Below, one piece after another: positions 1 through 64,000 of a stretch of 64,000 nucleotides of DNA (positions are counted from its first letter, which is position 1; every line of letters begins with the position of its first letter). The position numbers and the translations under genes are program-made. The notes beneath the pieces are model-generated. The model ran no database searches, was not told where the DNA came from, and saw only the letters and a program-made list of their open reading frames with translations. This DNA comes from Patescibacteria group bacterium (GTDB lineage: Bacteria > Patescibacteriota > Microgenomatia > Levybacterales > UBA12049), in NCBI GenBank assembly GCA_038063415.1, contig JBBTVD010000011.1, positions 779-64,778 on the forward strand, read 5' to 3'.

Positions 1-1383
1 CCTATGCCCTGGTTGCGCTAAGTCCAAACTGAGCAGCGTAGTAAGACTTCTCGCATCGCCACCAAGCACACTGGAAGCGTCACGATTATCATCGTGTAAC
101 ATCTCGGTAAATTGTGCTGTTGCCAAGTCATATCGACCCAACTTTGCCTCAGTATCCATCATCTGAGCGAGTCGTCCACGTGGAGCCATGGTAGGTCGTG
201 CTTGATTATATTCAATGTCTCCCATATGCGAAGCACGATCCCGTTTCAAATTTTTATTTCGCTCAAGTGCCCCAAAGATAAATCCTGTACCAACACCACC
301 AAAAAGAGCACGTCGTCCCCCTTGACGAGCAGCCTGCATAGCAATAGAAACCGCTGCTCCAGCAGTTGCTTCATTCAAATACCCATGCGATTTCTCTTCT
401 GCCGTTACAATAAACCGATCAAGAAGACTCAGCTTTGGCGTGCTGGCAGCTGCCCAGTTGGCGTTGGCAAGGTCAATAGCTACATGATCAGCAATCTGAT
501 CGAGGCTATATTTATGTGCGTCATAATCTGCCTTCACTTTGTCAGCAATCGGGAGCATATCGGTCGCGAAGTGTTCGGCAATCCGTCCAAACTGTGTCGC
601 GTCTTTGCCAAAGAGTTCTCCTAATTGACGACGAACCGTAGGGTCAGAGTCATTTTGGTGATTTTCCATAAACGTACGTAAGGAAGCTTGCAGTGCTTCT
701 TCTCGTACTTTAGTTTCTGTCGAAGCAAAGTCGCCATGTCTCTCTACAATCGGACGCAGTACTTCAGTTACTAAGAGTTGTTGTACTGGCCCAGCAGCAG
801 CCTCTACGTGTTGGAACCTGGTATTGCCCAAGCCAGCTTCTGCTGACATCTTTACTTGCTCAACTTTTGCTTGCCCTGCTTCCCGTTCTTTGTCCTGCTG
901 ATCAGTAAAAGTGAAATTTTTCCCTGCCCGACCAATAACGTTCATCTCAAAGTAAGCGTTCTCATTGTCTTTGATTGCTTCACGTGCCCACTTTATACCC
1001 CGACCTCGATAGTATTCTTCAGCAAATTTAAGCCCTGCTTTCCTCCCCCATTCAGCAGGAGCTTTCCATCCACGCCAACGCTTCTCGCTCCAGGCTTGAC
1101 GCAACTGATTATCAACCATCTCTCGAGCTCTTTTCTCGACATCTTCCTGGCGGTTAACAAGTGTTATTTTGTGTTTTTCTGGAGCATCATCAGTATGTGT
1201 ATCAGTAGGCTCTCCAGTAACTGTTGTCGTTGGAGCTGGTTCAGGAGTTCGAGGCGCAGGAATGAGAGGAGCTATTTCCGTAGGAGGGGTGGATGGCGCA
1301 GGAGGAACGCTGCTCCTCCGTACGGGAGCAGGTGTGGGCCTATCGAGGAGAGCTAAACCTTCAGGTGTAAATGTTTCTGCCAT
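1..1383 (-). CDS. Hypothetical protein, partial: start codon at 1381-1383, runs off the window start. Pro/Thr/Ala-rich N-terminus followed by a globular region.
   Basis: I translated the reverse strand codon by codon: 461 uninterrupted sense codons from ATG (rc of 1381-1383) to position 1. The plus-strand ORFs 112..624 and 856..1356 are Cys-rich or low-complexity, typical of antisense artefacts. No recognisable motif. Confidence 0.55.
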   Translation of the reverse strand, partial: MAETFTPEGLALLDRPTPAPVRRSSVPPAPSTPPTEIAPLIPAPRTPEPAPTTTVTGEPTDTHTDDAPEKHKITLVNRQEDVEKRAREMVDNQLRQAWSEKRWRGWKAPAEWGRKAGLKFAEEYYRGRGIKWAREAIKDNENAYFEMNVIGRAGKNFTFTDQQDKEREAGQAKVEQVKMSAEAGLGNTRFQHVEAAAGPVQQLLVTEVLRPIVERHGDFASTETKVREEALQASLRTFMENHQNDSDPTVRRQLGELFGKDATQFGRIAEHFATDMLPIADKVKADYDAHKYSLDQIADHVAIDLANANWAAASTPKLSLLDRFIVTAEEKSHGYLNEATAGAAVSIAMQAARQGGRRALFGGVGTGFIFGALERNKNLKRDRASHMGDIEYNQARPTMAPRGRLAQMMDTEAKLGRYDLATAQFTEMLHDDNRDASSVLGGDARSLTTLLSLDLAQPGHR

Positions 1384-1424
1384 AGTTAGGATATGTCATC
1401 AGTAGATTGTTCGTGTGCTTCCGT

Positions 1425-1751
1425 TTACTTTCCTTTTTTGGATTGCACATTGCCTACATACATTTTTCGGAACTCTATAAAAGCGTTCGTGAAAATGTCT
1501 TGTGCATTAGGCAGCTTGGCTTGCACAAATTGCTCAATTTCCTCTTTAGACTTTTTCTCTTCATTCATTTTGATAAAAGCTTCAAGATCATCTGGCTCGA
1601 GATTATTAACAATGACACTCGTAAGGTAATTTTCAAGCTGCACAAAAAGCTCTTGCAACATGTCTTCGCGCATTGAGTCATCAAGCGTAAGCGTGTCGGA
1701 TTCAGCTAATAAACCCTCTAAATATGTTCGTATATCGTCTGGAATTGGCAT
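1425..1751 (-). CDS. Hypothetical acidic small protein (108 aa)
   Basis: Complete ORF with protein-like composition. No recognisable motif. Confidence 0.45.
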   Translation of the reverse strand: MPIPDDIRTYLEGLLAESDTLTLDDSMREDMLQELFVQLENYLTSVIVNNLEPDDLEAFIKMNEEKKSKEEIEQFVQAKLPNAQDIFTNAFIEFRKMYVGNVQSKKGK

Positions 1752-1942
1752 AAAATATAGTACCTGCTCACCTCCTCGCTTTTACTAAGTATGGAAAATA
1801 TGAAAAGAAAAGTCAACACAGAATATCACTTTCTGAAGCTTACTAGACGACAAAACGATAATCTTTACAAAAAAACAACATAAGGATTTTAGTAGGCTAA
1901 CGGATTGGAAGAAAAAAAGAAGAGAGCGCTATTTCGTAGAGG

Positions 1943-2854
1943 TCATGTCTGACTTTCAAGCCATCGCTCTGCCTCAAGAGCAGCCGCACAGCCAAACCCT
2001 GCTGCCGTTACTGCTTGCATATATTGATGGTCATAGACATCCCCCGCGACGAAGACCCCTTCAATATTGGTATGGAAATGCTCGCGTGCCTTAATAAAAC
2101 CTTTCTCATCTACTTCAATGCCCTTAAAGACAGTTGAATTCGGAATGTGTCCAATAGCGACGAAAACCCCATCCGTTACAAGCTCTTTTTCTTCACCATT
2201 TATAGTATCTTTTACTTTGACTCCGGAGACTTTCATCTCACCAAGTACTTGCGTAATCTGCGTATTCATCATAAAGGTGATCTTGGGATTCGCCTTTGCT
2301 TTGTCCTGCATGGCTTGGGAAGCCCGAAACTCACCCCGACGATGAATGATCGTTACCTGTTTGGCAAAACGAGTCAAGACACAGGCTTCTTCCATTGCAC
2401 TATCGCCTCCTCCGGCCACAATCACGTCTTTGTCACGGAAGAATGGCGCATCACAAGGCGCACAAGAGGAGATACCACGACCAATCTTTTCAGACTCTCC
2501 TGGGACACCAAGCCATTTGGTGTCAGCACCAGTCGCGATAATGACTGCTTTCCCTTCATACTGCTGTTCATCAGTCTTGACGACAAAAGGCTGCTTCCCA
2601 AAGTCTGTCGCGATAACATTGACATCAATGATCTCCGCACCATGATGCTCGGTTTGCTTACGCATATTGGCCATAAGGTCTGGCCCTTGAATACCTTCTG
2701 GAAAGCCTGGAAAATTTTCGACTTCTGTGGTGAGCATGAGTTGTCCTCCCCACTTTGCACCAGCAAGAAGAAGTGTTTTAAGACCAGCGCGGGTGTTATA
2801 AATTGCAGCGGTGAGACCTGCTGGGCCTGAACCAATAATGATTACATCGTACAT
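1943..2854 (-). CDS. trxB: Thioredoxin-disulfide reductase
   Basis: N-terminal FAD fold GSGPAG, redox-active Cys pair (CAPC) followed by DAPFF, NADPH-binding GGGDSA, about 300 aa. Canonical TrxR architecture. Confidence 0.9.
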   Translation of the reverse strand: MYDVIIIGSGPAGLTAAIYNTRAGLKTLLLAGAKWGGQLMLTTEVENFPGFPEGIQGPDLMANMRKQTEHHGAEIIDVNVIATDFGKQPFVVKTDEQQYEGKAVIIATGADTKWLGVPGESEKIGRGISSCAPCDAPFFRDKDVIVAGGGDSAMEEACVLTRFAKQVTIIHRRGEFRASQAMQDKAKANPKITFMMNTQITQVLGEMKVSGVKVKDTINGEEKELVTDGVFVAIGHIPNSTVFKGIEVDEKGFIKAREHFHTNIEGVFVAGDVYDHQYMQAVTAAGFGCAAALEAERWLESQT

Positions 2855-2863
2855 AGAAATAAG

Positions 2864-3187
2864 TTATCCGAGGATTTCATTAATCATTTTTTTGTAGCTT
2901 TCTTTTCCTTGAGCCCCGACAGTTGACTTCACTGGCTTGCCATCTTTAAAGGCCATAACCGTTGGGATACTCATAATGCCATATTGCCCTGCGGCCTGTG
3001 GGTTTTCATCAACATTAAGCTTGCCGACAACTAATTTCCCGGCGTATTCTTTGGCAAGTTCTTCAATAATTGGAGAAACCATGCGGCAAGGACCACACCA
3101 GACTGCCCAGAAATCGACGAGAACTGGGAGCTTACTTTCGAGAACTTGTTGTTTAAAAGTGGAATCGGTAAAAGTGACGTCTGCCAT
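2864..3187 (-). CDS. trxA: Thioredoxin
   Basis: 107 aa with a WCGPC active site, immediately upstream of trxB on the same strand. Confidence 0.9.
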
Positions 3188-3400
3188 AGATCTAGTAATT
3201 ATACTAGCACTGAAAGACAGATTCTGTCAATGGAGGGAATTACTGACATTACCCACTTTGTCATCCTGGCTCTCATTCGCTAAAGCTGTGGCAGAGGAGA
3301 ATATTGTCCAGGATCTGATTCTGGAAAAGTCGCCTGCATGTCGGCAGGAAGATTGCTTTCCAGCATGACGTTTTGAGACAAAAATTGGGATGTTTTTGGA

Positions 3401-4527
3401 TTATTTTTTTGCTACCGCCTCTGCTCGAGAAATAAAATGACTCTCAAGTAAGCCCCTTTTATTCATGTAAGCCAAAACCGGAACTTGAGCTGCTCCCATA
3501 GGTGGTTCTCTATCTGATCCAGGCAATCCCATGCTCATAGGCCAATTCTCTCTATCACCTGTAATATCAGGTGAAAAATAGGCAACAGAGAGAAGTCCCA
3601 CAAAGGTATCAGGATTAACATGACGAGGATCACCTAATTCAATTCCACTTGCTAATTCTCCTGTAGGTTGATCAAAAAGCCATGTTCTTTTGCCCGCTGT
3701 ACTTTTCCAATGAAGCATAGGACTAAGATTGCCTCCCTTATTCGTCAACGAGTCTCTATCTCTTTCAACCCTAAAATAAGCTTGAGAGGAAACTTCACTA
3801 TCATATACAGTGGGTCTACGGACATCAAAATATCCCTTGCCACTAAGCTCAGGTGTATCTATATGAAAATCGTTTCCTCCTTCAATTGGCGTGATAGTAA
3901 CACCTGGTGGATTTTTGACATATAATACTTTTGAGGTACTATCATAAGATCCATTTGAGGTACGATAAGAAGCTCCTGTGAACGTCGATGGTTCTCTCCT
4001 TATCATTCTAGAAAATCTACGTCTAAGAGTTACTTCCTCTTTACTAAATACACGTCCAAGAGAAATAGTAGTATCAGGGTAATCGATAGCCTCAATAAAC
4101 TGACTACTATGTCGCCCAAATTCACGCCAACCTGCTCCAAGAGCTCCATGCAGATTGCTCAACCGATCACGATCCTCACTAGGGATGGGGAACGCACGAT
4201 ACTCAGGATCATTTAAAATCTTACACCATCTATAGAATCATCGTCACCATTAGGGGCAATGTGGCGGAGAAATGAGAAGAGTGATAGACCATTAAGTGGA
4301 CTGTCTAAATATGCAGCATACTCAGTAGTATCAGGATCACCACCTACATAAGAGCGAATCAATAAAGGTGCAGTAGCTAACGATAACCCCTTAGGTTCAT
4401 CAATTTGATGCCCTGAAAGTAGCTCACCCACTGAAGTTCTATATGTGGTTACAATGTTTTCGATTGGATCACGGGAAAACTCTAAGCTCATAATATGATT
4501 ATTACACAAATTCTCGCTTACTCGCAA
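3401..4527 (-). pseudogene. Hypothetical gene split by an apparent frameshift (ORFs 4213..4527 and 3401..4162)
   Basis: The reading frame of 3401..4162 stays open upstream through 4163-4225 with no stop. The upstream ORF ends at 4213 in another frame. The called start at 4160-4162 is TTG. Together this suggests one ~375-aa gene with a frameshift, or a sequencing error. Confidence 0.4.
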
Positions 4528-4562
4528 GATCGACTCTCGTTTTTCTTATCTGACAAGTGTTT

Positions 4563-5467
4563 ATCTCTTGCAAACAAGGCTTGTCTTCCTGGAGGGAGAG
4601 AAGGCAACAGATTGCCAATAGCCAAATGAAGATAAAATCAATCCCATGGCATGCCCTTCCCAACCCTTTAGATCCACAAACTGTACATTACCAGCTCCTG
4701 TATTGTTGATAATCTCTCGTACCCGTTTTTTGGGGAAATTACGATCGCCTTCCGTCTGCCCGACAATTACTTGTGCGCGAGTCGCTGGAATTAATCCAGT
4801 GTCCGAGAACGACCAACAGATGTTTGTTCACTTCTTGAGGTTCAAAACGAAACTTACGATTCTCTGTTCGTTCCTCTAGCTTGAGTACCCCTTTAAATCT
4901 ATTCAATAGTTTGGTAATAAGTGACGATACACCTAGTAATGTACGGCCTGTTGTCCGCAAATGCCCCTTATTATCGAGACTTGTAGCATTAAACAATCCA
5001 ATCGTATCTACTGATAATCCAAGCTCTGCTGCAATTTGAGCGACAGGTCCGCCAGCAGAAAAGCCTATAATCTCTGCATTCGTATCAGTAATCATATCTT
5101 GCATTGCAGCAAGAATATCTCGTGCTTTATCAAGTTGCATTTGGGTTACTTTCACTCCTTCGGGAAGTCCTTCCGCAGCAGGATCTACTAGCTTACTATT
5201 AGAATTTCGTTCTCCTGTATAGGCAAGTCCCACAACTCTTACTGGATCTTCTCCCTGACTTTCGGCAAGAGCTTCTAAATCTACTCGTAATCTTGGTAAC
5301 ACACCTTTCCCCGAAGCGTTATATGGAGATTCATAAACAAGAAGGCGAGTTCTTCTCTGCTGATCAGCAGGAAGGGCAGCGATATCTTTTGGCAAGACTT
5401 GCATTAGTTGCACATCTCCATGGCCATAATTCTCTTTATTACCTACGATGACACTTCTTTCTGTCAC
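4563..5467 (-). pseudogene. Alpha/beta-hydrolase-like protein (GFSAG nucleophile-elbow motif), frameshifted near 4745-4765
   Basis: ORF 4739..5467 carries GFSAGGPVA (GxSxG). After a frame change, the downstream sequence 4563-4745 encodes ...VDLKGWEGHAMGL..., which matches VRSDWEGHGIGL in the paralogous N-terminal domain of ORF 27640..29559. Other segments also align between the two (KARDILAAMQDM versus KAEDMIAAMDTA). Confidence 0.5.
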
Positions 5468-5727
5468 AGTAGCCTCAGTCCTTGGCTCTCTTGAGCTGAG
5501 ATTAGCGGCTCTTACAGATAAGAGTTCAGGAGATGGTGCTTGCTCTGCGGATATATTCTCTTAAAGTATACATAATTAAGACTAATATTGCTTTTTTATA
5601 TAATGCTTAAATAATGTTGGCATTCTTTCACTTATGTATTACTCCAGCTCTTCTGACTTGCTCTATAAATAATAAAACCATTGATCAAAGAAGTCAACGA
5701 GCGATTTAAAAGGCGAAAAATGGCACC

Positions 5728-6630
5728 TTATGCAGCCATACTAGCTATTCTTTTTGGAGAAGAAAGTCGCCTTCTTGTTGCCTGGAGTGGTCTTCTTGCC
5801 CTTCGTACCAAAACACTTGGTTCAGAATCTTCCTCTTCATCCGGCTGAACAACAACATCTTTTGTTACTGGAGATTTTATCCCCTCATGTTCTGCAAGCA
5901 AAGCATCTTGAATATGCTTGGGCAGCAAGCTTAAGATAAGATACAGAAGTATACGAGAAAACTTTAGCTTTTGCTCTTCCTCTTCGGTAAGCCCAGCACG
6001 CAAGAGAGCTGTTTGCTCCTTTGCCAAGAGTGATGCAACCCGACGAAGTGTCGGTGCATCCAAACTCTCAAGTACTGGCATGGCATGTTCACTTCGCAAA
6101 ATATCCCCCAAGGCCGCAGGCGCACTCTCTGGGGCAGTATCTCCAAGAATATCTTTAACCACATTTTTATATAACTCATTTTTAAGAAGGCTTACTTCCG
6201 GCCTTTCTGGTATAGCGACACCCTGTTTTTTTTCTCCAGATCCTCCTTGCATGTCATGCGTCACTTGCCTATGAATCCCCTCGTAGGCTTGCGCCATAGC
6301 CTCAAGTTGTTGCTGTGGATCGGTGTATTGTTCTTTTACGGCAAGTAGTGCTGCCTTTTCTTGAGCTTGTGCTTCACGAGACAACACATCATTTTGTCGC
6401 ACTAACTCTTGGGGATTTTCTCTTCTATAATCCGATCGAGATGTCGTCGTCTCTGCTCCGTTCACTCCTATTCTTGTAGGCCACCGCCATGCTCTCTCAG
6501 GAGCTTGAGTGATCGTAGGACGACGAGGTTCGTCACCAGCAAAAGTTCGTACTCCTAATGGAGCACCTCTTTCGCTTGTACGCGCTACAAAAGATCTCGC
6601 CTGTGGTTGTACGCTTAGTACTTCTGTCAT
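5728..6630 (-). CDS. Hypothetical protein (300 aa), charged, with an Ala/Glu/Gln-rich central region
   Basis: Long complete ORF. No recognisable motif. Confidence 0.45.
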   Translation of the reverse strand: MTEVLSVQPQARSFVARTSERGAPLGVRTFAGDEPRRPTITQAPERAWRWPTRIGVNGAETTTSRSDYRRENPQELVRQNDVLSREAQAQEKAALLAVKEQYTDPQQQLEAMAQAYEGIHRQVTHDMQGGSGEKKQGVAIPERPEVSLLKNELYKNVVKDILGDTAPESAPAALGDILRSEHAMPVLESLDAPTLRRVASLLAKEQTALLRAGLTEEEEQKLKFSRILLYLILSLLPKHIQDALLAEHEGIKSPVTKDVVVQPDEEEDSEPSVLVRRARRPLQATRRRLSSPKRIASMAA

Positions 6631-6700
6631 AGTAGCGATATACTACTACGCAATAAGAAAACGTGCATGATATTTGCCTTATACAAACATCACAATGCGG

Positions 6701-8275
6701 TTACCCCAAATCTTCACTCTTAGCATGCAGATAATAAAACCACTGATCAAAAAAGGCAAAAAGGAGCTTAAAAGGAGCTTCAATAAGGAAATCAAAGAGA
6801 AAAAGAAAAATATTCACTTGAGAGATACTCTGGGTAAGTTTACGCCCCGTACGAATAACCGGCATAAAAAGGAAATCGACCAACAATGTTCCTAGCCCTT
6901 GCGTATCCCCCACACGGTAGACATTGGCAAGCAGTGCAATACGATAAGCCAGGAATGAAACAATCGCAAGGAAGAAGGTAAAGATCCCCATACTAATAAT
7001 AGTAAATTCTAGACTGGAAAGAATCAAAATGATACTTCCGAAAGAAATGATAAAGGCACCTAGCCACAAAATGTCAAAAGCAATGACCAACGCACCACTT
7101 CGTTTCTGATTTTTGGCAGTCACCAAACGTTTACCCAACTGGGGATTCTCCTCAAAGAGAAGTTGTGTAATAAAGGTATGGATTCGCTCAGAATTACTCT
7201 TGCCTGGTGTCCGAATAAAGAAACTCACAACTACCATAAGTAACGGTGGGATAACAATATTAATAATCATCGATCCCCACAGAATGTGTCCATAAAAAAT
7301 TCGCTCGTATGTCCCCTCGATAGCAAAAGCAAAGGCAACTTTGGTCATCAAAATAAAGATAACCGATCGAATAACGGCTCGTTTTACTTTGGAATCAATG
7401 CCGTGATACCGTGTCTCACAAGCGGCAAAAACAGCCTCCTGTAGTGCTTCTTTATTTTCAAGGAATGATTTAAGATTGTCCTTACCCAAATCCAAGATAT
7501 CCTCCAAGATAAACCAGACAGCCGTTCGCCGTTTAACATAAGCATAAATTTTATCTTTTAAAGGATAGTTGAGTTGCTTAAGGATTTCTTTGTATCCTTT
7601 AAGAAAATGCTCAACCGTGAAATCAAAGGTTTCAGGAGTAAGCTTGCCGAAATACTGAACAAACATATGGTAACGCAGAAAAGCCAGATCATCACGTGCA
7701 AAAGCCTTACGAACCGCCATAAAAACCTGCGCGTCTTTGGTCTCTTTGGTGTCATCAAGGATCTCAACATCGTCACGAAGTACGTGAAACATAAAATTGG
7801 TCATGACTTCTTTTTTGTGCTTAGGGTTCAGGATATATTGAATTTCTGCCGACATCAAATCATAAATCCAGTCATTAATAATGGCATCTGGCACTCGATG
7901 CTTTTCCATAACAAGCAAACGTAGCTTCAAGTAGCGATCAATCGTATCTTCGACTTTGGTAACAATAGATCTGGGAAGCTCATTCTCTGGCAAGTACCGT
8001 GCCCAAAGCAATTCTTTAATTAAGGGAAGGCCAGTGGTTTCGCCTGTGCCTCCCAAAAGTAAACGACGCTTAAGGATGCGCTCAATAGTTGCACGAAGGA
8101 CAACTTCATCTTCGCGAAATTCCATAGCATTGCGCAATCGTTCATACCAGGTAGCGAATTTAGAAACGATAGGATTAACTGTTATTTTTTCTTCCTCGGT
8201 TGTGGGACTGTCTTTTTTCTCAAATACTTCCAACAGATAGTTAGCCATCTGTGAAAGTGGACGATACGTATCCAT
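6701..8275 (-). CDS. Hypothetical membrane protein: ~300-aa soluble N-terminal domain plus a C-terminal multi-helix hydrophobic domain
   Basis: 524-aa ORF. The C-terminal half has several long hydrophobic stretches (IVIPPLLMVVVSFF, LGAFIISFGSIILIL, IFTFFLAIVSFLAY). Confidence 0.55.
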   Translation of the reverse strand: MDTYRPLSQMANYLLEVFEKKDSPTTEEEKITVNPIVSKFATWYERLRNAMEFREDEVVLRATIERILKRRLLLGGTGETTGLPLIKELLWARYLPENELPRSIVTKVEDTIDRYLKLRLLVMEKHRVPDAIINDWIYDLMSAEIQYILNPKHKKEVMTNFMFHVLRDDVEILDDTKETKDAQVFMAVRKAFARDDLAFLRYHMFVQYFGKLTPETFDFTVEHFLKGYKEILKQLNYPLKDKIYAYVKRRTAVWFILEDILDLGKDNLKSFLENKEALQEAVFAACETRYHGIDSKVKRAVIRSVIFILMTKVAFAFAIEGTYERIFYGHILWGSMIINIVIPPLLMVVVSFFIRTPGKSNSERIHTFITQLLFEENPQLGKRLVTAKNQKRSGALVIAFDILWLGAFIISFGSIILILSSLEFTIISMGIFTFFLAIVSFLAYRIALLANVYRVGDTQGLGTLLVDFLFMPVIRTGRKLTQSISQVNIFLFLFDFLIEAPFKLLFAFFDQWFYYLHAKSEDLG

Positions 8276-8354
8276 AATAGTTGTAATTATATATCAAATC
8301 ACTATGTGAGTACAGAAAAACATTGTATTGCTTACTTTATTCTTGGTAACTTTA

Positions 8355-8383
8355 TTGACAAACCACAGAAGAATCAATAGAAT
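8355..8383 (+). promoter_or_regulatory. Sigma70-like promoter TTGACA-N17-TAGAAT upstream of the DsbA-like gene
   Basis: ttgaca at 8355-8360, a 17-bp spacer, tagaat at 8378-8383, and the ATG at 8393. Confidence 0.4.
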
Positions 8384-8392
8384 GAGACCTAG

Positions 8393-9202
8393 ATGAAAAA
8401 AGAAACTCCTGTAGAACCAGTCCTAGAATCAGAACCTAAAAAGAAAAAAGATTACTTCACGCTTCGCATTCCTCGATTTAGCTTTGAAAATACAAGAATC
8501 AATGGTTTTCTTGTGGTATGTCTTGTCATTTTTGCCTTCCTGCTTGGTATGCTTGTGAGTAAAGTAACGTACCTTGAAAAGATGGCTACGCAGTCAGCTC
8601 CGACACCAGCAGCACCAGGGGCCGCAGAGCCAACGATTGCTCCCCCTCCACAAATTGTGGATGTAGCATCTGGTAAGCTACCTATTCTTGGTGACCCAAA
8701 TGCAAAAGTAACCGTGGTTGAGTTTAGCGACTTTCAATGTCCGTTCTGTAAGAGAGCATTTGATGATGCTATTGCACAAATAAAGAAAGAATACGTTGAC
8801 ACCAATAAAATCGCTTTTGCTTTCCGTCACTCTCCTCTCACCAGTATCCACCCCAACGCAAGGGAAGCCTCCCTTGCTTCTGAATGCGCAAATGAGCAGG
8901 GTGATTTTTGGACATACCATGACCAACTCTTTAATACACAAGATGACTGGTCTCCAAAGGCAGGCAACGCAGCAACTGACGCGTTCATAGAGATTGCTGG
9001 AGGATTGGGAATGGACGCTGATCAATTTAGATCATGCCTTGAGTCTGAGAAGCATGCACCAAGAGTTGATGCAGACATGCAAGATGCTTCAACAGTTCAA
9101 GTAGATGGGACACCAACCTTCTTTATTAATGGCTATCGAGTAGTCGGAGCCGTACCTTTTGCTGATATCAAGAAAGTAATTGAAGCCGAATTAAAGAAAT
9201 AA
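8393..9202 (+). CDS. DsbA/BdbD-family thiol:disulfide oxidoreductase, membrane-anchored
   Basis: N-terminal transmembrane helix, then a thioredoxin-fold active site FSDFQCPFCKRAF (CPxC) and the FINGY motif typical of the DsbA family. Confidence 0.8.
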   Translation: MKKETPVEPVLESEPKKKKDYFTLRIPRFSFENTRINGFLVVCLVIFAFLLGMLVSKVTYLEKMATQSAPTPAAPGAAEPTIAPPPQIVDVASGKLPILGDPNAKVTVVEFSDFQCPFCKRAFDDAIAQIKKEYVDTNKIAFAFRHSPLTSIHPNAREASLASECANEQGDFWTYHDQLFNTQDDWSPKAGNAATDAFIEIAGGLGMDADQFRSCLESEKHAPRVDADMQDASTVQVDGTPTFFINGYRVVGAVPFADIKKVIEAELKK

Positions 9203-9206
9203 AAGT

Positions 9207-9476
9207 CTATTTAAAATAAAACTCTTTCAATGGCTCTGTCATTTCTTCCCAGTCAACCTTTACCGCTTTTATTTCTGCCAGAAATGGACCTTTTTCACAT
9301 TTGGCAACAAGCTTTGCGATAGTCTTTTTGTCCCCTTGCACAACAGCCTCTACCCTTCCATCAGGGATATTACGAACCCATCCTGTCAGTTGCAATTTAC
9401 GTGCATTGCTACGAATGAAGTAACGAAACCCTACTCCTTGGACAATCCCTGAAATAAAAATGTGTGCTTGTAGCAT
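9207..9476 (-). CDS. acyP: Acylphosphatase
   Basis: 89 aa with VQGVGFRY and GWVRN signature motifs. Confidence 0.85.
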   Translation of the reverse strand: MLQAHIFISGIVQGVGFRYFIRSNARKLQLTGWVRNIPDGRVEAVVQGDKKTIAKLVAKCEKGPFLAEIKAVKVDWEEMTEPLKEFYFK

Positions 9477-9742
9477 TATTTTTTCTTTCCCCCTTTCCGT
9501 ATTTCCTTAAGCTTCCACATAAAAAGCGCACCTTTGTTGTCTGCTTTGCTATCAACGGCAAATGATAATGCCTGCTCAAGAATCGACCGATGTACAGTCT
9601 TGGCAAGCTTCATATAGAGACTTTTATGTTTATAATCATCAAGTTTGTCCGCCAAATGCAACGCAAACGTCTGAAACTCTCGGGAGACATATTTATCTGT
9701 TGTAGGATTAAAATTGATGAGGACGTTTTTAATAGACTGCAT
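9476..9742 (-). CDS. Hypothetical small basic protein (88 aa)
   Basis: ORF only. It overlaps the acyP start by one nucleotide, which suggests translational coupling. Confidence 0.4.
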   Translation of the reverse strand: MQSIKNVLINFNPTTDKYVSREFQTFALHLADKLDDYKHKSLYMKLAKTVHRSILEQALSFAVDSKADNKGALFMWKLKEIRKGGKKK

Positions 9743-9844
9743 AATGTTAATTTTCTATCTGTCATTTTACCATTTTCCATTGATTGTCATTTGTAAATCG
9801 GACTTATTAAATAAAATGGAAAATGGAAGCTGGGAAATGGACAA

Positions 9845-10489
9845 TCATTTCGTGTTGTATCTGTTCATTGCCGTTTCCAGTCCTTTTTCGAGTGCAAGAC
9901 TCAGAGCATCAGCACCATGGTTAATCATCTCCCGTACCTTCCCTTGTTCATTTTGGGTAAAAGGGGCAAGCACTAAGTCTTCTGCATCTCGGATATGCTC
10001 ACGCCCCAAGGAATGACTCTTCCCATCTTCAAGAGCGCTTCTCCCACGACGGGCTACCCCAATACCCATGCGAAATCGCCAGAACTGGTCGGTTGCCAGC
10101 TGCGCCATAATTGATTCAACCCCATGATGTCCGGCTGCCGCCCCACCAAACCTAATCTTCATAAAGCCAACCGGTAAATCAAGCTCATCATACACAACCC
10201 AGACATCTTCCGTAGCAATTTTATAGTAGGAAGTAAGAAGTTGCACCGCCATACCAGAGTTATTCATGTAGGTTTGTGGTTTTGCGAGGATGAGTTTTTC
10301 TTCATTACCGTCTTTCCCCTTCCAATCAATCGTAACAACATCACTTTTGAGTTTACTATTGGCAGACCACGTAGCTTTTTCGACAGATGAAATCTCTTTG
10401 AGGAAATGATCAACGACCGCAAAACCCAGATTGTGTCGGGTAGAGGCATACTTTTCTCCTGGATTTCCGAGACCGACAATAAGCTTCAT
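9845..10489 (-). CDS. pth: Peptidyl-tRNA hydrolase
   Basis: MKLIVGLGNPG...HNLGF N-terminus and overall Pth length and architecture. Confidence 0.9.
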   Translation of the reverse strand: MKLIVGLGNPGEKYASTRHNLGFAVVDHFLKEISSVEKATWSANSKLKSDVVTIDWKGKDGNEEKLILAKPQTYMNNSGMAVQLLTSYYKIATEDVWVVYDELDLPVGFMKIRFGGAAAGHHGVESIMAQLATDQFWRFRMGIGVARRGRSALEDGKSHSLGREHIRDAEDLVLAPFTQNEQGKVREMINHGADALSLALEKGLETAMNRYNTK

Positions 10490-10540
10490 AAAGACATTCC
10501 TATACTACACCATATACAACTTCTTGTGAAGAGCTACATT

Positions 10541-10640
10541 TTTTACGGGTGGCACGACTGGGTCTCCCGTTCGAGCGCCCACAGGAAGCTTCGCTTCTGA
10601 GGACGTCGGAATGGGGTGAGGAGTGACGGATCCCGTAAAG
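10541..10640. repeat. GC-rich palindrome-rich repeat element, family B, copy 1 (intergenic)
   Basis: The ~80-bp core 10556-10635 closely matches 23912-23990. Both contain cgagcgccc, caggaag + short palindrome (gaagcttc here, ggaagatcttcc in copy 2), gaggacgtcgg and ggggtgaggag. It is flanked by the inverted repeat tttacggg/cccgtaaa. GC content is much higher than the surrounding DNA. Confidence 0.7.
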
Positions 10641-10702
10641 ACCAGGTAATAAAAACAAACAGGATCAGTTACCTGATCCTGTTTGTAAGATAAATACAAA
10701 GG

Positions 10703-11134
10703 TTATTTATACTGCCCCTTGATCTCAAAAAGCAAATAAAACCCAATAATAATACCTAAAACTCCTCCAACTGAGAGAGAGAGTACAGCCGAAACAGCAC
10801 TAATTGCTTCCGACCAAAATAAGAGCGTCCAACCTGCATAGGCATGCTTGGTAAGCTTTGGATATGCCATAAGCATCAGAATACTTGAAACGATTGCTAG
10901 TACTCCTGAAGCCATCACCATAAAGCTAGCCTCTACTCCTCCAAGTATTGCTACTGGAGAAATACCAATTGCGCCAAGTCCTACAATAATACCAAGAATA
11001 CCAAAAACGAGTGCAAGAATTGGTGCGATCTTGACCAGTACTTCCTGAATATTTTTAGGAAGATGAGGAGCTTGTTTGAAGACTCCTTCCAGCATACCAA
11101 TCAGATCATTTGCTTGTGATTTTTTTTCTGCCAT
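10703..11134 (-). CDS. Hypothetical small integral membrane protein (about 4 transmembrane helices)
   Basis: 143 aa dominated by Gly/Ala/Ile/Leu hydrophobic helices. Confidence 0.5.
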   Translation of the reverse strand: MAEKKSQANDLIGMLEGVFKQAPHLPKNIQEVLVKIAPILALVFGILGIIVGLGAIGISPVAILGGVEASFMVMASGVLAIVSSILMLMAYPKLTKHAYAGWTLLFWSEAISAVSAVLSLSVGGVLGIIIGFYLLFEIKGQYK

Positions 11135-11232
11135 GTGTATTCACCCCCTTTCATACGCAACAACTATCTCAATGATAACAGAAAATACTTCGGAGAACAG
11201 AGAGCATTACGAAGTTATTTGGTTCTTACCTT

Positions 11233-11291
11233 GTCATTCCTGCGTAGGCAGGAATCCAGAGATCTAGATTCCCACTTTCGTGGGAATGACA
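11233..11291. repeat. Hairpin-pair repeat element, family A, copy 1 (intergenic)
   Basis: gtcattcctgcgtaggcaggaatcca + 8-bp spacer + gattcccactttcgtgggaatgaca. Two inverted hairpin units form terminal inverted repeats. The spurious ORFs 11135..11329 and 11076..11267 read through it. Confidence 0.8.
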
Positions 11292-11311
11292 GAATGGACG
11301 AAAAAGGCTTA

Positions 11312-12646
11312 TCACCAATTCAAACTTAATTGTGGAGAAAGCTTTTTTTTCAACTGCTTTTCTTCTTCTTCGTTCCAAATAGAGACTTTACCATACTCCC
11401 CATCGTACCCAGGAACAATAGCAATATTTCCTTCCCTCACTTTCTTTACTCCTGCTGATACCTGAGGTCCCGCAATATGTGCGATGTCTGCAATAGGTGC
11501 CTTCAGAAGGATATAAAACTCTGACTGCAACTCATGACAAAGCCGTATAAACATATTCTTTACCTTTTGACTAGCCACAGTCGAATGCATGGCCTCAGCA
11601 ATGATCTCGTTAAGAGGGATAAGCTTTACATAAGGAGGCTGCTTCTGCTGTGTATCGGTATGCCATTTGAGTCCTTGTGGATTAATCTTCTGTGTAACTC
11701 TGGTAAGAAGTGAGGGATCAGCAAGTTCTTGTACTCGATACAAAACTCCTTCAGTCATTCTCCGTTTACAGACAGGACAGATATTTCCATTCGCTCTGAT
11801 CTCTTCTGGTCCTTGTGCAACTTTACAGTTGCGGTGTCCTGAGAAATGGTACTTCCCTTCCTCAGGATAAAACTCAACCGTATAGGCAATGGTATTTGGC
11901 GTATCGACAGAGAAATGCATAATTGCCTTACGTACGTCGTCATACGAAAGCTTCTCAAGATCCATAATCGTTGCTTCCCTTCCCATCTTGGGAGCGCTAT
12001 GCGCATCAGAAAAAGAAAGAATCGTCCGAGTCATCAATTCCTTTACCTGCCAGTTCATGTCAGGATCGCTTGAAAGTCCCGTCTCAATGCCGTAAATATG
12101 CGGTGTTAACTCTTCAAAAGCTTGACGGAGCGATTCATAGCCAGATGCACTCCCGTAGATACCAAAGTGTGGCGTCCAGACGTGACAAGGGATCAGAAGG
12201 CATCGTTCGTCAATCGAAAGAATAAGCTCAAGCAGTTGTTTTGACCATAGACCAATAATTGGCCTTCCGTCAGCAGACAAATTGCAACCATGTTTAAGAA
12301 GAGCTGCGGTAATCTTTTCTGCAACCTGCATGCTCGGAGCAAAGACTAAATTATGGATTCTTCTCAGTTTGTCGTTTTGTTTGTAGATGTTTGAAATTTC
12401 TGTTGAAAAGAGAAAGCGAATCTTTTGATGTGGAGATACTTCTTTCTTTAATCGATACAAGCCCTCATCTGCTTCATCAAGTTGTCCCTGGATCTCTTTG
12501 AACCACAGCGGATGGGTAAAATCACAAACGGTCAGTATGTCCAATCCTTTTTGGGTGGCAACTTCGGCCATTACGGGAAGTGTCATTTGTGGAGAAACAG
12601 CACGGGAGTATTTGGAATGGAGATGCAAATCAGTCACATACTGCAT
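11312..12646 (-). CDS. PHP-domain nuclease, EndoQ-like (N-terminal PHP domain plus C-terminal Cys4 zinc finger)
   Basis: DLHLHSKYSRAVS PHP metal-binding N-terminus and a C-terminal CPVCKRRMTEGVLYRV-type zinc ribbon, 444 aa. The architecture matches endonuclease Q. Family assignment is from memory of EndoQ and was not searched. Confidence 0.6.
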   Translation of the reverse strand: MQYVTDLHLHSKYSRAVSPQMTLPVMAEVATQKGLDILTVCDFTHPLWFKEIQGQLDEADEGLYRLKKEVSPHQKIRFLFSTEISNIYKQNDKLRRIHNLVFAPSMQVAEKITAALLKHGCNLSADGRPIIGLWSKQLLELILSIDERCLLIPCHVWTPHFGIYGSASGYESLRQAFEELTPHIYGIETGLSSDPDMNWQVKELMTRTILSFSDAHSAPKMGREATIMDLEKLSYDDVRKAIMHFSVDTPNTIAYTVEFYPEEGKYHFSGHRNCKVAQGPEEIRANGNICPVCKRRMTEGVLYRVQELADPSLLTRVTQKINPQGLKWHTDTQQKQPPYVKLIPLNEIIAEAMHSTVASQKVKNMFIRLCHELQSEFYILLKAPIADIAHIAGPQVSAGVKKVREGNIAIVPGYDGEYGKVSIWNEEEEKQLKKKLSPQLSLNW

Positions 12647-12787
12647 GGGATTTATTGTAACATAGACAAAGAAAAAACAGTAAACCTTGTCGCAGCTATT
12701 ACGTCATGCTGGCTTGTCCAGCATCAGTATCTCAATCAAGATTCTGGATGCGCTCCGCTTGTCGCTTACCAGAATGACGGATCTATG

Positions 12788-14647
12788 CTACTCACTTTTC
12801 CCTTGTAATTTATACATTGCAATCAATTCTTTTACACTAGTCGCATCCTCTGCTTTTTTATCTTTGTCCCGAAAGGTAATCAGACGTGGGAACCTGAGTG
12901 CATAACCAGCTTCTTTCACCACTTTGGCTTCCTCCCCTTCTTGGACTTCTTCCTCATTCATCCCTGCCGTATGCATGGGGCTTCTGGTAATCTCATCAGC
13001 CAATACCTCAATAACGATTTTAGGCTTCACCCAGACGCTTGGGGTAATAAGTGACTCCACACGAGCAGGCTTATGCTCAAGTTCTAGCCCTTTTGTCTTT
13101 TCAGCAATACTTCGCCATTCATCATCGCTCAGTCCCGTCCCAATCCGTGAAACCGTCACAAAAGCATCTTTTTCCTCATCATACAGACCAACGAGCAGTG
13201 CCCCCGCCCCAAATGAAGCTCGTTTCCCTTTGCCATAAATGTATCCTAAGATCACGCAATCTATGGTATCGGTCAGATCACCAGCCGAATGTCTTTTGAG
13301 TTTTACCCAGTTAAAATTACGCCCTCCAGCCTCATACAATGAATCAGGCCGTTTGATAACAACTCCTTCAAGGCCTTTGGAAATCGAATCATCAAGGAGG
13401 AGCTGCAGCTCTTCGGGTTCTTTTAAGACCTTTCCAGGAGAAGGAATGAGCGTCTCACTGCCATCAATAATCCGCTCTAGCGCTTCCATTCGCTCCATAA
13501 GTGGCGTATCAATAAGTGACTTCCCATCCGCATACAGGATGTCAAAGACAAATGCCCGCAGAGGTAATTCCTTGGCTACTGCATCAATGTTATGTTTGCG
13601 ACGGCGTTTGGTTGTCTCTTGAAATGGAAGAAACTCTTCAGAGGCCGGATTGTACGCGAGTGCTTCAGAATCAAGAATTGCCGTTTTGGCTTTCACTTGC
13701 CTCCGCGTCCCCGCAATAAGCTCAGGGAACATATGCGTCATATCTTCAAGATTACGAGAGAACATGGAAACCTTCTCCCCATCTTTATGGATCTGTACCC
13801 GAAAGCCATCGTATTTCGGTGTCGCCTGTACCCCTCTAAGCACCTTTTCTCCGTTATCTGTCATCCTCGACTTGATCGGGGATCCATCCTTCTGGATTCC
13901 CGCTTTCGCGGGAATGACAATTGTTGACATCTTCTCAAAAACCTTAACAGGATTGGGCAGACGTTCACAAAGTTCAGACCGAATGGGGCGACCCACGGTA
14001 ACCGTTAGCTTTTGTACCGCCTCAAGTCCTTGATCCATTAATGTCTTGCCAATCAGTCCCAAATCTGAAGTCTCATTGTATGCTTTCTCAAGTAACTTTC
14101 GTTTACTTCGATCCCCCAGAATTGCAAGACTCACTGCATCAAGAATGGTGGGATCGCCAATTCCAAGACGTGCTTTACCAAGCACAATTCGCACAAGATG
14201 CTTTACAGAAGAGCTATCAAGTTTTTTTAGTAGTTCTGAGAAGAGTGTTCGCTTCTTCTCGACAGTCCCCTCGCCAGAAATATGCGCAAGATCCGTTAAC
14301 AGAGCAAAAACTTCTCCGACGGTAAGCTTGCCTCTTCCTTCTTCACCCTTTCCCCGTAACTGTTTCGCAACCTTCCCCATATCTCCCATTTGTTGATACA
14401 CCTCCCACACTGCTTCTTTGGTTGAATCAAATGCTTGCGCAAGAGCTGCCGAGACAGTTTTGTCTGCCATACCAAATTCAACCGGAGCATAAAAAGGAGC
14501 TACTCTCCCCTGAGAGAGGTACATAACCTTGTCAATTTCGTCAGAAGATACTTGCTTAAAAAGCTCTGACAAAATATCGATTAATGCTAATCGAGACGAG
14601 GTCTCTTCAAGTTTGTCAAAATAAGCTGCGAGTTCTGAAAAAGTCAT
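12788..14647 (-). CDS. ATP-dependent DNA ligase
   Basis: Adenylation motif I KYDGFRVQIH (KxDG), a downstream OB-fold region, 619 aa. Carries an in-frame family-A repeat insertion (VIPAKAGIQKDGSPIKSRMTDNG). Confidence 0.9.
   Translation of the reverse strand: MTFSELAAYFDKLEETSSRLALIDILSELFKQVSSDEIDKVMYLSQGRVAPFYAPVEFGMADKTVSAALAQAFDSTKEAVWEVYQQMGDMGKVAKQLRGKGEEGRGKLTVGEVFALLTDLAHISGEGTVEKKRTLFSELLKKLDSSSVKHLVRIVLGKARLGIGDPTILDAVSLAILGDRSKRKLLEKAYNETSDLGLIGKTLMDQGLEAVQKLTVTVGRPIRSELCERLPNPVKVFEKMSTIVIPAKAGIQKDGSPIKSRMTDNGEKVLRGVQATPKYDGFRVQIHKDGEKVSMFSRNLEDMTHMFPELIAGTRRQVKAKTAILDSEALAYNPASEEFLPFQETTKRRRKHNIDAVAKELPLRAFVFDILYADGKSLIDTPLMERMEALERIIDGSETLIPSPGKVLKEPEELQLLLDDSISKGLEGVVIKRPDSLYEAGGRNFNWVKLKRHSAGDLTDTIDCVILGYIYGKGKRASFGAGALLVGLYDEEKDAFVTVSRIGTGLSDDEWRSIAEKTKGLELEHKPARVESLITPSVWVKPKIVIEVLADEITRSPMHTAGMNEEEVQEGEEAKVVKEAGYALRFPRLITFRDKDKKAEDATSVKELIAMYKLQGKSE
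13860..13919. repeat. Family A repeat, copy 2, inside the ligase CDS in frame
   Basis: Degenerate unit 1 (gtcatcctcgacttgatcggggatcca) plus unit 2 gattcccgctttcgcgggaatgaca at 13895-13919. Translated as VIPAKAGIQ in the ligase. Confidence 0.75.
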
Positions 14648-14654
14648 ACTTTTC

Positions 14655-15707
14655 TTATGCCATCACATATTTGGCACCTTTGGTGCTTCCTTGTTTGCGG
14701 ATTAAGCCGTTTTTGATAAGTGCCTTCAGCTCATTGAGTACCGTATCCTCAGAGACCATTGGGAAGAGTTGTTTAAAACCGTTATTTTGTAAATGCCCTG
14801 TTTTTTGGATATATTCGATAATCTTTAACTGTCGGTCAGAAAGAAGGACAGGTGCCCCCCCCAAACGTTCTTTGAGCTTGCCGTCAACAGAAATTTTTTC
14901 AATCTTCTCTTTAATTTTGGCAAGTTCAATCGCAAGTCCTTCAGTAAAGTACTCCAACCATTCGGTCAAATCTCCAAAATGCTGTTCGACGCTTTGAAGA
15001 GCAGCATAATACCTTGTGGCATCGTTATCAAAATACTCTTCAAGTGAGAAGAACTTCCGAATGTCGTAACCTTCTTGGAAGAGAATAAAGGTAGACAATA
15101 CTCTCGAAACTCGTCCGTTACCATCAATAAATGGATGAATTCGCGCAAGCTCATAATGTACACTCCCACTTTTCAGAATCGGATGAATCTCATCTTCTTG
15201 CGTTTTATTAATAAATTCTAAAAGCTCTTGTATTTGAAATGGCACAGCAAGGGCAACAGGTGGACGGAAGGTTACTTCTCCGGTAAGGCTATTCTTGACC
15301 ACTACTTGGGTTGTACGGTACTCTCCGCATTTCTCAAACGGTAGAATCTTCTCCACCGTCATCTTGTGTAGTTGCCTAATAAAATCTTCATCAATGGTCT
15401 TATGTGCTTCTTCAGTTTTATTTTGATCAATATATTCCATTACCCGACGGTAATTAATAACCTCCTGAATATCCCGCTCACGAGCCATAACTGCATGTCC
15501 TTCCATAACCTTTTCAGCTTGCGTAAGATTGAGCTCGTTTCCTTCAATATGCGTCCCGTGATGGACACTTCGTACCATAGCGTCTTTACGAAACTCCTTT
15601 TCGTAGTATGGAAGCAGCGGTGCATGATCGATCACTTCACGGCTTGCTTCGATCACCCCAATCTGTCTGAGGATTTTATTGGTAATTTTATATTTTGGAG
15701 CGTACAT
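14655..15707 (-). CDS. Fic/DOC family protein with a C-terminal winged-HTH domain
   Basis: Canonical Fic motif HPFIDGNGRVSR, an N-terminal (S/T)xxIEGN-like helix (GTHIEGN), a C-terminal HTH-like tail, 350 aa. Confidence 0.9.
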   Translation of the reverse strand: MYAPKYKITNKILRQIGVIEASREVIDHAPLLPYYEKEFRKDAMVRSVHHGTHIEGNELNLTQAEKVMEGHAVMARERDIQEVINYRRVMEYIDQNKTEEAHKTIDEDFIRQLHKMTVEKILPFEKCGEYRTTQVVVKNSLTGEVTFRPPVALAVPFQIQELLEFINKTQEDEIHPILKSGSVHYELARIHPFIDGNGRVSRVLSTFILFQEGYDIRKFFSLEEYFDNDATRYYAALQSVEQHFGDLTEWLEYFTEGLAIELAKIKEKIEKISVDGKLKERLGGAPVLLSDRQLKIIEYIQKTGHLQNNGFKQLFPMVSEDTVLNELKALIKNGLIRKQGSTKGAKYVMA

Positions 15708-15753
15708 AGCTACTGGTATTATTGATCATTTCCCGAAAAAAGGCAAGAAGCCG

Positions 15754-15762
15754 TGCTATAAT
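15754..15762 (+). promoter_or_regulatory. Extended -10 promoter (TGcTATAAT) 7 nt upstream of an ATG, predicting a leaderless transcript
   Basis: gtgctataat at 15754-15762 and the ATG at 15769. No clear -35. Confidence 0.35.
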
Positions 15763-15768
15763 ATCGGC

Positions 15769-16041
15769 ATGCCAACCCAAAAAGCAATCGCACAAGAGAA
15801 ACTACACTTAGAAATTCTCAAGCAAATGATTACGCTTGCTACCAGTGGCTTTGGACTAGTAGCCGCGCTTGCCTGGAATAACGTCATTCAGGAATTTATG
15901 AAGGTCTATGTGAACAGATGGCTTCCACAAGGTGGGAGTGTTGTATCGCTTCTCTTCTATGCCGTTCTCGTAACTGTCTTTGCGGTGGTTGTTACCTATC
16001 AATTAACCAAACTTGCTGAACTTTCAGAGCGGAAGAAGTAA
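15769..16041 (+). CDS. Small membrane protein (90 aa, 2 transmembrane helices)
   Basis: Internal Met of ORF 15679..16041. Two clear hydrophobic helices. The ORF's upstream part is implausible. Confidence 0.45.
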   Translation: MPTQKAIAQEKLHLEILKQMITLATSGFGLVAALAWNNVIQEFMKVYVNRWLPQGGSVVSLLFYAVLVTVFAVVVTYQLTKLAELSERKK

Positions 16042-16968
16042 TGTACGCATCACTTGAGGAATCTCTTCTGTCAGATCTGAAGCATTAAAATAATACCCAA
16101 CCCGCTCAAACAAAGCTTCTCCTGCCTTCTTATTGAAGTAACTTCCAGCAGTTGCAGCCAGATACAACTCATTTTTACAGGCAAGAGCAGCGACAAGTCC
16201 AGCCAAAACATCCCCTGTCCCTCCTTTGGTCATACCGGCATTCCCTCCAGAGATCTCAACCCACTGTTCTGGAGAACATACGATATCCTTCTCCCCTTTG
16301 AGGAGAATGGTACAGTTATACTTTTTAGCTACCTGCTTTATAGTGTCATGCTGAACTTGTTTCAGCATCTTTTTATCCTTTGTTTGAAGATTCCGAAACG
16401 AGTTCGGAATGACAGGAGAAAACACTCTCCCAAACTCTTGATGATGGGGCGTCAGAATCACATTCCCGTTGAGTGGAAGCAACCATTCTGGCTCAAGCAT
16501 CTGCAGGGCTCCAGCATCAATGATCCATTTTTTCTTAGGATAGGTTGCAAGCAGATACTTCGTCAGATAGTACGTCTGCATACCTTCGTCCTCTACGAGA
16601 AGAATCTCCTCCAATTTACCATTTACCATTTGCCATTTGCCATTTGCATGTTCTGTCCGAACCATCCCTGGACCAATAAGCACGGCGTCAGCTTCCTCAA
16701 TATACGCATCAATATCTTCCTGTCTGACGATAATGCCATTTCGAAACTCTTTTTTGAGCGACTCAACCAGCAGGTTGTTCTCCGCAACCGAAGAATAAAA
16801 GACCATATCAACAATCTTTGAAGCAATTTGCAATGCCCACAGAGAAGCTGCATGAAAAAGTTGGGAACCTCCAATAATCATCAGTTTTCCATTCTGTCCT
16901 TTGTGAGAACCTGCAGGAGGAACGTAGATATCTTTGAGTAATTCAGGATCAAATTGCTGCATAGTCAT
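16024..16968 (-). CDS. nnrD: ADP-dependent NAD(P)H-hydrate dehydratase (YjeF C-terminal / carbohydrate-kinase-like)
   Basis: GKLMIIGGS near the N-terminus, LTPHHQEF (LTPHxGEF motif), and GGTGDVLAG near the C-terminus. Carries an in-frame family-A repeat insertion directly after the HHQEFGR motif. Confidence 0.8.
   Translation of the reverse strand: MTMQQFDPELLKDIYVPPAGSHKGQNGKLMIIGGSQLFHAASLWALQIASKIVDMVFYSSVAENNLLVESLKKEFRNGIIVRQEDIDAYIEEADAVLIGPGMVRTEHANGKWQMVNGKLEEILLVEDEGMQTYYLTKYLLATYPKKKWIIDAGALQMLEPEWLLPLNGNVILTPHHQEFGRVFSPVIPNSFRNLQTKDKKMLKQVQHDTIKQVAKKYNCTILLKGEKDIVCSPEQWVEISGGNAGMTKGGTGDVLAGLVAALACKNELYLAATAGSYFNKKAGEALFERVGYYFNASDLTEEIPQVMRTLLLPL
16345..16414. repeat. Family A repeat, copy 3 (variant units), in frame inside nnrD
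   Basis: Unit 1' gtcatgctgaacttgtttcagcatc (hairpin) + spacer + unit 2' gattccgaaacgagttcggaatgaca. Translated as VIPNSFRNLQTKDKKMLKQVQHDT. Confidence 0.75.
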
Positions 16969-18028
16969 TTTTTAACTCTATCACACTCCCTTCCCCTAGC
17001 GAAAGAGTTGACAAGAATTCTTTATGGGTTGTTGTAAGAACTGTCTGGCATTGATCCATTACGGTAAGGACATGCTGAATATGTCCACTATCAAGTTCTG
17101 AAAAAATATCGTCCAAAAGTAACAATGGCTGTTTACCCAAAGCTTCAGCAATCAACGTAATTTGGGCAAATTTAAGCTCCAAGGTTACTAATCTTTGCTG
17201 TCCACGAGAAGCAACTGAGCGAACTTGCTCCCGCTTGCCGGAGACAGGATGCTCCATCTGGATAAAGACTTCATCACGATGAGGACCCACAAGCGTCACG
17301 CCCGATCCAATCTCCGCGTGCTTGTATTGAGCCAAGCGCTCTACCGAGATACTACTTTTATCGTACTCCAATGTAAAGGGAAATAACTTCTTTTCCTGCT
17401 TATTAATCTGTGTAATAAGTTCTTCTCGTTTCTTGGTAATATAGTTTCCTGTCTTAATCAGCAAAGTATCCCAGTAGGCAAATCGCTCTTCATCACGGTA
17501 GCCCTGCTCTCGTGCCTGCTCAAGAAGGGCATTACGTTGACGTAAAGCTTTGGTATAAGTGGTCAGCGCATTTGTGTATGCCGTATCAATTTGCTCGAGA
17601 ATCTCATTAAGGAAGTTTCTCCGCATGGAAGGTTGCCCGGAAACGAGGTCAAGGGTCTCAGGAGTAAAAAGGACAACCGGCAAATGTGAAGCAAAATCTA
17701 CCCGTCTTCGAGGGATACTATTTACCAGATATTTTTTTTGTACTGCCGAACCTGTACGATCAGTAAAAAGCATCTCAAGCGTTTTCGAATCGGTATCTTC
17801 CCCTTCAATAATTGCTTTGATTCGACCAAAAGGTTTTCCAAAAAGGATTACTTGTCCATCTTTTTCAGATTTGAAACTCTTTCCGGTAAAAGAGAACACA
17901 AGTGATTCAACAAAATTTGTCTTTCCGACAGCGTTGGGTCCAACCACTACCGTTAATCGAGGATCAAACTGAAAGGCTGCAGTTGTATAATTTCTGAAAT
18001 GTTGCAGAGAGAGTGTACGTAAAATCAT
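16949..18028 (-). CDS. recF: DNA replication and repair protein RecF
   Basis: N-terminal Walker A GPNAVGKTN, SMC-like signature and a C-terminal Walker B LLLDD, 359 aa. Confidence 0.9.
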   Translation of the reverse strand: MILRTLSLQHFRNYTTAAFQFDPRLTVVVGPNAVGKTNFVESLVFSFTGKSFKSEKDGQVILFGKPFGRIKAIIEGEDTDSKTLEMLFTDRTGSAVQKKYLVNSIPRRRVDFASHLPVVLFTPETLDLVSGQPSMRRNFLNEILEQIDTAYTNALTTYTKALRQRNALLEQAREQGYRDEERFAYWDTLLIKTGNYITKKREELITQINKQEKKLFPFTLEYDKSSISVERLAQYKHAEIGSGVTLVGPHRDEVFIQMEHPVSGKREQVRSVASRGQQRLVTLELKFAQITLIAEALGKQPLLLLDDIFSELDSGHIQHVLTVMDQCQTVLTTTHKEFLSTLSLGEGSVIELKNDYAAI

Positions 18029-18048
18029 CGTTACTAAGATACAATGAT

Positions 18049-18759
18049 TTATTCTATCACGGTTCCAACAAAAGGCTCACCTTTGAAGTAGTTACGAATA
18101 TTAGCAAAATCATTACCTGAGAGTAATACCACCCGTGTACCACTTGCTTGTGCCTTTTTGGCTGCAATAGGATCAAACGGAGCATGCATACCTGGTGTCC
18201 ATTTGTCACCAATCAACTTGCGGAAATCTTCCCAGGAAATCTTATCTATTGGCTTGGCATCGGGGAAGGTATTGGGGTCACGATTAAAGAGTTGGGAGAC
18301 ATTACTAAGGTTAATGACGGTATCGACGTGGTAGTCTTCGGCAAGCATCGTAGCACAATAGTCTGTCGACCATCCAGGTTTCCAGCCTCCAGCCACCACA
18401 ACAGGCTCCGTTGCTTTACGGATAATATCGTAATTTTTGATAATATAAGGATGGGCAATATCTCGGAAGATCGTACGAACGAGGTGTGCATTCAGTCGGG
18501 TTGCATGAAGTCCCAGCCAATCCATATCGTTGTAAGTTAGTTCATGCCCTATGACTTCTTGCCCTGCCTGAGCATATTGCCTAGCGGTTGCTCCCCCACC
18601 TACGACCAAAAAAAACTGACGCTTGGTATCTGCTGCCAGTTGAGACCGGATAAAGGTATTGAGATTACTAAGAAAGGGAGTATTAACGTCGTCACCGGGA
18701 ACAACAAGAGAGCCTCCGACTGAAATGATAGTTCTTTTGACTCCTTTACTATTCGCCAT
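18049..18759 (-). CDS. Amino-acid-kinase family protein, most likely a UMP kinase (archaeal/short type)
   Basis: ISVGGSLV and VVGGGATAR glycine-rich loops of the carbamate/amino-acid kinase fold. 236 aa is typical for PyrH. Substrate assignment is inferred. Confidence 0.6.
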   Translation of the reverse strand: MANSKGVKRTIISVGGSLVVPGDDVNTPFLSNLNTFIRSQLAADTKRQFFLVVGGGATARQYAQAGQEVIGHELTYNDMDWLGLHATRLNAHLVRTIFRDIAHPYIIKNYDIIRKATEPVVVAGGWKPGWSTDYCATMLAEDYHVDTVINLSNVSQLFNRDPNTFPDAKPIDKISWEDFRKLIGDKWTPGMHAPFDPIAAKKAQASGTRVVLLSGNDFANIRNYFKGEPFVGTVIE

Positions 18760-18836
18760 AGCTCCTCCGCACTGAGTGCTTTAATAATAATAGCAGAAAG
18801 GCTAAGCAAAAACAACCCATAAGTTGTCAAAAGATG

Positions 18837-19775
18837 TCAACATTGGCAAGAGCTACAGAAAAACGTTCCCCGCCCTCCGAGTACACATCTTTGAATTATT
18901 GTGCCACAAAGAGGGCATGCTTGTCCATCTTTTTTATACACAAGAAAATGTTTCTGATAATTGCCCTGCGTACCAAGCACACTGATATAGTTATTTGCCG
19001 ATGCTCCCCCCAGCGCAATACTTTTGGTGAGCAATGCCTCGATTGCGACAAAGAGCTTCTGTTGTTCAGATGGGGATAAAGAGCTTGCCGAACGAGTTGG
19101 GAGAATCCCCGCCTGGAAGAGTGCATCATTGGCATAAATATTCCCCACACCGGCAATCCTTCGCTGATCCATAAGAACGGTCTTTATAGGCGATCTGGTA
19201 GCCTTCAGAATGGTTTTAAAATCCTTAAGTGTCAAATCTCGCAACGGCTCCTTCCCAAGAGACTTAAAAAAAGGCAAAAAGGCTACTTCTTCTGTAGGAA
19301 CAACCTGAATCCAGCCAAACTGCCGGATGTCACGATAGTACAACACCGCTCCCCGATCCAAATGAAAAATGACATGTGTGTACTTGTCTGGAAGATCTTC
19401 CAAAGAAAACTGAGAAAAGGATGTAGCATTTTTTTCGTTCGCATCCTGAACTCCTTGATTATTTTTTAAATATGATTGTGTGAATTGCGGAACAGAAAAA
19501 TGTTGCAATCCAATCTCAGATTCTTTATCTTTTGCTGGTTTGTACAATAGCTGCCCCGTCATCTTCACATGAATGGCCAAACTCATATTATTTGAAAAAT
19601 CAATCACCAACCCTTTCCCAAACTTTCTGGCACCACTGACCTTAGCTCCGGTAATTAACTTCGGATCTCCACGAAACTGTTTGGGGAGAGTAATCACAAT
19701 ATCCAAGATCGTGTGTCCTACCAGATGTTTCTTCAGACCAAGACGAATTGTTTCTACTTCAGGAAGTTCAGTCAT
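18837..19775 (-). CDS. Fpg/Nei-family DNA glycosylase (formamidopyrimidine-DNA glycosylase-like) with a ~50-aa insertion
   Basis: Starts MTELPEVE (P2 and E3 catalytic residues). Has an H2TH region and a C-terminal zinc finger CPLCG...CSSCQ. The called start at 19835 is probably spurious. Confidence 0.85.
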   Translation of the reverse strand: MTELPEVETIRLGLKKHLVGHTILDIVITLPKQFRGDPKLITGAKVSGARKFGKGLVIDFSNNMSLAIHVKMTGQLLYKPAKDKESEIGLQHFSVPQFTQSYLKNNQGVQDANEKNATSFSQFSLEDLPDKYTHVIFHLDRGAVLYYRDIRQFGWIQVVPTEEVAFLPFFKSLGKEPLRDLTLKDFKTILKATRSPIKTVLMDQRRIAGVGNIYANDALFQAGILPTRSASSLSPSEQQKLFVAIEALLTKSIALGGASANNYISVLGTQGNYQKHFLVYKKDGQACPLCGTIIQRCVLGGRGTFFCSSCQC

Positions 19776-19782
19776 GAGGAGA

Positions 19783-20193
19783 TTATAGCAGGCCTCTTTC
19801 CTTAAAATACTTTTCAGAAGGACGAGGCAAAGCAAGTGACTTTAACTCAGACAGCTTTATCCACTGCAAACTGACCAAATCGTCGGCCGCTACAGCATCT
19901 ATACCCTCCGGTTCTATACGGAAGACCAAAAAGACATAATGCGTTAGCTCTCCATGCTTATCAGGCTCATAATCCTCATCAAACGCTACTCGCTCTATCT
20001 TCTTTACCGACAAACCAGTCTCTTCTGTAACTTCCCGCTTCACCGCATCATGCACCGATTCTTCGCCGAGATTGACTCCACCACCCGACAAATGCCACGT
20101 GTTAGGATAGGGTCCAGTATTTTCCTTCTTCTTCCCAAGAAGTACCTTTCCCTCTTTTTCAATAATAGCCGTAACTACTAATCGCGATTTCAT
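19783..20193 (-). CDS. NUDIX hydrolase
   Basis: Nudix box GGGVNLGEESVHDAVKREVTEETGL, 136 aa. Confidence 0.85.
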   Translation of the reverse strand: MKSRLVVTAIIEKEGKVLLGKKKENTGPYPNTWHLSGGGVNLGEESVHDAVKREVTEETGLSVKKIERVAFDEDYEPDKHGELTHYVFLVFRIEPEGIDAVAADDLVSLQWIKLSELKSLALPRPSEKYFKERGLL

Positions 20194-21374
20194 ACTTTTT
20201 TTTGCTTTACCTTGGCAGACACAAACGCTTGTATTTGCTTCATAAAGCGTTCTTTTGAAAACTTCTCTGCTTGTTTTTTACACTCCACTTGCATTTTGTC
20301 ATGCTGAACTTGTTTGCGCATCTCAAACCTTTTAATTGCCCGAGACAACCCTTCAGCAGTAAGCTTGTCAAAAAAGATTCCCGTCTTCCCATCGATAACG
20401 GTTTCTTTTACACCGCCCCCCCCGTAGGCAATCACGGGTATCCCACAAGCCATTGCCTCAACTGGTGTAATCCCAAAATCCTCATCGGCAGCAGCAAAAA
20501 GGAATGCCTTGGCACCCTGCATTAGACGCAATTTTTCTTCTTCGTTTACTTCGCCAACAAACGCAACCGTCTTCCCCGCCAACGACTGTAACTCTTCTCC
20601 ATAGCCAGCAAAGGATTTACCAAAAACTTTCAATGGCACACCAAGATCGGTACACGCCTGGACAATCAGATCAAAATGCTTCGCACGAGCCAAGCGACCA
20701 CCAGCAAGATAGTATGCTTTTGACTTGTCATTCCGGGCTTGACCCGGAATCCATTCCATTCTAGATTCCCGCCTTCGCGGGAATGACAATAAAGAAATGT
20801 CCACTGGAGGGTAAATCACGGTCGAATCCCTTCGATAAAACTTCCTAATTCTCCCCGAAACCTCTTGTGAATTGGCAATAAACCAGTCAACCTGTTGTGC
20901 TATCCGAAAATCACTCAGTCGCAGGAAATGATTTGCTATCGTAGCAAACGCTGCTACGAGCTTATGCTTCTTCCAGCTACGTGCGGTTGCATACCCATAG
21001 AGATATCGAGGTGGTGTATGACAGTAGCAAATATGCACTTCCTTCCCCTTACGAATCGCGTTTGGAAAAAAGGCGCCGGTTGCTGAGACAATAACCACAT
21101 CATACGAAGAGAAATCAAATTGCCCAAAAACAGAAGCTGAAATGACTCGAAAAGGGCTTAGGAGTTTGTAGTTAAATGGCACATGTTGGAACCAAGTTGT
21201 CTTAATCTTCCACCCTGAGAAACGCTTTCTATGTGGGCCAAGGAACTTGGGTAAATAGACAGATGTATACACATCCGCATCTGGATAGATCTCGTGCAAA
21301 GCCTCAAGCACCCGTTCTGCACCCCCATACTCTTTGATGTAATCATGGACTAACGCAACCTTTATCTTTTTCAT
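20190..21374 (-). CDS. Glycosyltransferase family 4 (GT-B fold)
   Basis: C-terminal EDFGITPVEAMACGIPVIA (the E-x7-E region of GT4). Carries two family-A repeat insertions (SFPRRRESRMEWIPGQARNDKSKA, and a C-terminal MRKQVQHDKMQ). Confidence 0.8.
   Translation of the reverse strand: MKKIKVALVHDYIKEYGGAERVLEALHEIYPDADVYTSVYLPKFLGPHRKRFSGWKIKTTWFQHVPFNYKLLSPFRVISASVFGQFDFSSYDVVIVSATGAFFPNAIRKGKEVHICYCHTPPRYLYGYATARSWKKHKLVAAFATIANHFLRLSDFRIAQQVDWFIANSQEVSGRIRKFYRRDSTVIYPPVDISLLSFPRRRESRMEWIPGQARNDKSKAYYLAGGRLARAKHFDLIVQACTDLGVPLKVFGKSFAGYGEELQSLAGKTVAFVGEVNEEEKLRLMQGAKAFLFAAADEDFGITPVEAMACGIPVIAYGGGGVKETVIDGKTGIFFDKLTAEGLSRAIKRFEMRKQVQHDKMQVECKKQAEKFSKERFMKQIQAFVSAKVKQKKV
20296..20322. repeat. 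Family A repeat, solo degenerate unit 1', inside the glycosyltransferase CDS
   Basis: gtcatgctgaacttgtttgcgcatc. Same unit as at 16345 and 48997 with two substitutions that break the hairpin. Translated as MRKQVQHDK. Confidence 0.6.
20727..20788. repeat. Family A repeat, copy 5, in frame inside the glycosyltransferase CDS
   Basis: gtcattccgggcttgacccggaatcca + spacer + gattcccgccttcgcgggaatgaca. Translated as RRRESRMEWIPGQARND. Confidence 0.8.
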
Positions 21375-21409
21375 ATAATCTATTATACTGTATTAAGAAT
21401 CAATCTGTT

Positions 21410-21931
21410 ATGGCTGCTACTGAAAAAGGAGTATTCTCTGAAAAATTTCCAACTCGCCCCCAAGATCCTGCCGAAGGAGTCCGAAGGCAAAAGCTGGAAG
21501 AAGCCTATTCTCAGGTAGATACGTTCCTTAACGAAGCGACCATAGATTCTCCTCACATAAACGTAGCCATGAGTCTTATGACTGAACTAGTCGAAGAAGC
21601 AACAATGGCCAATCTTCAACGGTTTGAATCGGGTATAGACGAGACAGGAGTCCTTGCCAGCATACAACTGAGCCCACAAAGAATGCCAGAAGAAACTAAA
21701 AAACCAGAAAATCTTCTCGCTAGAAGATTTTATGCTATTATCGCTACAGTTGAGTCACCTGAACTCGCACTTTATCGCACAGATCATACTGCAGGAGATA
21801 GAATCCTTCAAGTATTAGCAGGACGAAAACGCATTGCTGCAAAAATTGGTGAAAGGGGGGGGAATATTTTAATTACAGCTGGAAAGCTATTCTCAAAATT
21901 ACCTCCTAAAAAATCCCAACCAAGCTCATAA
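21410..21931 (+). CDS. Hypothetical protein (173 aa)
   Basis: Complete ORF. No motif recognised. Confidence 0.45.
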   Translation: MAATEKGVFSEKFPTRPQDPAEGVRRQKLEEAYSQVDTFLNEATIDSPHINVAMSLMTELVEEATMANLQRFESGIDETGVLASIQLSPQRMPEETKKPENLLARRFYAIIATVESPELALYRTDHTAGDRILQVLAGRKRIAAKIGERGGNILITAGKLFSKLPPKKSQPSS

Positions 21932-22586
21932 AAACCTCATCAGCACCTGCCTCTGTGAGCTCTTTTCTGATCTTTTCGTCCTTGTTTACCCCATAGACAA
22001 GCATGCCAGCAGCCTTTCCTGCTTTGACACCATTTACTGAATCTTCAAGTACGAGGCATGCCTCAGGCTGTTTTTGCAGCTTTTGTGCAGTTATGAGAAA
22101 AACGTCCGGGTGAGGCTTCCCTCGATGGACTTCATCACAGGACACAATCAACGGAAAATACTCTTGCAAATGAAACGTCTCAAGCATTTTGACCATACTC
22201 TCTTTGGTATGACCTCCCGTCGCAATCGCTAAAGGAAGCTGGCTCCCGGCAAGCAAAACAATAAGATCCTTTGCACCTGGAAGCAATCGCATTGTCCCCG
22301 GGTTAAGAAAGTTGTGATAGAACATATTACGATATTCTTCCAATAAAACAGTGAGGGGTTGTGCAAGATGGTATCGTTCTCGCAGTTCAGTAAAAAAATC
22401 TTTCAACCCAATCCCAGGCCGATCCTCCGTAAGAGCCGCTTTATCCGTGATGTTATGCTTCCTCAAAAACTCTTCATAGGTTTTTTGCCACGAAGGCTCA
22501 GAGTCAATTAAGAGTCCATCGACATCAAAAATAACCGCCTGGATATTATTTTTCATATACCTCCTCATGTGTGCCAATATCGACAA
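21906..22586 (-). CDS. HAD-superfamily hydrolase, subfamily IA (beta-phosphoglucomutase/phosphatase-like)
   Basis: Motif I AVIFDVDGLLIDSE, a motif II Ser/Thr, and a motif IV Asp pair near the C-terminus. Confidence 0.85.
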   Translation of the reverse strand: MSILAHMRRYMKNNIQAVIFDVDGLLIDSEPSWQKTYEEFLRKHNITDKAALTEDRPGIGLKDFFTELRERYHLAQPLTVLLEEYRNMFYHNFLNPGTMRLLPGAKDLIVLLAGSQLPLAIATGGHTKESMVKMLETFHLQEYFPLIVSCDEVHRGKPHPDVFLITAQKLQKQPEACLVLEDSVNGVKAGKAAGMLVYGVNKDEKIRKELTEAGADEVFMSLVGIF

Positions 22587-22607
22587 ATGGAGAGAAATTA
22601 GCTTTCA

Positions 22608-22898
22608 TTATGAAACATGGCAAAAAAATGTTGAAGCGTCAACTGCTTTATCCTTTTCTTCTAATGCCTTTTTCAGCCTTCTCTCGCTTCTTTTTGACAT
22701 CGTTTTTACAGGATATAATTGCCCTTCCAAATTCGCTATTACCTGTTTTGCTGTATGCTTCTCTTCCTTTACTTCCTTCGCGAGTATTTTTTTGACAAAC
22801 TCAGAGACAGACAGACCGAGCTCATCTGCTTTGGCTTTTAGCAAATTGCCAAACTCTTGTGGCACATCAATAGTAAGGTGTATCTGTATAGTTTTCAT
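22608..22898 (-). CDS. Small ribbon-helix-helix-like DNA-binding protein (putative)
   Basis: Starts at the internal MKTIQIHLTIDVPQEF. A beta-strand then two helices is typical of CopG/Arc-type antitoxins or regulators. Assignment is tentative. Confidence 0.35.
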   Translation of the reverse strand: MKTIQIHLTIDVPQEFGNLLKAKADELGLSVSEFVKKILAKEVKEEKHTAKQVIANLEGQLYPVKTMSKRSERRLKKALEEKDKAVDASTFFCHVS

Positions 22899-22959
22899 CG
22901 TAAGGTCATTATAACTTTCTCTCGTTGACAAGACAAGACAAGACAAGTAATATGGATGT

Positions 22960-23334
22960 ATGGTCGATGGAGCAGAATCACGGGAAACAAATCAAACTCC
23001 TGAAGAAATAGCTACTGAACTCTTACACAAGGCTACATGGGGTTCACCTGCATTATATGCAGCTCAAGATTTTGCCGAGTTTTGTCTTGCTGATGGATAT
23101 GAGCCATCTGTCAGAGAAAAAAAAAGAGAAAAAATCAATGATCGTATAACTGAACATCGATTGGAAAAGCCAGGATATGGGTATACTTTGGCTCAATTTA
23201 ATGCACTATATCCAAACCTCGCTAGAAATAGGACTGCTGTAACTTTTGGTGCAAATTTATATGGGAAAGTACAGGAGATTACTGATAGACCTGCGCCTTC
23301 TCCAGAACCTCCTCCACTATCACAACAACCCTAG
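22960..23334 (+). CDS. Hypothetical protein (124 aa)
   Basis: ORF preceded by a TTGACA-N17-TAATAT promoter-like sequence (22925-22953) embedded in a (gacaa)x4 tandem repeat. Confidence 0.4.
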   Translation: MVDGAESRETNQTPEEIATELLHKATWGSPALYAAQDFAEFCLADGYEPSVREKKREKINDRITEHRLEKPGYGYTLAQFNALYPNLARNRTAVTFGANLYGKVQEITDRPAPSPEPPPLSQQP

Positions 23335-24360
23335 CTGCTCCTGTTCCTTGCCAAACTGCGTATCAAGCCGCTTGAGCAAACTATTGAATTCATGCTCTTT
23401 AAAGGTCTTACGAAGGGCAGCAATATCAAAATCTGCACAGGCACAATCAGCAAGATCAAACTGAATTGGTGCATCAGTGATGATCTGGGCGAGTTTTTTG
23501 GCAAGTGCAGATTGCTCAGCATCAGTTGCTAGCTTCAGCCCAATCTTTTCAGGAAGCTCCCCTATTTTTTCATACAGGTTCTCAAAGGTTTTGAACTCTT
23601 GTAGGAGCTTACTGGCAGTCTTTGGACCAATTCCTGTCACGCCAGGATAACCATCTGATGGGTCGCCAATCAGCGCCTTATAATCGACAAACTGACTCGG
23701 ATGTACCCCATATTTCTCCTCAACTGCCGCTTCATCGTACATAACCGTCTTGGTAATCCCTGTCTGTGGCATCATTACCTTTACCTGAGGGTTCACTAGC
23801 TGTAACAAATCCCGATCCCCTGTCAGAATGACGACCTCTAATTCGTTAGTATGATCGGAGGCTGTATTGCGAGGGGGGGCAGTCGTGGGATTCAATTGAG
23901 AGTGGGTGACGCGACTGGGGTCCCCTGCTCGAGCGCCCGCAGGAAGATCTTCCGAGGACGTCGGAGCGGGGTGAGGAGCGTCAGGACCCGCTGAGACAAC
24001 AGCCTTCGTCGCAATTGTCCCAATCAAATCATCCCCCTCATACCCATCCAACTCAAAAATCTCTACCTTCATCGTCCGCAGCAACTCCCGGATCAGATGC
24101 ATCTGGGAAATTAGATCATCAGGAGGAGGTTGCCTATTCTCGTGATACCCAGCAAAAAGAGTCTGTCTAAAGGTTGGTGCAGCACGATCAAAACAGACAG
24201 CCAGATACTCAGGCTTCTGATCCTCGAGCACAAGAAAAAGCATGGTAAAGAAGCCATAAATAGCGTTTACAAATTCTCCTTTGGGATTGGTGAGTGTCGG
24301 ATAGGCATGATAGGCGCGGTATAAGATAGCGTTACCATCGATAAGAAGAAGCTTCTGCAT
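23320..24360 (-). CDS. 5'-3' exonuclease (Pol I N-terminal / FEN-like domain, stand-alone)
   Basis: MQKLLLIDGNAILYRAYHA N-terminus, the GYEGDDLIGT and LTGDRDLLQL metal-binding motifs, and an H3TH region. Contains a ~50-aa low-complexity in-frame insertion between the conserved blocks, encoded by repeat family B. Confidence 0.85.
   Translation of the reverse strand: MQKLLLIDGNAILYRAYHAYPTLTNPKGEFVNAIYGFFTMLFLVLEDQKPEYLAVCFDRAAPTFRQTLFAGYHENRQPPPDDLISQMHLIRELLRTMKVEIFELDGYEGDDLIGTIATKAVVSAGPDAPHPAPTSSEDLPAGARAGDPSRVTHSQLNPTTAPPRNTASDHTNELEVVILTGDRDLLQLVNPQVKVMMPQTGITKTVMYDEAAVEEKYGVHPSQFVDYKALIGDPSDGYPGVTGIGPKTASKLLQEFKTFENLYEKIGELPEKIGLKLATDAEQSALAKKLAQIITDAPIQFDLADCACADFDIAALRKTFKEHEFNSLLKRLDTQFGKEQEQLGLL
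23838..23995. repeat. Family B repeat, copy 2, in frame inside the 5'-3' exonuclease CDS
   Basis: The core 23912-23990 matches 10556-10635. It encodes AGPDAPHPAPTSSEDLPAGARAGDPSRVTHSQLNPTTAPP between the GTIATKAV and VVILTGDRD blocks. Confidence 0.7.
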
Positions 24361-24378
24361 GAAATTATTATACCAGAG

Positions 24379-26238
24379 CTATGCCTTTACTGTCGCTTTT
24401 GCAAGTTCCTTTTTGGGGCCAATCAATTTTACAAAATCTTCAGAATCAATGGTTTCTTTCTTCAAGAGTTCTTCAGCAAGCACATCAAGCTTCTCTCTCA
24501 GCTTTGTCAAAATAACAATAGCATCTTTGTAGGCTTTTGTTGCAATCTTCTCTACTTGTGTGTCAATCTTGGCGGCCATCTCAGGAGAGATATCAGACTG
24601 CTCGTAGAAATTGCGCTCACCATCAAGATTCATTGGCCCCAGTGGACTCATCCCAAACTTGGTTACCATTGCCCGAGCAACCCGAGTTGCCTTCTCAATA
24701 TCGTCAGATGCACCAGTGGTAATATCATCAAAAATGAGGCTTTCTGCAGCACGACCTCCCATCATAACGGCAATTTGCTCTTCAAGATGTGCTTTGGTTT
24801 CATGTACTCGCTCGATCTGCTCAGTCATAGTGTGTCCAAGAGACATCCCACGGGAAACAATCGAAATACGATGAATTGGCTCAACATGAGGCATTTCCCA
24901 AGCAACCAGCGCATGCCCAGCCTCATGGTAAGCAGTCATTCTTCTATCAAGATCCGTCTGGAGTCGTTTCTTTTCAGGACCCAGCTTCACACGGGTTGCT
25001 GATTCCTCAAGATCAGCCATGTCGATTGCTTTTTTATTTTGTCGTGCGGCGTAAATAGCTGCTTCATTAAGCATATTCTCAAGATCTGCTCCTGAGAAAC
25101 CAACCGTACGCTTCGCAACTTTGTCCCAATCAACACCATGTGTAAAAGGCTTCCCTTTGGCATGAATAGCTAAAATCTTCTTGCGGCCTTCAACATCAGG
25201 AAGCTCTAGCTGTACTCGGCGATCAAAACGGCCTGGACGAACAAGTGCAGGATCAAGTACATCAGGACGATTGGTTGCAGCCATCACAATGACATGCTCA
25301 TTTGGAGTAAACCCATCCATCTCAACAAGGATTTGATTTAATGTTTGTTCACGTTCGTCGTGCCCCCCCATAAGCCCTACTCCCCGCTGACGACCAATCG
25401 CATCAACTTCATCAATAAAGATAATTGCTGGCTGTGCTTTCTTGGCGGTGTTAAAGAGATCTCTTACACGTGATGCTCCGACACCGACAAGCATTTCCAT
25501 AAATTCAGATCCAGCCATTGAGAAGAAAGCGACATTGGCTTCCCCTGCCGTGGCACGAGCAAGAAGGGTTTTCCCTGTACCTGCAGGCCCAATCATCAAT
25601 ACACCTTTTGGTGTACGAGCACCCATTGCTTTATATTTGACCGGATTTTTGAGAAAATCAACAATTTCAGTCAGCTCTTGTTTGGCATCATCAACGCCGG
25701 CTACATTATCAAACGTAACTTTTGGATTATCTTTGTTAAAGAGTTTTGCTCGTGACTGGCCAAAAGAAAAAATACTCTCCTGCGTCCCACGTGCCTGACG
25801 AAAAATGAAGTAGAAAAAGGCAATCATTAGGACTACTGGCAAGATAGTGGAGGTTACATTGATCCAGGTGTTCATCGTAGAACTATCCTTGACCGAGACT
25901 TTTGCATCACCCAGAGAAACGCCAGCGTTCTTAAACAAAGAATACACATCTGACCCTGGTTCTTTTACTGTTTGGAATTTGTTGCCATTTTTATCAAGAA
26001 TGGTAAGCTTGTCTCCATTTACGGTGATTTCAGTGATTTCATTACTTTTTACCTTATCAACTACCTGCGAAAGCGGGAGTGTTGACTGTGATTCATAGGG
26101 TGCAGTGATTGCAGAAACAAGGAATAAGGAAGTAAGAGCCAAAAAGCCGTACAACACGAGTGTTTTCCAGGAAAATTTGGTTTTGATTTTCACGCGTTTT
26201 TTGGAATCTGCAGGGTGTTTTTTGCCATTCGTAGCCAT
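24379..26238 (-). CDS. ftsH: ATP-dependent zinc metalloprotease FtsH
   Basis: N-terminal transmembrane helices, an AAA+ module (GPAGTGKT Walker A, second region of homology) and the HEAGHAL zinc-binding motif. Confidence 0.95.
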
Positions 26239-26271
26239 AGTGTGATTGTCAGTATAACATAAGTAATGAGG

Positions 26272-27573
26272 CTATGCTAGCCCCATTACTTCTTTTTTAA
26301 ACTGGTCTCCTCGATCTTTATAATTCTTAAAGACACCAAAGCTAGGAGCGGCCGGAGAGAGTAAACAAATCTTTCCAGAATTTGTCTCATCGAGTGCATA
26401 AACAATTGCTTCATGCATCGAGTGAACATCAAGCTTCTTTATTTTCTTTTCTCCTCCAGCAGTCACAATTGCCTCCCAAATCTTTTCTCCTGTAGTCGGA
26501 AAAAGAATAGTCGTTCGTACGCCACTGGTTACGAGGTATTGCCCAAGCTCGTTATAATCTACTCCCCGATCATGTCCTCCAGCAATGAGTGTCTCTACCT
26601 CTCCAGCAAAGGCGTCTAATGCACCAATGGTAGCTTCGGGGACGGTAGCAAGAGAATCGTTATAAAACCTAATACCTTGCTTTTCCCCAACATACTCCAA
26701 ACGGTGCGGTAAGCCATAAAACGTTTTAAGCACTTCTATAATATATTTTGTTGATACTTCAGCAAGTCGTGCAGCCATAATAGCCGCACACACATTTTCA
26801 AGGTTATGCGCTCCAGGCAATGCAACATCTTTGGTTGCAATAATTTCATCTTCAGTCTCATTTTTCTTGACGTAAATGGCTCCACTAAGGGTATAACAAG
26901 CATTGTTTGTTTCACGCTCCCGGCTCACATAAAAAAGCTGCGCATCAGTATAGAGGTCTGATTCATTGGTCACAGGATAATCTCGATTGAGTACCGCAAA
27001 ATCTGTCTGTTTCTGGAAGCGTAAGAGGTTACGTTTGGCCTCAATATAGGACTCAACATTCGGATGGTAATCCAAATGCTCTGAGGTAAGCATGAGCATG
27101 ACTGCAATGTGTGGGCTATATTTTATATCCTGTAATTGAAAGCTTGAAAGTTCAAGCACTGTCCAAGAATGATCAGTTAAAGTGTCCAACACTTCGATTG
27201 CAGGCTTTCCAATGTTTCCTCCAAGATATACCTCTTTTTTATCTTTCTTGAGCATTTCATAGATAAGTGTCGCTGTTGTACTCTTTCCTTTGGTTCCAGT
27301 CACACCAATCGTTTTGCCTTTTGCATTGGCAAAAAAGATATTGGTAGCGGTGGTATATGGGATAGTCACAAGTTCTGGACGAACCCCAGGAGATTTGATA
27401 GCAAGTTCATAATCCTGTTGATCTTCTAGATAATCTTCTCCATCAGAGGCATCAACCACATCGATGATGGCCTCAGGAAAATGTTTTTTGAGAAAAGCAT
27501 GCGTTGCTTTGCCCTCCACTCCGTAGCCAATAATTAGTATCTTTTTGTATTTTTTAAGTTCATTAATCGTCAT
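26272..27573 (-). CDS. murD: Mur ligase, probably UDP-N-acetylmuramoylalanine--D-glutamate ligase
   Basis: N-terminal Rossmann ILIIGYGVEG and a Mur-ligase P-loop GVTGTKGKSTT. Three-domain size of 433 aa. MurD versus MurC is not resolved. Confidence 0.7.
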   Translation of the reverse strand: MTINELKKYKKILIIGYGVEGKATHAFLKKHFPEAIIDVVDASDGEDYLEDQQDYELAIKSPGVRPELVTIPYTTATNIFFANAKGKTIGVTGTKGKSTTATLIYEMLKKDKKEVYLGGNIGKPAIEVLDTLTDHSWTVLELSSFQLQDIKYSPHIAVMLMLTSEHLDYHPNVESYIEAKRNLLRFQKQTDFAVLNRDYPVTNESDLYTDAQLFYVSRERETNNACYTLSGAIYVKKNETEDEIIATKDVALPGAHNLENVCAAIMAARLAEVSTKYIIEVLKTFYGLPHRLEYVGEKQGIRFYNDSLATVPEATIGALDAFAGEVETLIAGGHDRGVDYNELGQYLVTSGVRTTILFPTTGEKIWEAIVTAGGEKKIKKLDVHSMHEAIVYALDETNSGKICLLSPAAPSFGVFKNYKDRGDQFKKEVMGLA

Positions 27574-27639
27574 ATTTCTTACTATGTATTATAACATGAG
27601 ATATAAGGATACATGATACAATTATACATATAGCTAGCT

Positions 27640-29559
27640 ATGAAACTAGAAGCAGGAGGAGAGGGTAGCCCACAACCACAAATAACTAAAGAGACAGAAA
27701 ACTTCGGTCGTGGTGAAATCACCATAATACGAGCCAGGCCAACAGTCAAAAAAGCAGATGCGGATACCGCTCCTCTCTTTTTTGTTCAAGGACATGGACA
27801 AGAGCCAAATCTTGAAAAATATGTGAATCTGTTTTCCAAAACTGGTCGTGAAACTTTTAGCGTTGCCTTCACTGGTCCCAGAAGAGTAAATAGAAAAAGC
27901 TCACGAAATCGAGAAGCCCCTGAGATAAGCGCTAAGGTTCCACCCTATCAAGTAGATAAAGCAGAGGATATGATTGCAGCTATGGATACAGCAGGCATTC
28001 AGCAAGCAGACATCGTCGCTCCATCAGCGGGAGCGATTCCTGCACTGATTGCTCTTGCCAAATACCCAGATAGATTCCGTGATGTCGTTTTTGTCCATCC
28101 CAAACCTGATAATGTTGGTTATATAAAAACGCATCTACAGGTTTTAAAGGCGGGACATTTGTATAGGAAGAGAGTTGGTGGGGCAAAAATGCTGGCTGAT
28201 TTTAGAAAGATGGAGCTTGATAAAAAAGGATTCAGAGAAACCCGCATCGAACAAAAAACAGTCGCGCGTTTTCAATCACTTGCTGACTTGGTCATAGAGT
28301 TACGAGCAACGCAACCTCATTTGCGTTTTGCTCTCGTGGATCACAAAGACGATTATTGGTCTTCAGGAGATGAATTAAAAAAACGACTTGACCCATATCT
28401 TTCTACATTTGTAAGATCAGACTGGGAAGGACATGGTATTGGCCTAAAACAAGAGAGAGTAGACATGCTTGTTGAGCTTCTTGCCAAGATGGAAGAAGAA
28501 AGGGAAACTTCTCAATATTTGCATCCACCTATCCGCTGGCCGCATGAAGAAGGGCGCGGTTTAGCACGTTCGTTCAAAGTTCGTAGGCCAAAGAGGGAAA
28601 AGGGTGTACCATTCCAAATGGAAGCAATGCGCCGTTTAAATGGACCTGAAGCCGAATCCTTAGGGAATAAATTTAACTTTATAGAACTCACTCATAAATT
28701 AGGCTATCGTACTCCTCCTCAAATATTGGTCAATCCAGAGCAAAATCTATCAGATCGTCAAGAACTTGCTAACGAACATTTTAAGGATCCTACAGAAAAG
28801 ATTATTTGCAAACCTTTACATGGTGTTGGTGGATTAAAGATTACTGAATTGACAGCCGCAGATCTCCCTGCCTTTCTTCAGACAGTTACTGCTCCGTATA
28901 TTATTCAAAAGCTTATGCCTATTGAGGCCGAAATTCGCTACGCTCGTGTTGCAGACGAACGAAACCATGTCGTCAGAAGAATCTATGACGAGAAAGAAAT
29001 TCCCAAAGTCGTTGGAGATGGCCGAAGAACGAAAGGGCAATTAATTCGTAGAGGGCAAGTTCCTTGGTATTCAAAAATGATGACGCAGTTATTGAACATA
29101 GGAGACCTACGAACAGTTGTTCCTGAAGGAAGTACAGTTCATTTATCATTTTTTGGCACCCCTTATAAAGCGCCAGATGAACTTGAATGGAATTCGAAGA
29201 AAGAACAACGAGTCAAAAATGTTGATATGTTTATGCAACGATTTGTATCTGACTTTGAAGGAGAGTTACAAACGCCTCTCCCCTATTTATGTTTTGATAT
29301 CGGAATCCTTAGTCCTAAAGAAGTTTTAGATAAACAATATGATTCGTCTGACGACGCATTTACTGCACTAAAAGACATTCTTGTACCATTTGAAGCTCAA
29401 GTGCCTTTTTCTGTATACGGATACGCAAAAAGAAGTACAGCAACAAGGAGAGAAAAATGGAGGATTGTACGTCGAATGATGGGTCCAGGTTTCTTAGGAG
29501 GAAAAAAAGAAGATCTTATTGGTAAAACACCACAAAATGGAAAAAAAGGTATAAAATGA
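27640..29559 (+). CDS. Two-domain protein: N-terminal alpha/beta-hydrolase-like domain (nucleophile-elbow position reads APSAG, i.e. AxSxG not strict GxSxG) plus a C-terminal ATP-grasp-like domain
   Basis: DIVAPSAGAIPALIALAKYP and the N-terminal region are paralogous to pseudogene 4563..5467. The C-terminal KIICKPLHGVGGLKI...YIIQKLMP resembles an ATP-grasp (RimK-like) ATP-binding region. Domain calls are from motif recognition only. Confidence 0.55.
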   Translation: MKLEAGGEGSPQPQITKETENFGRGEITIIRARPTVKKADADTAPLFFVQGHGQEPNLEKYVNLFSKTGRETFSVAFTGPRRVNRKSSRNREAPEISAKVPPYQVDKAEDMIAAMDTAGIQQADIVAPSAGAIPALIALAKYPDRFRDVVFVHPKPDNVGYIKTHLQVLKAGHLYRKRVGGAKMLADFRKMELDKKGFRETRIEQKTVARFQSLADLVIELRATQPHLRFALVDHKDDYWSSGDELKKRLDPYLSTFVRSDWEGHGIGLKQERVDMLVELLAKMEEERETSQYLHPPIRWPHEEGRGLARSFKVRRPKREKGVPFQMEAMRRLNGPEAESLGNKFNFIELTHKLGYRTPPQILVNPEQNLSDRQELANEHFKDPTEKIICKPLHGVGGLKITELTAADLPAFLQTVTAPYIIQKLMPIEAEIRYARVADERNHVVRRIYDEKEIPKVVGDGRRTKGQLIRRGQVPWYSKMMTQLLNIGDLRTVVPEGSTVHLSFFGTPYKAPDELEWNSKKEQRVKNVDMFMQRFVSDFEGELQTPLPYLCFDIGILSPKEVLDKQYDSSDDAFTALKDILVPFEAQVPFSVYGYAKRSTATRREKWRIVRRMMGPGFLGGKKEDLIGKTPQNGKKGIK

Positions 29560-29588
29560 CAAGGGATCGTCTTAATCGTCGCCAGCCC

Positions 29589-30932
29589 TCAATTATGATC
29601 TTCTGCTGAGAAAAGAAACTCCTTCGGAATCCTATGTTCAGTTGAACGTGCAAACACTTCCTCAGTAAGTTTCACAATATCAGGAACCTGTGGCAAGACT
29701 TCTTTTTGGAAGAACTGCATGATTATAGCATCTTTATAGGATTCTTTCTGCATGGCAAGATGAAATGCCACTTGAACCTCCTCGGGAGTCCCCACACAAT
29801 CAAACGGTTTAATTTCAGCCACACCCAACAATTCTTTATAGGTTGCAAGAAGCTCTTCCTTCGCCAGAAGGTTCTGTCCAAAGAGACGTACAACTTCATC
29901 TTGAGAAAGGAAAGCAGCAAGCATGATAAAGGCAAACGAACATTTGGCACACTCGCCACACCATTTCCGATCAGAGCCTTTCCCTGTAACCGTAAAGTTA
30001 CGATTGCAGCTGGAAAATACCGGGAAATAGGCAGGATACTGGACAAATGCTTTGGTAATCGCAAGCTCAGACAAGGGACGAAGCAAAGAGAAATAATGCA
30101 CACTAGGGGTAATAAATTGTGCTACATATGACTGAAAAAGCTTTTCAAATTCAAACGACTTACTCCATTGATGGTTAACCACATCCCCCAGATACGCTAC
30201 ATTGCCATAATTTGCACTGTGCTCATTGGAAACGACAACATAGCGGTAATCAGAGAGGATTGCCGTAAATAACCCGAGAAAAGCATATTGTGCAGAAACA
30301 GGGATATGTCCGTTATAAGTATTCTCCCGCTTATTCAGCTCAAAGAGCTGCGAGTCGAGTGTCCGAGTAATAGTCAGCTCTTCTCCTCCAAGTAGCTGTA
30401 TCACTGCATCCCGAAGCGGGTGCCTATTCACAACAAAGCTGGTAAACGACTTTACATGCTTTTTGAGCAGCTCTGCTGAAACAATCGAGTCTTTCCCTCC
30501 ACCAATACCGACCAACGAGCGATCTTTACGAGGAAACGTAATCGGCGATGTTGTCTGATCAGCCGTAAAAGGAAAGGTAATACTTCCTCGAAAATCAAGC
30601 TTATTTTGATAAAAGAATTCACCCAACCCTTTGGTATACACCGTATTCCAAAAATCTGCCTGATCACGAGTCAGGCTAAAGCCTTTAATGATAATCTCTG
30701 GTGGACAAAACAGCTTATAATAACTGATTCCCAACACCAACAGCAAGTTCTGTAACGCTGTTTTGAGAAGTTCTGGGGGAATAGTTGGATCTTTTACTAA
30801 TGAAGGAAAGAGAACAGTTTCGGTGAAGGAAAAAGATTCGTTGTTGTGTTTGATCTCATAGGTAAATGACGCTTCCCCCTGCCCTTCGTCAAAGCTATAG
30901 CCCTTAAAAATAAATACGCTGTTTTGTGGCAT
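29589..30932 (-). CDS. PP-loop superfamily ATP pyrophosphatase with a QueC/ExsB-like C-terminal Cys cluster and a unique ~130-aa N-terminal domain
   Basis: GIGGGKDS (SGGxDS PP-loop) at about residue 135. C-terminal SSCN...WCGECAKCSFA resembles the QueC zinc site. Specificity unknown. Confidence 0.55.
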   Translation of the reverse strand: MPQNSVFIFKGYSFDEGQGEASFTYEIKHNNESFSFTETVLFPSLVKDPTIPPELLKTALQNLLLVLGISYYKLFCPPEIIIKGFSLTRDQADFWNTVYTKGLGEFFYQNKLDFRGSITFPFTADQTTSPITFPRKDRSLVGIGGGKDSIVSAELLKKHVKSFTSFVVNRHPLRDAVIQLLGGEELTITRTLDSQLFELNKRENTYNGHIPVSAQYAFLGLFTAILSDYRYVVVSNEHSANYGNVAYLGDVVNHQWSKSFEFEKLFQSYVAQFITPSVHYFSLLRPLSELAITKAFVQYPAYFPVFSSCNRNFTVTGKGSDRKWCGECAKCSFAFIMLAAFLSQDEVVRLFGQNLLAKEELLATYKELLGVAEIKPFDCVGTPEEVQVAFHLAMQKESYKDAIIMQFFQKEVLPQVPDIVKLTEEVFARSTEHRIPKEFLFSAEDHN

Positions 30933-30960
30933 AGATGTTGCTGTATCCTTCTGATCTGTG

Positions 30961-31034
30961 TACCAGAGGTGGGGATCGAACCCACGACCTCAGCGTTATG
31001 AATGCTGTGCTCTAACCGACTGAGCTACCCTGGC
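30961..31034 (-). tRNA. tRNA with CAU anticodon (elongator Met, or Ile2 if lysidinylated)
   Basis: Manual fold: acceptor GCCAGGG/CTCTGGT (two G-U pairs), D-arm GCTC-AGTCGGTTA-GAGC, anticodon arm CAGCA-TTCATAA-CGCTG (one A-C mismatch), T-arm GTGGG-TTCGATC-CCCAC. No encoded CCA. Confidence 0.8.
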
Positions 31035-31059
31035 AATTTATGCTCTATAGTATAGCAAT

Positions 31060-31088
31060 TTGACCTGCCTGAACGCAAATGGTATACT
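31060..31088 (+). promoter_or_regulatory. TTGACC-N17-TATACT promoter directly upstream of tRNA-fMet. A palindromic tatagtata region probably also supplies the divergent tRNA promoter.
   Basis: ttgacc at 31060-31065, a 17-bp spacer, tatact at 31083-31088, and the tRNA 5' end at 31099. Confidence 0.45.
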
Positions 31089-31098
31089 AGTGGATACA

Positions 31099-31167
31099 CG
31101 CGGGGTAGTGTACGGTGCACGTGAGGCTCATAATCTTACAGGCTAGGTTCAACTCCTAGCCCCGCAA
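31099..31167 (+). tRNA. Initiator tRNA-fMet (CAU). The D-arm is short and the anticodon stem is not GC-rich.
   Basis: 5' CGCGGGG and 3' CCCCGCA-A reproduce the bacterial initiator acceptor stem with the C1xA72 mismatch. The anticodon loop CTCATAA is identical to E. coli tRNA-fMet. T-arm is CTAGG-TTCAACT-CCTAG. The fold gives only 69 nt with a 3-bp D-stem. Confidence 0.6.
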
Positions 31168-31281
31168 CAGAGAATTGTTTAATCACATAAAGATATCTAT
31201 ACTTCGACAAGGTTTAGCAAGGTTTAGCCTCAAATTAATGACTAATGCCTCTATCTAGAGTCACATGACAGTCACATTAGA

Positions 31282-31509
31282 TTATGCCCAAAGCTGATCG
31301 TGTAAGCAGGCGCCATTAGACAAAGCAGAAATATATTCCCCAATATCATCAGCACGAGAATTGTTTTGTTTGAATTCTACCCACTCAGTCTCTTTAGGTA
31401 GAGTAATTAAACGTTCTAATATCTCCGATTCTCCCATATTATTATTTGCTATTATAACATCCTTTATAAAGGTCAACGTATAATATGCAACAGAACAATC
31501 TCTTGACAC
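31282..31509 (-). pseudogene. Truncated N-terminal fragment of an AlbA_2 / divergent-AAA (Schlafen-like) domain protein
   Basis: 75 aa containing ETEWVEFKQNNSRADDIGEYISALSN, the characteristic start of AlbA_2-domain putative regulators that are normally 400-500 aa. Sits next to tRNAs. Confidence 0.4.
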
Positions 31510-31538
31510 GTCTTTATCATCTATGAAACCATAGATCT

Positions 31539-32255
31539 ATGATCGAAGAAACGGTCGAAAAGCCACAGCTGCCCAGTAGCACACTCAGTCAAATACAAAA
31601 ATTACTGCTCCTTATCAAGCAAAATAAAACTTTAGCGCTTTTTCTGGGGTTTGCAATCCTCTTTGCGGCAGGCACAACTGCTTATTACTTCATCGCCCCG
31701 AGCCAACACAATCAATCGCAACTTTTTGCTCCTGTTAGACAAGAAGCAACTCTCCCACCACCATCGCCTACCGCTACAGACGCACCAACACCGACGCTCC
31801 CTCTCGTCACAATGCTTCCTAGCCCAACAGCAACCCCAAGTCCAACACCCACCTATAACCCACTTGCCTGGATTACCTATCCCAACGTACTGTATGGCTA
31901 TAGCGTACAATATCCACCAAATTGGTATGTCATTAGTCTTGGAGAACTCGAACCTATGGTACCCAACTATGTTGTCTTTAACCCCAACACCGCCTCAACG
32001 AGTGCGCAATCAATCACTATCTCAGTCAGCAAACGAACGTTTGAACAGCAGCTTGCCATCGGTGGAAATGGACAAAACACTTCGATTACCGTCGGAGGCA
32101 TCCCGGGAACGCTCCAAACATTACAAGACTCCGACGGCAATCAATCGTTGCTCGCAATTGTGCCCTTGACCAACACACTCCTGCTTTTCTATAGTGATAC
32201 GATGTTTACTACGATCTTTTATCAGATGCTCTCTTCGGTGAAGATTACTAACTAA
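31539..32255 (+). CDS. Hypothetical membrane-anchored or secreted protein with a Pro/Thr-rich linker
   Basis: N-terminal transmembrane helix, a PPPSPTATDAPTPTLP...TPSPTPT linker, and a C-terminal globular region. Confidence 0.5.
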   Translation: MIEETVEKPQLPSSTLSQIQKLLLLIKQNKTLALFLGFAILFAAGTTAYYFIAPSQHNQSQLFAPVRQEATLPPPSPTATDAPTPTLPLVTMLPSPTATPSPTPTYNPLAWITYPNVLYGYSVQYPPNWYVISLGELEPMVPNYVVFNPNTASTSAQSITISVSKRTFEQQLAIGGNGQNTSITVGGIPGTLQTLQDSDGNQSLLAIVPLTNTLLLFYSDTMFTTIFYQMLSSVKITN

Positions 32256-32509
32256 TGAATACCTGGTTTGTCTATATTTTGCTCTGTCGTGATACAAGTC
32301 TGTATACAGGAGCTTCTCCTGATCCAGAGGAAAGGTTTCTCACGCATCAAAAAGGTAAAGGGAGCAAATATACCAGGTCGCATCCTCCTTTAAAGCTCGT
32401 CTATCAAGAAGCCTGTGGGACTCATTCTAACGCTCTCAAACGTGAATTGGAGATTAAAAGCTGGAGTCGAGAGAAAAAGATTACACAGCTTGGCCTTATC
32501 TTAACGTAA
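32255..32509 (+). CDS. GIY-YIG nuclease family protein (UPF0213-like)
   Basis: WFVYIL...SLYTG...KYT...ELEIKSWSREKK pattern in 84 aa. ATG overlaps the preceding stop (taATGa). Confidence 0.8.
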   Translation: MNTWFVYILLCRDTSLYTGASPDPEERFLTHQKGKGSKYTRSHPPLKLVYQEACGTHSNALKRELEIKSWSREKKITQLGLILT

Positions 32510-32525
32510 GGTAGCAAAATGCTAG

Positions 32526-33698
32526 TTAATCAAGCGTTTTTTTAAAGTCATCCTCAGTAATTTTGTAGCGCATTGATTGGAAGATATACTGCACGAGTCG
32601 GTTGATTAAAAAAGCAATGGCTAAAAGTAACACAAGGTAAAAGAATCCCACGAACGAAATATTGGGGTATGCTATTTTCTCCAAATGAGCCAAGATTACC
32701 CCGACAATACCCACACTAGAGATAATAGTAAGTGCCGTAACGGCATTTTTGGTACTCGTTTGATTAAGCTCGTTAAAGATTTGAATGCCTGCATCGACGT
32801 ATTGCTTGGTCATCTTCCACAAGGATTTTACATAATCGAGCGTGTGTTGTAAGTTCTCATAGCGAAAAGCGAGTATCTTTGTCAGTACTTTTTCCCACCC
32901 ACTTTCTTTGACAATGGTTGCCCTAGTACTGATATAGAGGCCCATTTGCTCGATTCTCCCATCAATGAGTTCAATCGTCTTTTTGTAGCCTTCCAGTTCT
33001 TGTCGTTGTCGTTCAATATCCCGACCACTAATGGAGCCCTGCTCTTTAATTCTTTCTATCTTTTCCCAAATTATTCGGTGGAGATTGAGATATCGATGCA
33101 ACTGTGCTTTAAACTCACTAAAGAAGATAAGCATACCAATAAGCGATTCAATCTGCTCAAAGGACTCTTCTTCATTCAGCACAAAATGGGTGTCTCCCCG
33201 ATAAATGGCAACTGCTTTATCCTGCAATTCAAAATACTCTTCCTCTCCAAGTTCTTTCAGAAGCTTATCAACCGTTTCACGGCTAGCTTTCTTCGTAACA
33301 AGAAAATACGGATAAATTGGTTGCACTTTTGCCAACTCTTTAGGCACGGGAGCTCCCAAACTAAACAAATATTGTATGGCTGGCGCAAACTTTTTTTCAT
33401 AATAATCAGAAAGTTTTTCCTTTGCCTCTCCAAGTTCATGAAAAGAAAGCTTCATGACAACTAATCCATCTTCAAAAAAAGTGATAGCTATCCCACTTGT
33501 CGTCTCTATGACAAGTGATTCAAGCACATCAAGCTTATACGTTACTGTCTTCAACGTAAGATCCTGTTGGAGCTGCTTGAGCTTGGTTTTGTCCAGAGCA
33601 AGTGGGCTCGTTCCATCACGAAGGAAATCATACACTTCGGAAAGATGGAGCGATGTTCGCTGATACCAGTAGCCTAGATAGAGTTGATGAGGTGTCAT
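32526..33698 (-). CDS. Hypothetical protein with a C-terminal transmembrane pair (CorA-like topology, no GMN motif)
   Basis: 390 aa: coiled-coil-rich soluble domain then two hydrophobic helices at the C-terminus. Confidence 0.5.
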   Translation of the reverse strand: MTPHQLYLGYWYQRTSLHLSEVYDFLRDGTSPLALDKTKLKQLQQDLTLKTVTYKLDVLESLVIETTSGIAITFFEDGLVVMKLSFHELGEAKEKLSDYYEKKFAPAIQYLFSLGAPVPKELAKVQPIYPYFLVTKKASRETVDKLLKELGEEEYFELQDKAVAIYRGDTHFVLNEEESFEQIESLIGMLIFFSEFKAQLHRYLNLHRIIWEKIERIKEQGSISGRDIERQRQELEGYKKTIELIDGRIEQMGLYISTRATIVKESGWEKVLTKILAFRYENLQHTLDYVKSLWKMTKQYVDAGIQIFNELNQTSTKNAVTALTIISSVGIVGVILAHLEKIAYPNISFVGFFYLVLLLAIAFLINRLVQYIFQSMRYKITEDDFKKTLD

Positions 33699-33724
33699 TA
33701 TATTCAGAATAGCACAAAAAAAAC

Positions 33725-34429
33725 CTAGAGAACACTCCCTTTTTTGTTATCTCGAAAAGAAAAATAGTCAGCTGGTGAAACAATTACATGATCAAGAAGC
33801 GCAATCCCCATAACCTCTCCTGCTTCCTGTATCCGATTGGTAAAAACAATATCATCATCAGAAGGTGTAGCGTCTCCTGAAGGATGATTGTGTGCCACGA
33901 GGATAAAAGCACAAGGGGTCTTCAGAGCAACACTAAAAATCTCTTTGGGCGTGATTTGGAGACTATTGAGGCTTCCTATGCCAACTATTTCTTTTTGGAG
34001 TAACTCATACCGGGCATTGAGATAAAAAACAACCAGATGTTCCTGACGTTTGAGGGCAAATTCACGAAGTTGTGCCAGAGCAGCTTCTGTTGAATTAAAA
34101 ACTACTTTGGCAAAAGAGGAAGGTGCAAACATCCGTTCTCCAAGCTCAAGTACTGCTGCCAAACGAGCCGCTTTACTTTTACCAATGCCGGGAATAGTCG
34201 CAAACTGTTCTTGGGAGAGACTTCCCCACTGTCGTAGTGGATATTTACGAAGCAAGGTATCACTCAGGGCAAGGACATTTTGACCTTTCCTACCGGTACC
34301 TAGGATAATCGCCAGAAGTTCTGCATCAGAAAGATTTCCTGAACCAACCGTTATAAGTTTTTCTCTCGGCCGAAGCGCAGATGGTAAGTCTTTAATTCTC
34401 CCCTTGCTTTTTAACTTTGAATTTTTCAT
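33725..34429 (-). CDS. RadC-like JAB/MPN domain protein
   Basis: Helix-hairpin-helix N-terminus (LSDAELLAIILGTG) and the JAB motif HNHPSG...S..D. Start reassigned to MKNSKLK at 34429. Confidence 0.85.
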   Translation of the reverse strand: MKNSKLKSKGRIKDLPSALRPREKLITVGSGNLSDAELLAIILGTGRKGQNVLALSDTLLRKYPLRQWGSLSQEQFATIPGIGKSKAARLAAVLELGERMFAPSSFAKVVFNSTEAALAQLREFALKRQEHLVVFYLNARYELLQKEIVGIGSLNSLQITPKEIFSVALKTPCAFILVAHNHPSGDATPSDDDIVFTNRIQEAGEVMGIALLDHVIVSPADYFSFRDNKKGSVL

Positions 34430-34454
34430 GCTAAGTATAGTATAATAAGAATAT

Positions 34455-34781
34455 ATGACAGATGTCACGCAGCAATCAAAAAAGACAAAAGAGCTCAGTG
34501 AACTTGCGCAACGTATCCGCAAAGCACGAAAAACGGCGCATTTATCACAACATGATTTAGGAGCCAGTGTTGGCGTTTCTGATAAATCAGTCTCTGCCTA
34601 TGAACAAGGTCGGAGTGTCCCTCCAATCAGTAAACTTAAAAAAATTGCTGACGCGACACAACATCCCCTTTCTTTCTTTACCCAAGAAAATGTTGATGAA
34701 GCAACGATTACAGCCAAGCTCCTCTCTATTGAACGAGAACTTACCGAGGTAAGAAAACTCCTCAAAGAGAAAAAGAAATAG
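34455..34781 (+). CDS. XRE-family helix-turn-helix transcriptional regulator
   Basis: Classic Cro/C1 HTH (LSQHDLGASVGVSDKSVSAYEQGRSVPPISKLKKIA). Divergent from radC. Confidence 0.8.
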   Translation: MTDVTQQSKKTKELSELAQRIRKARKTAHLSQHDLGASVGVSDKSVSAYEQGRSVPPISKLKKIADATQHPLSFFTQENVDEATITAKLLSIERELTEVRKLLKEKKK

Positions 34782-34826
34782 TATTGCCTCTTGACAAACT
34801 AGATATTTCTCTCGTATCATGAGAGT

Positions 34827-35159
34827 ATGAAACAAAAATGTGGCATCATTTTTCTTGATGCATCTGAGGTTATTGTCCGTATCTACGAAGTTACTGATAA
34901 AGAATGGAGTCTCTTCTACTTTCACACAACGACGCTTCAGTTCAAAACCATACGATCCTTACATGTTACTGAAATTCTGGCTGATTTTTTTCTCACCAAA
35001 CCTGCCCAGGAAGTAAATGACTGGAAAATCTGTACCAGACAACTATCGCTCGCCCTGACAAATGAAGTCTCTCTAGCAACGGGTATGCAAATTGAACGGT
35101 TAACGCCTATCCGTGAACAAGAACTTCTTTGCCGAGGTATGTTCACTGAATTGTGGTGA
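34827..35159 (+). CDS. Hypothetical protein (110 aa)
   Basis: ORF only. Weak resemblance to the N-terminus of actin-like ATPases (Ppx/GppA) is not persuasive. Confidence 0.35.
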   Translation: MKQKCGIIFLDASEVIVRIYEVTDKEWSLFYFHTTTLQFKTIRSLHVTEILADFFLTKPAQEVNDWKICTRQLSLALTNEVSLATGMQIERLTPIREQELLCRGMFTELW

Positions 35160-35169
35160 AGGAAAATCG

Positions 35170-35523
35170 TTACTTTTGAGGGAAAAAGAGATCTATCCAT
35201 TTTTCCCAGTTTTGCCTATGAGGCGGTGGCGTTACTGAAGGGCTGGGAGCAAGCATACTTGTCGGAACGATTACAATATCTTCTCCCGGCTTTGCCAAAA
35301 AGAGCTTATTTCGTGCTTCTTCTTCGACAAACTGTGCTTTCGAAGCTTGTGCAAGTTTTTTCTGAAGCTCTTGGTTCTCTTGTTTTTCTTTATCCAAAGA
35401 TTGTTGTGAGCTAACAAGTAAATCTTTCTTCTGAAGCAGTGTATAAATAGAATTCACGAGGTTATTAATAATAACAATCGAAGCAATAATAACGATAAAA
35501 AAAGCTATTCTCTTTATTGCCAT
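35170..35523 (-). CDS. FtsB/DivIC-like septum formation initiator (putative)
   Basis: N-terminal transmembrane helix, then a coiled coil (EKQENQELQKKLAQ). Size and layout typical of FtsB/FtsL. Confidence 0.5.
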   Translation of the reverse strand: MAIKRIAFFIVIIASIVIINNLVNSIYTLLQKKDLLVSSQQSLDKEKQENQELQKKLAQASKAQFVEEEARNKLFLAKPGEDIVIVPTSMLAPSPSVTPPPHRQNWEKWIDLFFPQK

Positions 35524-35622
35524 GGTGAGATATAATCATAGTCTGTTTTCTACCAATTTGCAAAAACCCGTTTTTTTGCTTGACTATAAGCATTTTTATT
35601 GATATTATGGGACTTACTATTT

Positions 35623-36483
35623 ATGAAACCGATCAAAATAGACGACGCACATAAAGAATTCTTGGATTTTTTGAAAGCAAAGAAGCACTCAACGGCTACC
35701 GTTCTTGCCTATGGTAAAGATATTGATCAGCTCGCTTCTTTCCTTCAGGAACTTGAAAAGCATCATATTCATGATGTCTCAAAAGATGATATCCAGTCTT
35801 TCCTTGGAAAATTAGCTGAAAAAGGCTACACACCTAAGTCACTTTCTCGTAAACTTAACTCTACCCGTACTTTTTACCGTTTCTTAAAAGTGAATGAGTA
35901 TGTTACTGATGATCCTTCCCTCTTAGTATCACATCCACAGTATGAACTGGCTGCACCAAGAATCCTTAAGCCAACCGAATATAGAGCGCTTCGTGACGCT
36001 GCGCGCAATGATGCACGAATGTACGCTATTATCGAAATCCTTCTTCAGACTGGTATTCGTATTGGTGAACTCGCTGATCTGCGTGTTGGAGATATTAGAA
36101 CAGATGACCTCCTTATCAGACCTCATGAAAAACATGCCGAGAGACTTGTCCCTATTAATAAATCTGCTAAAGAAGCTCTTCATCGATATATGCAGACTCG
36201 TCCACAAATTGAAGATGATCACGTATTCGTAACGAAATCTGGCAAACCTTTCCTCGTCAGAAATATAAGAACAGCGATTGAGCGATATTTCCGAATCGCC
36301 GGAATTGAAAATGCAAAAGTGAACGACCTCCGCCATACGTTTGTCGCCCATCATTTGAAGCATGGGGTTTCACTCGTGCTACTCTCAAAGATTCTTGGAC
36401 ATCGAAGACTCTCAACAACCGAAAGATACCTTGAATACGTCCAAGACCGAGCAAAAGATACCACAACCCTCAGCGAGCTCTAA
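35623..36483 (+). CDS. Tyrosine site-specific recombinase (XerC/XerD-like or integrase)
   Basis: N-terminal SAM-like core-binding domain and a C-terminal catalytic R...HxxR...Y motif (LRHTFVAHHL ... GHRRLSTTERYLEY). Confidence 0.85.
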   Translation: MKPIKIDDAHKEFLDFLKAKKHSTATVLAYGKDIDQLASFLQELEKHHIHDVSKDDIQSFLGKLAEKGYTPKSLSRKLNSTRTFYRFLKVNEYVTDDPSLLVSHPQYELAAPRILKPTEYRALRDAARNDARMYAIIEILLQTGIRIGELADLRVGDIRTDDLLIRPHEKHAERLVPINKSAKEALHRYMQTRPQIEDDHVFVTKSGKPFLVRNIRTAIERYFRIAGIENAKVNDLRHTFVAHHLKHGVSLVLLSKILGHRRLSTTERYLEYVQDRAKDTTTLSEL

Positions 36484-36486
36484 AGG

Positions 36487-36933
36487 ATGAAGCGGCTTGG
36501 AGAAAAGACAATTATCACAAATTTTCTCAAACAGCATACCCTTGCCACAATTGCTACTGTTAATCCAAAAAATCTTAAACCGGAATCTGCACTAATTGCT
36601 TTCGCAGAGCTTGAGAACTTAGAAATACTTTTTATAACGCTCGAGGGATCTCGTAAATACACGAACCTTCTACAAAATACTCAAGTCGCAATGGTTATTG
36701 GCTGGGATAAACACTATTGGAGAACCCTTCAATATGAAGGACTGGCAGTGAGTGTTGAACCCGCTGCTGTTGCTTACTATAAAGAACTCTTCTCACAGAA
36801 AAAAGATACACCGTGTACTGAGGTATTCCTTTCCAATCCAGACATGAAGCTCTTTAAGATTACACCAACGTGGATTGGGTACTCTGATTTCACTGGGAAA
36901 AAACCACAGGTAATTGAGCTGAAGAACTTCTAG
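36487..36933 (+). CDS. Pyridoxamine 5'-phosphate oxidase-like FMN-binding split-barrel protein
   Basis: 148 aa with a LATIATVNP...VAMVIGWD pattern typical of the PNPOx-like / general stress protein 26 family. Confidence 0.65.
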   Translation: MKRLGEKTIITNFLKQHTLATIATVNPKNLKPESALIAFAELENLEILFITLEGSRKYTNLLQNTQVAMVIGWDKHYWRTLQYEGLAVSVEPAAVAYYKELFSQKKDTPCTEVFLSNPDMKLFKITPTWIGYSDFTGKKPQVIELKNF

Positions 36934-36934
36934 G

Positions 36935-37006
36935 TGCGTCCGGCTGGAATCGAACCAACGACATGGTGTGTATAAGACACCTGTTCTACCGCTGAACTAC
37001 GGACGC
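36935..37006 (-). tRNA. tRNA with anticodon loop CUUAUAC, i.e. anticodon UAU (Ile, decodes AUA)
   Basis: Manual fold: acceptor GCGTCCG/CGGACGC (perfect), D-arm GTTC-AGCGGTA-GAAC, anticodon arm GGTGT-CTTATAC-ACACC (perfect), T-arm GTTGG-TTCGATT-CCAGC. 72 nt, followed by CC. Confidence 0.7.
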
Positions 37007-37050
37007 ATAATGAGGCTCATTGTAACAAACGGTTCTCAAAAAAACAAATG

Positions 37051-39426
37051 CTATAACTTCGCTCGCTGAGCAATTTCCTTCTCAACAACATCCACACTTC
37101 GAGCATATTTCAGACGGGAAAGCTCGACAACGAGCTGTGCAACTCGTTCATTCCGCATGGCCTTCTCCTTGGCAATGTCTTTAGTTGTATCCAGTGAAAA
37201 TGGCAAAGTCGGCTCTCCCCCAACGAGGGTACGCATGTAGCAATTATACTTGTCGACGTTAATCAAGTCCTGTTCGCTAAACGTTGGTTGGAATTCGTGT
37301 TGTAAGAAGTTGGCATCGGTCACACCAACACGGAATGAGGCAATCGTTCCGACGTTACCGAAGATAGCGTTTTTGATCTCTTCTTCCATCTGTCCAATAA
37401 ACTGATTAGCAACTACGAGGTTAAGACGGTATTTTCGAGCCTCAGACAGAATTTGGGCGAAATCAGGAGTTGCGAAGTTTTGGAACTCGTCCACATAAAG
37501 AAAGAAATCTTTTCGCTGATCCATAGGGATATCCTGACGAGACATCGCAGCCACCAAGATTTTGGGCACAAGCACCAGTCCTAAGAAGTTCGAATTTTCT
37601 TCACCAATTTTTCCTTTTGCGAGATTGATCAGCAGGATCTTTTTTTCATCCATTACTTTTCGGAAGTTAAACGCACTATCTGATTGACCGATAATATTTC
37701 GGATCATTTTGTTGGTAACGAATCGGCCAAATTTTGACGTGATGTAATCAAGCACTTCAGATTTGTGGAAATCAGAGGTTTGAGCAATCTGATCAGTCCA
37801 GTAACGTCTGACGATAGGATCTTTCACTTTTGGCAGCAGTTCTTCCACATACTTTTGATCAGTGAGCACCCGCACCACCTCGATAAGAGTACTTCCCTTC
37901 TCTGACATAACCGTCAACATAGCATTACGAACCGCGTGTTCAAAACGAGGACCGACCATACCTGTTTTGTTCGGATCAAACAACTTATACATAAGGCCAA
38001 TGATCGAATTGGCCACAAAGTGAATTTGTTGCTCATTGTCTGCTTCAAGTAGATTAAAACCCATCGGCCGCTCAAGATCAGAAGGATCAAAAAGTATGAC
38101 GTCTTCTGCTCGCTTAGGTGGAATTAATCGCAACGTATCTTCTACTAAATCTCCGTGCGGATCAATAACAGCGAGCCCGTGTCCATCCATAATATCCTGC
38201 ATAATCATAGATTTAAGAAACTCGGATTTTCCAGTACCGGTCTTTCCGATGATATAGGTATGTCGCCGGCGATCATCAATATCAATATGTACGGGACGAG
38301 TCATGCCACGGAAACTACTCTTCCCCAAAAATAGTCCAGTAGTCGGGACGTTTGAGGGAACTGGTGCTCGCTTTGAGGTCAACCAATGAATTCCCGGGGT
38401 GGACACGCCTTTGTTGGGTAAATGAAAAACAGTAGCAAGCTCTTCACTCGTAAGAATTGACTGTTGTCCAAAGATTGGCATATAGCGATAGATAAAGTCC
38501 TGCATAAACCAACCTTTGAAATAAATATGGTTTTTCTTGAATTTGTTTACCGACGAAGCAAACTGGCCAAAAGCGTTGGTAAGATTTCGTAGATGTGAAT
38601 CTGCCTGATCCTGTGAGATGGAACAAACAACCATTCTTACCGTTGTATTAAATCCTGGTTTACTTATTTTATTTTCTATCCCTTCCAGCTCTTTGGCATC
38701 AGTCTGGTAACTCGCTTTTTCAGGATTTGCTTCATTCTTTTTTACCCCTCCGATATAATTACGACCTGTTTTCTTCCAACTATTGTCTGCTGGACTAATC
38801 ACAATTTGGATAACAGCCCCTTCACCCTCTCCCATTTTGGCAAGAGTAGAAGTGATTGAAGAAAGTGGATCAACAGGAAGATCTTTGTATACTTTCATTG
38901 GCAGGTAGTTGCCATGCTTGACGCGTAGCGAACTAAAAGCTACCTTCCCATTCTCGGTAAAAATATTATAGTCTGAGCCAAGCGTTGCTCCTTCCATTTG
39001 TTTTGCAGCGGGAGAAGTAACCGGCACGATATCAGCATCAGGATAGGCTCCATTGATTTGTTTTTCGATAAAATCACGATATTTACTACTCACATGCACA
39101 TAGAAACGAATATCTCCAGTACGCCCAACAATTTCAAAAGAGAAATGTGGATGCCGGCGAAAGAATTCTAACCGGCCACTTTTATGGAGTGCATAGAGAC
39201 TGGAGAACATTTGCTCAGCAGCATCAATTTTGATCTCGTTATCCTTGGGCAGACTAATTTGTAAAAGCGTTGAATCGAGAGCTTCAGCCTCACGACCCCG
39301 GTGATGTAACCACAGGACAAAAAGATAAAACCCTATCCCCCCGACAGCTAACAGCACGAGGACAACAACCGTTGTGATGACAAGTGCCGTCATAATGGCC
39401 GCAGGATTAGTAAGTGAAAATTCCAT
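37051..39426 (-). CDS. VirD4/TraG/TraD-like coupling-protein ATPase (FtsK/HerA superfamily), membrane-anchored
   Basis: N-terminal transmembrane segment, Walker A GKTGTGKS followed by VIDPHGD, Walker B-like LYVDEFQNF, 791 aa. Family placement is from motifs only. Confidence 0.6.
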   Translation of the reverse strand: MEFSLTNPAAIMTALVITTVVVLVLLAVGGIGFYLFVLWLHHRGREAEALDSTLLQISLPKDNEIKIDAAEQMFSSLYALHKSGRLEFFRRHPHFSFEIVGRTGDIRFYVHVSSKYRDFIEKQINGAYPDADIVPVTSPAAKQMEGATLGSDYNIFTENGKVAFSSLRVKHGNYLPMKVYKDLPVDPLSSITSTLAKMGEGEGAVIQIVISPADNSWKKTGRNYIGGVKKNEANPEKASYQTDAKELEGIENKISKPGFNTTVRMVVCSISQDQADSHLRNLTNAFGQFASSVNKFKKNHIYFKGWFMQDFIYRYMPIFGQQSILTSEELATVFHLPNKGVSTPGIHWLTSKRAPVPSNVPTTGLFLGKSSFRGMTRPVHIDIDDRRRHTYIIGKTGTGKSEFLKSMIMQDIMDGHGLAVIDPHGDLVEDTLRLIPPKRAEDVILFDPSDLERPMGFNLLEADNEQQIHFVANSIIGLMYKLFDPNKTGMVGPRFEHAVRNAMLTVMSEKGSTLIEVVRVLTDQKYVEELLPKVKDPIVRRYWTDQIAQTSDFHKSEVLDYITSKFGRFVTNKMIRNIIGQSDSAFNFRKVMDEKKILLINLAKGKIGEENSNFLGLVLVPKILVAAMSRQDIPMDQRKDFFLYVDEFQNFATPDFAQILSEARKYRLNLVVANQFIGQMEEEIKNAIFGNVGTIASFRVGVTDANFLQHEFQPTFSEQDLINVDKYNCYMRTLVGGEPTLPFSLDTTKDIAKEKAMRNERVAQLVVELSRLKYARSVDVVEKEIAQRAKL

Positions 39427-39428
39427 AG

Positions 39429-39971
39429 TTATGCTTTCAAGTTAGGATCAATTTTACGCCACTGATAAATAATTAAGGTCGCAAGCCATTTCATTGCATC
39501 ACGCATTTTTGATTTTTTTTGTTCAGTCTTGGCATCAGGATAGCTTTTTTCTGGAGTAATAACTTTCTGTGGATTAATAACCTCTTGTAATGCTTCCTTT
39601 GTCTGAGCAGGAGCCGTTTGAAGCGTCTGGACAATTGCTTCAGGAGTTTGTGCAGGAGCTTCTTTGGGAGGCTCTTGATTTTCTGCCGTTGGCTCAACCT
39701 CGACAGGTTGTGCAGTAGTCTGCCCAGCAACAGGCTCATCTTCATCCTCATCGGCTACAGGTGGAGGTGCAGTCTCTACTCCAGACGTAGAAGAGACAGT
39801 CATTGCTCCGTATTCTTTATTCCCCGTTGGAGTAGCAGGTGAAGCCTGCGGCATGGATGGGAGAGACGCAGGCTGTTGTGTTGCAGGAGCCGAAGTGGCA
39901 ACAGGAGAAGCAGCTGCTTGAGCTGGAACTGGAGTAGTTTGTGTCTGTGGAGTTTGACTAGCAGTATCCAT
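39429..39971 (-). CDS. Low-complexity Pro/Ala/Thr/Gln-rich protein with a short conserved C-terminal tail
   Basis: 180 aa. Its stop overlaps the start region of the ATPase gene, suggesting translational coupling. Confidence 0.4.
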   Translation of the reverse strand: MDTASQTPQTQTTPVPAQAAASPVATSAPATQQPASLPSMPQASPATPTGNKEYGAMTVSSTSGVETAPPPVADEDEDEPVAGQTTAQPVEVEPTAENQEPPKEAPAQTPEAIVQTLQTAPAQTKEALQEVINPQKVITPEKSYPDAKTEQKKSKMRDAMKWLATLIIYQWRKIDPNLKA

Positions 39972-40025
39972 AGTACCATATTAGCATAGGCACAGTTGAA
40001 ATTCTAATAACAAAATGATTACTCC

Positions 40026-40172
40026 TAACTTTCTCCAGGCCTCCATCCACATTCAGGACATGCAGCCATCTCCCCAGACTGAATTTTGGTTACCTCAGCA
40101 TCGCTGGCTATCCAGCCGCACTGACGGCATTTGATCTGATAACAGATTTGACAAGATTGTTTTTCTTCCATA
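40026..40172 (-). CDS. Small zinc-ribbon protein (48 aa, two CxxC pairs)
   Basis: I translated it by hand: MEEKQSCQICYQIKCRQCGWIASDAEVTKIQSGEMAACPECGWRPGES. It is absent from the ORF track because of its length. Lies 2 nt downstream of the 527-aa ORF. Confidence 0.4.
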
Positions 40173-40174
40173 GA

Positions 40175-41743
40175 TTATGCAGCAAGAGCATACCCTTTTT
40201 TTGCTGCCTGTCCTCCCATCTTTGCATCACAAGGGACACAAATTTCACAAGGGCCTACTGCTGTTGGCCCACTATTGCAGACAACACAAGTTCCTTCATG
40301 GTCAAAGCTGTACTCTTCTGAAGAGTCCTTTTTCTTTAACATTGATGCCAAACCAGCCAAACCAACACTCCCCTCAGGAATGAGCGGTGAAGAGGGGTTG
40401 CCGCCCGAGACATCATATCCTCTATTCGTAGGACAGCCGGCACCGCCCTTTTTGACTGGAGTTAGCTTACCAATTTGGTGCACAGCCGCCATGACTTGCA
40501 ACTCTGTTATCAGATTGGTATCTGCCTCCGGAAAGATTTGATATGTTTTCCCAGGCTCAAAAAAATCCTTCTGTTCACCTTTTTCCAACTGATCACTCAT
40601 ATTAAGGATCGCATTAAACCGAATACAGAGTTCTTTCCAGTTGGGAGTTGCTGGTAATTTCAAAACAGCATCTTCGACTCCTTGCATATAAAAATCGACC
40701 ATTTGCTTCAATAAAGGATCATGATAAATATGCTTCTCAAAGTCATGAATCTCCATCCGTTTACCCTCAAGGATTGCAGCTGGAAGTTCTCCCTTAAGAG
40801 GTCGAGAGAGAAGATACGCATCCAGAAGCGGCTTCTCTGCTGCTTGATCGTAAGGGACAAAGAGCTGTGGATCAAGGAGCTGCGCTGCCTTACGATATCC
40901 CTCTTTATCCAGATCGACATCGCGCTGAGTAAGCTCTACATACTTTTTCCCGTCTTTGGATTTGAGGGTATAGGTATTGATAAATGCCTTTTCATACGCC
41001 CCCTTCTTGCCCTCTTCTATCACACTACTTGGCGGAGAAAAGACCGTATAGGTCGTCCCTATTTCTGTCTGTGGATCTGCAAGCGCTGCCTCAAGCTTTA
41101 TCCATCCAACAAGTTCTGCATGTTCCCGCTCTGCTTCGAGCGTACCATGACTGAGACGGTAGTCAATCCCTTCTTGAATTATCGTACGAACTGATACGGC
41201 AGATGGCTTCTCTCCTGGATTCTCGGCAGGAAGCTCTGCAAATAATTGTCCATCACGTATTTCATAGGTTATTGGAACAGTATTTGATTTTACCCGTTCA
41301 ACGAGGTTTGTTTTGAGATTGAGCCGCATCATCCGCAATTCTTGAAGATAAGCATCCCTATCTTTTGCCATCTCCAAGCTTGTGATATCTTTGGCAACGT
41401 CAAATGATCGATAGAGCCTGTCTTCGCTGCTATACGTTTGCCCCAATGCTTCATCGAGCTGTGCTTGTCGTAAGGCAAGTCGTGCAGCTTTACTTCCTGA
41501 TTCCCATTCTCCCGAACGAAAGCCTCCAGCAACAATGGTTCTTTTACCAGGCTGTTCTGCAGAACGAGAGGAAGGAAATGTGAGTGGAATAGCAGTCTTT
41601 AATTGGTCGGGTAAGGACGCAGTTGTACGATCTGGAAGACGAGGCTGTTGAGCACTTGATAAAAGTTCTCTTTTATTCAGCGGATTTCTCCACTGTTCGT
41701 ACTTACTTATATTTCTTCCTGCTTCTACTGTTATTCTTTGCAT
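40175..41743 (-). CDS. Hypothetical large protein with a C-terminal Cys-rich motif (CVVCNSGPTAVGPCEICVPCD)
   Basis: The ORF runs to 41758, but the first ATG lies inside a terminator-like hairpin, so the start is more likely MQRITV at 41743. Confidence 0.5.
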   Translation of the reverse strand: MQRITVEAGRNISKYEQWRNPLNKRELLSSAQQPRLPDRTTASLPDQLKTAIPLTFPSSRSAEQPGKRTIVAGGFRSGEWESGSKAARLALRQAQLDEALGQTYSSEDRLYRSFDVAKDITSLEMAKDRDAYLQELRMMRLNLKTNLVERVKSNTVPITYEIRDGQLFAELPAENPGEKPSAVSVRTIIQEGIDYRLSHGTLEAEREHAELVGWIKLEAALADPQTEIGTTYTVFSPPSSVIEEGKKGAYEKAFINTYTLKSKDGKKYVELTQRDVDLDKEGYRKAAQLLDPQLFVPYDQAAEKPLLDAYLLSRPLKGELPAAILEGKRMEIHDFEKHIYHDPLLKQMVDFYMQGVEDAVLKLPATPNWKELCIRFNAILNMSDQLEKGEQKDFFEPGKTYQIFPEADTNLITELQVMAAVHQIGKLTPVKKGGAGCPTNRGYDVSGGNPSSPLIPEGSVGLAGLASMLKKKDSSEEYSFDHEGTCVVCNSGPTAVGPCEICVPCDAKMGGQAAKKGYALAA

Positions 41744-41751
41744 AAAAAAAC

Positions 41752-41830
41752 TCCTCATGTTGCATCAACTTCCGAGGAGTCCACAAAAAAAGGACTTCTG
41801 CTCGGAAGACTTTTTGCCCAAAATAAATAG
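41752..41830 (-). terminator. Tandem hairpin plus T-run terminators after pduO (end of the nrdR-nrdJ-pduO operon)
   Basis: On the minus strand: GTCTTCCGAGCAGAAGTCC + TTTTTTT (the lower-confidence call: at most a 4-bp CTTC/GAAG stem with a 6-nt loop), then ACTCCTC-N17-GAGGAGT (perfect 7-bp stem) + TTTTTTT immediately before the next gene. Confidence 0.45.
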
Positions 41831-41892
41831 GCATGGGGATCTGGCTTTACAGTTGCGGCACAGCTCAGGAATGTCACCTGATTCACCCATTT

Positions 41893-42444
41893 TTATCTTT
41901 TTTTCCACGTTATCTCTGGTTGTTTTTCTTGCTGATTCACCAATCGTGCCATCGTAAAGAGGAGATCAGACAAACGATTCACATATTTTATAATTGCAGG
42001 ATCGATCTCTTCTTCTTGCATTAGTGATACAAGCTGCCTTTCAGCACGTCGTGTTATGCTCCGAGAGATGTGTAATGACGCACCGCTGAGACTTCCACCT
42101 GGGAGAATAAACTGCTTCAATTCTGGCAATGTGTCGGTCATCACATCAATGAGCTTCTCAAAAGCAGCTGGCCGAGTTTCAAGCCCAACGACGGGCAAAG
42201 GATATGGCGTAGCGAGAGCCGAACCAATAGCAAACAGATCATGCTGGATCTGTTCTAGTTCTCTTCTCACATCGTTTGCCATCTCCCATGTGCTATCTCC
42301 CATGTGTGCCAAAACCATTCCAAGAGAACTGTTGAGTTCGTCTATCGTCCCATAGGTTTCGACACGTTTGTCTGATTTGAGAACGCGCTTTCCATCAAAC
42401 AGAGATGTCTTCCCCTTGTCTCCCGTACGAGTATAAATAGCCAT
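41893..42444 (-). CDS. pduO: PduO-type ATP:cob(I)alamin adenosyltransferase
   Basis: MAIYTRTGDKGKTSL N-terminal signature. 183 aa. Confidence 0.9.
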   Translation of the reverse strand: MAIYTRTGDKGKTSLFDGKRVLKSDKRVETYGTIDELNSSLGMVLAHMGDSTWEMANDVRRELEQIQHDLFAIGSALATPYPLPVVGLETRPAAFEKLIDVMTDTLPELKQFILPGGSLSGASLHISRSITRRAERQLVSLMQEEEIDPAIIKYVNRLSDLLFTMARLVNQQEKQPEITWKKR

Positions 42445-42475
42445 TTAGACTACCACACCTTTCTCTCTTTTATTT

Positions 42476-42552
42476 GTCATTCCCGCGTAGGCGGGAATCC
42501 AGTAATGAGAAGCGTTCACAGATAGATTCCTGGTTTGCGACCAGGAATGACT
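42476..42552. repeat. Family A repeat, copy 6 (intergenic, within the nrdJ-pduO operon)
   Basis: gtcattcccgcgtaggcgggaatcca + 23-bp spacer + gattcctggtttgcgaccaggaatgact. The spurious ORF 42445..42675 ends in its translation (WIPAYAGMT). Confidence 0.8.
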
Positions 42553-42808
42553 ACTCGTGGGAACGCGAACAGTTGCACCAGCAATCAATGGAAGTAAGGC
42601 AGCGATGACTAAAGAAAGAAATAATACGATGGCGATGGCAATATTTTCTCTGATGAGTTTTTTGATGTTAGGCATAAAAAAATCCTTCTCACCGAGAAGG
42701 ACTATGCCATGATAGCTTTTCCTGCTCGGGCAATATCATCATGTACAGTTTTCTGACTTTACAGTAGCGGCACTGTGGTTGATTTACACAACACTTGCCT
42801 GAACATGA

Positions 42809-45268
42809 CTAACACTCACTATAGCCACAGCTATAGCATTTCTTACAACCTTCTTCATAGGCCAGAGTACTGGATCCACAGTCTGGACAAATATCAAAGA
42901 GACTTGTGGACGAGGTTTGCATAGCTACACCCGTATCAGGAATTGCCAATTGGTTTTGTGCAAGAGAAGCTTCAGTAATAGGCGCATCGGCTGCAATAGC
43001 TGCACCATTCGCGTGTAAACCTTCTCCATTAGTTACCGCATTGATAACCTCTTTATCTTGCACCGTCCCATTTACTTTAAAGTTAGAATGTTTGGACAAG
43101 ACTTTTGCAATAGCATCAGGAAGTGAGCGCACACGATTCTCGCCAAAGCCAATGCTCCGTGAACCGCCAATACCAGTAAGCTCTGAAACAATCTCACGAA
43201 CTCGCTCACGAGCAGGAACCGCACTATGAATACGGAGGACAAAAGAAATCATACGACCAAGGGCATCAGCCAGTGCCATCAGATCTGAACCACTTTTGCC
43301 ATGATTGATGAATACCTCAAACATATTCCCCTTTTCGTCTTCGTTAATCGTGACATACATCTTGCCGCTTGGGCTATCTGATTTATAGGTAACACCGGAA
43401 AGCATCATAGGACGAGGCATACGAGGAGTTACAGGGATAGCAGGCTCTTGAACACTTGGAGCCTCTTGTACTGAGGTTATCAAAGCATCTTCTGCTTTCT
43501 TTTTCTCTTTTTGTGGGTCAATTCTTTCAAGTACTCCTTGTCGAGAACCATCTCGCATATAGGTTACTCCTTTGAGACCCATATCATAGGCTGCCATATA
43601 CAGGGTTTTCACATCGTCAACTGTGTGAGTATTTGGCGCATTGACTGTTTTTGAAATTGAAGAATCAATGTATTCCTGCGCGACTGCCTGGACACGAGTA
43701 TGCTCAAGCGGTGTCAAATCATTTGCGCCAACGAAATAGGCTGGCCTCTCTGCCGTTGGGTTTTCTTTAAGCCATGCCTCATACAAGGGATGATACATAA
43801 TCTCTTCTCCACCTTTCCAAATACGTCTAAACGTGAATTCATACACTGGTTCAACACCAGAACTGACACCTGAAACGAGCGATGTTGTCCCTGTTGGAGC
43901 AATCGTCAAAAGTACTGCGTTACGAATTCCCTGTTCTTCAATCATTTCCCGAATTTTCTTTGGCAATGCTTTGATGTGGTAGCCTTGCATGTATTTTTCT
44001 TTATCAAATTTAGGAAAAATGCCTTTTTCTTTCGCAAGTTCTGATGAAGCAATGTAAGCATTGTCCCGAAGAGTTTTAAAGATTTTTTCAATAACTGGTT
44101 GCGCTTCATCAGCCCCATATTGCAAATGCATTTTAATTAACGCGTCCGCAAGCCCCATAATACCAAGGCCTGTTCTTCGAATATCTTTGGCGACTTCTTC
44201 GTTTTCCTTAAAAAAATAATGCGTTTGATCAATAACATTATCAAGCATACGCATCGCAACTTTAACATCCTGACTAAAGCTGTCGAAGTCAAACGTCCCG
44301 GCTTTGCCTGGTTCGTAACCTTTAACGTAGGCAGACAAATTCATCGCTCCAAGGTTACAGACAGCCCAACCACCAAGAGGCTGTTCCCCACAAGGATTGG
44401 TTGCAATTAATGTCTCAAAATACCATGTATTACTGCGAGCGTTACTTCGACCCAAGAAATGCAATCCTGGCTCTGCTGATCTCCAGGCAGCAGTACAAAT
44501 AAGATCCCACAATTCTCGTGCTTTAACGGTTTTGTGGACTTTGATCTTTCCACCTTTTGCTTTCCATTTATCGAGTTCTCCATCCCACTCTTCATCATAA
44601 CGAGAATCTGAAATATCTGGATAGACCAGCTCCCATTCTTTATCTGCTTTTACGGCCTCCATAAACTCGTCAGAAATACAGACCGAAAGGTTGGCACCAT
44701 TAATCTTGGTGAGGTCTTGCTTCACGGTGATAAATTCTTCAATATCCGGATGCCAATCCCAAAGCATAAGCATTGTTGCGCCACGGCGAGAACCTCCTTG
44801 TTGGACAATGTCATGGGTTGCGACTGAAAAAAGCGTTGCCCAATTAACAGGACCTGAGGAAGTGCCATTTACTTTCCTTACCCGAGCCCCTTTTGGACGA
44901 AGAGAAGAGAGGTTAAGACCAACACCACCAGAGCGAGCTTGAATCTCAACAAGCTGACCGAGTGACTCCAAAATACCGTGGCGTGAATCTTTGGGTGATG
45001 GAATCACAAAACAGTTAAAATACGTGACCTGGTAGCCTGTTCCGGCACCAGACAGGATACGACCTGCCGGAACAAACTTGAAGTCTTCCATCACCCGATA
45101 GAATTCTTTGACCCATTTACGACGCTCGCCTTTCTTTTCGTTCTCGGCAATCCCCCGTGCTACCCGCTGCCACATTTCAACAGGTGTTGGCTCCGTGGGT
45201 TTCCCTTCTTCATCTTTCAATGAATATCGATCCAAAAATACTTTTTGTCTTATACCATCTAATTTCAT
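42809..45268 (-). CDS. nrdJ: Adenosylcobalamin-dependent ribonucleotide reductase (class II)
   Basis: NPCGEQPL...CNLGAMNL active-site Cys/Glu region, 819 aa, C-terminal CxxC...CxxC zinc ribbon (CPDCG...CKKCYSCG). Confidence 0.9.
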   Translation of the reverse strand: MKLDGIRQKVFLDRYSLKDEEGKPTEPTPVEMWQRVARGIAENEKKGERRKWVKEFYRVMEDFKFVPAGRILSGAGTGYQVTYFNCFVIPSPKDSRHGILESLGQLVEIQARSGGVGLNLSSLRPKGARVRKVNGTSSGPVNWATLFSVATHDIVQQGGSRRGATMLMLWDWHPDIEEFITVKQDLTKINGANLSVCISDEFMEAVKADKEWELVYPDISDSRYDEEWDGELDKWKAKGGKIKVHKTVKARELWDLICTAAWRSAEPGLHFLGRSNARSNTWYFETLIATNPCGEQPLGGWAVCNLGAMNLSAYVKGYEPGKAGTFDFDSFSQDVKVAMRMLDNVIDQTHYFFKENEEVAKDIRRTGLGIMGLADALIKMHLQYGADEAQPVIEKIFKTLRDNAYIASSELAKEKGIFPKFDKEKYMQGYHIKALPKKIREMIEEQGIRNAVLLTIAPTGTTSLVSGVSSGVEPVYEFTFRRIWKGGEEIMYHPLYEAWLKENPTAERPAYFVGANDLTPLEHTRVQAVAQEYIDSSISKTVNAPNTHTVDDVKTLYMAAYDMGLKGVTYMRDGSRQGVLERIDPQKEKKKAEDALITSVQEAPSVQEPAIPVTPRMPRPMMLSGVTYKSDSPSGKMYVTINEDEKGNMFEVFINHGKSGSDLMALADALGRMISFVLRIHSAVPARERVREIVSELTGIGGSRSIGFGENRVRSLPDAIAKVLSKHSNFKVNGTVQDKEVINAVTNGEGLHANGAAIAADAPITEASLAQNQLAIPDTGVAMQTSSTSLFDICPDCGSSTLAYEEGCKKCYSCGYSEC

Positions 45269-45270
45269 AG

Positions 45271-45717
45271 TTATTTAATTCCTTTCACTTCTTTTTCAAA
45301 CTCTTCAACGTCGACAAACCGTTTAAAGACACTTGCGAAACGGATATACGCAACTTTATCTAACTCCTTGAGACGTTTGGCAATCATTTCACCAATAATT
45401 TTACTCTCTACCTCAAGTGACCCTGATCCTCGCACTTCTCTGGTTATTTCAGTCACGATTCTCTCGATTTCTTCTGTCGGAATTGTTGTCTTCTCACAAG
45501 CTTTTAAAATACCTTGTTTTAACTTTTCCCGATTAAACTTTTCTCGCCGATTGTCTCGTTTGATAACAATAAGCTGGATATTCTCTACCCGCTCATAGGT
45601 CGTAAATCGCTTCGCGCAGACAAGACAGGATCTTCTTCGCCTGATAGTATCCATGTCTGAACTCTCGCGTGTTTCAACAACCTCTGAGCCTTTGTTTCCG
45701 CAATATGGGCAGTGCAT
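45271..45717 (-). CDS. nrdR: Transcriptional repressor NrdR
   Basis: MHCPYCG...CLVC zinc ribbon plus an ATP-cone. The start was moved to the MHCPYC Met at 45717 because the ORF's 24-aa N-terminal extension is implausible. Confidence 0.9.
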   Translation of the reverse strand: MHCPYCGNKGSEVVETRESSDMDTIRRRRSCLVCAKRFTTYERVENIQLIVIKRDNRREKFNREKLKQGILKACEKTTIPTEEIERIVTEITREVRGSGSLEVESKIIGEMIAKRLKELDKVAYIRFASVFKRFVDVEEFEKEVKGIK

Positions 45718-45878
45718 TCGTATGCTTGAGCTCTCTTCTCTAGCGCTGGGTCTTTCTCCGCAGACGCTGGATCTAGTGCCAAGAAAAATCATAGAGCACT
45801 ACATCTATAGTTGCAACTAGAAAAATGCGGATCAAACTATATCATTAGCTTTGTGGAAGAATTAATGCTCGCTTTTTC

Positions 45879-46445
45879 TTACAATGATTTCTTCTTCTGC
45901 AAAACCTGGTACTTGTAAATGGATACACGTAAGCTCAATGCGCTCTTTTTATATTCCTGCACAATTGTTTGCTCTTCCTTATTTACAACAGGTGTATTAG
46001 CCAGCATACTATCAAGTAATTCTTCCTGCTTTTCCAACAAATGCAAGAGTCTATCAATGACAATATGGCCATCTTTCCCCTGCTTAGAAGCATCCTGAGA
46101 AAGGCCAAACGTTTCCTGGCTATAAAATGCTGCTTTTTTTAACGTAGCTGTAAGATTCTCCTTGGAATGTTCCTTAGCAAAAAAGAGCAAGTACGCTCCT
46201 TGCATATACTTCTCTGCTTGTTCAAGAGAAAAAACAGCTTTCTGATAAGGATCTGCGATAAAAAATCCTTGCAATGACTCTTTTATCTCTTTAAACGGAT
46301 ACAGTGTTTGCCCGGGAAGAACTCCAGGATAAGGCAGTTGATAAGAATTCTCTGTCTGAGCAGCTAGCTCTTGAGCAAATACAGACGAAGGAACCATGGT
46401 CAAGAATAAACAAACTCCAATAATGCTTCCCACTCGCATATGCAT
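45879..46445 (-). CDS. Hypothetical secreted protein (signal peptide)
   Basis: N-terminal hydrophobic signal ending AQELAAQ. 188 aa. Confidence 0.5.
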   Translation of the reverse strand: MHMRVGSIIGVCLFLTMVPSSVFAQELAAQTENSYQLPYPGVLPGQTLYPFKEIKESLQGFFIADPYQKAVFSLEQAEKYMQGAYLLFFAKEHSKENLTATLKKAAFYSQETFGLSQDASKQGKDGHIVIDRLLHLLEKQEELLDSMLANTPVVNKEEQTIVQEYKKSALSLRVSIYKYQVLQKKKSL

Positions 46446-47038
46446 TATGCTTCACGATACCCAATGGCTTTAAGGACTAACGCCAAGCTTTCTTCAGGAT
46501 CATGCTCATAAGTATTTACTACAAGATCAAAATAGTCCTTCTGCCAATAGACCCAATCGGGATCGTTATTTACATATAACCTGCGCCATTTAGTAAGATC
46601 GTTTTGTTCTCTTTCAATCACCTCTTCTTTTGCTTCGTGCACAGTAATATGTTCACGATTAACTAATCGATCAATACGAATTTCTGTTTGATCGTTGTCC
46701 TCTTGATCTTCACAAACTACCCCTACCTTAAAAACACCAGGTTTCTTTTGCGCAAAAAAACCTGCGAGTTTTGCTTCAACAACGATATGATTATCTTTCG
46801 TCAAGATGTTTTCCAATTGGTTATCAAATAATTGATCTTCCTCGTCCGCACGAAGATTGGTATCTTTTGTCGCGACATCCATCCGCTTACGTATAGCTTC
46901 CCAGAAGATCTCTCCCCCTTCAAGATGCTTCCATGCAAGTTTTTGAGCTAAATGTTTTCCCAACGAAGTAGAACCGGCACCAATACGTCCGGACACAGTA
47001 ATTAATCTGATAGCAGATAAGTCTGTAGGCTTTTGCAT
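46445..47038 (-). CDS. P-loop nucleoside/nucleotide kinase, cytidylate-kinase-like
   Basis: Walker A VSGRIGAGSTSLGK at the N-terminus. 197 aa. Family guess only. Confidence 0.55.
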   Translation of the reverse strand: MQKPTDLSAIRLITVSGRIGAGSTSLGKHLAQKLAWKHLEGGEIFWEAIRKRMDVATKDTNLRADEEDQLFDNQLENILTKDNHIVVEAKLAGFFAQKKPGVFKVGVVCEDQEDNDQTEIRIDRLVNREHITVHEAKEEVIEREQNDLTKWRRLYVNNDPDWVYWQKDYFDLVVNTYEHDPEESLALVLKAIGYREA

Positions 47039-47047
47039 AAAATTATC

Positions 47048-48403
47048 CTATTGTTGGTTCTTCTGTTCCTCTGATGGTACTGGAGCAGGAGGGGCAGCTG
47101 GTGTCTCAGTAGTTTGTGACGCTGGTGGAGCTGGCGGGGCAAAAGAGCCAGAAAGTGGAGCTGGTGAGACACTTGGTGCTGTAGATGGGCTAGCTGAAGG
47201 GGGGGTCGATGATTGACCAAGTGAACCGAACATATCGGTTAATGACGTTGACGCGGAAGCGGAAGCGACTGGAGCAGCTGAAGCCGGAGTTTCTGCTACT
47301 GGAGCAGGTACCTCTGGTGCTGGACTCACGGGCTGAGAAGGAGCTGGCGTAGGTGCTTGGCCAACCTGCTGGGCAACCATTATGGCTTCTTCAATTAATC
47401 TATTTGCGTAACCATACTCGTTGTCATACCATGCTATTACTTTAACCATATTGCCCCCTACTACCTGGGTCAATGAAAGGTCTACAATGCTTGAGTGAGA
47501 ATTACCAATAATATCACTTGATACAAGTGGATCTGTCGTAACGGCAAGCACTCCTTTGTATAAAGGATTTTCTGCTTCTTTGGTCAACACATCATTTACC
47601 TCTTCTTTGGTTACGTCTTTTTTGAGAAGGAAAGTAAAGTCTGACAAAGAACCGACAGGAACCGGGACACGAAGCGATAATCCACCAAAGATTCCTTTGA
47701 GCGCAGGCAGTGATTCAGCAGCAGCAACCGTTGCACCAGTTGAAGTCGGAATAATACTGAGAGCTGCAGCTCGAGAACGGCGGTAGTCTTTGTGACCACT
47801 ATCCTGGAGTCGCTGATCAGAGGTATAGCCATGAACGGTAGTCATCATTGCTTTATCAATACCAAAATGATCCTGAAGTATCTTTGCAACCGGGGTAATA
47901 CAGTTGGTGGTACAAGATGCGTTACTAATAATCTTCTCTCCTGCATAATCGGCATCATTTACCGAGATAACATAGGTAGGGATCCCTTCTCCTTTTGCAG
48001 GAGCTGATAGGACGACTGCCTTTGCGCCAGCAGTAATATGTGCTTGCAACTTATCAGCAGTCGTAAAGACACCGGTTGATTCAATAACAACATCGACATT
48101 AAGGTCTTTCCAGGGAAGTTGTGACGGATCCTTCTGGGAGTAAACAGGAATCTCCTTCCCATCAATCACCAATGAACCAAGCAGTGCCGTATTTGCAGGA
48201 TCAGTACTTGGCTTTACACTAACATCAAAAGGCAATAAGCCATACACACTATCGTATTTGAGGAGGTACATCCATCCGTTAATATCGGTTGAGGAACCTG
48301 CGTTTATCGCCGCAATTTCAATATCCTGGCTGTGCCATTGCGTGATAACTCGATGAGCTACTCGCCCGATTCTTCCATACCCATTAATCGCGACACGAAT
48401 CAT
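47048..48403 (-). CDS. gap: Glyceraldehyde-3-phosphate dehydrogenase with a ~110-aa Pro/Ala/Ser-rich C-terminal tail
   Basis: MIRVAINGYGRIGR NAD-binding N-terminus and the catalytic ASCTTNC motif. The start was set at MIRVAIN (48403) because the ORF's upstream extension to 48673 is implausible. The tail after the conserved C-terminus is low complexity (PTPAPSQPVSPAPEVPAP...). Confidence 0.85.
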   Translation of the reverse strand: MIRVAINGYGRIGRVAHRVITQWHSQDIEIAAINAGSSTDINGWMYLLKYDSVYGLLPFDVSVKPSTDPANTALLGSLVIDGKEIPVYSQKDPSQLPWKDLNVDVVIESTGVFTTADKLQAHITAGAKAVVLSAPAKGEGIPTYVISVNDADYAGEKIISNASCTTNCITPVAKILQDHFGIDKAMMTTVHGYTSDQRLQDSGHKDYRRSRAAALSIIPTSTGATVAAAESLPALKGIFGGLSLRVPVPVGSLSDFTFLLKKDVTKEEVNDVLTKEAENPLYKGVLAVTTDPLVSSDIIGNSHSSIVDLSLTQVVGGNMVKVIAWYDNEYGYANRLIEEAIMVAQQVGQAPTPAPSQPVSPAPEVPAPVAETPASAAPVASASASTSLTDMFGSLGQSSTPPSASPSTAPSVSPAPLSGSFAPPAPPASQTTETPAAPPAPVPSEEQKNQQ

Positions 48404-48453
48404 ATATTGAGTATATACTCCTCTTTTTTTTACTGCAAGGGGTAAATTACTAT

Positions 48454-48463
48454 CTCCTGACGT
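48454..48463. promoter_or_regulatory. Perfect 10-bp palindrome CTGACGTCAG between divergent gap and gdh
   Basis: Seen directly in the sequence. A possible operator in a divergent promoter region, with no assignment. Confidence 0.25.
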
Positions 48464-48470
48464 CAGAAAA

Positions 48471-49853
48471 ATGTCTAGCATGTCTCCTAGGCAGGCAGTA
48501 CAATCCAAATCTATGGTACATAACCCTTGGCTGGCTGCCAAACAACAACTGAAAAAAGCTGGAGAACGGCTCGGTATTGACCCATTACTACTAGCTAACC
48601 TGTCTGAACCAGAACGAATTATTGAAGTATCGCTTCCTTTTGTTCGTGATACCAATGACATTCTCACGGTCACTGGCTATCGTATCCAACATAGCAGCAT
48701 CTTAGGGCCGTATAAAGGTGGACTGCGATATCATCCGCAGGTGTCGACGGATGAAGTTAAAGCACTCGCCTTTCTCATGACCATGAAGAATGCCCTCCTT
48801 GGCATCCCGTTTGGCGGCGGTAAGGGGGGCATTACGATTGATCCCAAATCACTTTCCGAAGCAGAGCTTGGACGACTAACGAGGCTCTTTACGAGGAGAC
48901 TTGGTCCCACTATTGGACCTTATTTTGATGTACCAGCTCCTGACGTCAATACGAATCCTAAGATCATGAGCTGGATTGCTGATGAGTTTAAAAAATGTCA
49001 TGCTGAACTCGTTTCAGCATCTTCTTTAGGTTATAAAAAGATCCCGAAACAAGTTCGGGATGACACGTATTTGTCAGCCGTAGTAACAGGGAAACCGATT
49101 ACCGCCGGTGGTTCTGAGGGAAGGACTGAAGCCACAGGACTTGGTGGAAGTTATGCCCTATTGGAATACCTAAAACTCACCGGCAAAAAACCCAAAGGGA
49201 TGACTGTCGGGATACAAGGTTTTGGTAATGTAGGCAGGTTTATTGCGACCTTTCTTCAGCAGGCAGGCATGAAAATTGTCGCGATAGCGGATTCCAAAGG
49301 AGGAATCTATATCCCTGAAGGTATTGAAGATCTTGAGGCTGTACAAAAATGCAAAGAAGCAACGGGGCTTCTTGCCGGCTGCTATTGTGTCGGCTCAGTA
49401 TGCGATATTGCAAATAAGAAAATGCTCAAAGGCAAAGATATCTCTCCTGCCAACATTCTCACACTCCCGGTAGATATTGTCATCCCAGCAGCCCTTGAGA
49501 ATGCAATTACTCCAGAGATTGCAAAAAAGATGCAAGCATCTGTTGTACTTGAAATGGCCAATGCACCAACGACAGCTGAAGCAAACGACATTCTTAGCCA
49601 ACGAGGAGTTACGGTGATTCCAGATATCCTCGCAAATGCTGGAGGGGTCGTTGTCAGCTCCTTTGAATGGGAACAAAATATTAAGCAACAAAAGTGGACA
49701 AAGCAAGTTGTTTTTACTAAGTTACACAAGAAAATGAAGAACACCGTAAAAGAACTCGTAGCAATCAGTAGCACCTATAAAACGCCACTTCGAGAAGCAG
49801 CATATATGCTGGCTCTTACTCGGCTTGCGAAAGCATGGAGAAAACAACACTAA
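48471..49853 (+). CDS. gdhA: Glutamate dehydrogenase (Glu/Leu/Phe/Val dehydrogenase family)
   Basis: GGGKGG catalytic glycine-rich region, a Rossmann GFGNVG, 460 aa. Contains an in-frame family-A repeat insertion (KKCHAELVSASSLGYKKIPKQVRDDT). Confidence 0.9.
   Translation: MSSMSPRQAVQSKSMVHNPWLAAKQQLKKAGERLGIDPLLLANLSEPERIIEVSLPFVRDTNDILTVTGYRIQHSSILGPYKGGLRYHPQVSTDEVKALAFLMTMKNALLGIPFGGGKGGITIDPKSLSEAELGRLTRLFTRRLGPTIGPYFDVPAPDVNTNPKIMSWIADEFKKCHAELVSASSLGYKKIPKQVRDDTYLSAVVTGKPITAGGSEGRTEATGLGGSYALLEYLKLTGKKPKGMTVGIQGFGNVGRFIATFLQQAGMKIVAIADSKGGIYIPEGIEDLEAVQKCKEATGLLAGCYCVGSVCDIANKKMLKGKDISPANILTLPVDIVIPAALENAITPEIAKKMQASVVLEMANAPTTAEANDILSQRGVTVIPDILANAGGVVVSSFEWEQNIKQQKWTKQVVFTKLHKKMKNTVKELVAISSTYKTPLREAAYMLALTRLAKAWRKQH
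48997..49064. repeat. Family A repeat, copy 7 (variant units), in frame inside gdh
   Basis: gtcatgctgaactcgtttcagcatc + spacer + gatcccgaaacaagttcgggatgaca. Both units are hairpins. Confidence 0.75.
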
Positions 49854-49871
49854 CCAGATATACTAAACACT

Positions 49872-50831
49872 ATGCAACAGTACACACGAAATCTTGCACT
49901 TGAATTTGTCAGAGTAACTGAAGCAGCGGCTATTGCTGCCAGTCAGTGGATTGGACGTGGAGACAAACATGCTGCCGATCAAGCAGCCGTAAATGAAATG
50001 CGATCCAGGTTTAACCAAATAGACTTCCATGGGACGGTAGTTATCGGTGAAGGAAGAAAGGATGAAGCTCCCATGCTCTATACAGGAGAGCAAGTTGGTA
50101 AAGGAAAACAACCAATTATGGATCTCGCAATTGATCCATTGGAGTGTACTGACAGTGTTGCTTACGGTCGATATAATGCTCTAACGGTTATCGCTGCTGG
50201 AGCAAAAGGTTCCCTCCTCCACGCTCCTGACATGTACATGGAAAAAATTGCAGCTGGATCAATAGCTGCAAAAGTCATTGACCTGGATGCCCCTACAAAG
50301 GTAAACATTGCTAACGTTGCAAAAGCACTTGGCAAAGACCCAAGAGAAGTTACCGTCGTAGTACTGGATCGAGAACGTCACCAGAAACTTATCGCCGAGA
50401 TTCGAGAAACGGGAGCACGAGTAAGGCTTATCACTGATGGAGATATCGCGGCAGCCATTGCTCCCTGCATGGATGATAATCCGATTGACCTGCTCCTAGG
50501 CATTGGGGCAAGCGCTGAGGCAGTCCTCGCAGCAACTGCTATCAAGACACTGGGTGGACAGCTTCTCTGCCGATTTGCTCCCCAAAAAGAAAGTGAGAAT
50601 CAACTGCTTAAAGAGGCTGGAATCACTGATTCTACAAAAATATTAAGTGTTGCAGAGTTAGCAAAAGGTGATGAGCTCACATTCACGGCAACAGGAGTGA
50701 TTGAAGGACCACTGCTTGAAGGGGTTGTCGTAAAAGGAAATAAGATCATCACCCACTCTTTGGTTATTAGAGGTACCTCAGGAACAATACGCTTCATGAA
50801 GACAGAACATCATTATCAGCCAGAGAAGTAG
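49872..50831 (+). CDS. glpX: Fructose-1,6-bisphosphatase class II (GlpX)
   Basis: N-terminal LALEFVRVTEAAAIA...GRGDK and the overall GlpX pattern. 319 aa. Confidence 0.85.
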   Translation: MQQYTRNLALEFVRVTEAAAIAASQWIGRGDKHAADQAAVNEMRSRFNQIDFHGTVVIGEGRKDEAPMLYTGEQVGKGKQPIMDLAIDPLECTDSVAYGRYNALTVIAAGAKGSLLHAPDMYMEKIAAGSIAAKVIDLDAPTKVNIANVAKALGKDPREVTVVVLDRERHQKLIAEIRETGARVRLITDGDIAAAIAPCMDDNPIDLLLGIGASAEAVLAATAIKTLGGQLLCRFAPQKESENQLLKEAGITDSTKILSVAELAKGDELTFTATGVIEGPLLEGVVVKGNKIITHSLVIRGTSGTIRFMKTEHHYQPEK

Positions 50832-50848
50832 AGCATATTCGTAAGAGC

Positions 50849-50930
50849 GAGGTACAAAAATGTTTTGGTTGCATCTGAGCACTTTCTCTTTCTAATAACG
50901 CGAACTCCAACGGAAAAACATTTTTCGTAC
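50849..50930 (+). promoter_or_regulatory. Conserved structured intergenic motif, copy 1 (pgk leader)
   Basis: About 85% identical to 58721-58805. Terminal inverted repeat gtacaaaaatgtttt / aaaacatttttcgtac plus an inner inverted repeat ggttgca / tgcaacgg. Ends 24 nt before the pgk ATG. Confidence 0.55.
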
Positions 50931-50953
50931 AAAGCGACTACGAGAATGTACGT

Positions 50954-52141
50954 ATGAAAAAAATCTCTTACATCGACAATGCAGATATTAAAAACAAACG
51001 AATACTTCTTCGGGCAGATTTTGATGTCTCCCTCACCCACCAGAACGAAATTGCCGATGACGTTCGTATTCGAAGCAACATTCCAACGATAAAGCAATTA
51101 CTTGCTGGTAATAACCGTATTATTTGTGTCGCAAAACTTGGACGACCAGTAAAACCTGACCCGACAAGATCCCTTGCTATTGTCGTCAAGAGACTACAGG
51201 ACTATTTGCCTAATACAAAAATACGACTGATAAAAGATTTTCTCAAAGAGTCGCAAGCAACATTTGCACACCAAAAACTAAACGAGATCTTTGTCTTGGA
51301 AAATATCCGATTTTACCCCGATGAGAAGCTCAATACCCTAGAATTTGCACAGAAACTGGCACTGCTTGCTGATGTCTACGTTAATGACGCTTTTGCGATG
51401 TCACATAGAACAGAAGCATCTGTGGTAAGTGTACCACTCATTCTTCCTTCTTACGGCGGCCTCCTGCTTAAATCTGAAGTACAAGCACTTGATAAGGCAA
51501 TTAAGCGACCAAAGCGTCCCTTGGTTGCCATTATTGGAGGGTCAAAGATCTCAACAAAGATCAGCCTTATTAATAAACTTATTGAAAAAGCTGATTATGT
51601 GATCCTTGGTGGCGGACTTGCCAATGTCTTCTTTCGTGCACAGCGTTATAGTATTGCCAAAAGTATTTGTGAATATGAAATGGTTTTGAAAGCCAGGCAA
51701 CTTCTTTATCTCGCTGCACAAAAACAAACCGCAATTATTCTTCCAACAGATGTCTTAGTAGGCAAACCGCAAGACACTACAAAAGCAGATAAAATAACAC
51801 AAGTTGGAGAAAAAATACCATCAGATCTCTCGATTCTTGATATCGGACCAAACAGTAAAGCCCTTATTGGAACAATTATCGCAAAGGCAAACACGATTAT
51901 CTGGAACGGGCCAGTTGGACTTTTTGAAAATCCATCCTATAGACAAGGAACTGACTTTATTTATCATACCATCACCCACAATAAACAAGCAGTAAGCATT
52001 ATCGGAGGTGGAGATACACTAACCGCAATTGCTGACAAAAAAGATCTCAACAAAATCACTCATCTTTCAACAGGAGGAGGAGCCATGCTTGAATTTATTG
52101 AGAAAGGAACACTCCCTGGACTCGAAGCTCTCAAAAGATAA
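50954..52141 (+). CDS. pgk: Phosphoglycerate kinase
   Basis: RADFDV N-terminal domain and the C-terminal STGGGAMLEF motif. 395 aa. Confidence 0.9.
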   Translation: MKKISYIDNADIKNKRILLRADFDVSLTHQNEIADDVRIRSNIPTIKQLLAGNNRIICVAKLGRPVKPDPTRSLAIVVKRLQDYLPNTKIRLIKDFLKESQATFAHQKLNEIFVLENIRFYPDEKLNTLEFAQKLALLADVYVNDAFAMSHRTEASVVSVPLILPSYGGLLLKSEVQALDKAIKRPKRPLVAIIGGSKISTKISLINKLIEKADYVILGGGLANVFFRAQRYSIAKSICEYEMVLKARQLLYLAAQKQTAIILPTDVLVGKPQDTTKADKITQVGEKIPSDLSILDIGPNSKALIGTIIAKANTIIWNGPVGLFENPSYRQGTDFIYHTITHNKQAVSIIGGGDTLTAIADKKDLNKITHLSTGGGAMLEFIEKGTLPGLEALKR

Positions 52142-53161
52142 TCAATTAGTAAACTCCTGACTATACATTTTCCCATACATACCCCCATCAATAACTCCAA
52201 TACCTATCTTATTAAAATTTGGATTCAGAATATTTGCCCGATGTCCCGGACTATTCATCAGTCCCTGCATGGCAAGCGGCGTTGTTGGAGCAAGTGCCAA
52301 GTTCTCTCCTGCATTGAGGAATTCAATCCCCGCTGCACTCATCCTATCAAATGGAGAAATACCATCAGGGGTATAATGAGAGAAATATCCTCGCTCAAGC
52401 ATATCTTGAGAATGTGCTCGTGCAACATCGCGTAAACTATCGTCAAAAGAAAGCAGATGTAAACCTGCTCGCTGACGTTCGGTGTTTACTGCACGAAACA
52501 TCGCTTGTTCCCCCTCTGGATCGACTATTCCATCAGTTACCTGAAACTGTAGCTTTACCATTTCATTACTCTCTGGCTCAATAGTAAGGAAATTAAGCGT
52601 TTCACTAAATGCTCCACCAAAGATGTCATTAAGACGCTTTTCAAAGAGAGAGGTATTGGCGACAAGGTGAGAACCAAGGGCAGAATGTGTAACTAACTGC
52701 TTTATCATAGGAGAGGAAGGCAAGGCTACAATAATACTGAGAAGAAAGGATAAGATGATAAAAGCAGAAGCGAAACCTGGAAGAATACCCAAAAGATGGT
52801 TTACCCGAGCAAAACCTCGAGCAATTGGACGAGCAGGATTTACCGTTGGGATATATCGTATTCCCTTTCGCAAAAGAATATTAATACTAATCTCACTGAC
52901 AAAAGCCACGAGAAAGAAACCTAACGCATTGGCAAGTCCCAATGGTAGCCCAAAAAAGTGCATGAGCCAATCAGCAACAATAGTATATGTTTTTAAAGCA
53001 AGCGTAAAGGAAAGAATGAAGCTTGTAAGATCAACCGAAGCAAGAATCACTCCAAGGGCATACCCTTCATAGGCATAAAAAAGGAAGATGCAGACAATCA
53101 GTATGTCAAAAAGACTTACACTACTACTGAGAGACGAAAAAAAGTTACTAAAAAGTTCCAT
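52142..53161 (-). CDS. CvpA-family membrane protein fused to a C-terminal CAP/SCP/PR-1 (YkwD-like) domain
   Basis: Four N-terminal hydrophobic helices (CvpA-like), and a C-terminal HSQDM...GHRANILNPNFNKIGIG motif characteristic of CAP domains. Confidence 0.65.
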   Translation of the reverse strand: MELFSNFFSSLSSSVSLFDILIVCIFLFYAYEGYALGVILASVDLTSFILSFTLALKTYTIVADWLMHFFGLPLGLANALGFFLVAFVSEISINILLRKGIRYIPTVNPARPIARGFARVNHLLGILPGFASAFIILSFLLSIIVALPSSPMIKQLVTHSALGSHLVANTSLFEKRLNDIFGGAFSETLNFLTIEPESNEMVKLQFQVTDGIVDPEGEQAMFRAVNTERQRAGLHLLSFDDSLRDVARAHSQDMLERGYFSHYTPDGISPFDRMSAAGIEFLNAGENLALAPTTPLAMQGLMNSPGHRANILNPNFNKIGIGVIDGGMYGKMYSQEFTN

Positions 53162-53256
53162 ACATTGTTTACTGATTCTAGTATTATACCGTAATAACTA
53201 TTTGTCCACGAGTCCCACCATCTGATACAATATAAAGGATTCGCGAAAATAAGGCT

Positions 53257-55470
53257 ATGATCAAGAAATACAAAAAGGTAGTAAAAAAGATAAAGATACC
53301 TCGCCCCACAAAAAAAAGGGCATTATTTGTTCTCGTACCACTTTTGGTTATTGGGCTTATTCTTTTAGGTATTTTTTACTTTATCATTTTGAAAGATCTC
53401 CCTTCGCCTACAGGACTCAACCAAACCACAGGTTCTTACTCAACGCACATGTATGACAGAAATGGAAAGCTTCTCTATACATTATATTCTGATCGCAACC
53501 AAACCTTTATCCCACTTTCGAACATGCCAAAGCACCTGCAACAAGCAACGATAGCCGTTGAAGATAAGGATTTCTATCGTCACGGAGCAATTGATTTCAG
53601 AGGTATTGCAAGAGCAGCATACGCAACAATGGTACACAAAAGACTGGAAGGTGGTTCTACATTGACACAGCAATTGGTAAAAAATAGCCTGCTTAGCCCT
53701 GAAAGAACGATTACCCGTAAAGTGAAAGAGATCATCCTTGCATTTGCCACTGAATTACTCTATTCCAAAGATCAAATTCTTGAAATGTATCTTAACCAGG
53801 TCCCTTATGGAGGAACCTCCTATGGAGCTGAAGCAGCAGCGCAAACATTCCTCGGCAAATCAGCCAAAGATCTTACACTGGCAGAAAGTGCTTACCTAGC
53901 TGGATTACCAGAAGCGCCGAGTGTCCTCTCTCCGTATGGCTCACATCCTGAAAAAGGCAAGGAGCGACAAGAAGAAATTCTCCGCCGTATGTATGATCAA
54001 GGTTACATTACCAAAGAACAACGAGACGCTGCCATGAAAGAAAAACTCGTCTTTGAAAAGATCAGTAACCCTATTAAAGCTCCCCACTTTGTTTTTTATG
54101 TACGGGATCTTCTGGTCAAAAAATATGGTGAGCAAGTTGTTGAACAAGGTGGTCTTAAGGTGCAAACAAGTTTGGATCTTACTCTACAAGAACATGCACA
54201 AGCAACCGTCGCAGCAGAGGTTGCTGCTCTTAAAAGAAATAAGGTTGGTAATGGTGGAGCACTTATTACTAAACCAGGAACTGGAGAGATACTAGCGATG
54301 GTCGGAAGCACCGACTATTTTGATAGTGAACATGGCAATGTCAATATTACACTCGCAAAACTCCAACCGGGTTCATCAATTAAACCAATTAACTATGCAG
54401 TCGGACTTATCAAAGGATATACAGCTGCTACACCATTTCTTGATCAAGCGATCTGTTTTCCGAATCCAGGAGGGAAATCATATTGCCCACGTAATTATGA
54501 TGGAAATTTTCATGGAGTCGTCCAAATGAGGGAAGCACTTGCTAATTCGTACAACATTCCTGCTGTCCAAATGCTTAAGCTCAATGGCCTTGATGCCATG
54601 ATTGCAACTGCTTCTGCAATGGGTCTGACAACCTTTACCGATCCAAGTAGATATGGCCTTTCACTTACTCTTGGTGGTGGAGAGGTTATGATGACAGATA
54701 TGGCCACAGCCTTTGGGGTATTTGCCAATCAAGGATACAGGGTTGACCTTCATCCTATTCTCAAAGTAACCGATAGAGATGGAAAGGTACTTGAAGAATA
54801 TAAACCACCAAAAAGTCCTATTTTTGGGGAGAAAGTAATCCCATCGGAGGTCGCCTATATCATCTCAGACATGCTGGCAGACAATAATGCTCGTGCTCCT
54901 GCATTTGGGACAAACTCAGAGCTACGGATCCCCAATCAACGTGTGTCTGTTAAAACAGGAACCACCAATGACTACCGTGACAACTGGACGATTGGTTATA
55001 CACCTTCTTATCTGATAGCTGTTTGGGTAGGCAATAATGATCACACGCCCATGCAAGGCGTCGTGTCAGGGATTACCGGAGCTGCGCCCATCTGGAATGC
55101 ATTAATGTCACATGTCCTTGATGGGAAGAAGCAAGAAATCCCCCAAAAACCCCCCAATGTTGTCGGAAGATACACCTGTCGTGGGTCAATGCCACCTTCA
55201 GCAAGTCCAGCTCCTGAAGGTGGCGCGCAACCAGCGGGGTGTGCTAATAAATTTGAATACTTTATCAAGGGAGTTCCTGAGAAAAGCACCGGCAAAGTTA
55301 TCCGTGAAAAAGTGTGGATTGATAAAGCGACAAACGCTCAAGCGCAACCAGGTCAAACAGATAATGTAGAAGAGCGCGAAGAATCAGTCTTTATCGACAA
55401 TTCTGGGGCAAAATATTGTATTAGTTGCGCGCACCCGGTACCCTCCCCCACCCCAACACCAGCTCCGTAA
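53257..55470 (+). CDS. Class A penicillin-binding protein (bifunctional glycosyltransferase/transpeptidase)
   Basis: GT51 motif ATIAVEDKDFYRHGAID, transpeptidase SxxK (PGSSIKP), SxN and KTG (VKTGTT). N-terminal transmembrane anchor. Confidence 0.9.
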   Translation: MIKKYKKVVKKIKIPRPTKKRALFVLVPLLVIGLILLGIFYFIILKDLPSPTGLNQTTGSYSTHMYDRNGKLLYTLYSDRNQTFIPLSNMPKHLQQATIAVEDKDFYRHGAIDFRGIARAAYATMVHKRLEGGSTLTQQLVKNSLLSPERTITRKVKEIILAFATELLYSKDQILEMYLNQVPYGGTSYGAEAAAQTFLGKSAKDLTLAESAYLAGLPEAPSVLSPYGSHPEKGKERQEEILRRMYDQGYITKEQRDAAMKEKLVFEKISNPIKAPHFVFYVRDLLVKKYGEQVVEQGGLKVQTSLDLTLQEHAQATVAAEVAALKRNKVGNGGALITKPGTGEILAMVGSTDYFDSEHGNVNITLAKLQPGSSIKPINYAVGLIKGYTAATPFLDQAICFPNPGGKSYCPRNYDGNFHGVVQMREALANSYNIPAVQMLKLNGLDAMIATASAMGLTTFTDPSRYGLSLTLGGGEVMMTDMATAFGVFANQGYRVDLHPILKVTDRDGKVLEEYKPPKSPIFGEKVIPSEVAYIISDMLADNNARAPAFGTNSELRIPNQRVSVKTGTTNDYRDNWTIGYTPSYLIAVWVGNNDHTPMQGVVSGITGAAPIWNALMSHVLDGKKQEIPQKPPNVVGRYTCRGSMPPSASPAPEGGAQPAGCANKFEYFIKGVPEKSTGKVIREKVWIDKATNAQAQPGQTDNVEEREESVFIDNSGAKYCISCAHPVPSPTPTPAP

Positions 55471-55515
55471 GCAGAACATTGATTCTTATACATAAATTTC
55501 GTATGATAACACCAT

Positions 55516-55656
55516 ATGCAAGAACAAAAAATGGATGGCTACAATAGAGAATCAGGACAAAAAACACTACAGTTTGTTGGGGGACTAATTCTTATTATAG
55601 CTCTCTTAGCTGTTCTTTTACTGCTTGCCATGAACAGAGGCTTAGACCTAAGATGA
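55516..55656 (+). CDS. Possible small membrane protein (46 aa)
   Basis: I translated it by hand: MQEQKMDGYNRESGQKTLQFVGGLILIIALLAVLLLLAMNRGLDLR. Followed by a 15-bp direct repeat ttgtaagaaagaaaag x2. Confidence 0.3.
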   Translation: MQEQKMDGYNRESGQKTLQFVGGLILIIALLAVLLLLAMNRGLDLR

Positions 55657-55813
55657 TTGTAAGAAAGAAAAGGTCTTTTGTAAGAAAGAAAAGAAAGGCT
55701 TCTCTATCTCCTTCCCAAAGAATGACTACTTTTGTATAATTATTTTGGGCTGACACAGAACACGCCCCTAACTATTTTCCCAGTGTCCTGAACAGAAGAG
55801 GTTTTTTTAGTTT

Positions 55814-58030
55814 ATGCGGATTTTTTTGCGTGCTATTTTTTGGTGCTTATTTTTTCTCATAGGGATTGAATCTTGTGTACAAAAAAGTATTTCCTGGATA
55901 TGTGCTTTTGTAGCTCAGCAATCTCGTCATGTAGGAGTACTACGAACAGATATTGTCTCTCAAATAGAAAAACTAACTGTAGAAGCAAAAAAAAAGAGAA
56001 CCTTGAGATACCTTCGCCTTTTTTCAAAAAAACATTTACTCCATAGACGACGAGGAAGAAAGCCATTACAAGCATCACTACGTTCAAAAACGACATATAT
56101 AGTTCTCGGAAGTTTATGCTCCTTTGTTTTTCTTTTTTTACCACTCACATTCTTTATTTTTCTTCAAGAGCTACCCAATCCAAGTCAACTTACCTACCGA
56201 GCAATTCCACAAACATCGCATATCTATGACCGTCACGGAAAACTTCTTGCTGAAATTTATGCAAACCAGGACCGAGAGATGGTCTCACTCAAAGAGATTC
56301 CTCCTTCGCTTAAAGAAGCAACCATTGCTATTGAGGATAAAAATTTCTACCATCATCCAGGGTTCGATATACAGGCAATTGTCCGAGCATTGAAAGAAAC
56401 TATTTCAGGATCATCGAAGCAAGGCGGCTCAACGATTACCCAACAATTGATCAAATCCTCGCTACTCACTCCGGAGCGAACAATCACTCGTAAAGTAAAA
56501 GAAATTATCCTTGCATTCTGGGCAGAGCAACTCTATACCAAAGACCAAATTCTTGAAATGTATTTTAACCAGGTGCCGTATGGTGGAACAGCATGGGGAG
56601 CACAAGCTGCCGCAGAATTGTACTTTGCAAAGCCAGTGACTGACCTGTCACTGGCAGAAAGTGCTTTTTTGGCAGGACTAACAGCTGCACCAAGTATCTA
56701 CTCTCCATATGGACCCACTCCTGATGCCTGGAAAGTACGACAAAAGAAAGTACTAGCCAGTATGCTTGAAGAAGGCTACATCTCACCAAAAGAAGCTTCC
56801 CAAGCAACCAAAGAAGCGCTTCAATTCCAAAATGCTTATACAGCCATTCATGCACCTCATTTTATTACCTATGTTAAAAACTTGCTGACAGACAAATATG
56901 GTATCGCCATGGTAGAAAAAGGAGGGCTCAGCATCTATACAACACTTGATCTTGCTACACAAAAGTTTGCAGAAGACGCGGTTAAAGATGAGGTTGAAAA
57001 AGAAGCTGCACTTAATCTCACTAATGGAGCAACTTTAGTAACAAACCCCAAAAATGGTGATGTACTGGCTATGGTCGGAAGCCATGATTTCGACGACCCA
57101 ACCTGGGGAAACGTTAATCTAACGATTGCGAGAAGACAACCTGGATCATCTATTAAAGTGGTTACCTATGCGGCGGCGCTTATGGAAGGATTTACGGCAG
57201 CATCACTTCTTGAAGATACACCCGTAACGTATGGGGAATACGACACCCCATACTCTCCCGTAAATTATGATGGACGATTTCATGGAGATATTCCACTGCG
57301 GTACGCACTGGCTAATTCATACAATATCCCTGCTGTTAAGACACTAGATGCAATTGGAATAGCTACGATGGTGCAGTTGGCAAAAGACATGGGAATTACC
57401 ACGTGGGGAAAACCGGAAGACTATGGACTTTCTCTCACCTTGGGAGCAGGTGAAGTACGAATGATAGACCTGGCGACAATATACGGCACGCTTGCAAACG
57501 ACGGAAAACGAGTAAATCTCAATCCTTTTCTTAAAATAACAGACGCAAAAGGGACTATCCTTGAAGAAAAAAGAGAACCAGAAGCAGAACAAGTGCTTAA
57601 ACCAGGCGTTGGCTTTATTATCTCGGATATTTTGGCAGATAATCAAGCTCGATCCTGGGCATTTGGAAGGTACTCACCGCTTGAAATACCAGGAAAAACC
57701 GTCTCGGTTAAAACAGGAACCACTGATGACAAACGAGATAACTGGACGATTGGCTATACCCCTTCTTATCTGGTGGCTGTGTGGGTGGGTAATAACAATA
57801 ATACACCTATGAGTCCAGGATTTACATCAGGAATTACGGGTGCCGCACCAATCTGGCATACGATTATGGCAAAGCTACTCACGGATACAAAAGATGAACC
57901 ATTGAGTAAACCACAAAATATCATCGAAAGAAACTGCAGAGGTAACAAAGAATACTTCATTACTGGCACCGAACCTGCAGGGCGTTGTGGATTTCGGACA
58001 CCGTCGCAAGGAGGCTATTCACGACAATAG
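55814..58030 (+). CDS. Class A penicillin-binding protein, second paralog
   Basis: ATIAIEDKNFYHHPGFD, PGSSIKV, VKTGTT. 738 aa. The true start may be downstream of 55814. Confidence 0.9.
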   Translation: MRIFLRAIFWCLFFLIGIESCVQKSISWICAFVAQQSRHVGVLRTDIVSQIEKLTVEAKKKRTLRYLRLFSKKHLLHRRRGRKPLQASLRSKTTYIVLGSLCSFVFLFLPLTFFIFLQELPNPSQLTYRAIPQTSHIYDRHGKLLAEIYANQDREMVSLKEIPPSLKEATIAIEDKNFYHHPGFDIQAIVRALKETISGSSKQGGSTITQQLIKSSLLTPERTITRKVKEIILAFWAEQLYTKDQILEMYFNQVPYGGTAWGAQAAAELYFAKPVTDLSLAESAFLAGLTAAPSIYSPYGPTPDAWKVRQKKVLASMLEEGYISPKEASQATKEALQFQNAYTAIHAPHFITYVKNLLTDKYGIAMVEKGGLSIYTTLDLATQKFAEDAVKDEVEKEAALNLTNGATLVTNPKNGDVLAMVGSHDFDDPTWGNVNLTIARRQPGSSIKVVTYAAALMEGFTAASLLEDTPVTYGEYDTPYSPVNYDGRFHGDIPLRYALANSYNIPAVKTLDAIGIATMVQLAKDMGITTWGKPEDYGLSLTLGAGEVRMIDLATIYGTLANDGKRVNLNPFLKITDAKGTILEEKREPEAEQVLKPGVGFIISDILADNQARSWAFGRYSPLEIPGKTVSVKTGTTDDKRDNWTIGYTPSYLVAVWVGNNNNTPMSPGFTSGITGAAPIWHTIMAKLLTDTKDEPLSKPQNIIERNCRGNKEYFITGTEPAGRCGFRTPSQGGYSRQ

Positions 58031-58034
58031 TATG

Positions 58035-58697
58035 CTAACGTATTTTTAATTCTTTTTTTAACAAATCATATTGTTGTTGCGGAGTTTGTAAGTTATAGAG
58101 AAAACTTGTCGCAACAAAACGACTCGCTCCATGAGCAGCAGCTATCGAGATTGTCTCATCATTGATCCCCCCATCGACCTCAATCGGTATACTCGTCTGT
58201 TGAGAAAGCTTCTCAACTTTCTGTAACAGGTCTTCCTCAAACAATTGTCCGGAGTGACCCGCTTGAATGGTCATCACAAGCACGGTATCAAGATTTTCAA
58301 GATCAATCGTAATCCCATCAATTGAAGTCTGTTTATCAAGCGCGAGCCCTACTTCTCCAAAATGCTGTGCTGCCGCCACAAAAGCGACTTGATCAGACAT
58401 TTTTTCGACATGCCCAATGAAGCGATGAAAGCCTGCATCCGCCCAGCGTTGCAAATGATTGATTGGCTCATCAACCATCAAATGCACTTCAAACAGAAGG
58501 CTATTCTCGCTTGCAGGAGTGTTTTGGGTATACTTCACAAATGGAGCTGGATCAGCAAAGGTAGTATGCGGAGCAAACTTTCCATCAACAACATCGATAT
58601 GGATCGTTCGAGAAAATGGCTTTACGAGCTCAATCTTTTTCTCCATTTCTGCCCAATCTTTGTTGTTTGTCCCAGGACTTGGAATTATTTCATACAT
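58035..58697 (-). CDS. rpe: Ribulose-phosphate 3-epimerase
   Basis: HIDVVDGKFAPHTTF and HLMV motifs and a C-terminal DGGIN. The start was set at MYEIIPS. Confidence 0.85.
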   Translation of the reverse strand: MYEIIPSPGTNNKDWAEMEKKIELVKPFSRTIHIDVVDGKFAPHTTFADPAPFVKYTQNTPASENSLLFEVHLMVDEPINHLQRWADAGFHRFIGHVEKMSDQVAFVAAAQHFGEVGLALDKQTSIDGITIDLENLDTVLVMTIQAGHSGQLFEEDLLQKVEKLSQQTSIPIEVDGGINDETISIAAAHGASRFVATSFLYNLQTPQQQYDLLKKELKIR

Positions 58698-58720
58698 ATT
58701 ACTTATCTCCTTCAACGCGT

Positions 58721-58805
58721 AAGGTGCAAAAATGTTTTGGTTGCACCTGAGCTCCTTTTGTCTTTATAACAATGCGAACTGCAACGGAAAAATATTTTTC
58801 GTCCC
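58721..58805 (+). promoter_or_regulatory. Conserved structured intergenic motif, copy 2 (between rpiB and rpe)
   Basis: aaggtgcaaaaatgttttggttgcacctgagc...gcgaactgcaacggaaaaatatttttcgtcc aligns with 50849-50930 across its whole length. Confidence 0.55.
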
Positions 58806-58816
58806 GAACGCATTTG

Positions 58817-59323
58817 TTACATTGTCTCTTCAAGTTTCTTGATCTTTTCTATTCTTCGTAGATGTCTTTCATTGGATGGATTGGCTGTTTCCAACCATAT
58901 CTGTACAGCATGAAGAGCGTCTTCCTCTTTGAGAAACCGCACCGCAAGAGAAAGCATATTGGCACCATTATGCTCCCGAGTAAGCTTCACAATCTCAAAA
59001 GGATCAGTACTTTCTCTGCCTTCTGCATTTATCGCTTGTGTAGGAAGTACGGGGGTAGAGAATATCGCACAACGAACACCTGCAAACTTATTTGCAACGA
59101 TTGCTTCCCCCTGTCCAGAGCCACCAAAGATAATGCCTCGACTATTCTCAGGATCAGCAGAGACCGCTTTTGCTGCTTTTGTGATAAAGTCTGGATAGTC
59201 ATCATTTTTATCAAACGTATACGCCCCACAATCCTCAACTACATACCCTTTCTCTTCAAGAAAAGTTTTGACCGTATTTTTGAGCGTAACTCCTGAATGA
59301 TCAGTTGCTAAATATACTTTCAT
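58817..59323 (-). CDS. rpiB: Ribose-5-phosphate isomerase B
   Basis: MKVYLATDHSG...GGSGQGEAIVANKFAGVRCA. The start was set at MKVYL. Confidence 0.85.
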   Translation of the reverse strand: MKVYLATDHSGVTLKNTVKTFLEEKGYVVEDCGAYTFDKNDDYPDFITKAAKAVSADPENSRGIIFGGSGQGEAIVANKFAGVRCAIFSTPVLPTQAINAEGRESTDPFEIVKLTREHNGANMLSLAVRFLKEEDALHAVQIWLETANPSNERHLRRIEKIKKLEETM

Positions 59324-59324
59324 A

Positions 59325-59864
59325 TTATCTTCCCACAATAACCTCAGCATCCGTTGTAATTGTTTCATCAGTTTCAACCGTTATTGTCTTCCCTGCTGCG
59401 GCTTCCTCAATATCTGTTTGTAGCTGCGCAAGGTAAGGACTCTCTTTTTCTTGTAAGAGAATCGTTATTCCTTGATAGTTGAAACGCGCTGCATTGCCTG
59501 TCCGAGTAATCGTATAGCCCAACGATTGTAACTGTGAAGAAATCCCACCAGCAGAACCAGCAATGCCACTTCCATTAAGAACGATTATAGAGAAATCTTT
59601 CCGAGCAAGCGGTGTGGGTATCGTTTGCGAAGCAGTTGGAACAAATGTCAGGGTTGGAACAGTCGTTGCGGTAGGCTTTGCCGAAAGGAGTGGCGTATCT
59701 TTTTTGGTTGTCGCGCCAAGAAGATAGAGTCCCGTAAGGAGTGCCACAATAAGCGCCACGATCACAAAAAACGGCATCAAAAACTGTGAGCGAGAGGCCG
59801 ATTTTTCAAGTGATGCTGGTAAGTGTTCTGCTGTTCCTTCTTGCATGTAGATCAGGCTCTGCAT
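59325..59864 (-). CDS. LytR_C-domain protein (C-terminal domain of LytR/CpsA/Psr), membrane-anchored
   Basis: Transmembrane helix, a Thr/Pro linker, then IIVLNGSGIAGSAGGISSQLQSLGY typical of LytR_C. Confidence 0.55.
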   Translation of the reverse strand: MQSLIYMQEGTAEHLPASLEKSASRSQFLMPFFVIVALIVALLTGLYLLGATTKKDTPLLSAKPTATTVPTLTFVPTASQTIPTPLARKDFSIIVLNGSGIAGSAGGISSQLQSLGYTITRTGNAARFNYQGITILLQEKESPYLAQLQTDIEEAAAGKTITVETDETITTDAEVIVGR

Positions 59865-59946
59865 CGTATTCCGAGCAGATTTTACTCATAGTAGCATATT
59901 TTCTTTTGTTTGGGAATCAATTGCATTTATTTGCTATAATAGTACT

Positions 59947-61677
59947 ATGCCCATCAAAAAACTCCTTGTTATCCTTGGCATGATGCTTATTAGTCTGTTT
60001 TCTTTTGGGACAGGGATGCGGGTGTTTGCACAATCAGTAGATACCTCACAGGGTAACCTCGATCGAATTAATCAGGAATTATCACAACTTACGGAGGAAC
60101 TAAACAAATCAGTTGCAGCAACAAAACCACTTGAATCGCAACTCAAAACAATGCAGTCGCAAATTGAAGGTATTAAAACACACGTTGCGACAGTCGAAAG
60201 AAATGCTGTCATTAAGAAAAAAGAAATTGATTCGAGCTACAAAAACCTTGCTGAAAAAGAAAAAATGATTTCTCAAACGATTAGAAATTTTTATGTGAAG
60301 AGTTATTATGATTCCCCTTTTCTCACCTTTCTCTCCAGTGATTCGGCATCAGAAATTACTCAAAATCTTGCGTATCAGAAAGCTCGCACAGACCAAGACA
60401 AGGCTATTATTATGAATCTTGCATTGACATTGGTGGACCTTGAAGAAAAACAGCAAAAACTTGAACAAGAACAACAATGGCTTATTGCTACCAAAGCAAA
60501 TCTTGATGAACAATCAGCAAAGCTTGATAAAATTGTCGGAGAAGCAAAGTCGTATCAATCAGAAGTTTCAGGAAAAATTGCAGATCTTTCGGCAAAACAA
60601 CAATCAATCATTTCCGCAAAAAGTGGCGAGGGATTTACCATGAGTGGCGATAATGAACTAGCAGACGAACAGGCCTCTTCCATTGCAGGATTTAGAGCCG
60701 CTGCACCAGTTGGCTCATTTGGTATTTTTTCTTTTGGTGCATATACACATAGAAACGGTATGAGTCAATACGGTGCGAGAGCTCGAGCCGAAGCTGGGCA
60801 ATCAGTTGAAGATATCCTCAAAGCATATTATCCCAATTTGACACTTAAAAAAGACTATGCTGTGATGGGAACAATTATGGTAGATGGGTTTGGATCAATG
60901 CCCTTTGAAGATCAATATCTGCATGGTATTTATGAGATGTCAAGCAGTTGGCATATCAATGCATTAAAAGCTCAAGCAATTACAGCTCGAACATACGCTA
61001 TTTTACGATCGAATGGCGGACAAAAATCTATTTGCACATCCTCTGCTTCATGTCAGGTATTTAAAAATGAACGGAAAGGAGGCGCTTGGGAGCAAGCTGT
61101 CAACGAAACGAAAGGTTGGGTACTTGTCGACGGTAGCGGCAATCCTGTATCCACGCAATACGCGTCAACGCATGGAGGATTTAGTAATACAAGCGGTTGG
61201 GATACTACCGATGGCAGCGGTGGCTCAAACTTCGTTGATAAAGCCTATGAAAAACTGGGAGGTTCTCCTTGGCTCTATAAAGCATGGTGGAGAGAAGGGT
61301 ATACAAACACAGGAAATACCTGTGGAAGAACTGCCCCATGGCTAAGCCCGACAGAAATGGCAGATATTGTTAATGCAGCAATAGCGCTTAAAACAGCCGA
61401 TATTGATACTAATAGAATTACGCCAACAACAACAGCTTGTTGGGGTGGTAATCCGTATAGTCAAGATGAACTCTATTCCTTAGTTGCAGGAAAAGGAGGC
61501 ATCAAAGAAGCAACGAGTCTCACCGTCTCTTTAGGAGATGGAACAACAAATAGTGTCACCATCAATGGGGTAACCTTTAGCGGTAGTGAATTTAAAACGG
61601 CATTGAATTTGCGTGGACCGGGATATGTTCGTATCCCGCAAACTGGTTTCTCATTCTTTAATATAGAAAAGAAATAG
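59947..61677 (+). CDS. SpoIID/LytB-domain protein with an N-terminal signal/transmembrane segment and a long coiled coil
   Basis: The C-terminal GMSQYGARARAEAGQSVEDILKAYYP and downstream pattern match SpoIID/LytB. The N-terminal ~230 aa is coiled coil. Confidence 0.7.
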   Translation: MPIKKLLVILGMMLISLFSFGTGMRVFAQSVDTSQGNLDRINQELSQLTEELNKSVAATKPLESQLKTMQSQIEGIKTHVATVERNAVIKKKEIDSSYKNLAEKEKMISQTIRNFYVKSYYDSPFLTFLSSDSASEITQNLAYQKARTDQDKAIIMNLALTLVDLEEKQQKLEQEQQWLIATKANLDEQSAKLDKIVGEAKSYQSEVSGKIADLSAKQQSIISAKSGEGFTMSGDNELADEQASSIAGFRAAAPVGSFGIFSFGAYTHRNGMSQYGARARAEAGQSVEDILKAYYPNLTLKKDYAVMGTIMVDGFGSMPFEDQYLHGIYEMSSSWHINALKAQAITARTYAILRSNGGQKSICTSSASCQVFKNERKGGAWEQAVNETKGWVLVDGSGNPVSTQYASTHGGFSNTSGWDTTDGSGGSNFVDKAYEKLGGSPWLYKAWWREGYTNTGNTCGRTAPWLSPTEMADIVNAAIALKTADIDTNRITPTTTACWGGNPYSQDELYSLVAGKGGIKEATSLTVSLGDGTTNSVTINGVTFSGSEFKTALNLRGPGYVRIPQTGFSFFNIEKK

Positions 61678-61682
61678 CAACT

Positions 61683-62357
61683 ATGCCAGATATTTTTATT
61701 GAAAATAAAACAGAACTTCCTGCCCAAGAGACAAAGATAGTTCACCCATCAGATGCTGCAAAAGGTTCTGTCGACCATTTATTGCATACCAAAAAACATA
61801 CCATGGGGCTTCTCAGTGCCTATTGCGTGCGACCACAAGGACTGAGCTTTGTTAACCAGGAGGAGGATGAGATAATTATTCTTTTTTTACGACGACATAT
61901 CATTACCAATGTTCCCTGGGTACTTGCAGTAGTTCTTCTGTGTTTTATCCCACCACTTTTCTCCCTTCTGACACTCCTTCCAACGGCTCTTCCATTGGAT
62001 ATCCCCCCTTCTCTTTTGTTCGTTATTACTGCATTTTATTACCTCATTGTTTTTGCCTACGCTTTTTCTCAATTTGTCTCTTGGTTTTATAATATTGGCA
62101 TTGTTACACAAAAAAGACTCGTTGATTTGGATACCAGTAATATTTTGGAACACAATACCGCTGCCGCAAACTTTAGCGAACTTGTTGATGTCAAATTTAC
62201 CCAGAATGGATTTTTTCAAAGTTTCTTTAATTTTGGTGATGTTCATCTGCAAACAGAAGCTTTTCGGGCAAATTTTGAATTTATTGCAGCCCCCAATCCA
62301 ACAAAAGTGACCGATATCATTAGTGATTTGCGTATCGCAACAGGAGGAAAAGAGTAA
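61683..62357 (+). CDS. Membrane protein with two transmembrane helices followed by a bacterial PH-like domain (DUF304-like)
   Basis: Topology and the YdbT-like pattern only. Confidence 0.4.
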   Translation: MPDIFIENKTELPAQETKIVHPSDAAKGSVDHLLHTKKHTMGLLSAYCVRPQGLSFVNQEEDEIIILFLRRHIITNVPWVLAVVLLCFIPPLFSLLTLLPTALPLDIPPSLLFVITAFYYLIVFAYAFSQFVSWFYNIGIVTQKRLVDLDTSNILEHNTAAANFSELVDVKFTQNGFFQSFFNFGDVHLQTEAFRANFEFIAAPNPTKVTDIISDLRIATGGKE

Positions 62358-62599
62358 TGGAGCTAGCAAGCATTACAGATCTTATTTTTACCAATGGGAT
62401 TCTTCTCTTTAAGATTCCTATTTTAATTCTTTTACTTGTGTATGTTATTTTTACTTTTATTGTGGTGAATCGTATTCGGGCATTTAATAGGATACTTCAT
62501 ATAGCTTCTGCTCATGCTTCGGTGACAATACAAATTGTGGCTATAATACAGTTTTTGCTCGCTCTCTCGCTTTTTTTACTTGCGCTTGTTATAGTATAA
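62357..62599 (+). CDS. Small membrane protein (80 aa)
   Basis: Two hydrophobic helices. The start overlaps the previous stop. Confidence 0.4.
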   Translation: MELASITDLIFTNGILLFKIPILILLLVYVIFTFIVVNRIRAFNRILHIASAHASVTIQIVAIIQFLLALSLFLLALVIV

Positions 62600-62604
62600 G
62601 GTAA

Positions 62605-64000
62605 TGCCCGACTCATTGCATATTGTCAAGCAACGCTTAGCGTACGCCAAATTGGTGGCAACACCAACAGATATCGCCTGGTCACAAGCATATAATGCAG
62701 GGAACCTTTTTGCCTCTCTTTCGCTTGCACAAACAACTGAGGAAATACAGTCACTCCCTACCCTTGGCAAAACAATTTTTAGCAATCTTGAAGCAGAATT
62801 TTTTACTCTTGAAGACAAGAACCTCGATGGAATAAAACAGGCAATTGCTGAAAGCATTAAAACACTTCCAGAACATATCGAATTAAGCTTCTGTCTCTGC
62901 TACTTCAAAGATGATCTCCTTTATCTTTTTATCGCAGGATCTGGGAAAATCCTGATCAAGAGAAGAAACTCCTTGGGTGTTTTACTTGAGAAACACACAC
63001 CAACAGAAAGAGTAATTCATAGCTCCTCTGGCTATGCAGACAATGACGATATCTTTATTCTCCAAACAGCACAATTTGCAAAAGACATTCCGTCTGCCAC
63101 ATTGACTGCAGCTATGGAAGTGACACTTCCTAGCGATATTGCAGAGATTCTTTCTCCTCACCTCCATCAGCAGGAAGATGGCGGACAAGCAGCGATTATC
63201 GTCGCAGTACAAGGTATTCCCAAAAGAGATGAATTACTGGAAGAGGAAGAAAGGCAAGAAAGCGATGAAGAACCGACATTGGCAACAGCAATTCGAGAAG
63301 AGCAACAATACAAAGCAGACTATGACGACATGGATGCTTCCACTTCTTCACGCCCAGCTATTTCGATAACTCCTCTCGTAAACAAACTAACGGCGATCAC
63401 CCATAAATTTATGCCAAAGATGCATCTGTCAAATGTCCGGAAAGTGACACTGGCGGTCGCAATACTCCTTATTGTGCTTCTTATCGGAGGTATCGGAATG
63501 ACAAAGTACCGAGAGGAGCAAAAAGAAAAACAGAAACTTTTCCAGGTAACGATTAGCGAAGCTCAAAAATATTATGACGAAGGAAAGGCTCTGAAGAATC
63601 TCAATCCAGAGTTGAGCGAAGAGGCATTTGCCAAAGCTGACGCAATTATTGTCAAAGAACAAGACACCTTTTCTGCAGGATCAAAAGAGGGCAAAGCACT
63701 TGCCACCCTTCGTGACACGATCCGAAAAGAAAAGACACCAATAACGGAGACTGCAAAAGCAGAAATTGCGACAACTGAAGCAACAGACGATGCTTCTCCC
63801 TTTTTGACAACCGAGCAGAAAGTTAATGCGATCAGCTTTGGACAAAACGTCTCAACAATCTACGCAGTGACAAAAGAAGACATCATTGCAATACCAAAAG
63901 CAGGAGGTAATGAGAAATCACTGATTTCAAATGATGATGGATGGGCTGGCGCTGTCGCAATAGCCCCTTATCAAGCGAATATCTATGTGCTTGATACCAA
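62605..64000 (+). CDS. Hypothetical protein, partial (runs off the window end), with an internal transmembrane helix
   Basis: I translated it by hand from the ATG at 62605: no stop through 64000. It is not in the ORF track because it has no in-window stop. N-terminal soluble domain, a transmembrane helix (LAVAILLIVLLIGGIG), then a second domain. Confidence 0.5.

Follow-up and report, generated by a model that had tools for sequence, protein, structure and literature searches.

The region examined here lies in the window, by which we mean the whole 64,000-nucleotide (64-kb) stretch of DNA that was analysed, and holds a gene for a two-module enzyme of 639 amino acids set between two genes of the opposite strand, murL and murD2. 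The 639-aa gene and murL are convergent, with 29 nt between them, and two tRNA(CAU) genes lie past murL, as the original prediction had it. Both open reading frames likewise stand exactly where it placed them, and the motifs quoted from them are present: the 639-aa protein contains VAPSAGA, IICKPLHGVGGLKI and YIIQKLM, the 447-aa protein GIGGGKDS and WCGECAKCSF. The features are as follows.

26272..27573, minus strand: murD2, matched by the TIGR01087 murD profile and carrying the MurD2 specificity residues
27563..27571: left copy of a 9-nt direct repeat, TTAATCGTC, at the edge of the insert
27640..29559, plus strand: gene for the 639-aa two-module enzyme, alpha/beta-hydrolase then ATP-grasp, between murL and murD2
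27640..28512, plus strand: alpha/beta-hydrolase module, residues 1 to about 291, matched by Abhydrolase_1 and with a predicted triad
28024-28026, plus strand: Ser129 in the elbow A-P-S-A-G, predicted catalytic triad
28351-28353, plus strand: Asp238, predicted catalytic triad
28432-28434, plus strand: His265, predicted catalytic triad
28513..29526, plus strand: ATP-grasp ligase core, residues about 292-629, from family profile, AF2 model and conserved residues
29572..29580: right copy of the 9-nt direct repeat, at the edge of the insert
29589..30932, minus strand: murL, 447 aa, matched by the NF041275 profile, MurL_N plus QueC-like PP-loop domain
29940-29960, minus strand: C-x2-C-x2-C cluster of murL
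30486-30503, minus strand: PP-loop GGGKDS of murL
30960-31034, minus strand, and 31099-31168, plus strand: tRNA(CAU) genes

First, the sequence of the 447-aa protein allows it to be confidently assigned to MurL, a known and characterised family of cell-wall epimerases. Its residues 5-440 align to positions 8-440 of the 447 in NCBIfam NF041275 (E=7e-118), with a score of 394 bits that falls below an equivalog cutoff of 700 bits tuned to Xanthomonadales, and its precomputed Pfam domains are PF26299 MurL_N and PF26298 MurL_epimerase_C. The protein has at least 4,854 relatives, some of them named epimerase by JGI and NCBI, and the closest are from Patescibacteria and Levybacteria. The N-terminal ~130 residues, which had been described as unique, are conserved across the MurL family and correspond to MurL_N. 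The description of a PP-loop enzyme with a QueC-like Cys cluster was structurally right: the AF2 model (pLDDT 91.8) finds its best PDB fold matches in QueC, TtuA, QatC, argininosuccinate synthase and MnmA, headed in Foldseek by the QueC entries 2pg3 and 3bl5 (TM-score 0.61-0.64, normalised to the target). Within the MurL family, the PP-loop positions G145, G146, K147 and S149 do not vary, and conservation at G144 and D148 is 90% or more; the Cys cluster is kept, and Cys309 and Cys379 are invariant. MurL thus shares the PP-loop fold and an SGGxDS-type motif (GGGKDS) with QueC, TtuA, MnmA, argininosuccinate synthase, QatC and Cap9, and with QueC also the C-x2-C-x2-C cluster in like placement. 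It differs from QueC and the thiolase enzymes in its family-specific N-terminal domain and in its substrate and reaction, a UDP-muramyl dipeptide that is epimerised rather than subjected to nitrile formation or thiolation. Their sequence profiles also fail to match it: among the Pfam and NCBIfam models searched, those for QueC, TtuA, MnmA and TilS gave no match at E<=1 and MurL alone was matched, and a PDB sequence search with the protein returned no match.

Second, the product of 26272..27573, which the original prediction left out of consideration, matches TIGR01087 murD with E=2e-99, and in an alignment to E. coli MurD the residues D182, K348, A414 and L416 are replaced by E, R, P and F, which is the MurD2 (L-Glu) state set out by mutagenesis (PMC8788868). 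Judged by these residues, the protein is a MurD2-type ligase and the real partner of MurL, encoded on the same strand 2 kb away and parted from murL by the insert. MurL biochemistry comprises the conversion of ATP to AMP and a one-way L-to-D epimerisation (PMC8788868, PMC5808125). In the window, MurD2 would ligate L-Glu onto UDP-MurNAc-L-Ala and MurL would then invert the ligated L-Glu to D-Glu, using ATP and freeing AMP, so that the two genes would provide the known alternative route to peptidoglycan D-glutamate. The QueC-like PP-loop ATP pyrophosphatase domain of MurL agrees with the adenylation that has been proposed for the Glu alpha-carboxylate, the modelled fold being compatible with AMP-forming chemistry. 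The invariant Cys cluster presumably holds a metal, with Cys309 and Cys379 as candidates for the acid/base residues. The full-length profile match, both MurL Pfam domains and a partner MurD with all four specificity residues are shared with the characterised MurL-MurD2 route; the differences are that the host belongs to the Patescibacteria (CPR), a group missing from the distribution given in reviews, that the score lies under the Xanthomonadales cutoff, the route being recognised here from sequence, and that a 2-kb insertion, opposite in strand, separates the two genes. The characterised route further goes with Mg dependence of the epimerisation and with genomes that lack glutamate racemase (MurI) and D-amino-acid aminotransferase.

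In Xanthomonas, murL and murD2 are adjacent, and the same is seen in relatives of the murL described here. Of the related metagenome loci, 30 have a MurD-like match, and in 29 of these the matched gene follows murL on the same strand, mostly at a distance of ~100 nt or less; the closest murL relatives (62-71% identity) are among these loci. Relatives of the 639-aa gene were found in none of 40 related murL loci examined, and neither murL nor murD was found at the four loci of 639-aa homologs with readable neighbours (P0002, P0004, P0005 and P0006). Because relatives of the 639-aa gene are absent from the 40 loci and murD2 normally adjoins murL, the gene is a lineage-specific 2-kb insertion into the murL-murD2 pair and not a member of it, and the co-location of ATP-grasp and PP-loop genes that had been taken for a module reflects this insertion. 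The GC3 of the 639-aa gene is 0.28, against 0.34-0.47 in seven core genes sampled, and no transposase, integrase or other mobility gene was found within the insert. The 9-mer TTAATCGTC has just two occurrences in the window, one at either edge of the insert; the reverse complement of the left copy, GACGATTAA, is the murD2 start, and the right copy is found 8 nt below the stop codon of murL and 12 nt past that of the 639-aa gene. In the relatives L010, L013 and L035, ATGAC(G/A)AT forms the murD start immediately after murL. The repeat may be the footprint of a target-site duplication or of microhomology; it was spotted post hoc, and a shared word of at least 9 nt arose between the junction zones in 58 of 5000 shuffles (about 1%). 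A simple target-site duplication would strip the ancestral murD2 of its ATG.

Third, both domain calls for the 639-aa protein were borne out. Its N-terminal module scores 27.6 bits against Pfam Abhydrolase_1 (PF00561; cutoff 25.8), and a profile of this module matches generic alpha/beta-hydrolase esterases and hydrolases in the PDB. S129, D238 and H265 do not vary among the six sequences of alignment A3, one of which is the frameshift-repaired paralog. The module thus resembles the Abhydrolase_1 serine hydrolases, such as the EstT/EstX macrolide esterases, BphD C-C hydrolases and valacyclovir hydrolase, in the alignment of its nucleophile elbow and in the conserved Ser/Asp/His; however, the sequence-level alignment is limited to the elbow region, the elbow itself is A-P-S-A-G in the 639-aa protein and L-Q-S-T-D in both P0002 and P0003 instead of G-x-S-x-G, and an ATP-grasp ligase is fused to the domain or encoded next to it.

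The C-terminal module is, from its modelled fold and conserved residues, a true ATP-grasp ligase. The single sequence is sub-threshold in Pfam, both in the full-length scan (ATPgrasp_ST 13.6, GSH-S_ATP 13.3 and ATP-grasp_3 12.8 bits) and with the core alone, where no family passed its cutoff (ATPgrasp_ST 14.9 against 31.4, GSH-S_ATP 14.5 against 23, ATP-grasp_3 14.1 against 23.2), but the call is solid because the family profile matches known enzymes and the model is confident. The profile matches cyanophycin synthase 7lgn (E=4.4e-10), GshAB 3ln6 (1e-7) and 7ta5 (2e-6), the last carrying the label 'Glutathione synthase' in the sequence table and that of cyanophycin synthetase 2 in the fold library. 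The Pfam matches of family members are exclusively to ATP-grasp families, most commonly ATPgrasp_ST (PF14397; 20 of 60 members, best E 1e-7) and ATPgrasp_YheCD (PF14398; 7 of 60, best E 3e-5); the 639-aa protein itself lies under the ATPgrasp_ST gathering threshold, and no glycosyltransferase context was seen around its closest homologs. The AF2 model of the module (pLDDT 91.1, pTM 0.90) has 366 PDB matches at E<=1e-3 in Foldseek, the best 50 of the 366 all being ATP-grasp enzymes and the top ones including D-Ala-D-Ala and D-Ala-D-Lac ligases. K344, R433, D553 and E585 are invariant, and K391, Q423 and Q587 at least 90% conserved, among the 60 members. This preserves the two Lys, the Arg after the hinge and the Asp/Glu set by which ATP-grasp enzymes bind ATP and Mg. 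The best sequence-profile matches, the cyanophycin synthetase CphA1/CphA2 G domain and the ATP-grasp half of GshF/GshAB, share with the core the ATP-grasp fold, the ATP-binding strand KP-x-G-x-x-G-x-G and the V-x-GDG-x-x-T insert. They differ from the 639-aa family in that the latter has a family-specific WPHE motif in the N-terminal part of the core and a Gln for the usual Asn of the Glu-x-Asn set. The 639-aa protein also lacks the Mur-ligase-like M domain and the N domain of CphA, no Mur_ligase domain being found in it by Pfam and the cyanophycin synthetase alignment being confined to the ATP-grasp region (profile positions 47-244), as well as the glutamate-cysteine ligase domain of GshF/GshAB, and carries an alpha/beta-hydrolase as its partner module.

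Hydrolase/ATP-grasp proteins of this kind form a rare uncharacterised family: the clade of the 639-aa protein numbers six proteins in all, five other homologs among the 5.8 billion (5.8e9) searched, and the exact gene recurs in three independent assemblies. Across the homologs the grasp core is 50-66% identical, with a mean column identity of 70%. The order of the domains is reversed, grasp to hydrolase, in P0002-P0005, at the P0006 locus the two modules are encoded by separate neighbouring genes with 8 nt between them, and a distant relative, P0107, is a hydrolase-VTT-grasp fusion. Since the modules are kept together as split neighbours, in the hydrolase-to-grasp order of the 639-aa protein and in the grasp-to-hydrolase order, their sequences indicate an obligate pair. 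Directly after the fusion genes, on the same strand, come thioredoxin and then TrxB (P0004 and P0005) or DsbB and then a DSBA-like gene (P0002), and the wider grasp relatives lie in varied genomic contexts. PADLOC anti-phage defence models gave no match, and no relative was found among IMG/VR viral contigs.

A second copy of the hydrolase module, the decayed paralog of the original prediction, lies elsewhere in the window in the following setting.

1943..3187, minus strand: thioredoxin-reductase-like gene (1943..2854) and thioredoxin gene (2867..3187), conserved downstream flank of the slot
4563..5467, minus strand: frameshifted paralog with the hydrolase domain only, from BLASTP, frameshift and synteny with L001 and L050
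6701..8275, minus strand: gene for a 524-aa protein, conserved upstream flank of the slot
8393..9202, plus strand: gene for a DSBA-like thioredoxin-fold protein, upstream flank, Pfam Thioredoxin_4 and DSBA

The minus-strand frame 4739..5467 matches residues 15-164 of the 639-aa protein (29% identity, E=1e-7, BLASTP), and its C-terminal WEGHAMGL block continues in another frame down to about 4563. The frameshift is reproducible because the truncated 242-aa frame is identical in three independent assemblies, and no ATP-grasp remnant was found beside it. The thioredoxin and the TrxB-like protein, the region of the latter matching Pfam Pyr_redox_2, are 73-75% and 74.5-78% identical to the products of the genes after P0005 and P0004 (loci L001 and L050; tblastn), and the 524-aa and DSBA-like proteins are 73% and 57% identical to their L001 counterparts. 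By synteny, the paralog occupies the slot in which related genomes hold an intact grasp-hydrolase gene beside thioredoxin and TrxB. Its hydrolase domain shares just 28-30% identity with the corresponding domains of P0004 and P0005, compared with 73-78% for the flanking genes, which argues that the slot evolves fast and that no P0005-type ortholog has recently decayed into the paralog. Most likely, the inserted 639-aa gene replaces a lost resident copy, since the frameshifted paralog sits in the slot of the intact copy in related genomes.

Taken together, we think it probable that the region holds two unrelated things, a murL-murD2 pair and an inserted hydrolase/ATP-grasp gene with its own replacement history. 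The 639-aa product would be a cytoplasmic two-module enzyme. Its ATP-grasp module, of the cyanophycin-synthetase/GshF/RimK-like branch, would activate a carboxylate through an acyl-phosphate and couple it to an amine, or perhaps to a thiol or hydroxyl group. Its Ser-Asp-His hydrolase would act on the same substrate by cleaving or transferring an ester or amide; our best guess for this substrate is a small amino-acid or peptide conjugate. A bolder reading, possible but not likely, is that the two modules constitute a new system of two enzymes by which Patescibacteria make and process a small conjugate, and that a divergent copy, its domain order reversed, was captured between murL and murD2.

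A rival explanation, in which the two modules synthesise or turn over a low-molecular-weight thiol or other cysteine-containing conjugate, is rather doubtful. In it the ATP-grasp would work as the glutathione-synthetase half of GshF does and the hydrolase as a thioesterase or peptidase. It draws on GshAB and 7ta5 being among the significant profile matches, and on the thiol-disulfide genes directly downstream in two divergent lineages (P0004/P0005 and P0002) and at the ancestral slot in the window. However, the independent contexts number only two, thioredoxin with TrxB forms a housekeeping pair, cyanophycin synthetase outscores GshAB, a glutamate-cysteine ligase domain or neighbour is absent, the intact copy in the window has left the thioredoxin context, and more distant relatives have no redox neighbours.

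We consider it unlikely that the enzyme acts on peptidoglycan precursors or stem peptides, for example in the addition, removal or recycling of an amino acid, and that its position was selected for co-regulation. The gene is indeed flanked by two peptidoglycan genes, D-Ala-D-Ala and D-Ala-D-Lac ligases are among the top fold matches, the nearest Pfam family is a sugar-transfer-associated ATP-grasp, FtsE/FtsX-like genes follow one distant relative, and at the P0107 locus a LysM-YkuD L,D-transpeptidase gene lies ~2.7 kb upstream on the opposite strand. Yet the location is conserved in no relative, the gene is opposite in strand to murL and murD2, the Ddl-type matches reflect the shared ATP-grasp fold while profiles place cyanophycin synthetase and GshF higher, and the ancestral slot adjoins thioredoxin rather than cell-wall genes.

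That the gene is dispensable, neutral cargo of a mobile or hypervariable segment with no stable host function seems very unlikely. The low GC3, as in variable-slot genes, the extreme rarity of the family, the decayed paralog and the repeat footprint would agree with it, but the frame is intact with every catalytic residue conserved and identical in three assemblies, the grasp core is well conserved across homologs, the same two modules are retained together in three architectures, and transposase and integrase are absent from the insert. Finally, the three-step small-molecule, peptide or nucleotide modification pathway first proposed for hydrolase, ATP-grasp and PP-loop enzyme can be set aside as highly improbable, for all that the genes are neighbours and both ATP-grasp and PP-loop enzymes activate carboxylates, given that it fails the refutation test that came with it, the PP-loop protein being confidently a member of a standard family, MurL, with its own partner MurD2, that the genes co-occur at none of the 40 murL and four homolog loci, and that the 639-aa gene and murL, being on opposite strands, cannot be co-transcribed. 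What stands of the original prediction is its domain calls and a rare, uncharacterised hydrolase/ATP-grasp family; the shared pathway does not.

If the proposed two-enzyme system of Patescibacteria is real, its candidate products would be a low-molecular-weight thiol, or an aminoacyl or peptidyl metabolite tied to thiol-disulfide homeostasis, and it would have been important enough for a copy to be captured once the resident copy beside thioredoxin-TrxB had lost its ligase half.

The original prediction had read an alpha/beta-hydrolase domain, an ATP-grasp ligase and a PP-loop ATPase lying side by side as one modification pathway. Our analyses confirm the underlying observation, since both open reading frames, both tRNA genes and all of the quoted peptide motifs of the two proteins were found, and do not confirm the pathway interpretation.

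Genes at the murL-murD2 locus
26272..27573, minus strand: murD2, 433 aa
27640..29559, plus strand: hydrolase/ATP-grasp fusion gene, 639 aa
29589..30932, minus strand: murL, 447 aa
30960-31034, minus strand: tRNA(CAU)
31099-31168, plus strand: tRNA(CAU)

The PP-loop protein is MurL, with murD2 as its partner. The 447-aa protein matches the NCBIfam model NF041275, UDP-N-acetyl-alpha-D-muramoyl-L-alanyl-L-glutamate epimerase (E=7e-118; residues 5-440 on profile positions 8-440 of 447), with a score of 394 bits that lies below the equivalog cutoff of 700 bits, which is tuned to Xanthomonadales. Precomputed Pfam matches are MurL_N and MurL_epimerase_C, and a scan of the protein against a local Pfam copy gave no match. 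At E<=1e-10 the protein has at least 4,854 database relatives, the best 120 of which all carry MurL_N and MurL_epimerase_C; several relatives already bear the name of this epimerase, given by JGI or NCBI, and the named close ones (54-62% identity) stem from MAGs of Patescibacteria and Levybacteria. The N-terminal stretch of about 130 residues, which had been called unique, is conserved throughout the MurL family.

The description of this protein as PP-loop and QueC-like was accurate, both in its conserved motifs and in its predicted fold. In the GGGKDS motif, G145, G146, K147 and S149 are invariant and G144 and D148 at least 90% conserved in the family alignments, which also contain an invariant C-x2-C-x2-C cluster (C325, C328, C331) and two further invariant cysteines, C309 in an S-C-N motif and C379 in a K-P-F-x-C-V-G motif (window positions 29796-30008; alignments A7 and A8). 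As read from the alignments, C309 and C379 could serve as a metal ligand or form the acid/base pair of epimerisation. The structural model (pLDDT 91.8, pTM 0.91) is closest in fold to QueC (2pg3 and 3bl5; TM-score 0.61-0.64 normalised to target), followed by TtuA, QatC, Cap9, argininosuccinate synthase and MnmA, all PP-loop ATP pyrophosphatases. MurL is known to need ATP and Mg2+, to release AMP and to act from L to D only, and adenylation of the Glu alpha-carboxylate has been hypothesised, although the protein "lacks known conserved domains" (PMC5808125; PMC8788868) and reviews describe its mechanism as unclear (PMC5808125). The modelled PP-loop fold fits this published biochemistry, and the QueC-like fold together with the invariant cysteine cluster supplies concrete residues to mutate for the adenylation hypothesis.

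The identity of the partner is supported by both profile and residue evidence. The gene at 26272..27573 encodes a MurD (TIGR01087, E=2e-99), and four positions are reported to separate L-Glu-specific MurD2 from D-Glu-specific MurD, namely D182, K348, A414 and L416 in E. coli MurD, which correspond to E197, R358, P433 and F435 in Xanthomonas MurD2 (PMC8788868). Aligned to E. coli MurD, the window protein has E, R, P and F at these positions (within TSEH, GGHDR and SPAAPSF). Because all four residues are of the MurD2 type and MurL is present, the window carries the genes for both steps of the MurD2/MurL route to peptidoglycan D-Glu, a known alternative route whose epimerase annotation pipelines already recognise. 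A 2021 review describes MurD2/MurL as restricted to comparatively few proteobacterial and actinobacterial genera (PMC8788868), and our literature search turned up no open paper dealing with patescibacterial MurL; given at least 4,854 MurL relatives, the closest of them from Patescibacteria, the pathway looks far wider than the open literature states.

We then compared the locus with 40 metagenome loci carrying MurL relatives of 33-68% identity, in which MurD-like and fusion-like genes were sought by tblastn. Of the 30 loci that have a MurD match, 29 carry murD on the murL strand and downstream of murL, mostly overlapping it or no more than about 100 nt away, and this order is also that of the closest relatives (MurL 62%, MurD 69-71% identity). 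In the window, the 639-aa gene, which runs on the opposite strand, fills the 2,015 nt between murL and murD2, and none of the 40 loci contains a relative of it. The 639-aa gene is thus not part of a conserved module with murL; it is an insertion into the murL-murD2 pair. A possible footprint is the 9-mer TTAATCGTC, which occurs only twice in the 64-kb window, once at each edge of the insert (27563-27571 and 29572-29580), and whose reverse complement forms the first codons of murD2. A shared word of at least 9 nt between the junction zones arose in 58 of 5000 shuffles, and we regard the repeat, which was noticed post hoc, as suggestive of an insertion footprint; a simple target-site duplication would imply an ancestral murD2 without its ATG. 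The insert contains no mobility gene, and its GC content is ordinary, with a GC3 of 0.28 compared to 0.34-0.47 in the core genes sampled (murL, murD2, ftsH, trxB and others). Within the 66-nt spacer between the murD2 and fusion starts, TGTTATAAT forms a perfect extended -10 element on the minus strand (27588-27596), 14 nt upstream of the murD2 ATG, and so the insert may have equipped murD2 with a new promoter once the operon had been split. The element has no -35 and was therefore not returned by our consensus promoter and terminator scan, which found no more sites than in shuffled sequence.

Both halves of the inserted protein can be assigned to well-known superfamilies. The hydrolase half scores above the Pfam Abhydrolase_1 threshold, and Ser129, Asp238 and His265 do not vary when all available hydrolase copies are aligned. 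The C-terminal half, taken as a single sequence, gave sub-threshold ATP-grasp matches only in Pfam, and PDB searches with the single 639-aa sequence or a six-sequence profile returned no match. A profile search of 1.84 billion cluster representatives recovered 139 relatives, mostly stand-alone proteins of 330-400 aa, whose Pfam matches are to ATP-grasp families only (ATPgrasp_ST in 20 of 60, then YheCD, GSH-S_ATP, RimK and TTL). Searched against the PDB, the resulting 60-sequence profile matched ATP-grasp domains in cyanophycin synthetase (E=4.4e-10) and GshAB (1e-7), as well as in TTLLs and a RimK-domain protein. Moreover, a model built on this alignment (pLDDT 91.1, pTM 0.90) has 366 PDB matches at E<=1e-3, and the 50 matches listed are all ATP-grasp enzymes, including VanA, Ddl, CphA1/2, GshF, DcsG and graspetide macrocyclases. 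K344, R433, D553 and E585 are invariant in the family and K391, Q423 and Q587 at least 90% conserved, which is the expected ATP/Mg set, except that Gln takes the place of the Asn usual in ATP-grasp enzymes. On the profile, the predicted fold and these residues, the proposed ATP-grasp assignment stands.

The close family of the fusion protein is small, with five other members among 5.8 billion proteins (six in all), and its architecture varies. P0002-P0005 begin with the ATP-grasp core and end with the hydrolase, which inverts the order seen in the window protein. P0006 is a stand-alone ATP-grasp protein, and on the same strand its gene follows, after a gap of 8 nt, a separate gene for a 312-aa Abhydrolase_1 protein. 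Split genes and both fusion orders are a textbook sign of functional coupling, and their occurrence here is strong evidence that ligase and hydrolase act on the same substrate. Among the distant relatives of the ATP-grasp core, P0107 (locus L053, 8001-10547) combines Abhydrolase_1, a VTT/DedA membrane domain and the ATP-grasp region in one chain, with an Acetyltransf_5 gene and a LysM-YkuD gene upstream, and P0012 joins an AAA_33 P-loop kinase-like domain to the ATP-grasp region. More distant relatives lack the hydrolase and show varied contexts or other added domains, and no cryptic hydrolase domain was found in the longer ones P0024, P0039 and P0112. A related-locus search of GTDB species genomes found no relatives of the 639-aa family, and a literature keyword search found, among the titles and abstracts listed, none on ATP-grasp/hydrolase pairing.

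In addition, the window retains what appears to be an older site of this family. The predicted hydrolase paralog is real, with ORF 4739..5467 (minus strand) aligning to residues 15-164 of the 639-aa protein (29% identity, E=1e-7), and it is frameshifted as proposed, its C-terminal WEGHAMGL block lying in another frame. Three independent assemblies from Hainich groundwater samples contain the same truncated 242-aa ORF, residue for residue, so that a one-off assembly error does not explain the frameshift. At the locus of the close homolog P0005 the order is a DSBA-like gene, several genes, a 524-aa unknown, a 90-aa ORF, a PIN gene, the ATP-grasp-hydrolase fusion, a 48-aa ORF, thioredoxin and TrxB, and the P0004 locus has a similar gene order. 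The paralog lies between counterparts of these genes.

Conserved genes flanking the paralog slot, with identity
8393..9202: DSBA-like gene, 57%
6701..8275: 524-aa gene, 73%
2867..3187: thioredoxin, 73-75%
1943..2854: TrxB, 74.5-78%

Between these flanks lie a 300-aa ORF, a 25-aa duplicate, the frameshifted paralog (4563..5467, minus strand) and two more ORFs without assigned function. The duplicate (5642-5716, minus strand) repeats the C-terminus of the 524-aa protein at 72% identity. It has the 300-aa ORF on one side and the paralog on the other, and the true end of the 524-aa gene lies about 1 kb upstream of it. This placement suggests that the segment with the 300-aa ORF (5717-6700) is itself an insertion at the 3' end of the 524-aa gene. 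No ATP-grasp remnant was found beside the paralog by tblastn, the 300-aa ORF (5728..6630) scored a probability of 0.08% against the ATP-grasp profile (hhalign), and neither the 253-aa, 300-aa nor flanking 524-aa ORF has a Pfam or PADLOC match. GC3 in the slot (3401-6630) is 0.29 for the paralog, 0.31 for the 300-aa ORF and 0.23 for the 253-aa ORF, similar to that of the fusion gene. The hydrolase domain of the paralog is 28-30% identical to P0004/P0005 and 26-29% to the intact copy, which marks the slot as fast-evolving and led us to reject a recent duplication of the paralog as the source of the intact gene. The latter is nearest to P0002/P0003 in its ATP-grasp core (65-66%) and to P0004/P0005 in its hydrolase (33-37%). 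Read most simply, the paralog sits at the ancestral locus, where the resident copy has lost its ligase half and is decaying, and the copy inside murL-murD2 supplies its function.

Several other features of the window deserve mention. The two tRNA(CAU) genes beside murL (30960-31168) are divergently arranged, and a tRNA-Ile with anticodon UAU (tat) lies at 36933-37006; a UAU tRNA-Ile can decode AUA without lysidine modification. A tyrosine recombinase (Phage_integrase, 35599..36483) adjoins a 791-aa TraG/VirD4-like type IV coupling protein (37051..39426), and the two may belong to Patescibacteria type IV secretion or conjugation-like machinery or to an integrated element. A Fic/DOC-domain protein (350 aa) and an ATP-dependent DNA ligase (619 aa, complete with the three DNA_ligase_A domains) are neighbours at 12788-15707. 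In a 5'-3' exonuclease/Pol I N-terminal-domain protein (23320-24360), the match to the family models falls into two parts, with a low-complexity Pro/Ala/Ser-rich insert between them at roughly residues 120-170.

By family default, the ATP-grasp half would convert a carboxylate to an acyl-phosphate and couple this to an amine or, possibly, to a thiol or hydroxyl, and the Ser-Asp-His hydrolase would cleave or transfer an ester or amide on the same molecule. Our leading specific guess, itself rather unlikely, is that the pair makes a thiol-related conjugate, as might be suggested by the thioredoxin-TrxB genes that follow P0004 and P0005 and occupy the ancestral slot of the window, by DsbB and a DSBA-like gene after P0002, and by the similarity of the ATP-grasp core to GshF. 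A role in peptidoglycan is somewhat less probable still, as it rests almost wholly on the location of the gene in the window, which is itself non-conserved. A defence-system affiliation was rejected since there was no PADLOC signal; likewise, there was no phage signal, with no relative found in IMG/VR.

Finally, the hydrolase/ATP-grasp pair belongs to well-known superfamilies, as a rare variant that is uncharacterised. The evolutionary history of the 639-aa gene combines a permutation of the domains, the splitting of a conserved operon by insertion and the decay of a resident copy. Its insertion on the opposite strand, disrupting a conserved and probably essential operon, represents operon remodelling in a streamlined genome, and the small, sharply defined hydrolase/ATP-grasp family offers a tractable target for new ligase chemistry in organisms of minimal metabolism.

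Follow-up and report, generated by a model that had tools for sequence, protein, structure and literature searches.

A palindromic interspersed repeat, probably mobile and of MITE- or RPE-like character, between sugar-phosphate genes of a groundwater Patescibacteria genome

The window, a stretch of 64,000 nucleotides from an ultra-small groundwater bacterium of the Patescibacteria group (contig JBBTVD010000011.1), contains two imperfect palindromes of ~92 nt, one between glpX and pgk and the other between rpiB and rpe. With considerable confidence, these are copies of a mobile palindromic interspersed repeat that resembles a MITE or a Rickettsia palindromic element (RPE), and not a switch of sugar metabolism. 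Each was inserted between genes that in relatives are closely spaced or overlap. Members of the same repeat family also occupy unrelated junctions and one protein-coding loop, and paired changes between subfamilies preserve the palindrome.

The initial annotation had described the two copies as about 85 % identical, and an identity of 86.4 % was obtained over the 81-nt core (50850-50930 for copy 1 and 58722-58804 for copy 2, both on the plus strand), where chance predicts ~0 such matches. Exactly two occurrences in the window were counted for the 19-mer CAAAAATGTTTTGGTTGCA and likewise for the 29-mer GCGAACTSCAACGGAAAAAYATTTTTCGT; the expectation from shuffles is 0.09 for the former and 0.00 for the latter. 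As the homology between the copies extends ~6 nt past the core on each side ([A/C]GCG-NN ... NN-A[G/A]CG), the unit is ~92-94 nt long. The terminal inverted repeat reported earlier is present, with imperfect arms of 22-25 nt (e.g., GTACAAAAATGTTTTGGTTGCA / TGCAACGGAAAAACATTTTTCGTAC). Copy 1 has the left arm GTACAAAAATGTTTTGGTTGCA (50852-50873) and the right arm TCCAACGGAAAAACATTTTTCGTAC (50906-50930), separated by an AT-rich, asymmetric centre and flanked by AGCGAG and AAAGCGA; the arms of copy 2 are located at 58724-58745 and 58780-58804. The inner pairing of GGTTGCA with TGCAACGG, proposed earlier for this motif, is intact in copy 2 but is broken by one base in copy 1 (TCCAACGG). Over the whole family, units measure 92-105 nt, have a GC content of 0.33-0.41 and share no conserved ORF; the size limit used here for MITEs, which lack coding capacity of their own, was <about 300-500 bp. 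Both window copies were seen in several independent assemblies (ENA, Logan) and are, thus, not an assembly artefact.

The identities first assigned to the neighbouring genes were correct according to Pfam (Table 1). The glpX-pgk spacer of 122 nt holds copy 1 in forward orientation relative to pgk, and 23 nt separate the end of the copy from the pgk ATG (24 nt had been given). The rpiB-rpe spacer, taken to be 100 bp, measures 119 nt and holds copy 2 on the plus strand; since rpiB and rpe are both on the minus strand, this copy is reversed relative to rpe, as had been stated.

Table 1 Location of the repeat copies and of the genes beside or around them (coordinates without prefix are those of the window)
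Feature	Location	Strand	Evidence or context
Repeat copy 1 (subfamily A)	50846..50937	+	Covariance model R1, 99.6 bits
Repeat copy 2 (subfamily A)	58718..58811	+	Covariance model R1, 103.4 bits
Diverged member (subfamily B)	19413..19517	+	Covariance model R1, 39.3 bits, E about 3e-7; pairwise alignments
glpX (class II fructose-1,6-bisphosphatase), upstream of copy 1	49872..50831	+	Pfam PF03320, E 2e-126
pgk (phosphoglycerate kinase), downstream of copy 1	50954..52141	+	Pfam PF00162, E 1e-119
rpe (ribulose-phosphate 3-epimerase), downstream of copy 2	58035..58697	-	Pfam PF00834; gene call
rpiB (ribose-5-phosphate isomerase B), upstream of copy 2	58817..59368	-	Pfam PF02502; gene call
fpg/mutM, host gene of the in-frame copy	18837..19775	-	Pfam; PDB; P0241, NCBI name
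Close copy c3	L107:9842-9935		Between khpB/jag and a Wzy_C O-antigen-ligase gene
Close copy c4	L095:1805-1897		Between response regulator and histidine kinase
Diverged member L087x	L087:1762-1862		Between an AdoCbl riboswitch (downstream of nrdJ) and pduO; covariance model R1
Diverged member L111x	L111:2886-2977		Between gdh and glpX; covariance model R1

Evidence for insertion comes from the orthologous junctions of relatives with the same gene order and a PGK that is 71-74 % identical. The gap between pgk and its upstream gene, 122 nt in the window, is 4, 10, -1, 13, and -4 nt in L086, L087, L089, L110, and L111, respectively, and the rpiB-rpe gap is 4, 1, and 9 nt in L086, L087, and L089. 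No homology to the repeat was found at these junctions in the loci of the relatives examined, so that the site is empty in five of five relatives at pgk and in three of three at rpiB-rpe. As the junctions are tight or overlapping in the relatives, both window copies are regarded as lineage-specific insertions. The reverse situation was also observed: the gdh-glpX site that carries the repeat in L111 is empty in the window, where the two genes are 18 nt apart. The insertion polymorphism expected of a MITE, with filled and empty sites among relatives, was thus found.

A gapped-pattern scan of metagenome contigs yielded two further close copies, c3 and c4, which both derive from well H14 at Hainich. 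The copies do not share one orientation relative to the gene downstream: copy 1 and c4 are forward, while copy 2, c3, and L087x are reversed. The neighbours of the repeats, namely khpB and Wzy_C, a two-component system, the interior of fpg, and nrdJ and pduO, are functionally unrelated. Copies beside genes outside carbohydrate metabolism had been named beforehand as the outcome that would favour a plain MITE over a role specific to sugar phosphates; these contexts together with the empty sites support the small mobile element that the initial annotation had offered as its alternative reading. Both window copies and L111x, from a relative, do lie in the central-carbon cluster, which is the only region in which relatives were sampled. 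Among copies of the same sample, two of the five are in central-carbon junctions; with ~7 of 60 junctions qualifying, a rough estimate puts the probability of this at about 0.1. In the preferred reading, the siting beside sugar-phosphate genes would be incidental.

Within the ~75 kb examined, this genome has two close copies and one diverged copy. An extension of the window by ~11 kb via neighbouring contigs contained no further copy, and a long-hairpin scan of all loci, which was too noisy, added no members. Six JGI contigs (Ga03254xx) and SDBT01031803, also retrieved by the metagenome scan, were rejected as chance matches because only the blocks forced by the pattern match, without the outer arms; these matches lie in ORF-poor DNA of different composition. 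The contig of c3 carries its own pgk, 53 % identical to that of the window, and may represent another organism or a pgk paralogue in the same genome. Interspecies horizontal transfer was considered for c3 on account of this low identity, as against a tetranucleotide composition (r = 0.97) and a coverage that are both indistinguishable from those of the window. Other interspersed palindromic families are present in the same window, one of them in frame within a gene for a 5'-3' exonuclease, which indicates that the genome has been colonised by such repeats.

A diverged copy of the repeat is located inside fpg, where it is in frame and provides 35 stop-free codons (residues about 87-121 of 312 aa). 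In an alignment of the Fpg protein with solved MutM structures in the PDB, residues 77-124 stand for a turn of five residues, and the insert peptide is missing in 20 relatives. The window thus has a palindromic repeat that is accommodated in frame without disruption of the ORF, as in RPEs; copies 1 and 2 are intergenic. The subfamily B centre CCYGAACTCCTYGATTATTTYTTAAATA is common to this copy and L087x, and only these two members have a single open frame in common, which faintly suggests an RPE-style compatibility with coding. The Fpg protein carries a Thr at the position of the catalytic Pro2.

In a sequence comparison of the copies the arms are invariant, with 19 nt shared unchanged by the four close copies, and the centre is variable, the pattern expected if the ends are needed for mobilisation. 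Between subfamilies the arm sequence is wholly different, and yet pairing is retained; in L087x the stem is a perfect one of 19 bp. In the stems, pairing extends to 90.8 % of cells, and both partners have changed in 6 of 24 pairs, values reached in 1-3 of 500 shuffles. The unpaired flanks and the centre motif CYGARCTCC are conserved across the subfamilies, which hints at constraint beyond that on simple terminal repeats. Covariation had been put forward as a check for an RNA element, and paired changes were indeed found, but in a symmetric DNA palindrome they do not distinguish RNA from DNA constraint, and DNA-level constraints explain them equally well. Folding of single copies gave weak z-scores for the two in the window (-0.9 to -2.7) and stronger ones, down to -5.4, for other family members. 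Only in copy 2 does the transcribed strand fold better than its complement; it folds slightly worse in copy 1, c3, c4, and L087x; the lack of a preference for this strand gives no sign of selection at the RNA level.

The ~75 kb examined contain neither a transposase gene nor a RAYT-like one, and Pfam scans of the window gave no Y1-transposase domain. A target-site duplication could not be defined: an AGCG-type direct motif stands on both sides of most copies and may belong to the element itself or be favoured as a target, but the register of the flanking [A/C]GCG..A[G/A]CG motif is inconsistent. As neither a transposase nor a target-site duplication was found, we infer mobilisation in trans by an enzyme that recognises the two arms or the hairpin; it could be a transposase or an HUH-type enzyme specific for hairpins, with its gene elsewhere. 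The repeat would have spread within a Patescibacteria lineage (CPR, near Microgenomates/Roizmanbacteria) of the Hainich groundwater. An exact scan with an 18-mer of the arm in 185,579 species genomes (one per GTDB species) gave 81 matches, all regarded as chance since none has the right half of the repeat. Viral contigs gave 0 matches, as did a distant blastn search against plasmids and phages.

Of the known systems, the Correia/NEMIS elements of Neisseria and the ERIC/IRU elements of enterobacteria, a class of about 100-150 bp, are similar to the repeat in arms, hairpin, siting, polymorphism, and motifs. Correia and ERIC elements are noncoding MITEs with long imperfect terminal inverted repeats in which the whole unit forms one hairpin; they are dispersed in intergenic spacers, often within operons just upstream of genes, vary in presence between relatives and carry promoter-like and RBS-like motifs (PMC10969869). 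The present repeat shows no sequence similarity to them and no recognised duplication of TA or any other target. It further differs in its very low copy number so far, in its reduced-genome CPR host, and in that its arm sequence is subfamily-specific while the motifs of flank and centre are shared. The RPEs are palindromes of comparable length, likewise in a genome that is small and reduced, occur both between genes and in frame within them, and are inserted in surface loops, as are the 35 codons that replace the 5-residue MutM turn in fpg; of the present family, however, a single genic copy was seen. Sequence homology with the RPEs of Rickettsia is not expected across phyla.

REP/BIME sequences, associated with RAYTs (IS200/IS605-type Y1 transposases), share with the repeat a stem conserved in structure rather than sequence, short motifs flanking the palindrome ([A/C]GCG here), and an intergenic position within operons. 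The flanking tetranucleotide of REPs is GTAG. REPs are, however, GC-rich single hairpins of 20-40 nt with tens to hundreds of copies, whereas the repeat is ~95 nt long and AT-rich, and the DNA examined holds no RAYT-like gene. An integron attC site was also ruled out, as R''/R' core motifs, a cassette array, and an adjacent intI are all lacking.

It is possible, although rather unlikely, that an element of mobile origin has been exapted and that the inserted copies now matter for gene expression. Three routes can be envisaged. The long co-transcribed hairpin could be a site for RNase III or the degradosome and so break the coupling of glpX to pgk and of rpiB to rpe. The forward strand could act through the promoter-like TTGCAT-N18-TAtAAt, and the reverse strand through AGGAG-N5-ATG/GTG, a Shine-Dalgarno sequence and start codon from which a short upstream frame opens. 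For Correia and ERIC elements, a supply of promoters, IHF sites, and RNase III/E sites is documented (PMC10969869). A scan detected no intrinsic terminator within the copies or interrupting either junction, and a terminator in the repeat was ruled out in view of the absence of a GC-rich stem with a T-run. The AGGAG-N5-RTG motif is intact in copy 2, c3, c4, L087x, and the copy in fpg, and the upstream frame stops 1 nt before the ATG of rpe in copy 2 and 10 nt before that of Wzy_C in c3. However, rpe retains a Shine-Dalgarno sequence of its own (GAAGGAG, 58706-58712, complement) outside the repeat. The promoter-like motif is present as TTGCAT-18-TATAAT in c3 and in weaker forms in copies 1 and 2 and in c4, but it is not conserved in L087x and is directed antisense into the upstream gene in copy 2 and c3. 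A strong sigma-70 promoter was ruled out, as only 3 of the 6 bases of its -35 hexamer agree with TTGACA and no sigma-70 site was called within the copies at the thresholds of the scan. Conservation of these motifs among copies 1 and 2, c3, and c4 is not independent evidence since the four are close relatives, and the folding of the transcribed strand described above also argues against a hairpin selected as RNA.

A DNA operator is very improbable. In this reading the inverted arms (AAAAATGTTTT, about 60 bp apart), which are strongly conserved and have A-tracts, would bind a nucleoid protein or transcription factor through which the flanking genes are regulated together, and such a site could function in either orientation. 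The same junctions lack the repeat in all relatives, the flanking genes share no function, and one member lies within a coding sequence. From one subfamily to another the arms are completely different in sequence but still pair; an operator read by its sequence should show the opposite. A co-occurring regulator, which the initial annotation had suggested looking for, was not found near either window copy.

The proposal of a cis-regulatory element for sugar-phosphate metabolism, with a riboswitch-like leader of pgk and rpe sensing a sugar phosphate, is largely refuted and has next to no probability left: the sense position of copy 1 in the 5' leader of pgk and a hairpin with paired changes speak for it, but the repeat is tied neither to conserved orthologous sites nor to an orientation or gene class (copy 2 lies antisense to the transcript of rpiB and rpe, and one copy is inside fpg), it is one symmetric hairpin without multi-helix junctions, its window copies do not fold better than shuffled sequences (z about -1), and searches of Rfam 15 at gathering and permissive E-value thresholds, covering the window, the surroundings of both copies, L091, L095, and L087, gave only sub-threshold chance or generic hairpin matches.

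If, as preferred here, the copies are inserted mobile repeats, read-through in the glpX-pgk and rpiB-rpe transcripts would produce an interrupted hairpin of 25-30 bp. This would break the former tight gene spacing and could change the processing or stability of the mRNA, as Correia and ERIC elements do, so that any change in expression would be a side effect and not metabolite sensing. The three subfamilies share unpaired flanks and an asymmetric centre, one strand reads AGGAG-N5-ATG/GTG, and the stems co-vary between subfamilies. A bolder and decidedly improbable interpretation is that these features mark a structure-recognised hairpin, belonging to an undescribed hairpin-specific mobilisation system in CPR or serving as a portable translation-start or processing module. 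If the latter were true, such modules would have reshaped operons and, together with other repeat families, inserted peptides into protein loops; it would also be a case of RPE-like 'selfish DNA in protein-coding genes' outside Rickettsia.

In conclusion, a MITE- or RPE-like palindromic repeat family is documented in a Patescibacteria genome, and a false lead is removed, as it is not a new riboswitch or operator for sugar phosphates. Mobile DNA is considered scarce in Patescibacteria, and no paper describing such repeats in this group was found. Gene pairs that are closely spaced or overlap in all relatives are separated by the insertions, which are thus marks of a recent remodelling of operons. 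In-frame copies, one in fpg and one, of a second family, in the 5'-3' exonuclease gene, suggest that repeats contribute to the unusual insertions in CPR proteins. In metagenome-assembled genomes, searches for regulatory RNAs that rely on motifs can also be led astray by repeats of this kind.

The two-copy motif described in the initial annotation proved real: the cores of copy 1 (c1, between glpX and pgk) and copy 2 (c2, between rpiB and rpe) are 86.4 % identical across 81 nt, and a search of the 64 kb for the conserved blocks CAAAAATGTTTTGGTTGCA and GCGAACTSCAACGGAAAAAYATTTTTCGT gives exactly two matches each even with up to three mismatches tolerated, against 0.09 and 0.00 expected from shuffles. 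Copy 1 lies 23 nt upstream of pgk in sense orientation, next to Pfam-confirmed genes, and copy 2 lies in a 119-nt gap, antisense to the transcript of the minus-strand genes rpiB and rpe. The two sites stand as placed; a four-copy alignment extends the homology by about 6 nt on either side of the limits first drawn. A protein identical to the window PGK is encoded on Hainich groundwater well H14 contigs (ENA ERZ1292645, ERZ1292660; Logan runs), and NCBI assigns it to a 'Patescibacteria group bacterium' MAG. The closest named PGK homologues are from Roizmanbacteria, and no relatives with a PGK identity between 74 and 100 % were found.

Coordinates of the repeats and other features (in the window unless a contig is named)
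Feature	Coordinates	Strand	Remarks
Copy 1 core	50850-50930	+	unit 50846-50937
Copy 2 core	58722-58804	+	unit 58718-58811
glpX	49872-50831	+	Pfam
pgk	50954-52141	+	Pfam
rpe	58035-58697	-	Pfam
rpiB	58817-59368	-	Pfam
c3	L107:9842-9935		between khpB/jag and Wzy_C O-antigen-ligase gene
c4	L095:1805-1897		between receiver-domain response regulator and histidine kinase
L087x	L087:1762-1862		nhmmer
L111 member	L111:2886-2977		between gdh and glpX; covariance model
fpg/mutM	18837-19775	-	host gene of repeat 19413-19517
pgk of c3 contig	L107:16583-17770	-	395 aa
AdoCbl-II aptamers	41826-41902, 42738-42809; L087:1922-2001	-	Rfam
GC-rich repeat	23838-24000, ~10540-10650		~100-110 nt
5'-3' exonuclease ORF	23320-24360	-	
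REP-like hairpins	11232-11291, 13890-13921, 20725-20790, 42475-42560		
TGTCATGCTGAACTTGTTTCAGCATC / GATCCCGAAACAAGTTCGGGATGACA hairpins	16343-16376, 20297-20327, 48996-49066		
Class A penicillin-binding proteins (PBP)	53257-55470, 55814-58030	+	tandem paralogues
tRNA	36935-37006	-	
VirD4/TraG-like coupling-protein gene	37051-39426		

The pgk neighbourhoods of five relatives with 71-74 % identical PGK (L086, L087, L089, L110 and L111) were compared. The gene order GAPDH - gdh - FBPase - pgk - ... - PBP - PBP - rpe - rpiB - lytR - spoIID is kept in the three long-contig relatives, L086, L087 and L089. By this comparison the window copies are insertions, as the junctions are tight or overlapping in the relatives: pgk and its upstream gene are 122 nt apart in the window and 4, 10, -1, 13 and -4 nt apart in the five relatives as listed, while the 119 nt between rpiB and rpe correspond to 4, 1 and 9 nt in L086, L087 and L089 (n = 3, this junction lying beyond the coverage of L110 and L111). 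Subtracting the element leaves about 25 nt of the window rpiB-rpe spacer, with the GAAGGAG Shine-Dalgarno sequence of rpe retained. The element was not found in the relatives' pgk and rpiB-rpe junctions by blastn, nhmmer or a covariance model. A conserved leader or operator is thus disfavoured, since it would be expected in the relatives, yet is absent there. The paralogous PBPs (transglycosylase plus transpeptidase) share 78-81 % DNA identity in stretches (repeats D1 and D2), and their duplication is kept in relatives.

Searched for in one genome per GTDB species, an 18-mer of the arm had chance matches only. Scanning metagenome contigs with a gapped two-block pattern yielded two more true copies, c3, which adjoins the dnaA-dnaN-rpmH-rnpA-yidC region, and c4, both from Hainich well H14. 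Identity among the four close copies is 78-84 % across 94 nt, with invariant arms and a variable centre; c1 and c4 point the same way as the downstream gene, c2 and c3 the opposite way. The element was not found in plasmids, phages or viral contigs. The c3 contig matches the window in tetranucleotide profile (r = 0.97) and coverage. Its own pgk, outside the conserved glycolytic cluster, is only 53 % identical to the window pgk; it is either a paralogue or belongs to a second CPR organism that co-occurs and has the repeat too.

Using the four close copies, nhmmer gave a weak match in L087 (L087x), which has the same plan with different arm sequences: a perfect 19-bp outer stem, and an inner stem TCTCA/TGAGA versus TTGCA/TGCAA in the close copies. 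Shared with the close copies are the centre CCGAACTCC and the flanks AGCGAG...GAGCGG. L087x has an AdoCbl-II riboswitch aptamer on one side and the start of a pduO-type adenosyltransferase gene on the other. A covariance model built from these five sequences plus the hairpin added two members, one in L111, where the corresponding gdh-glpX gap of the window is 18 nt, and window 19413-19517 (39.3 bits, E about 3e-7 by rough calibration), whose homology to L087x and c3 is clear on pairwise alignment. Members from relatives are necessarily close to pgk, as only that neighbourhood was retrieved. Both window AdoCbl-II aptamers exceed the Rfam gathering threshold; one directly follows a class II ribonucleotide reductase gene, upstream of a pduO-type adenosyltransferase gene, and the other overlaps the adenosyltransferase gene at its 3' end, upstream of a 527-aa protein without Pfam match. 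In the window and L087 alike, the stretch from the first aptamer to the start of the adenosyltransferase gene contains palindromic repeats.

Central-carbon genes border about 7 of about 60 junctions in the region, and two of the five same-sample members (c1, c2, window 19413, c3 and c4) lie at such junctions. The sugar-phosphate association is probably incidental, because this gives P about 0.1 (rough binomial) even before discounting for the pair itself having drawn attention. With orthologous junctions empty and other copies beside unrelated genes, the proposed regulatory element for sugar-phosphate metabolism is unsupported; the fallback offered with it, a small mobile element, is supported by the empty sites, unrelated neighbours and mixed orientation.

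In the five-sequence alignment, standard pairs fill 90.8 % of pair cells and 6 of 24 pairs have changed on both sides, values matched by just 1-3 of 500 shuffles; on these grounds the palindrome is maintained. Sliding the pair partners abolishes the covariation signal, and in c3 a swap of CTGAGC...GCGAAC to CCGAAC...GTGAGC leaves two pairs around a tandem G-A/A-G intact. Such paired symmetric changes do not demonstrate an RNA function, being expected in any maintained DNA palindrome, for which matched transposon ends, hairpin-recognising enzymes and template switching are candidate causes. The strand that would be co-transcribed folds better than the opposite strand in c2 only and slightly worse in c1, c3, c4 and L087x; the left-arm A-to-G changes of c2 and c3 would give C-A mismatches in their mRNAs. 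Folding of the window copies is no better than shuffled in three of four strand/copy combinations (z about -1).

The element fits a MITE-type, RPE-like interspersed palindromic repeat, given its small size, long inverted arms, variable centre, empty sites in relatives, unrelated neighbours, mixed orientation, subfamilies whose sites differ between genomes and one in-frame genic copy. The properties of the Correia, ERIC and RPE families used for this comparison come from a review (PMC10969869). No transposase or RAYT-like gene was found in the ~75 kb annotated. A direct [A/C]GCG ... A[G/A]CG motif recurs just beyond the arms, in a register inconsistent among copies, and no target-site duplication could be made out.

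Inserted copies might since have been exapted, with promoter- or processing-like features now affecting expression, which is considered unlikely. As no terminator is predicted at either junction, transcription of the neighbouring genes probably runs through both window copies; the transcribed copies would fold into an interrupted 25-30-bp hairpin, in junctions lengthened by the insertion. The forward-strand centre reads TTGCAT-N18-TAtAAt (-10 perfect in c3) and the reverse-strand centre AGGAG-N5-ATG/GTG, from which a short frame runs to 1 nt before the rpe ATG in c2 and to 10 nt before the Wzy_C ATG in c3. These motifs resemble the known promoter and processing effects of Correia and ERIC elements (PMC10969869). 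However, the promoter-like motif, which matches 3 of 6 positions at -35 and was not called in a promoter scan, would be wrongly oriented in half of the copies, rpe retains its own ribosome-binding site, and close copies are non-independent evidence.

The genic member of this mobile-type repeat lies in frame in fpg/mutM, spanning 35 codons without a stop. In an alignment, residues 77-124 of the window Fpg stand in place of a 5-residue turn in solved MutM structures, and the insert peptide occurs in 0 of 20 related Fpg proteins. The loop, bounded by MTGQLLY and LPDKYTHV, has a hypervariable length in CPR relatives (L113:1323-2255; L114:576-1514), and in at least two of them it contains other palindromic repeats in frame: TTCCCGC...GCGGGAA in P0250 and, in P0244, one resembling the GC-rich family of the window. 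Repeats seem to have inserted at this loop repeatedly. Window Fpg starts with MTELPEVE (19770-19775), against MPELPEVE in all 20 aligned relatives. Pro2 serves as the catalytic nucleophile in Fpg/Nei enzymes; with this residue replaced, the insert-bearing fpg may encode an impaired enzyme.

Of the GC-rich interspersed repeat (..GACGTCGGARYGGGGTGAGGAG..), the intergenic copy is downstream of pth and the other is in frame in a 5'-3' exonuclease gene; there, 54 residues (aa 121-174) stand where solved Pol I 5'-nuclease domains have ~5. REP-like hairpins, GTCATTCC(C/T)GC-N-GC(G/A)GGAATC, have the core ATTCCC-N8-GGGAAT, and several are arranged as inverted pairs, similar to BIMEs or to the dRS3 core of Neisseria. 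A further short hairpin family, TGTCATGCTGAACTTGTTTCAGCATC / GATCCCGAAACAAGTTCGGGATGACA, likewise starts with TGTCAT. A XerC/D-type tyrosine recombinase adjoins the tRNA and the coupling-protein gene, and region 35599-39426 may mark the boundary of an integrated element. A literature search found no published reports of such repeats in Patescibacteria; this host group and the in-frame insertions add slightly to the significance of the repeat.
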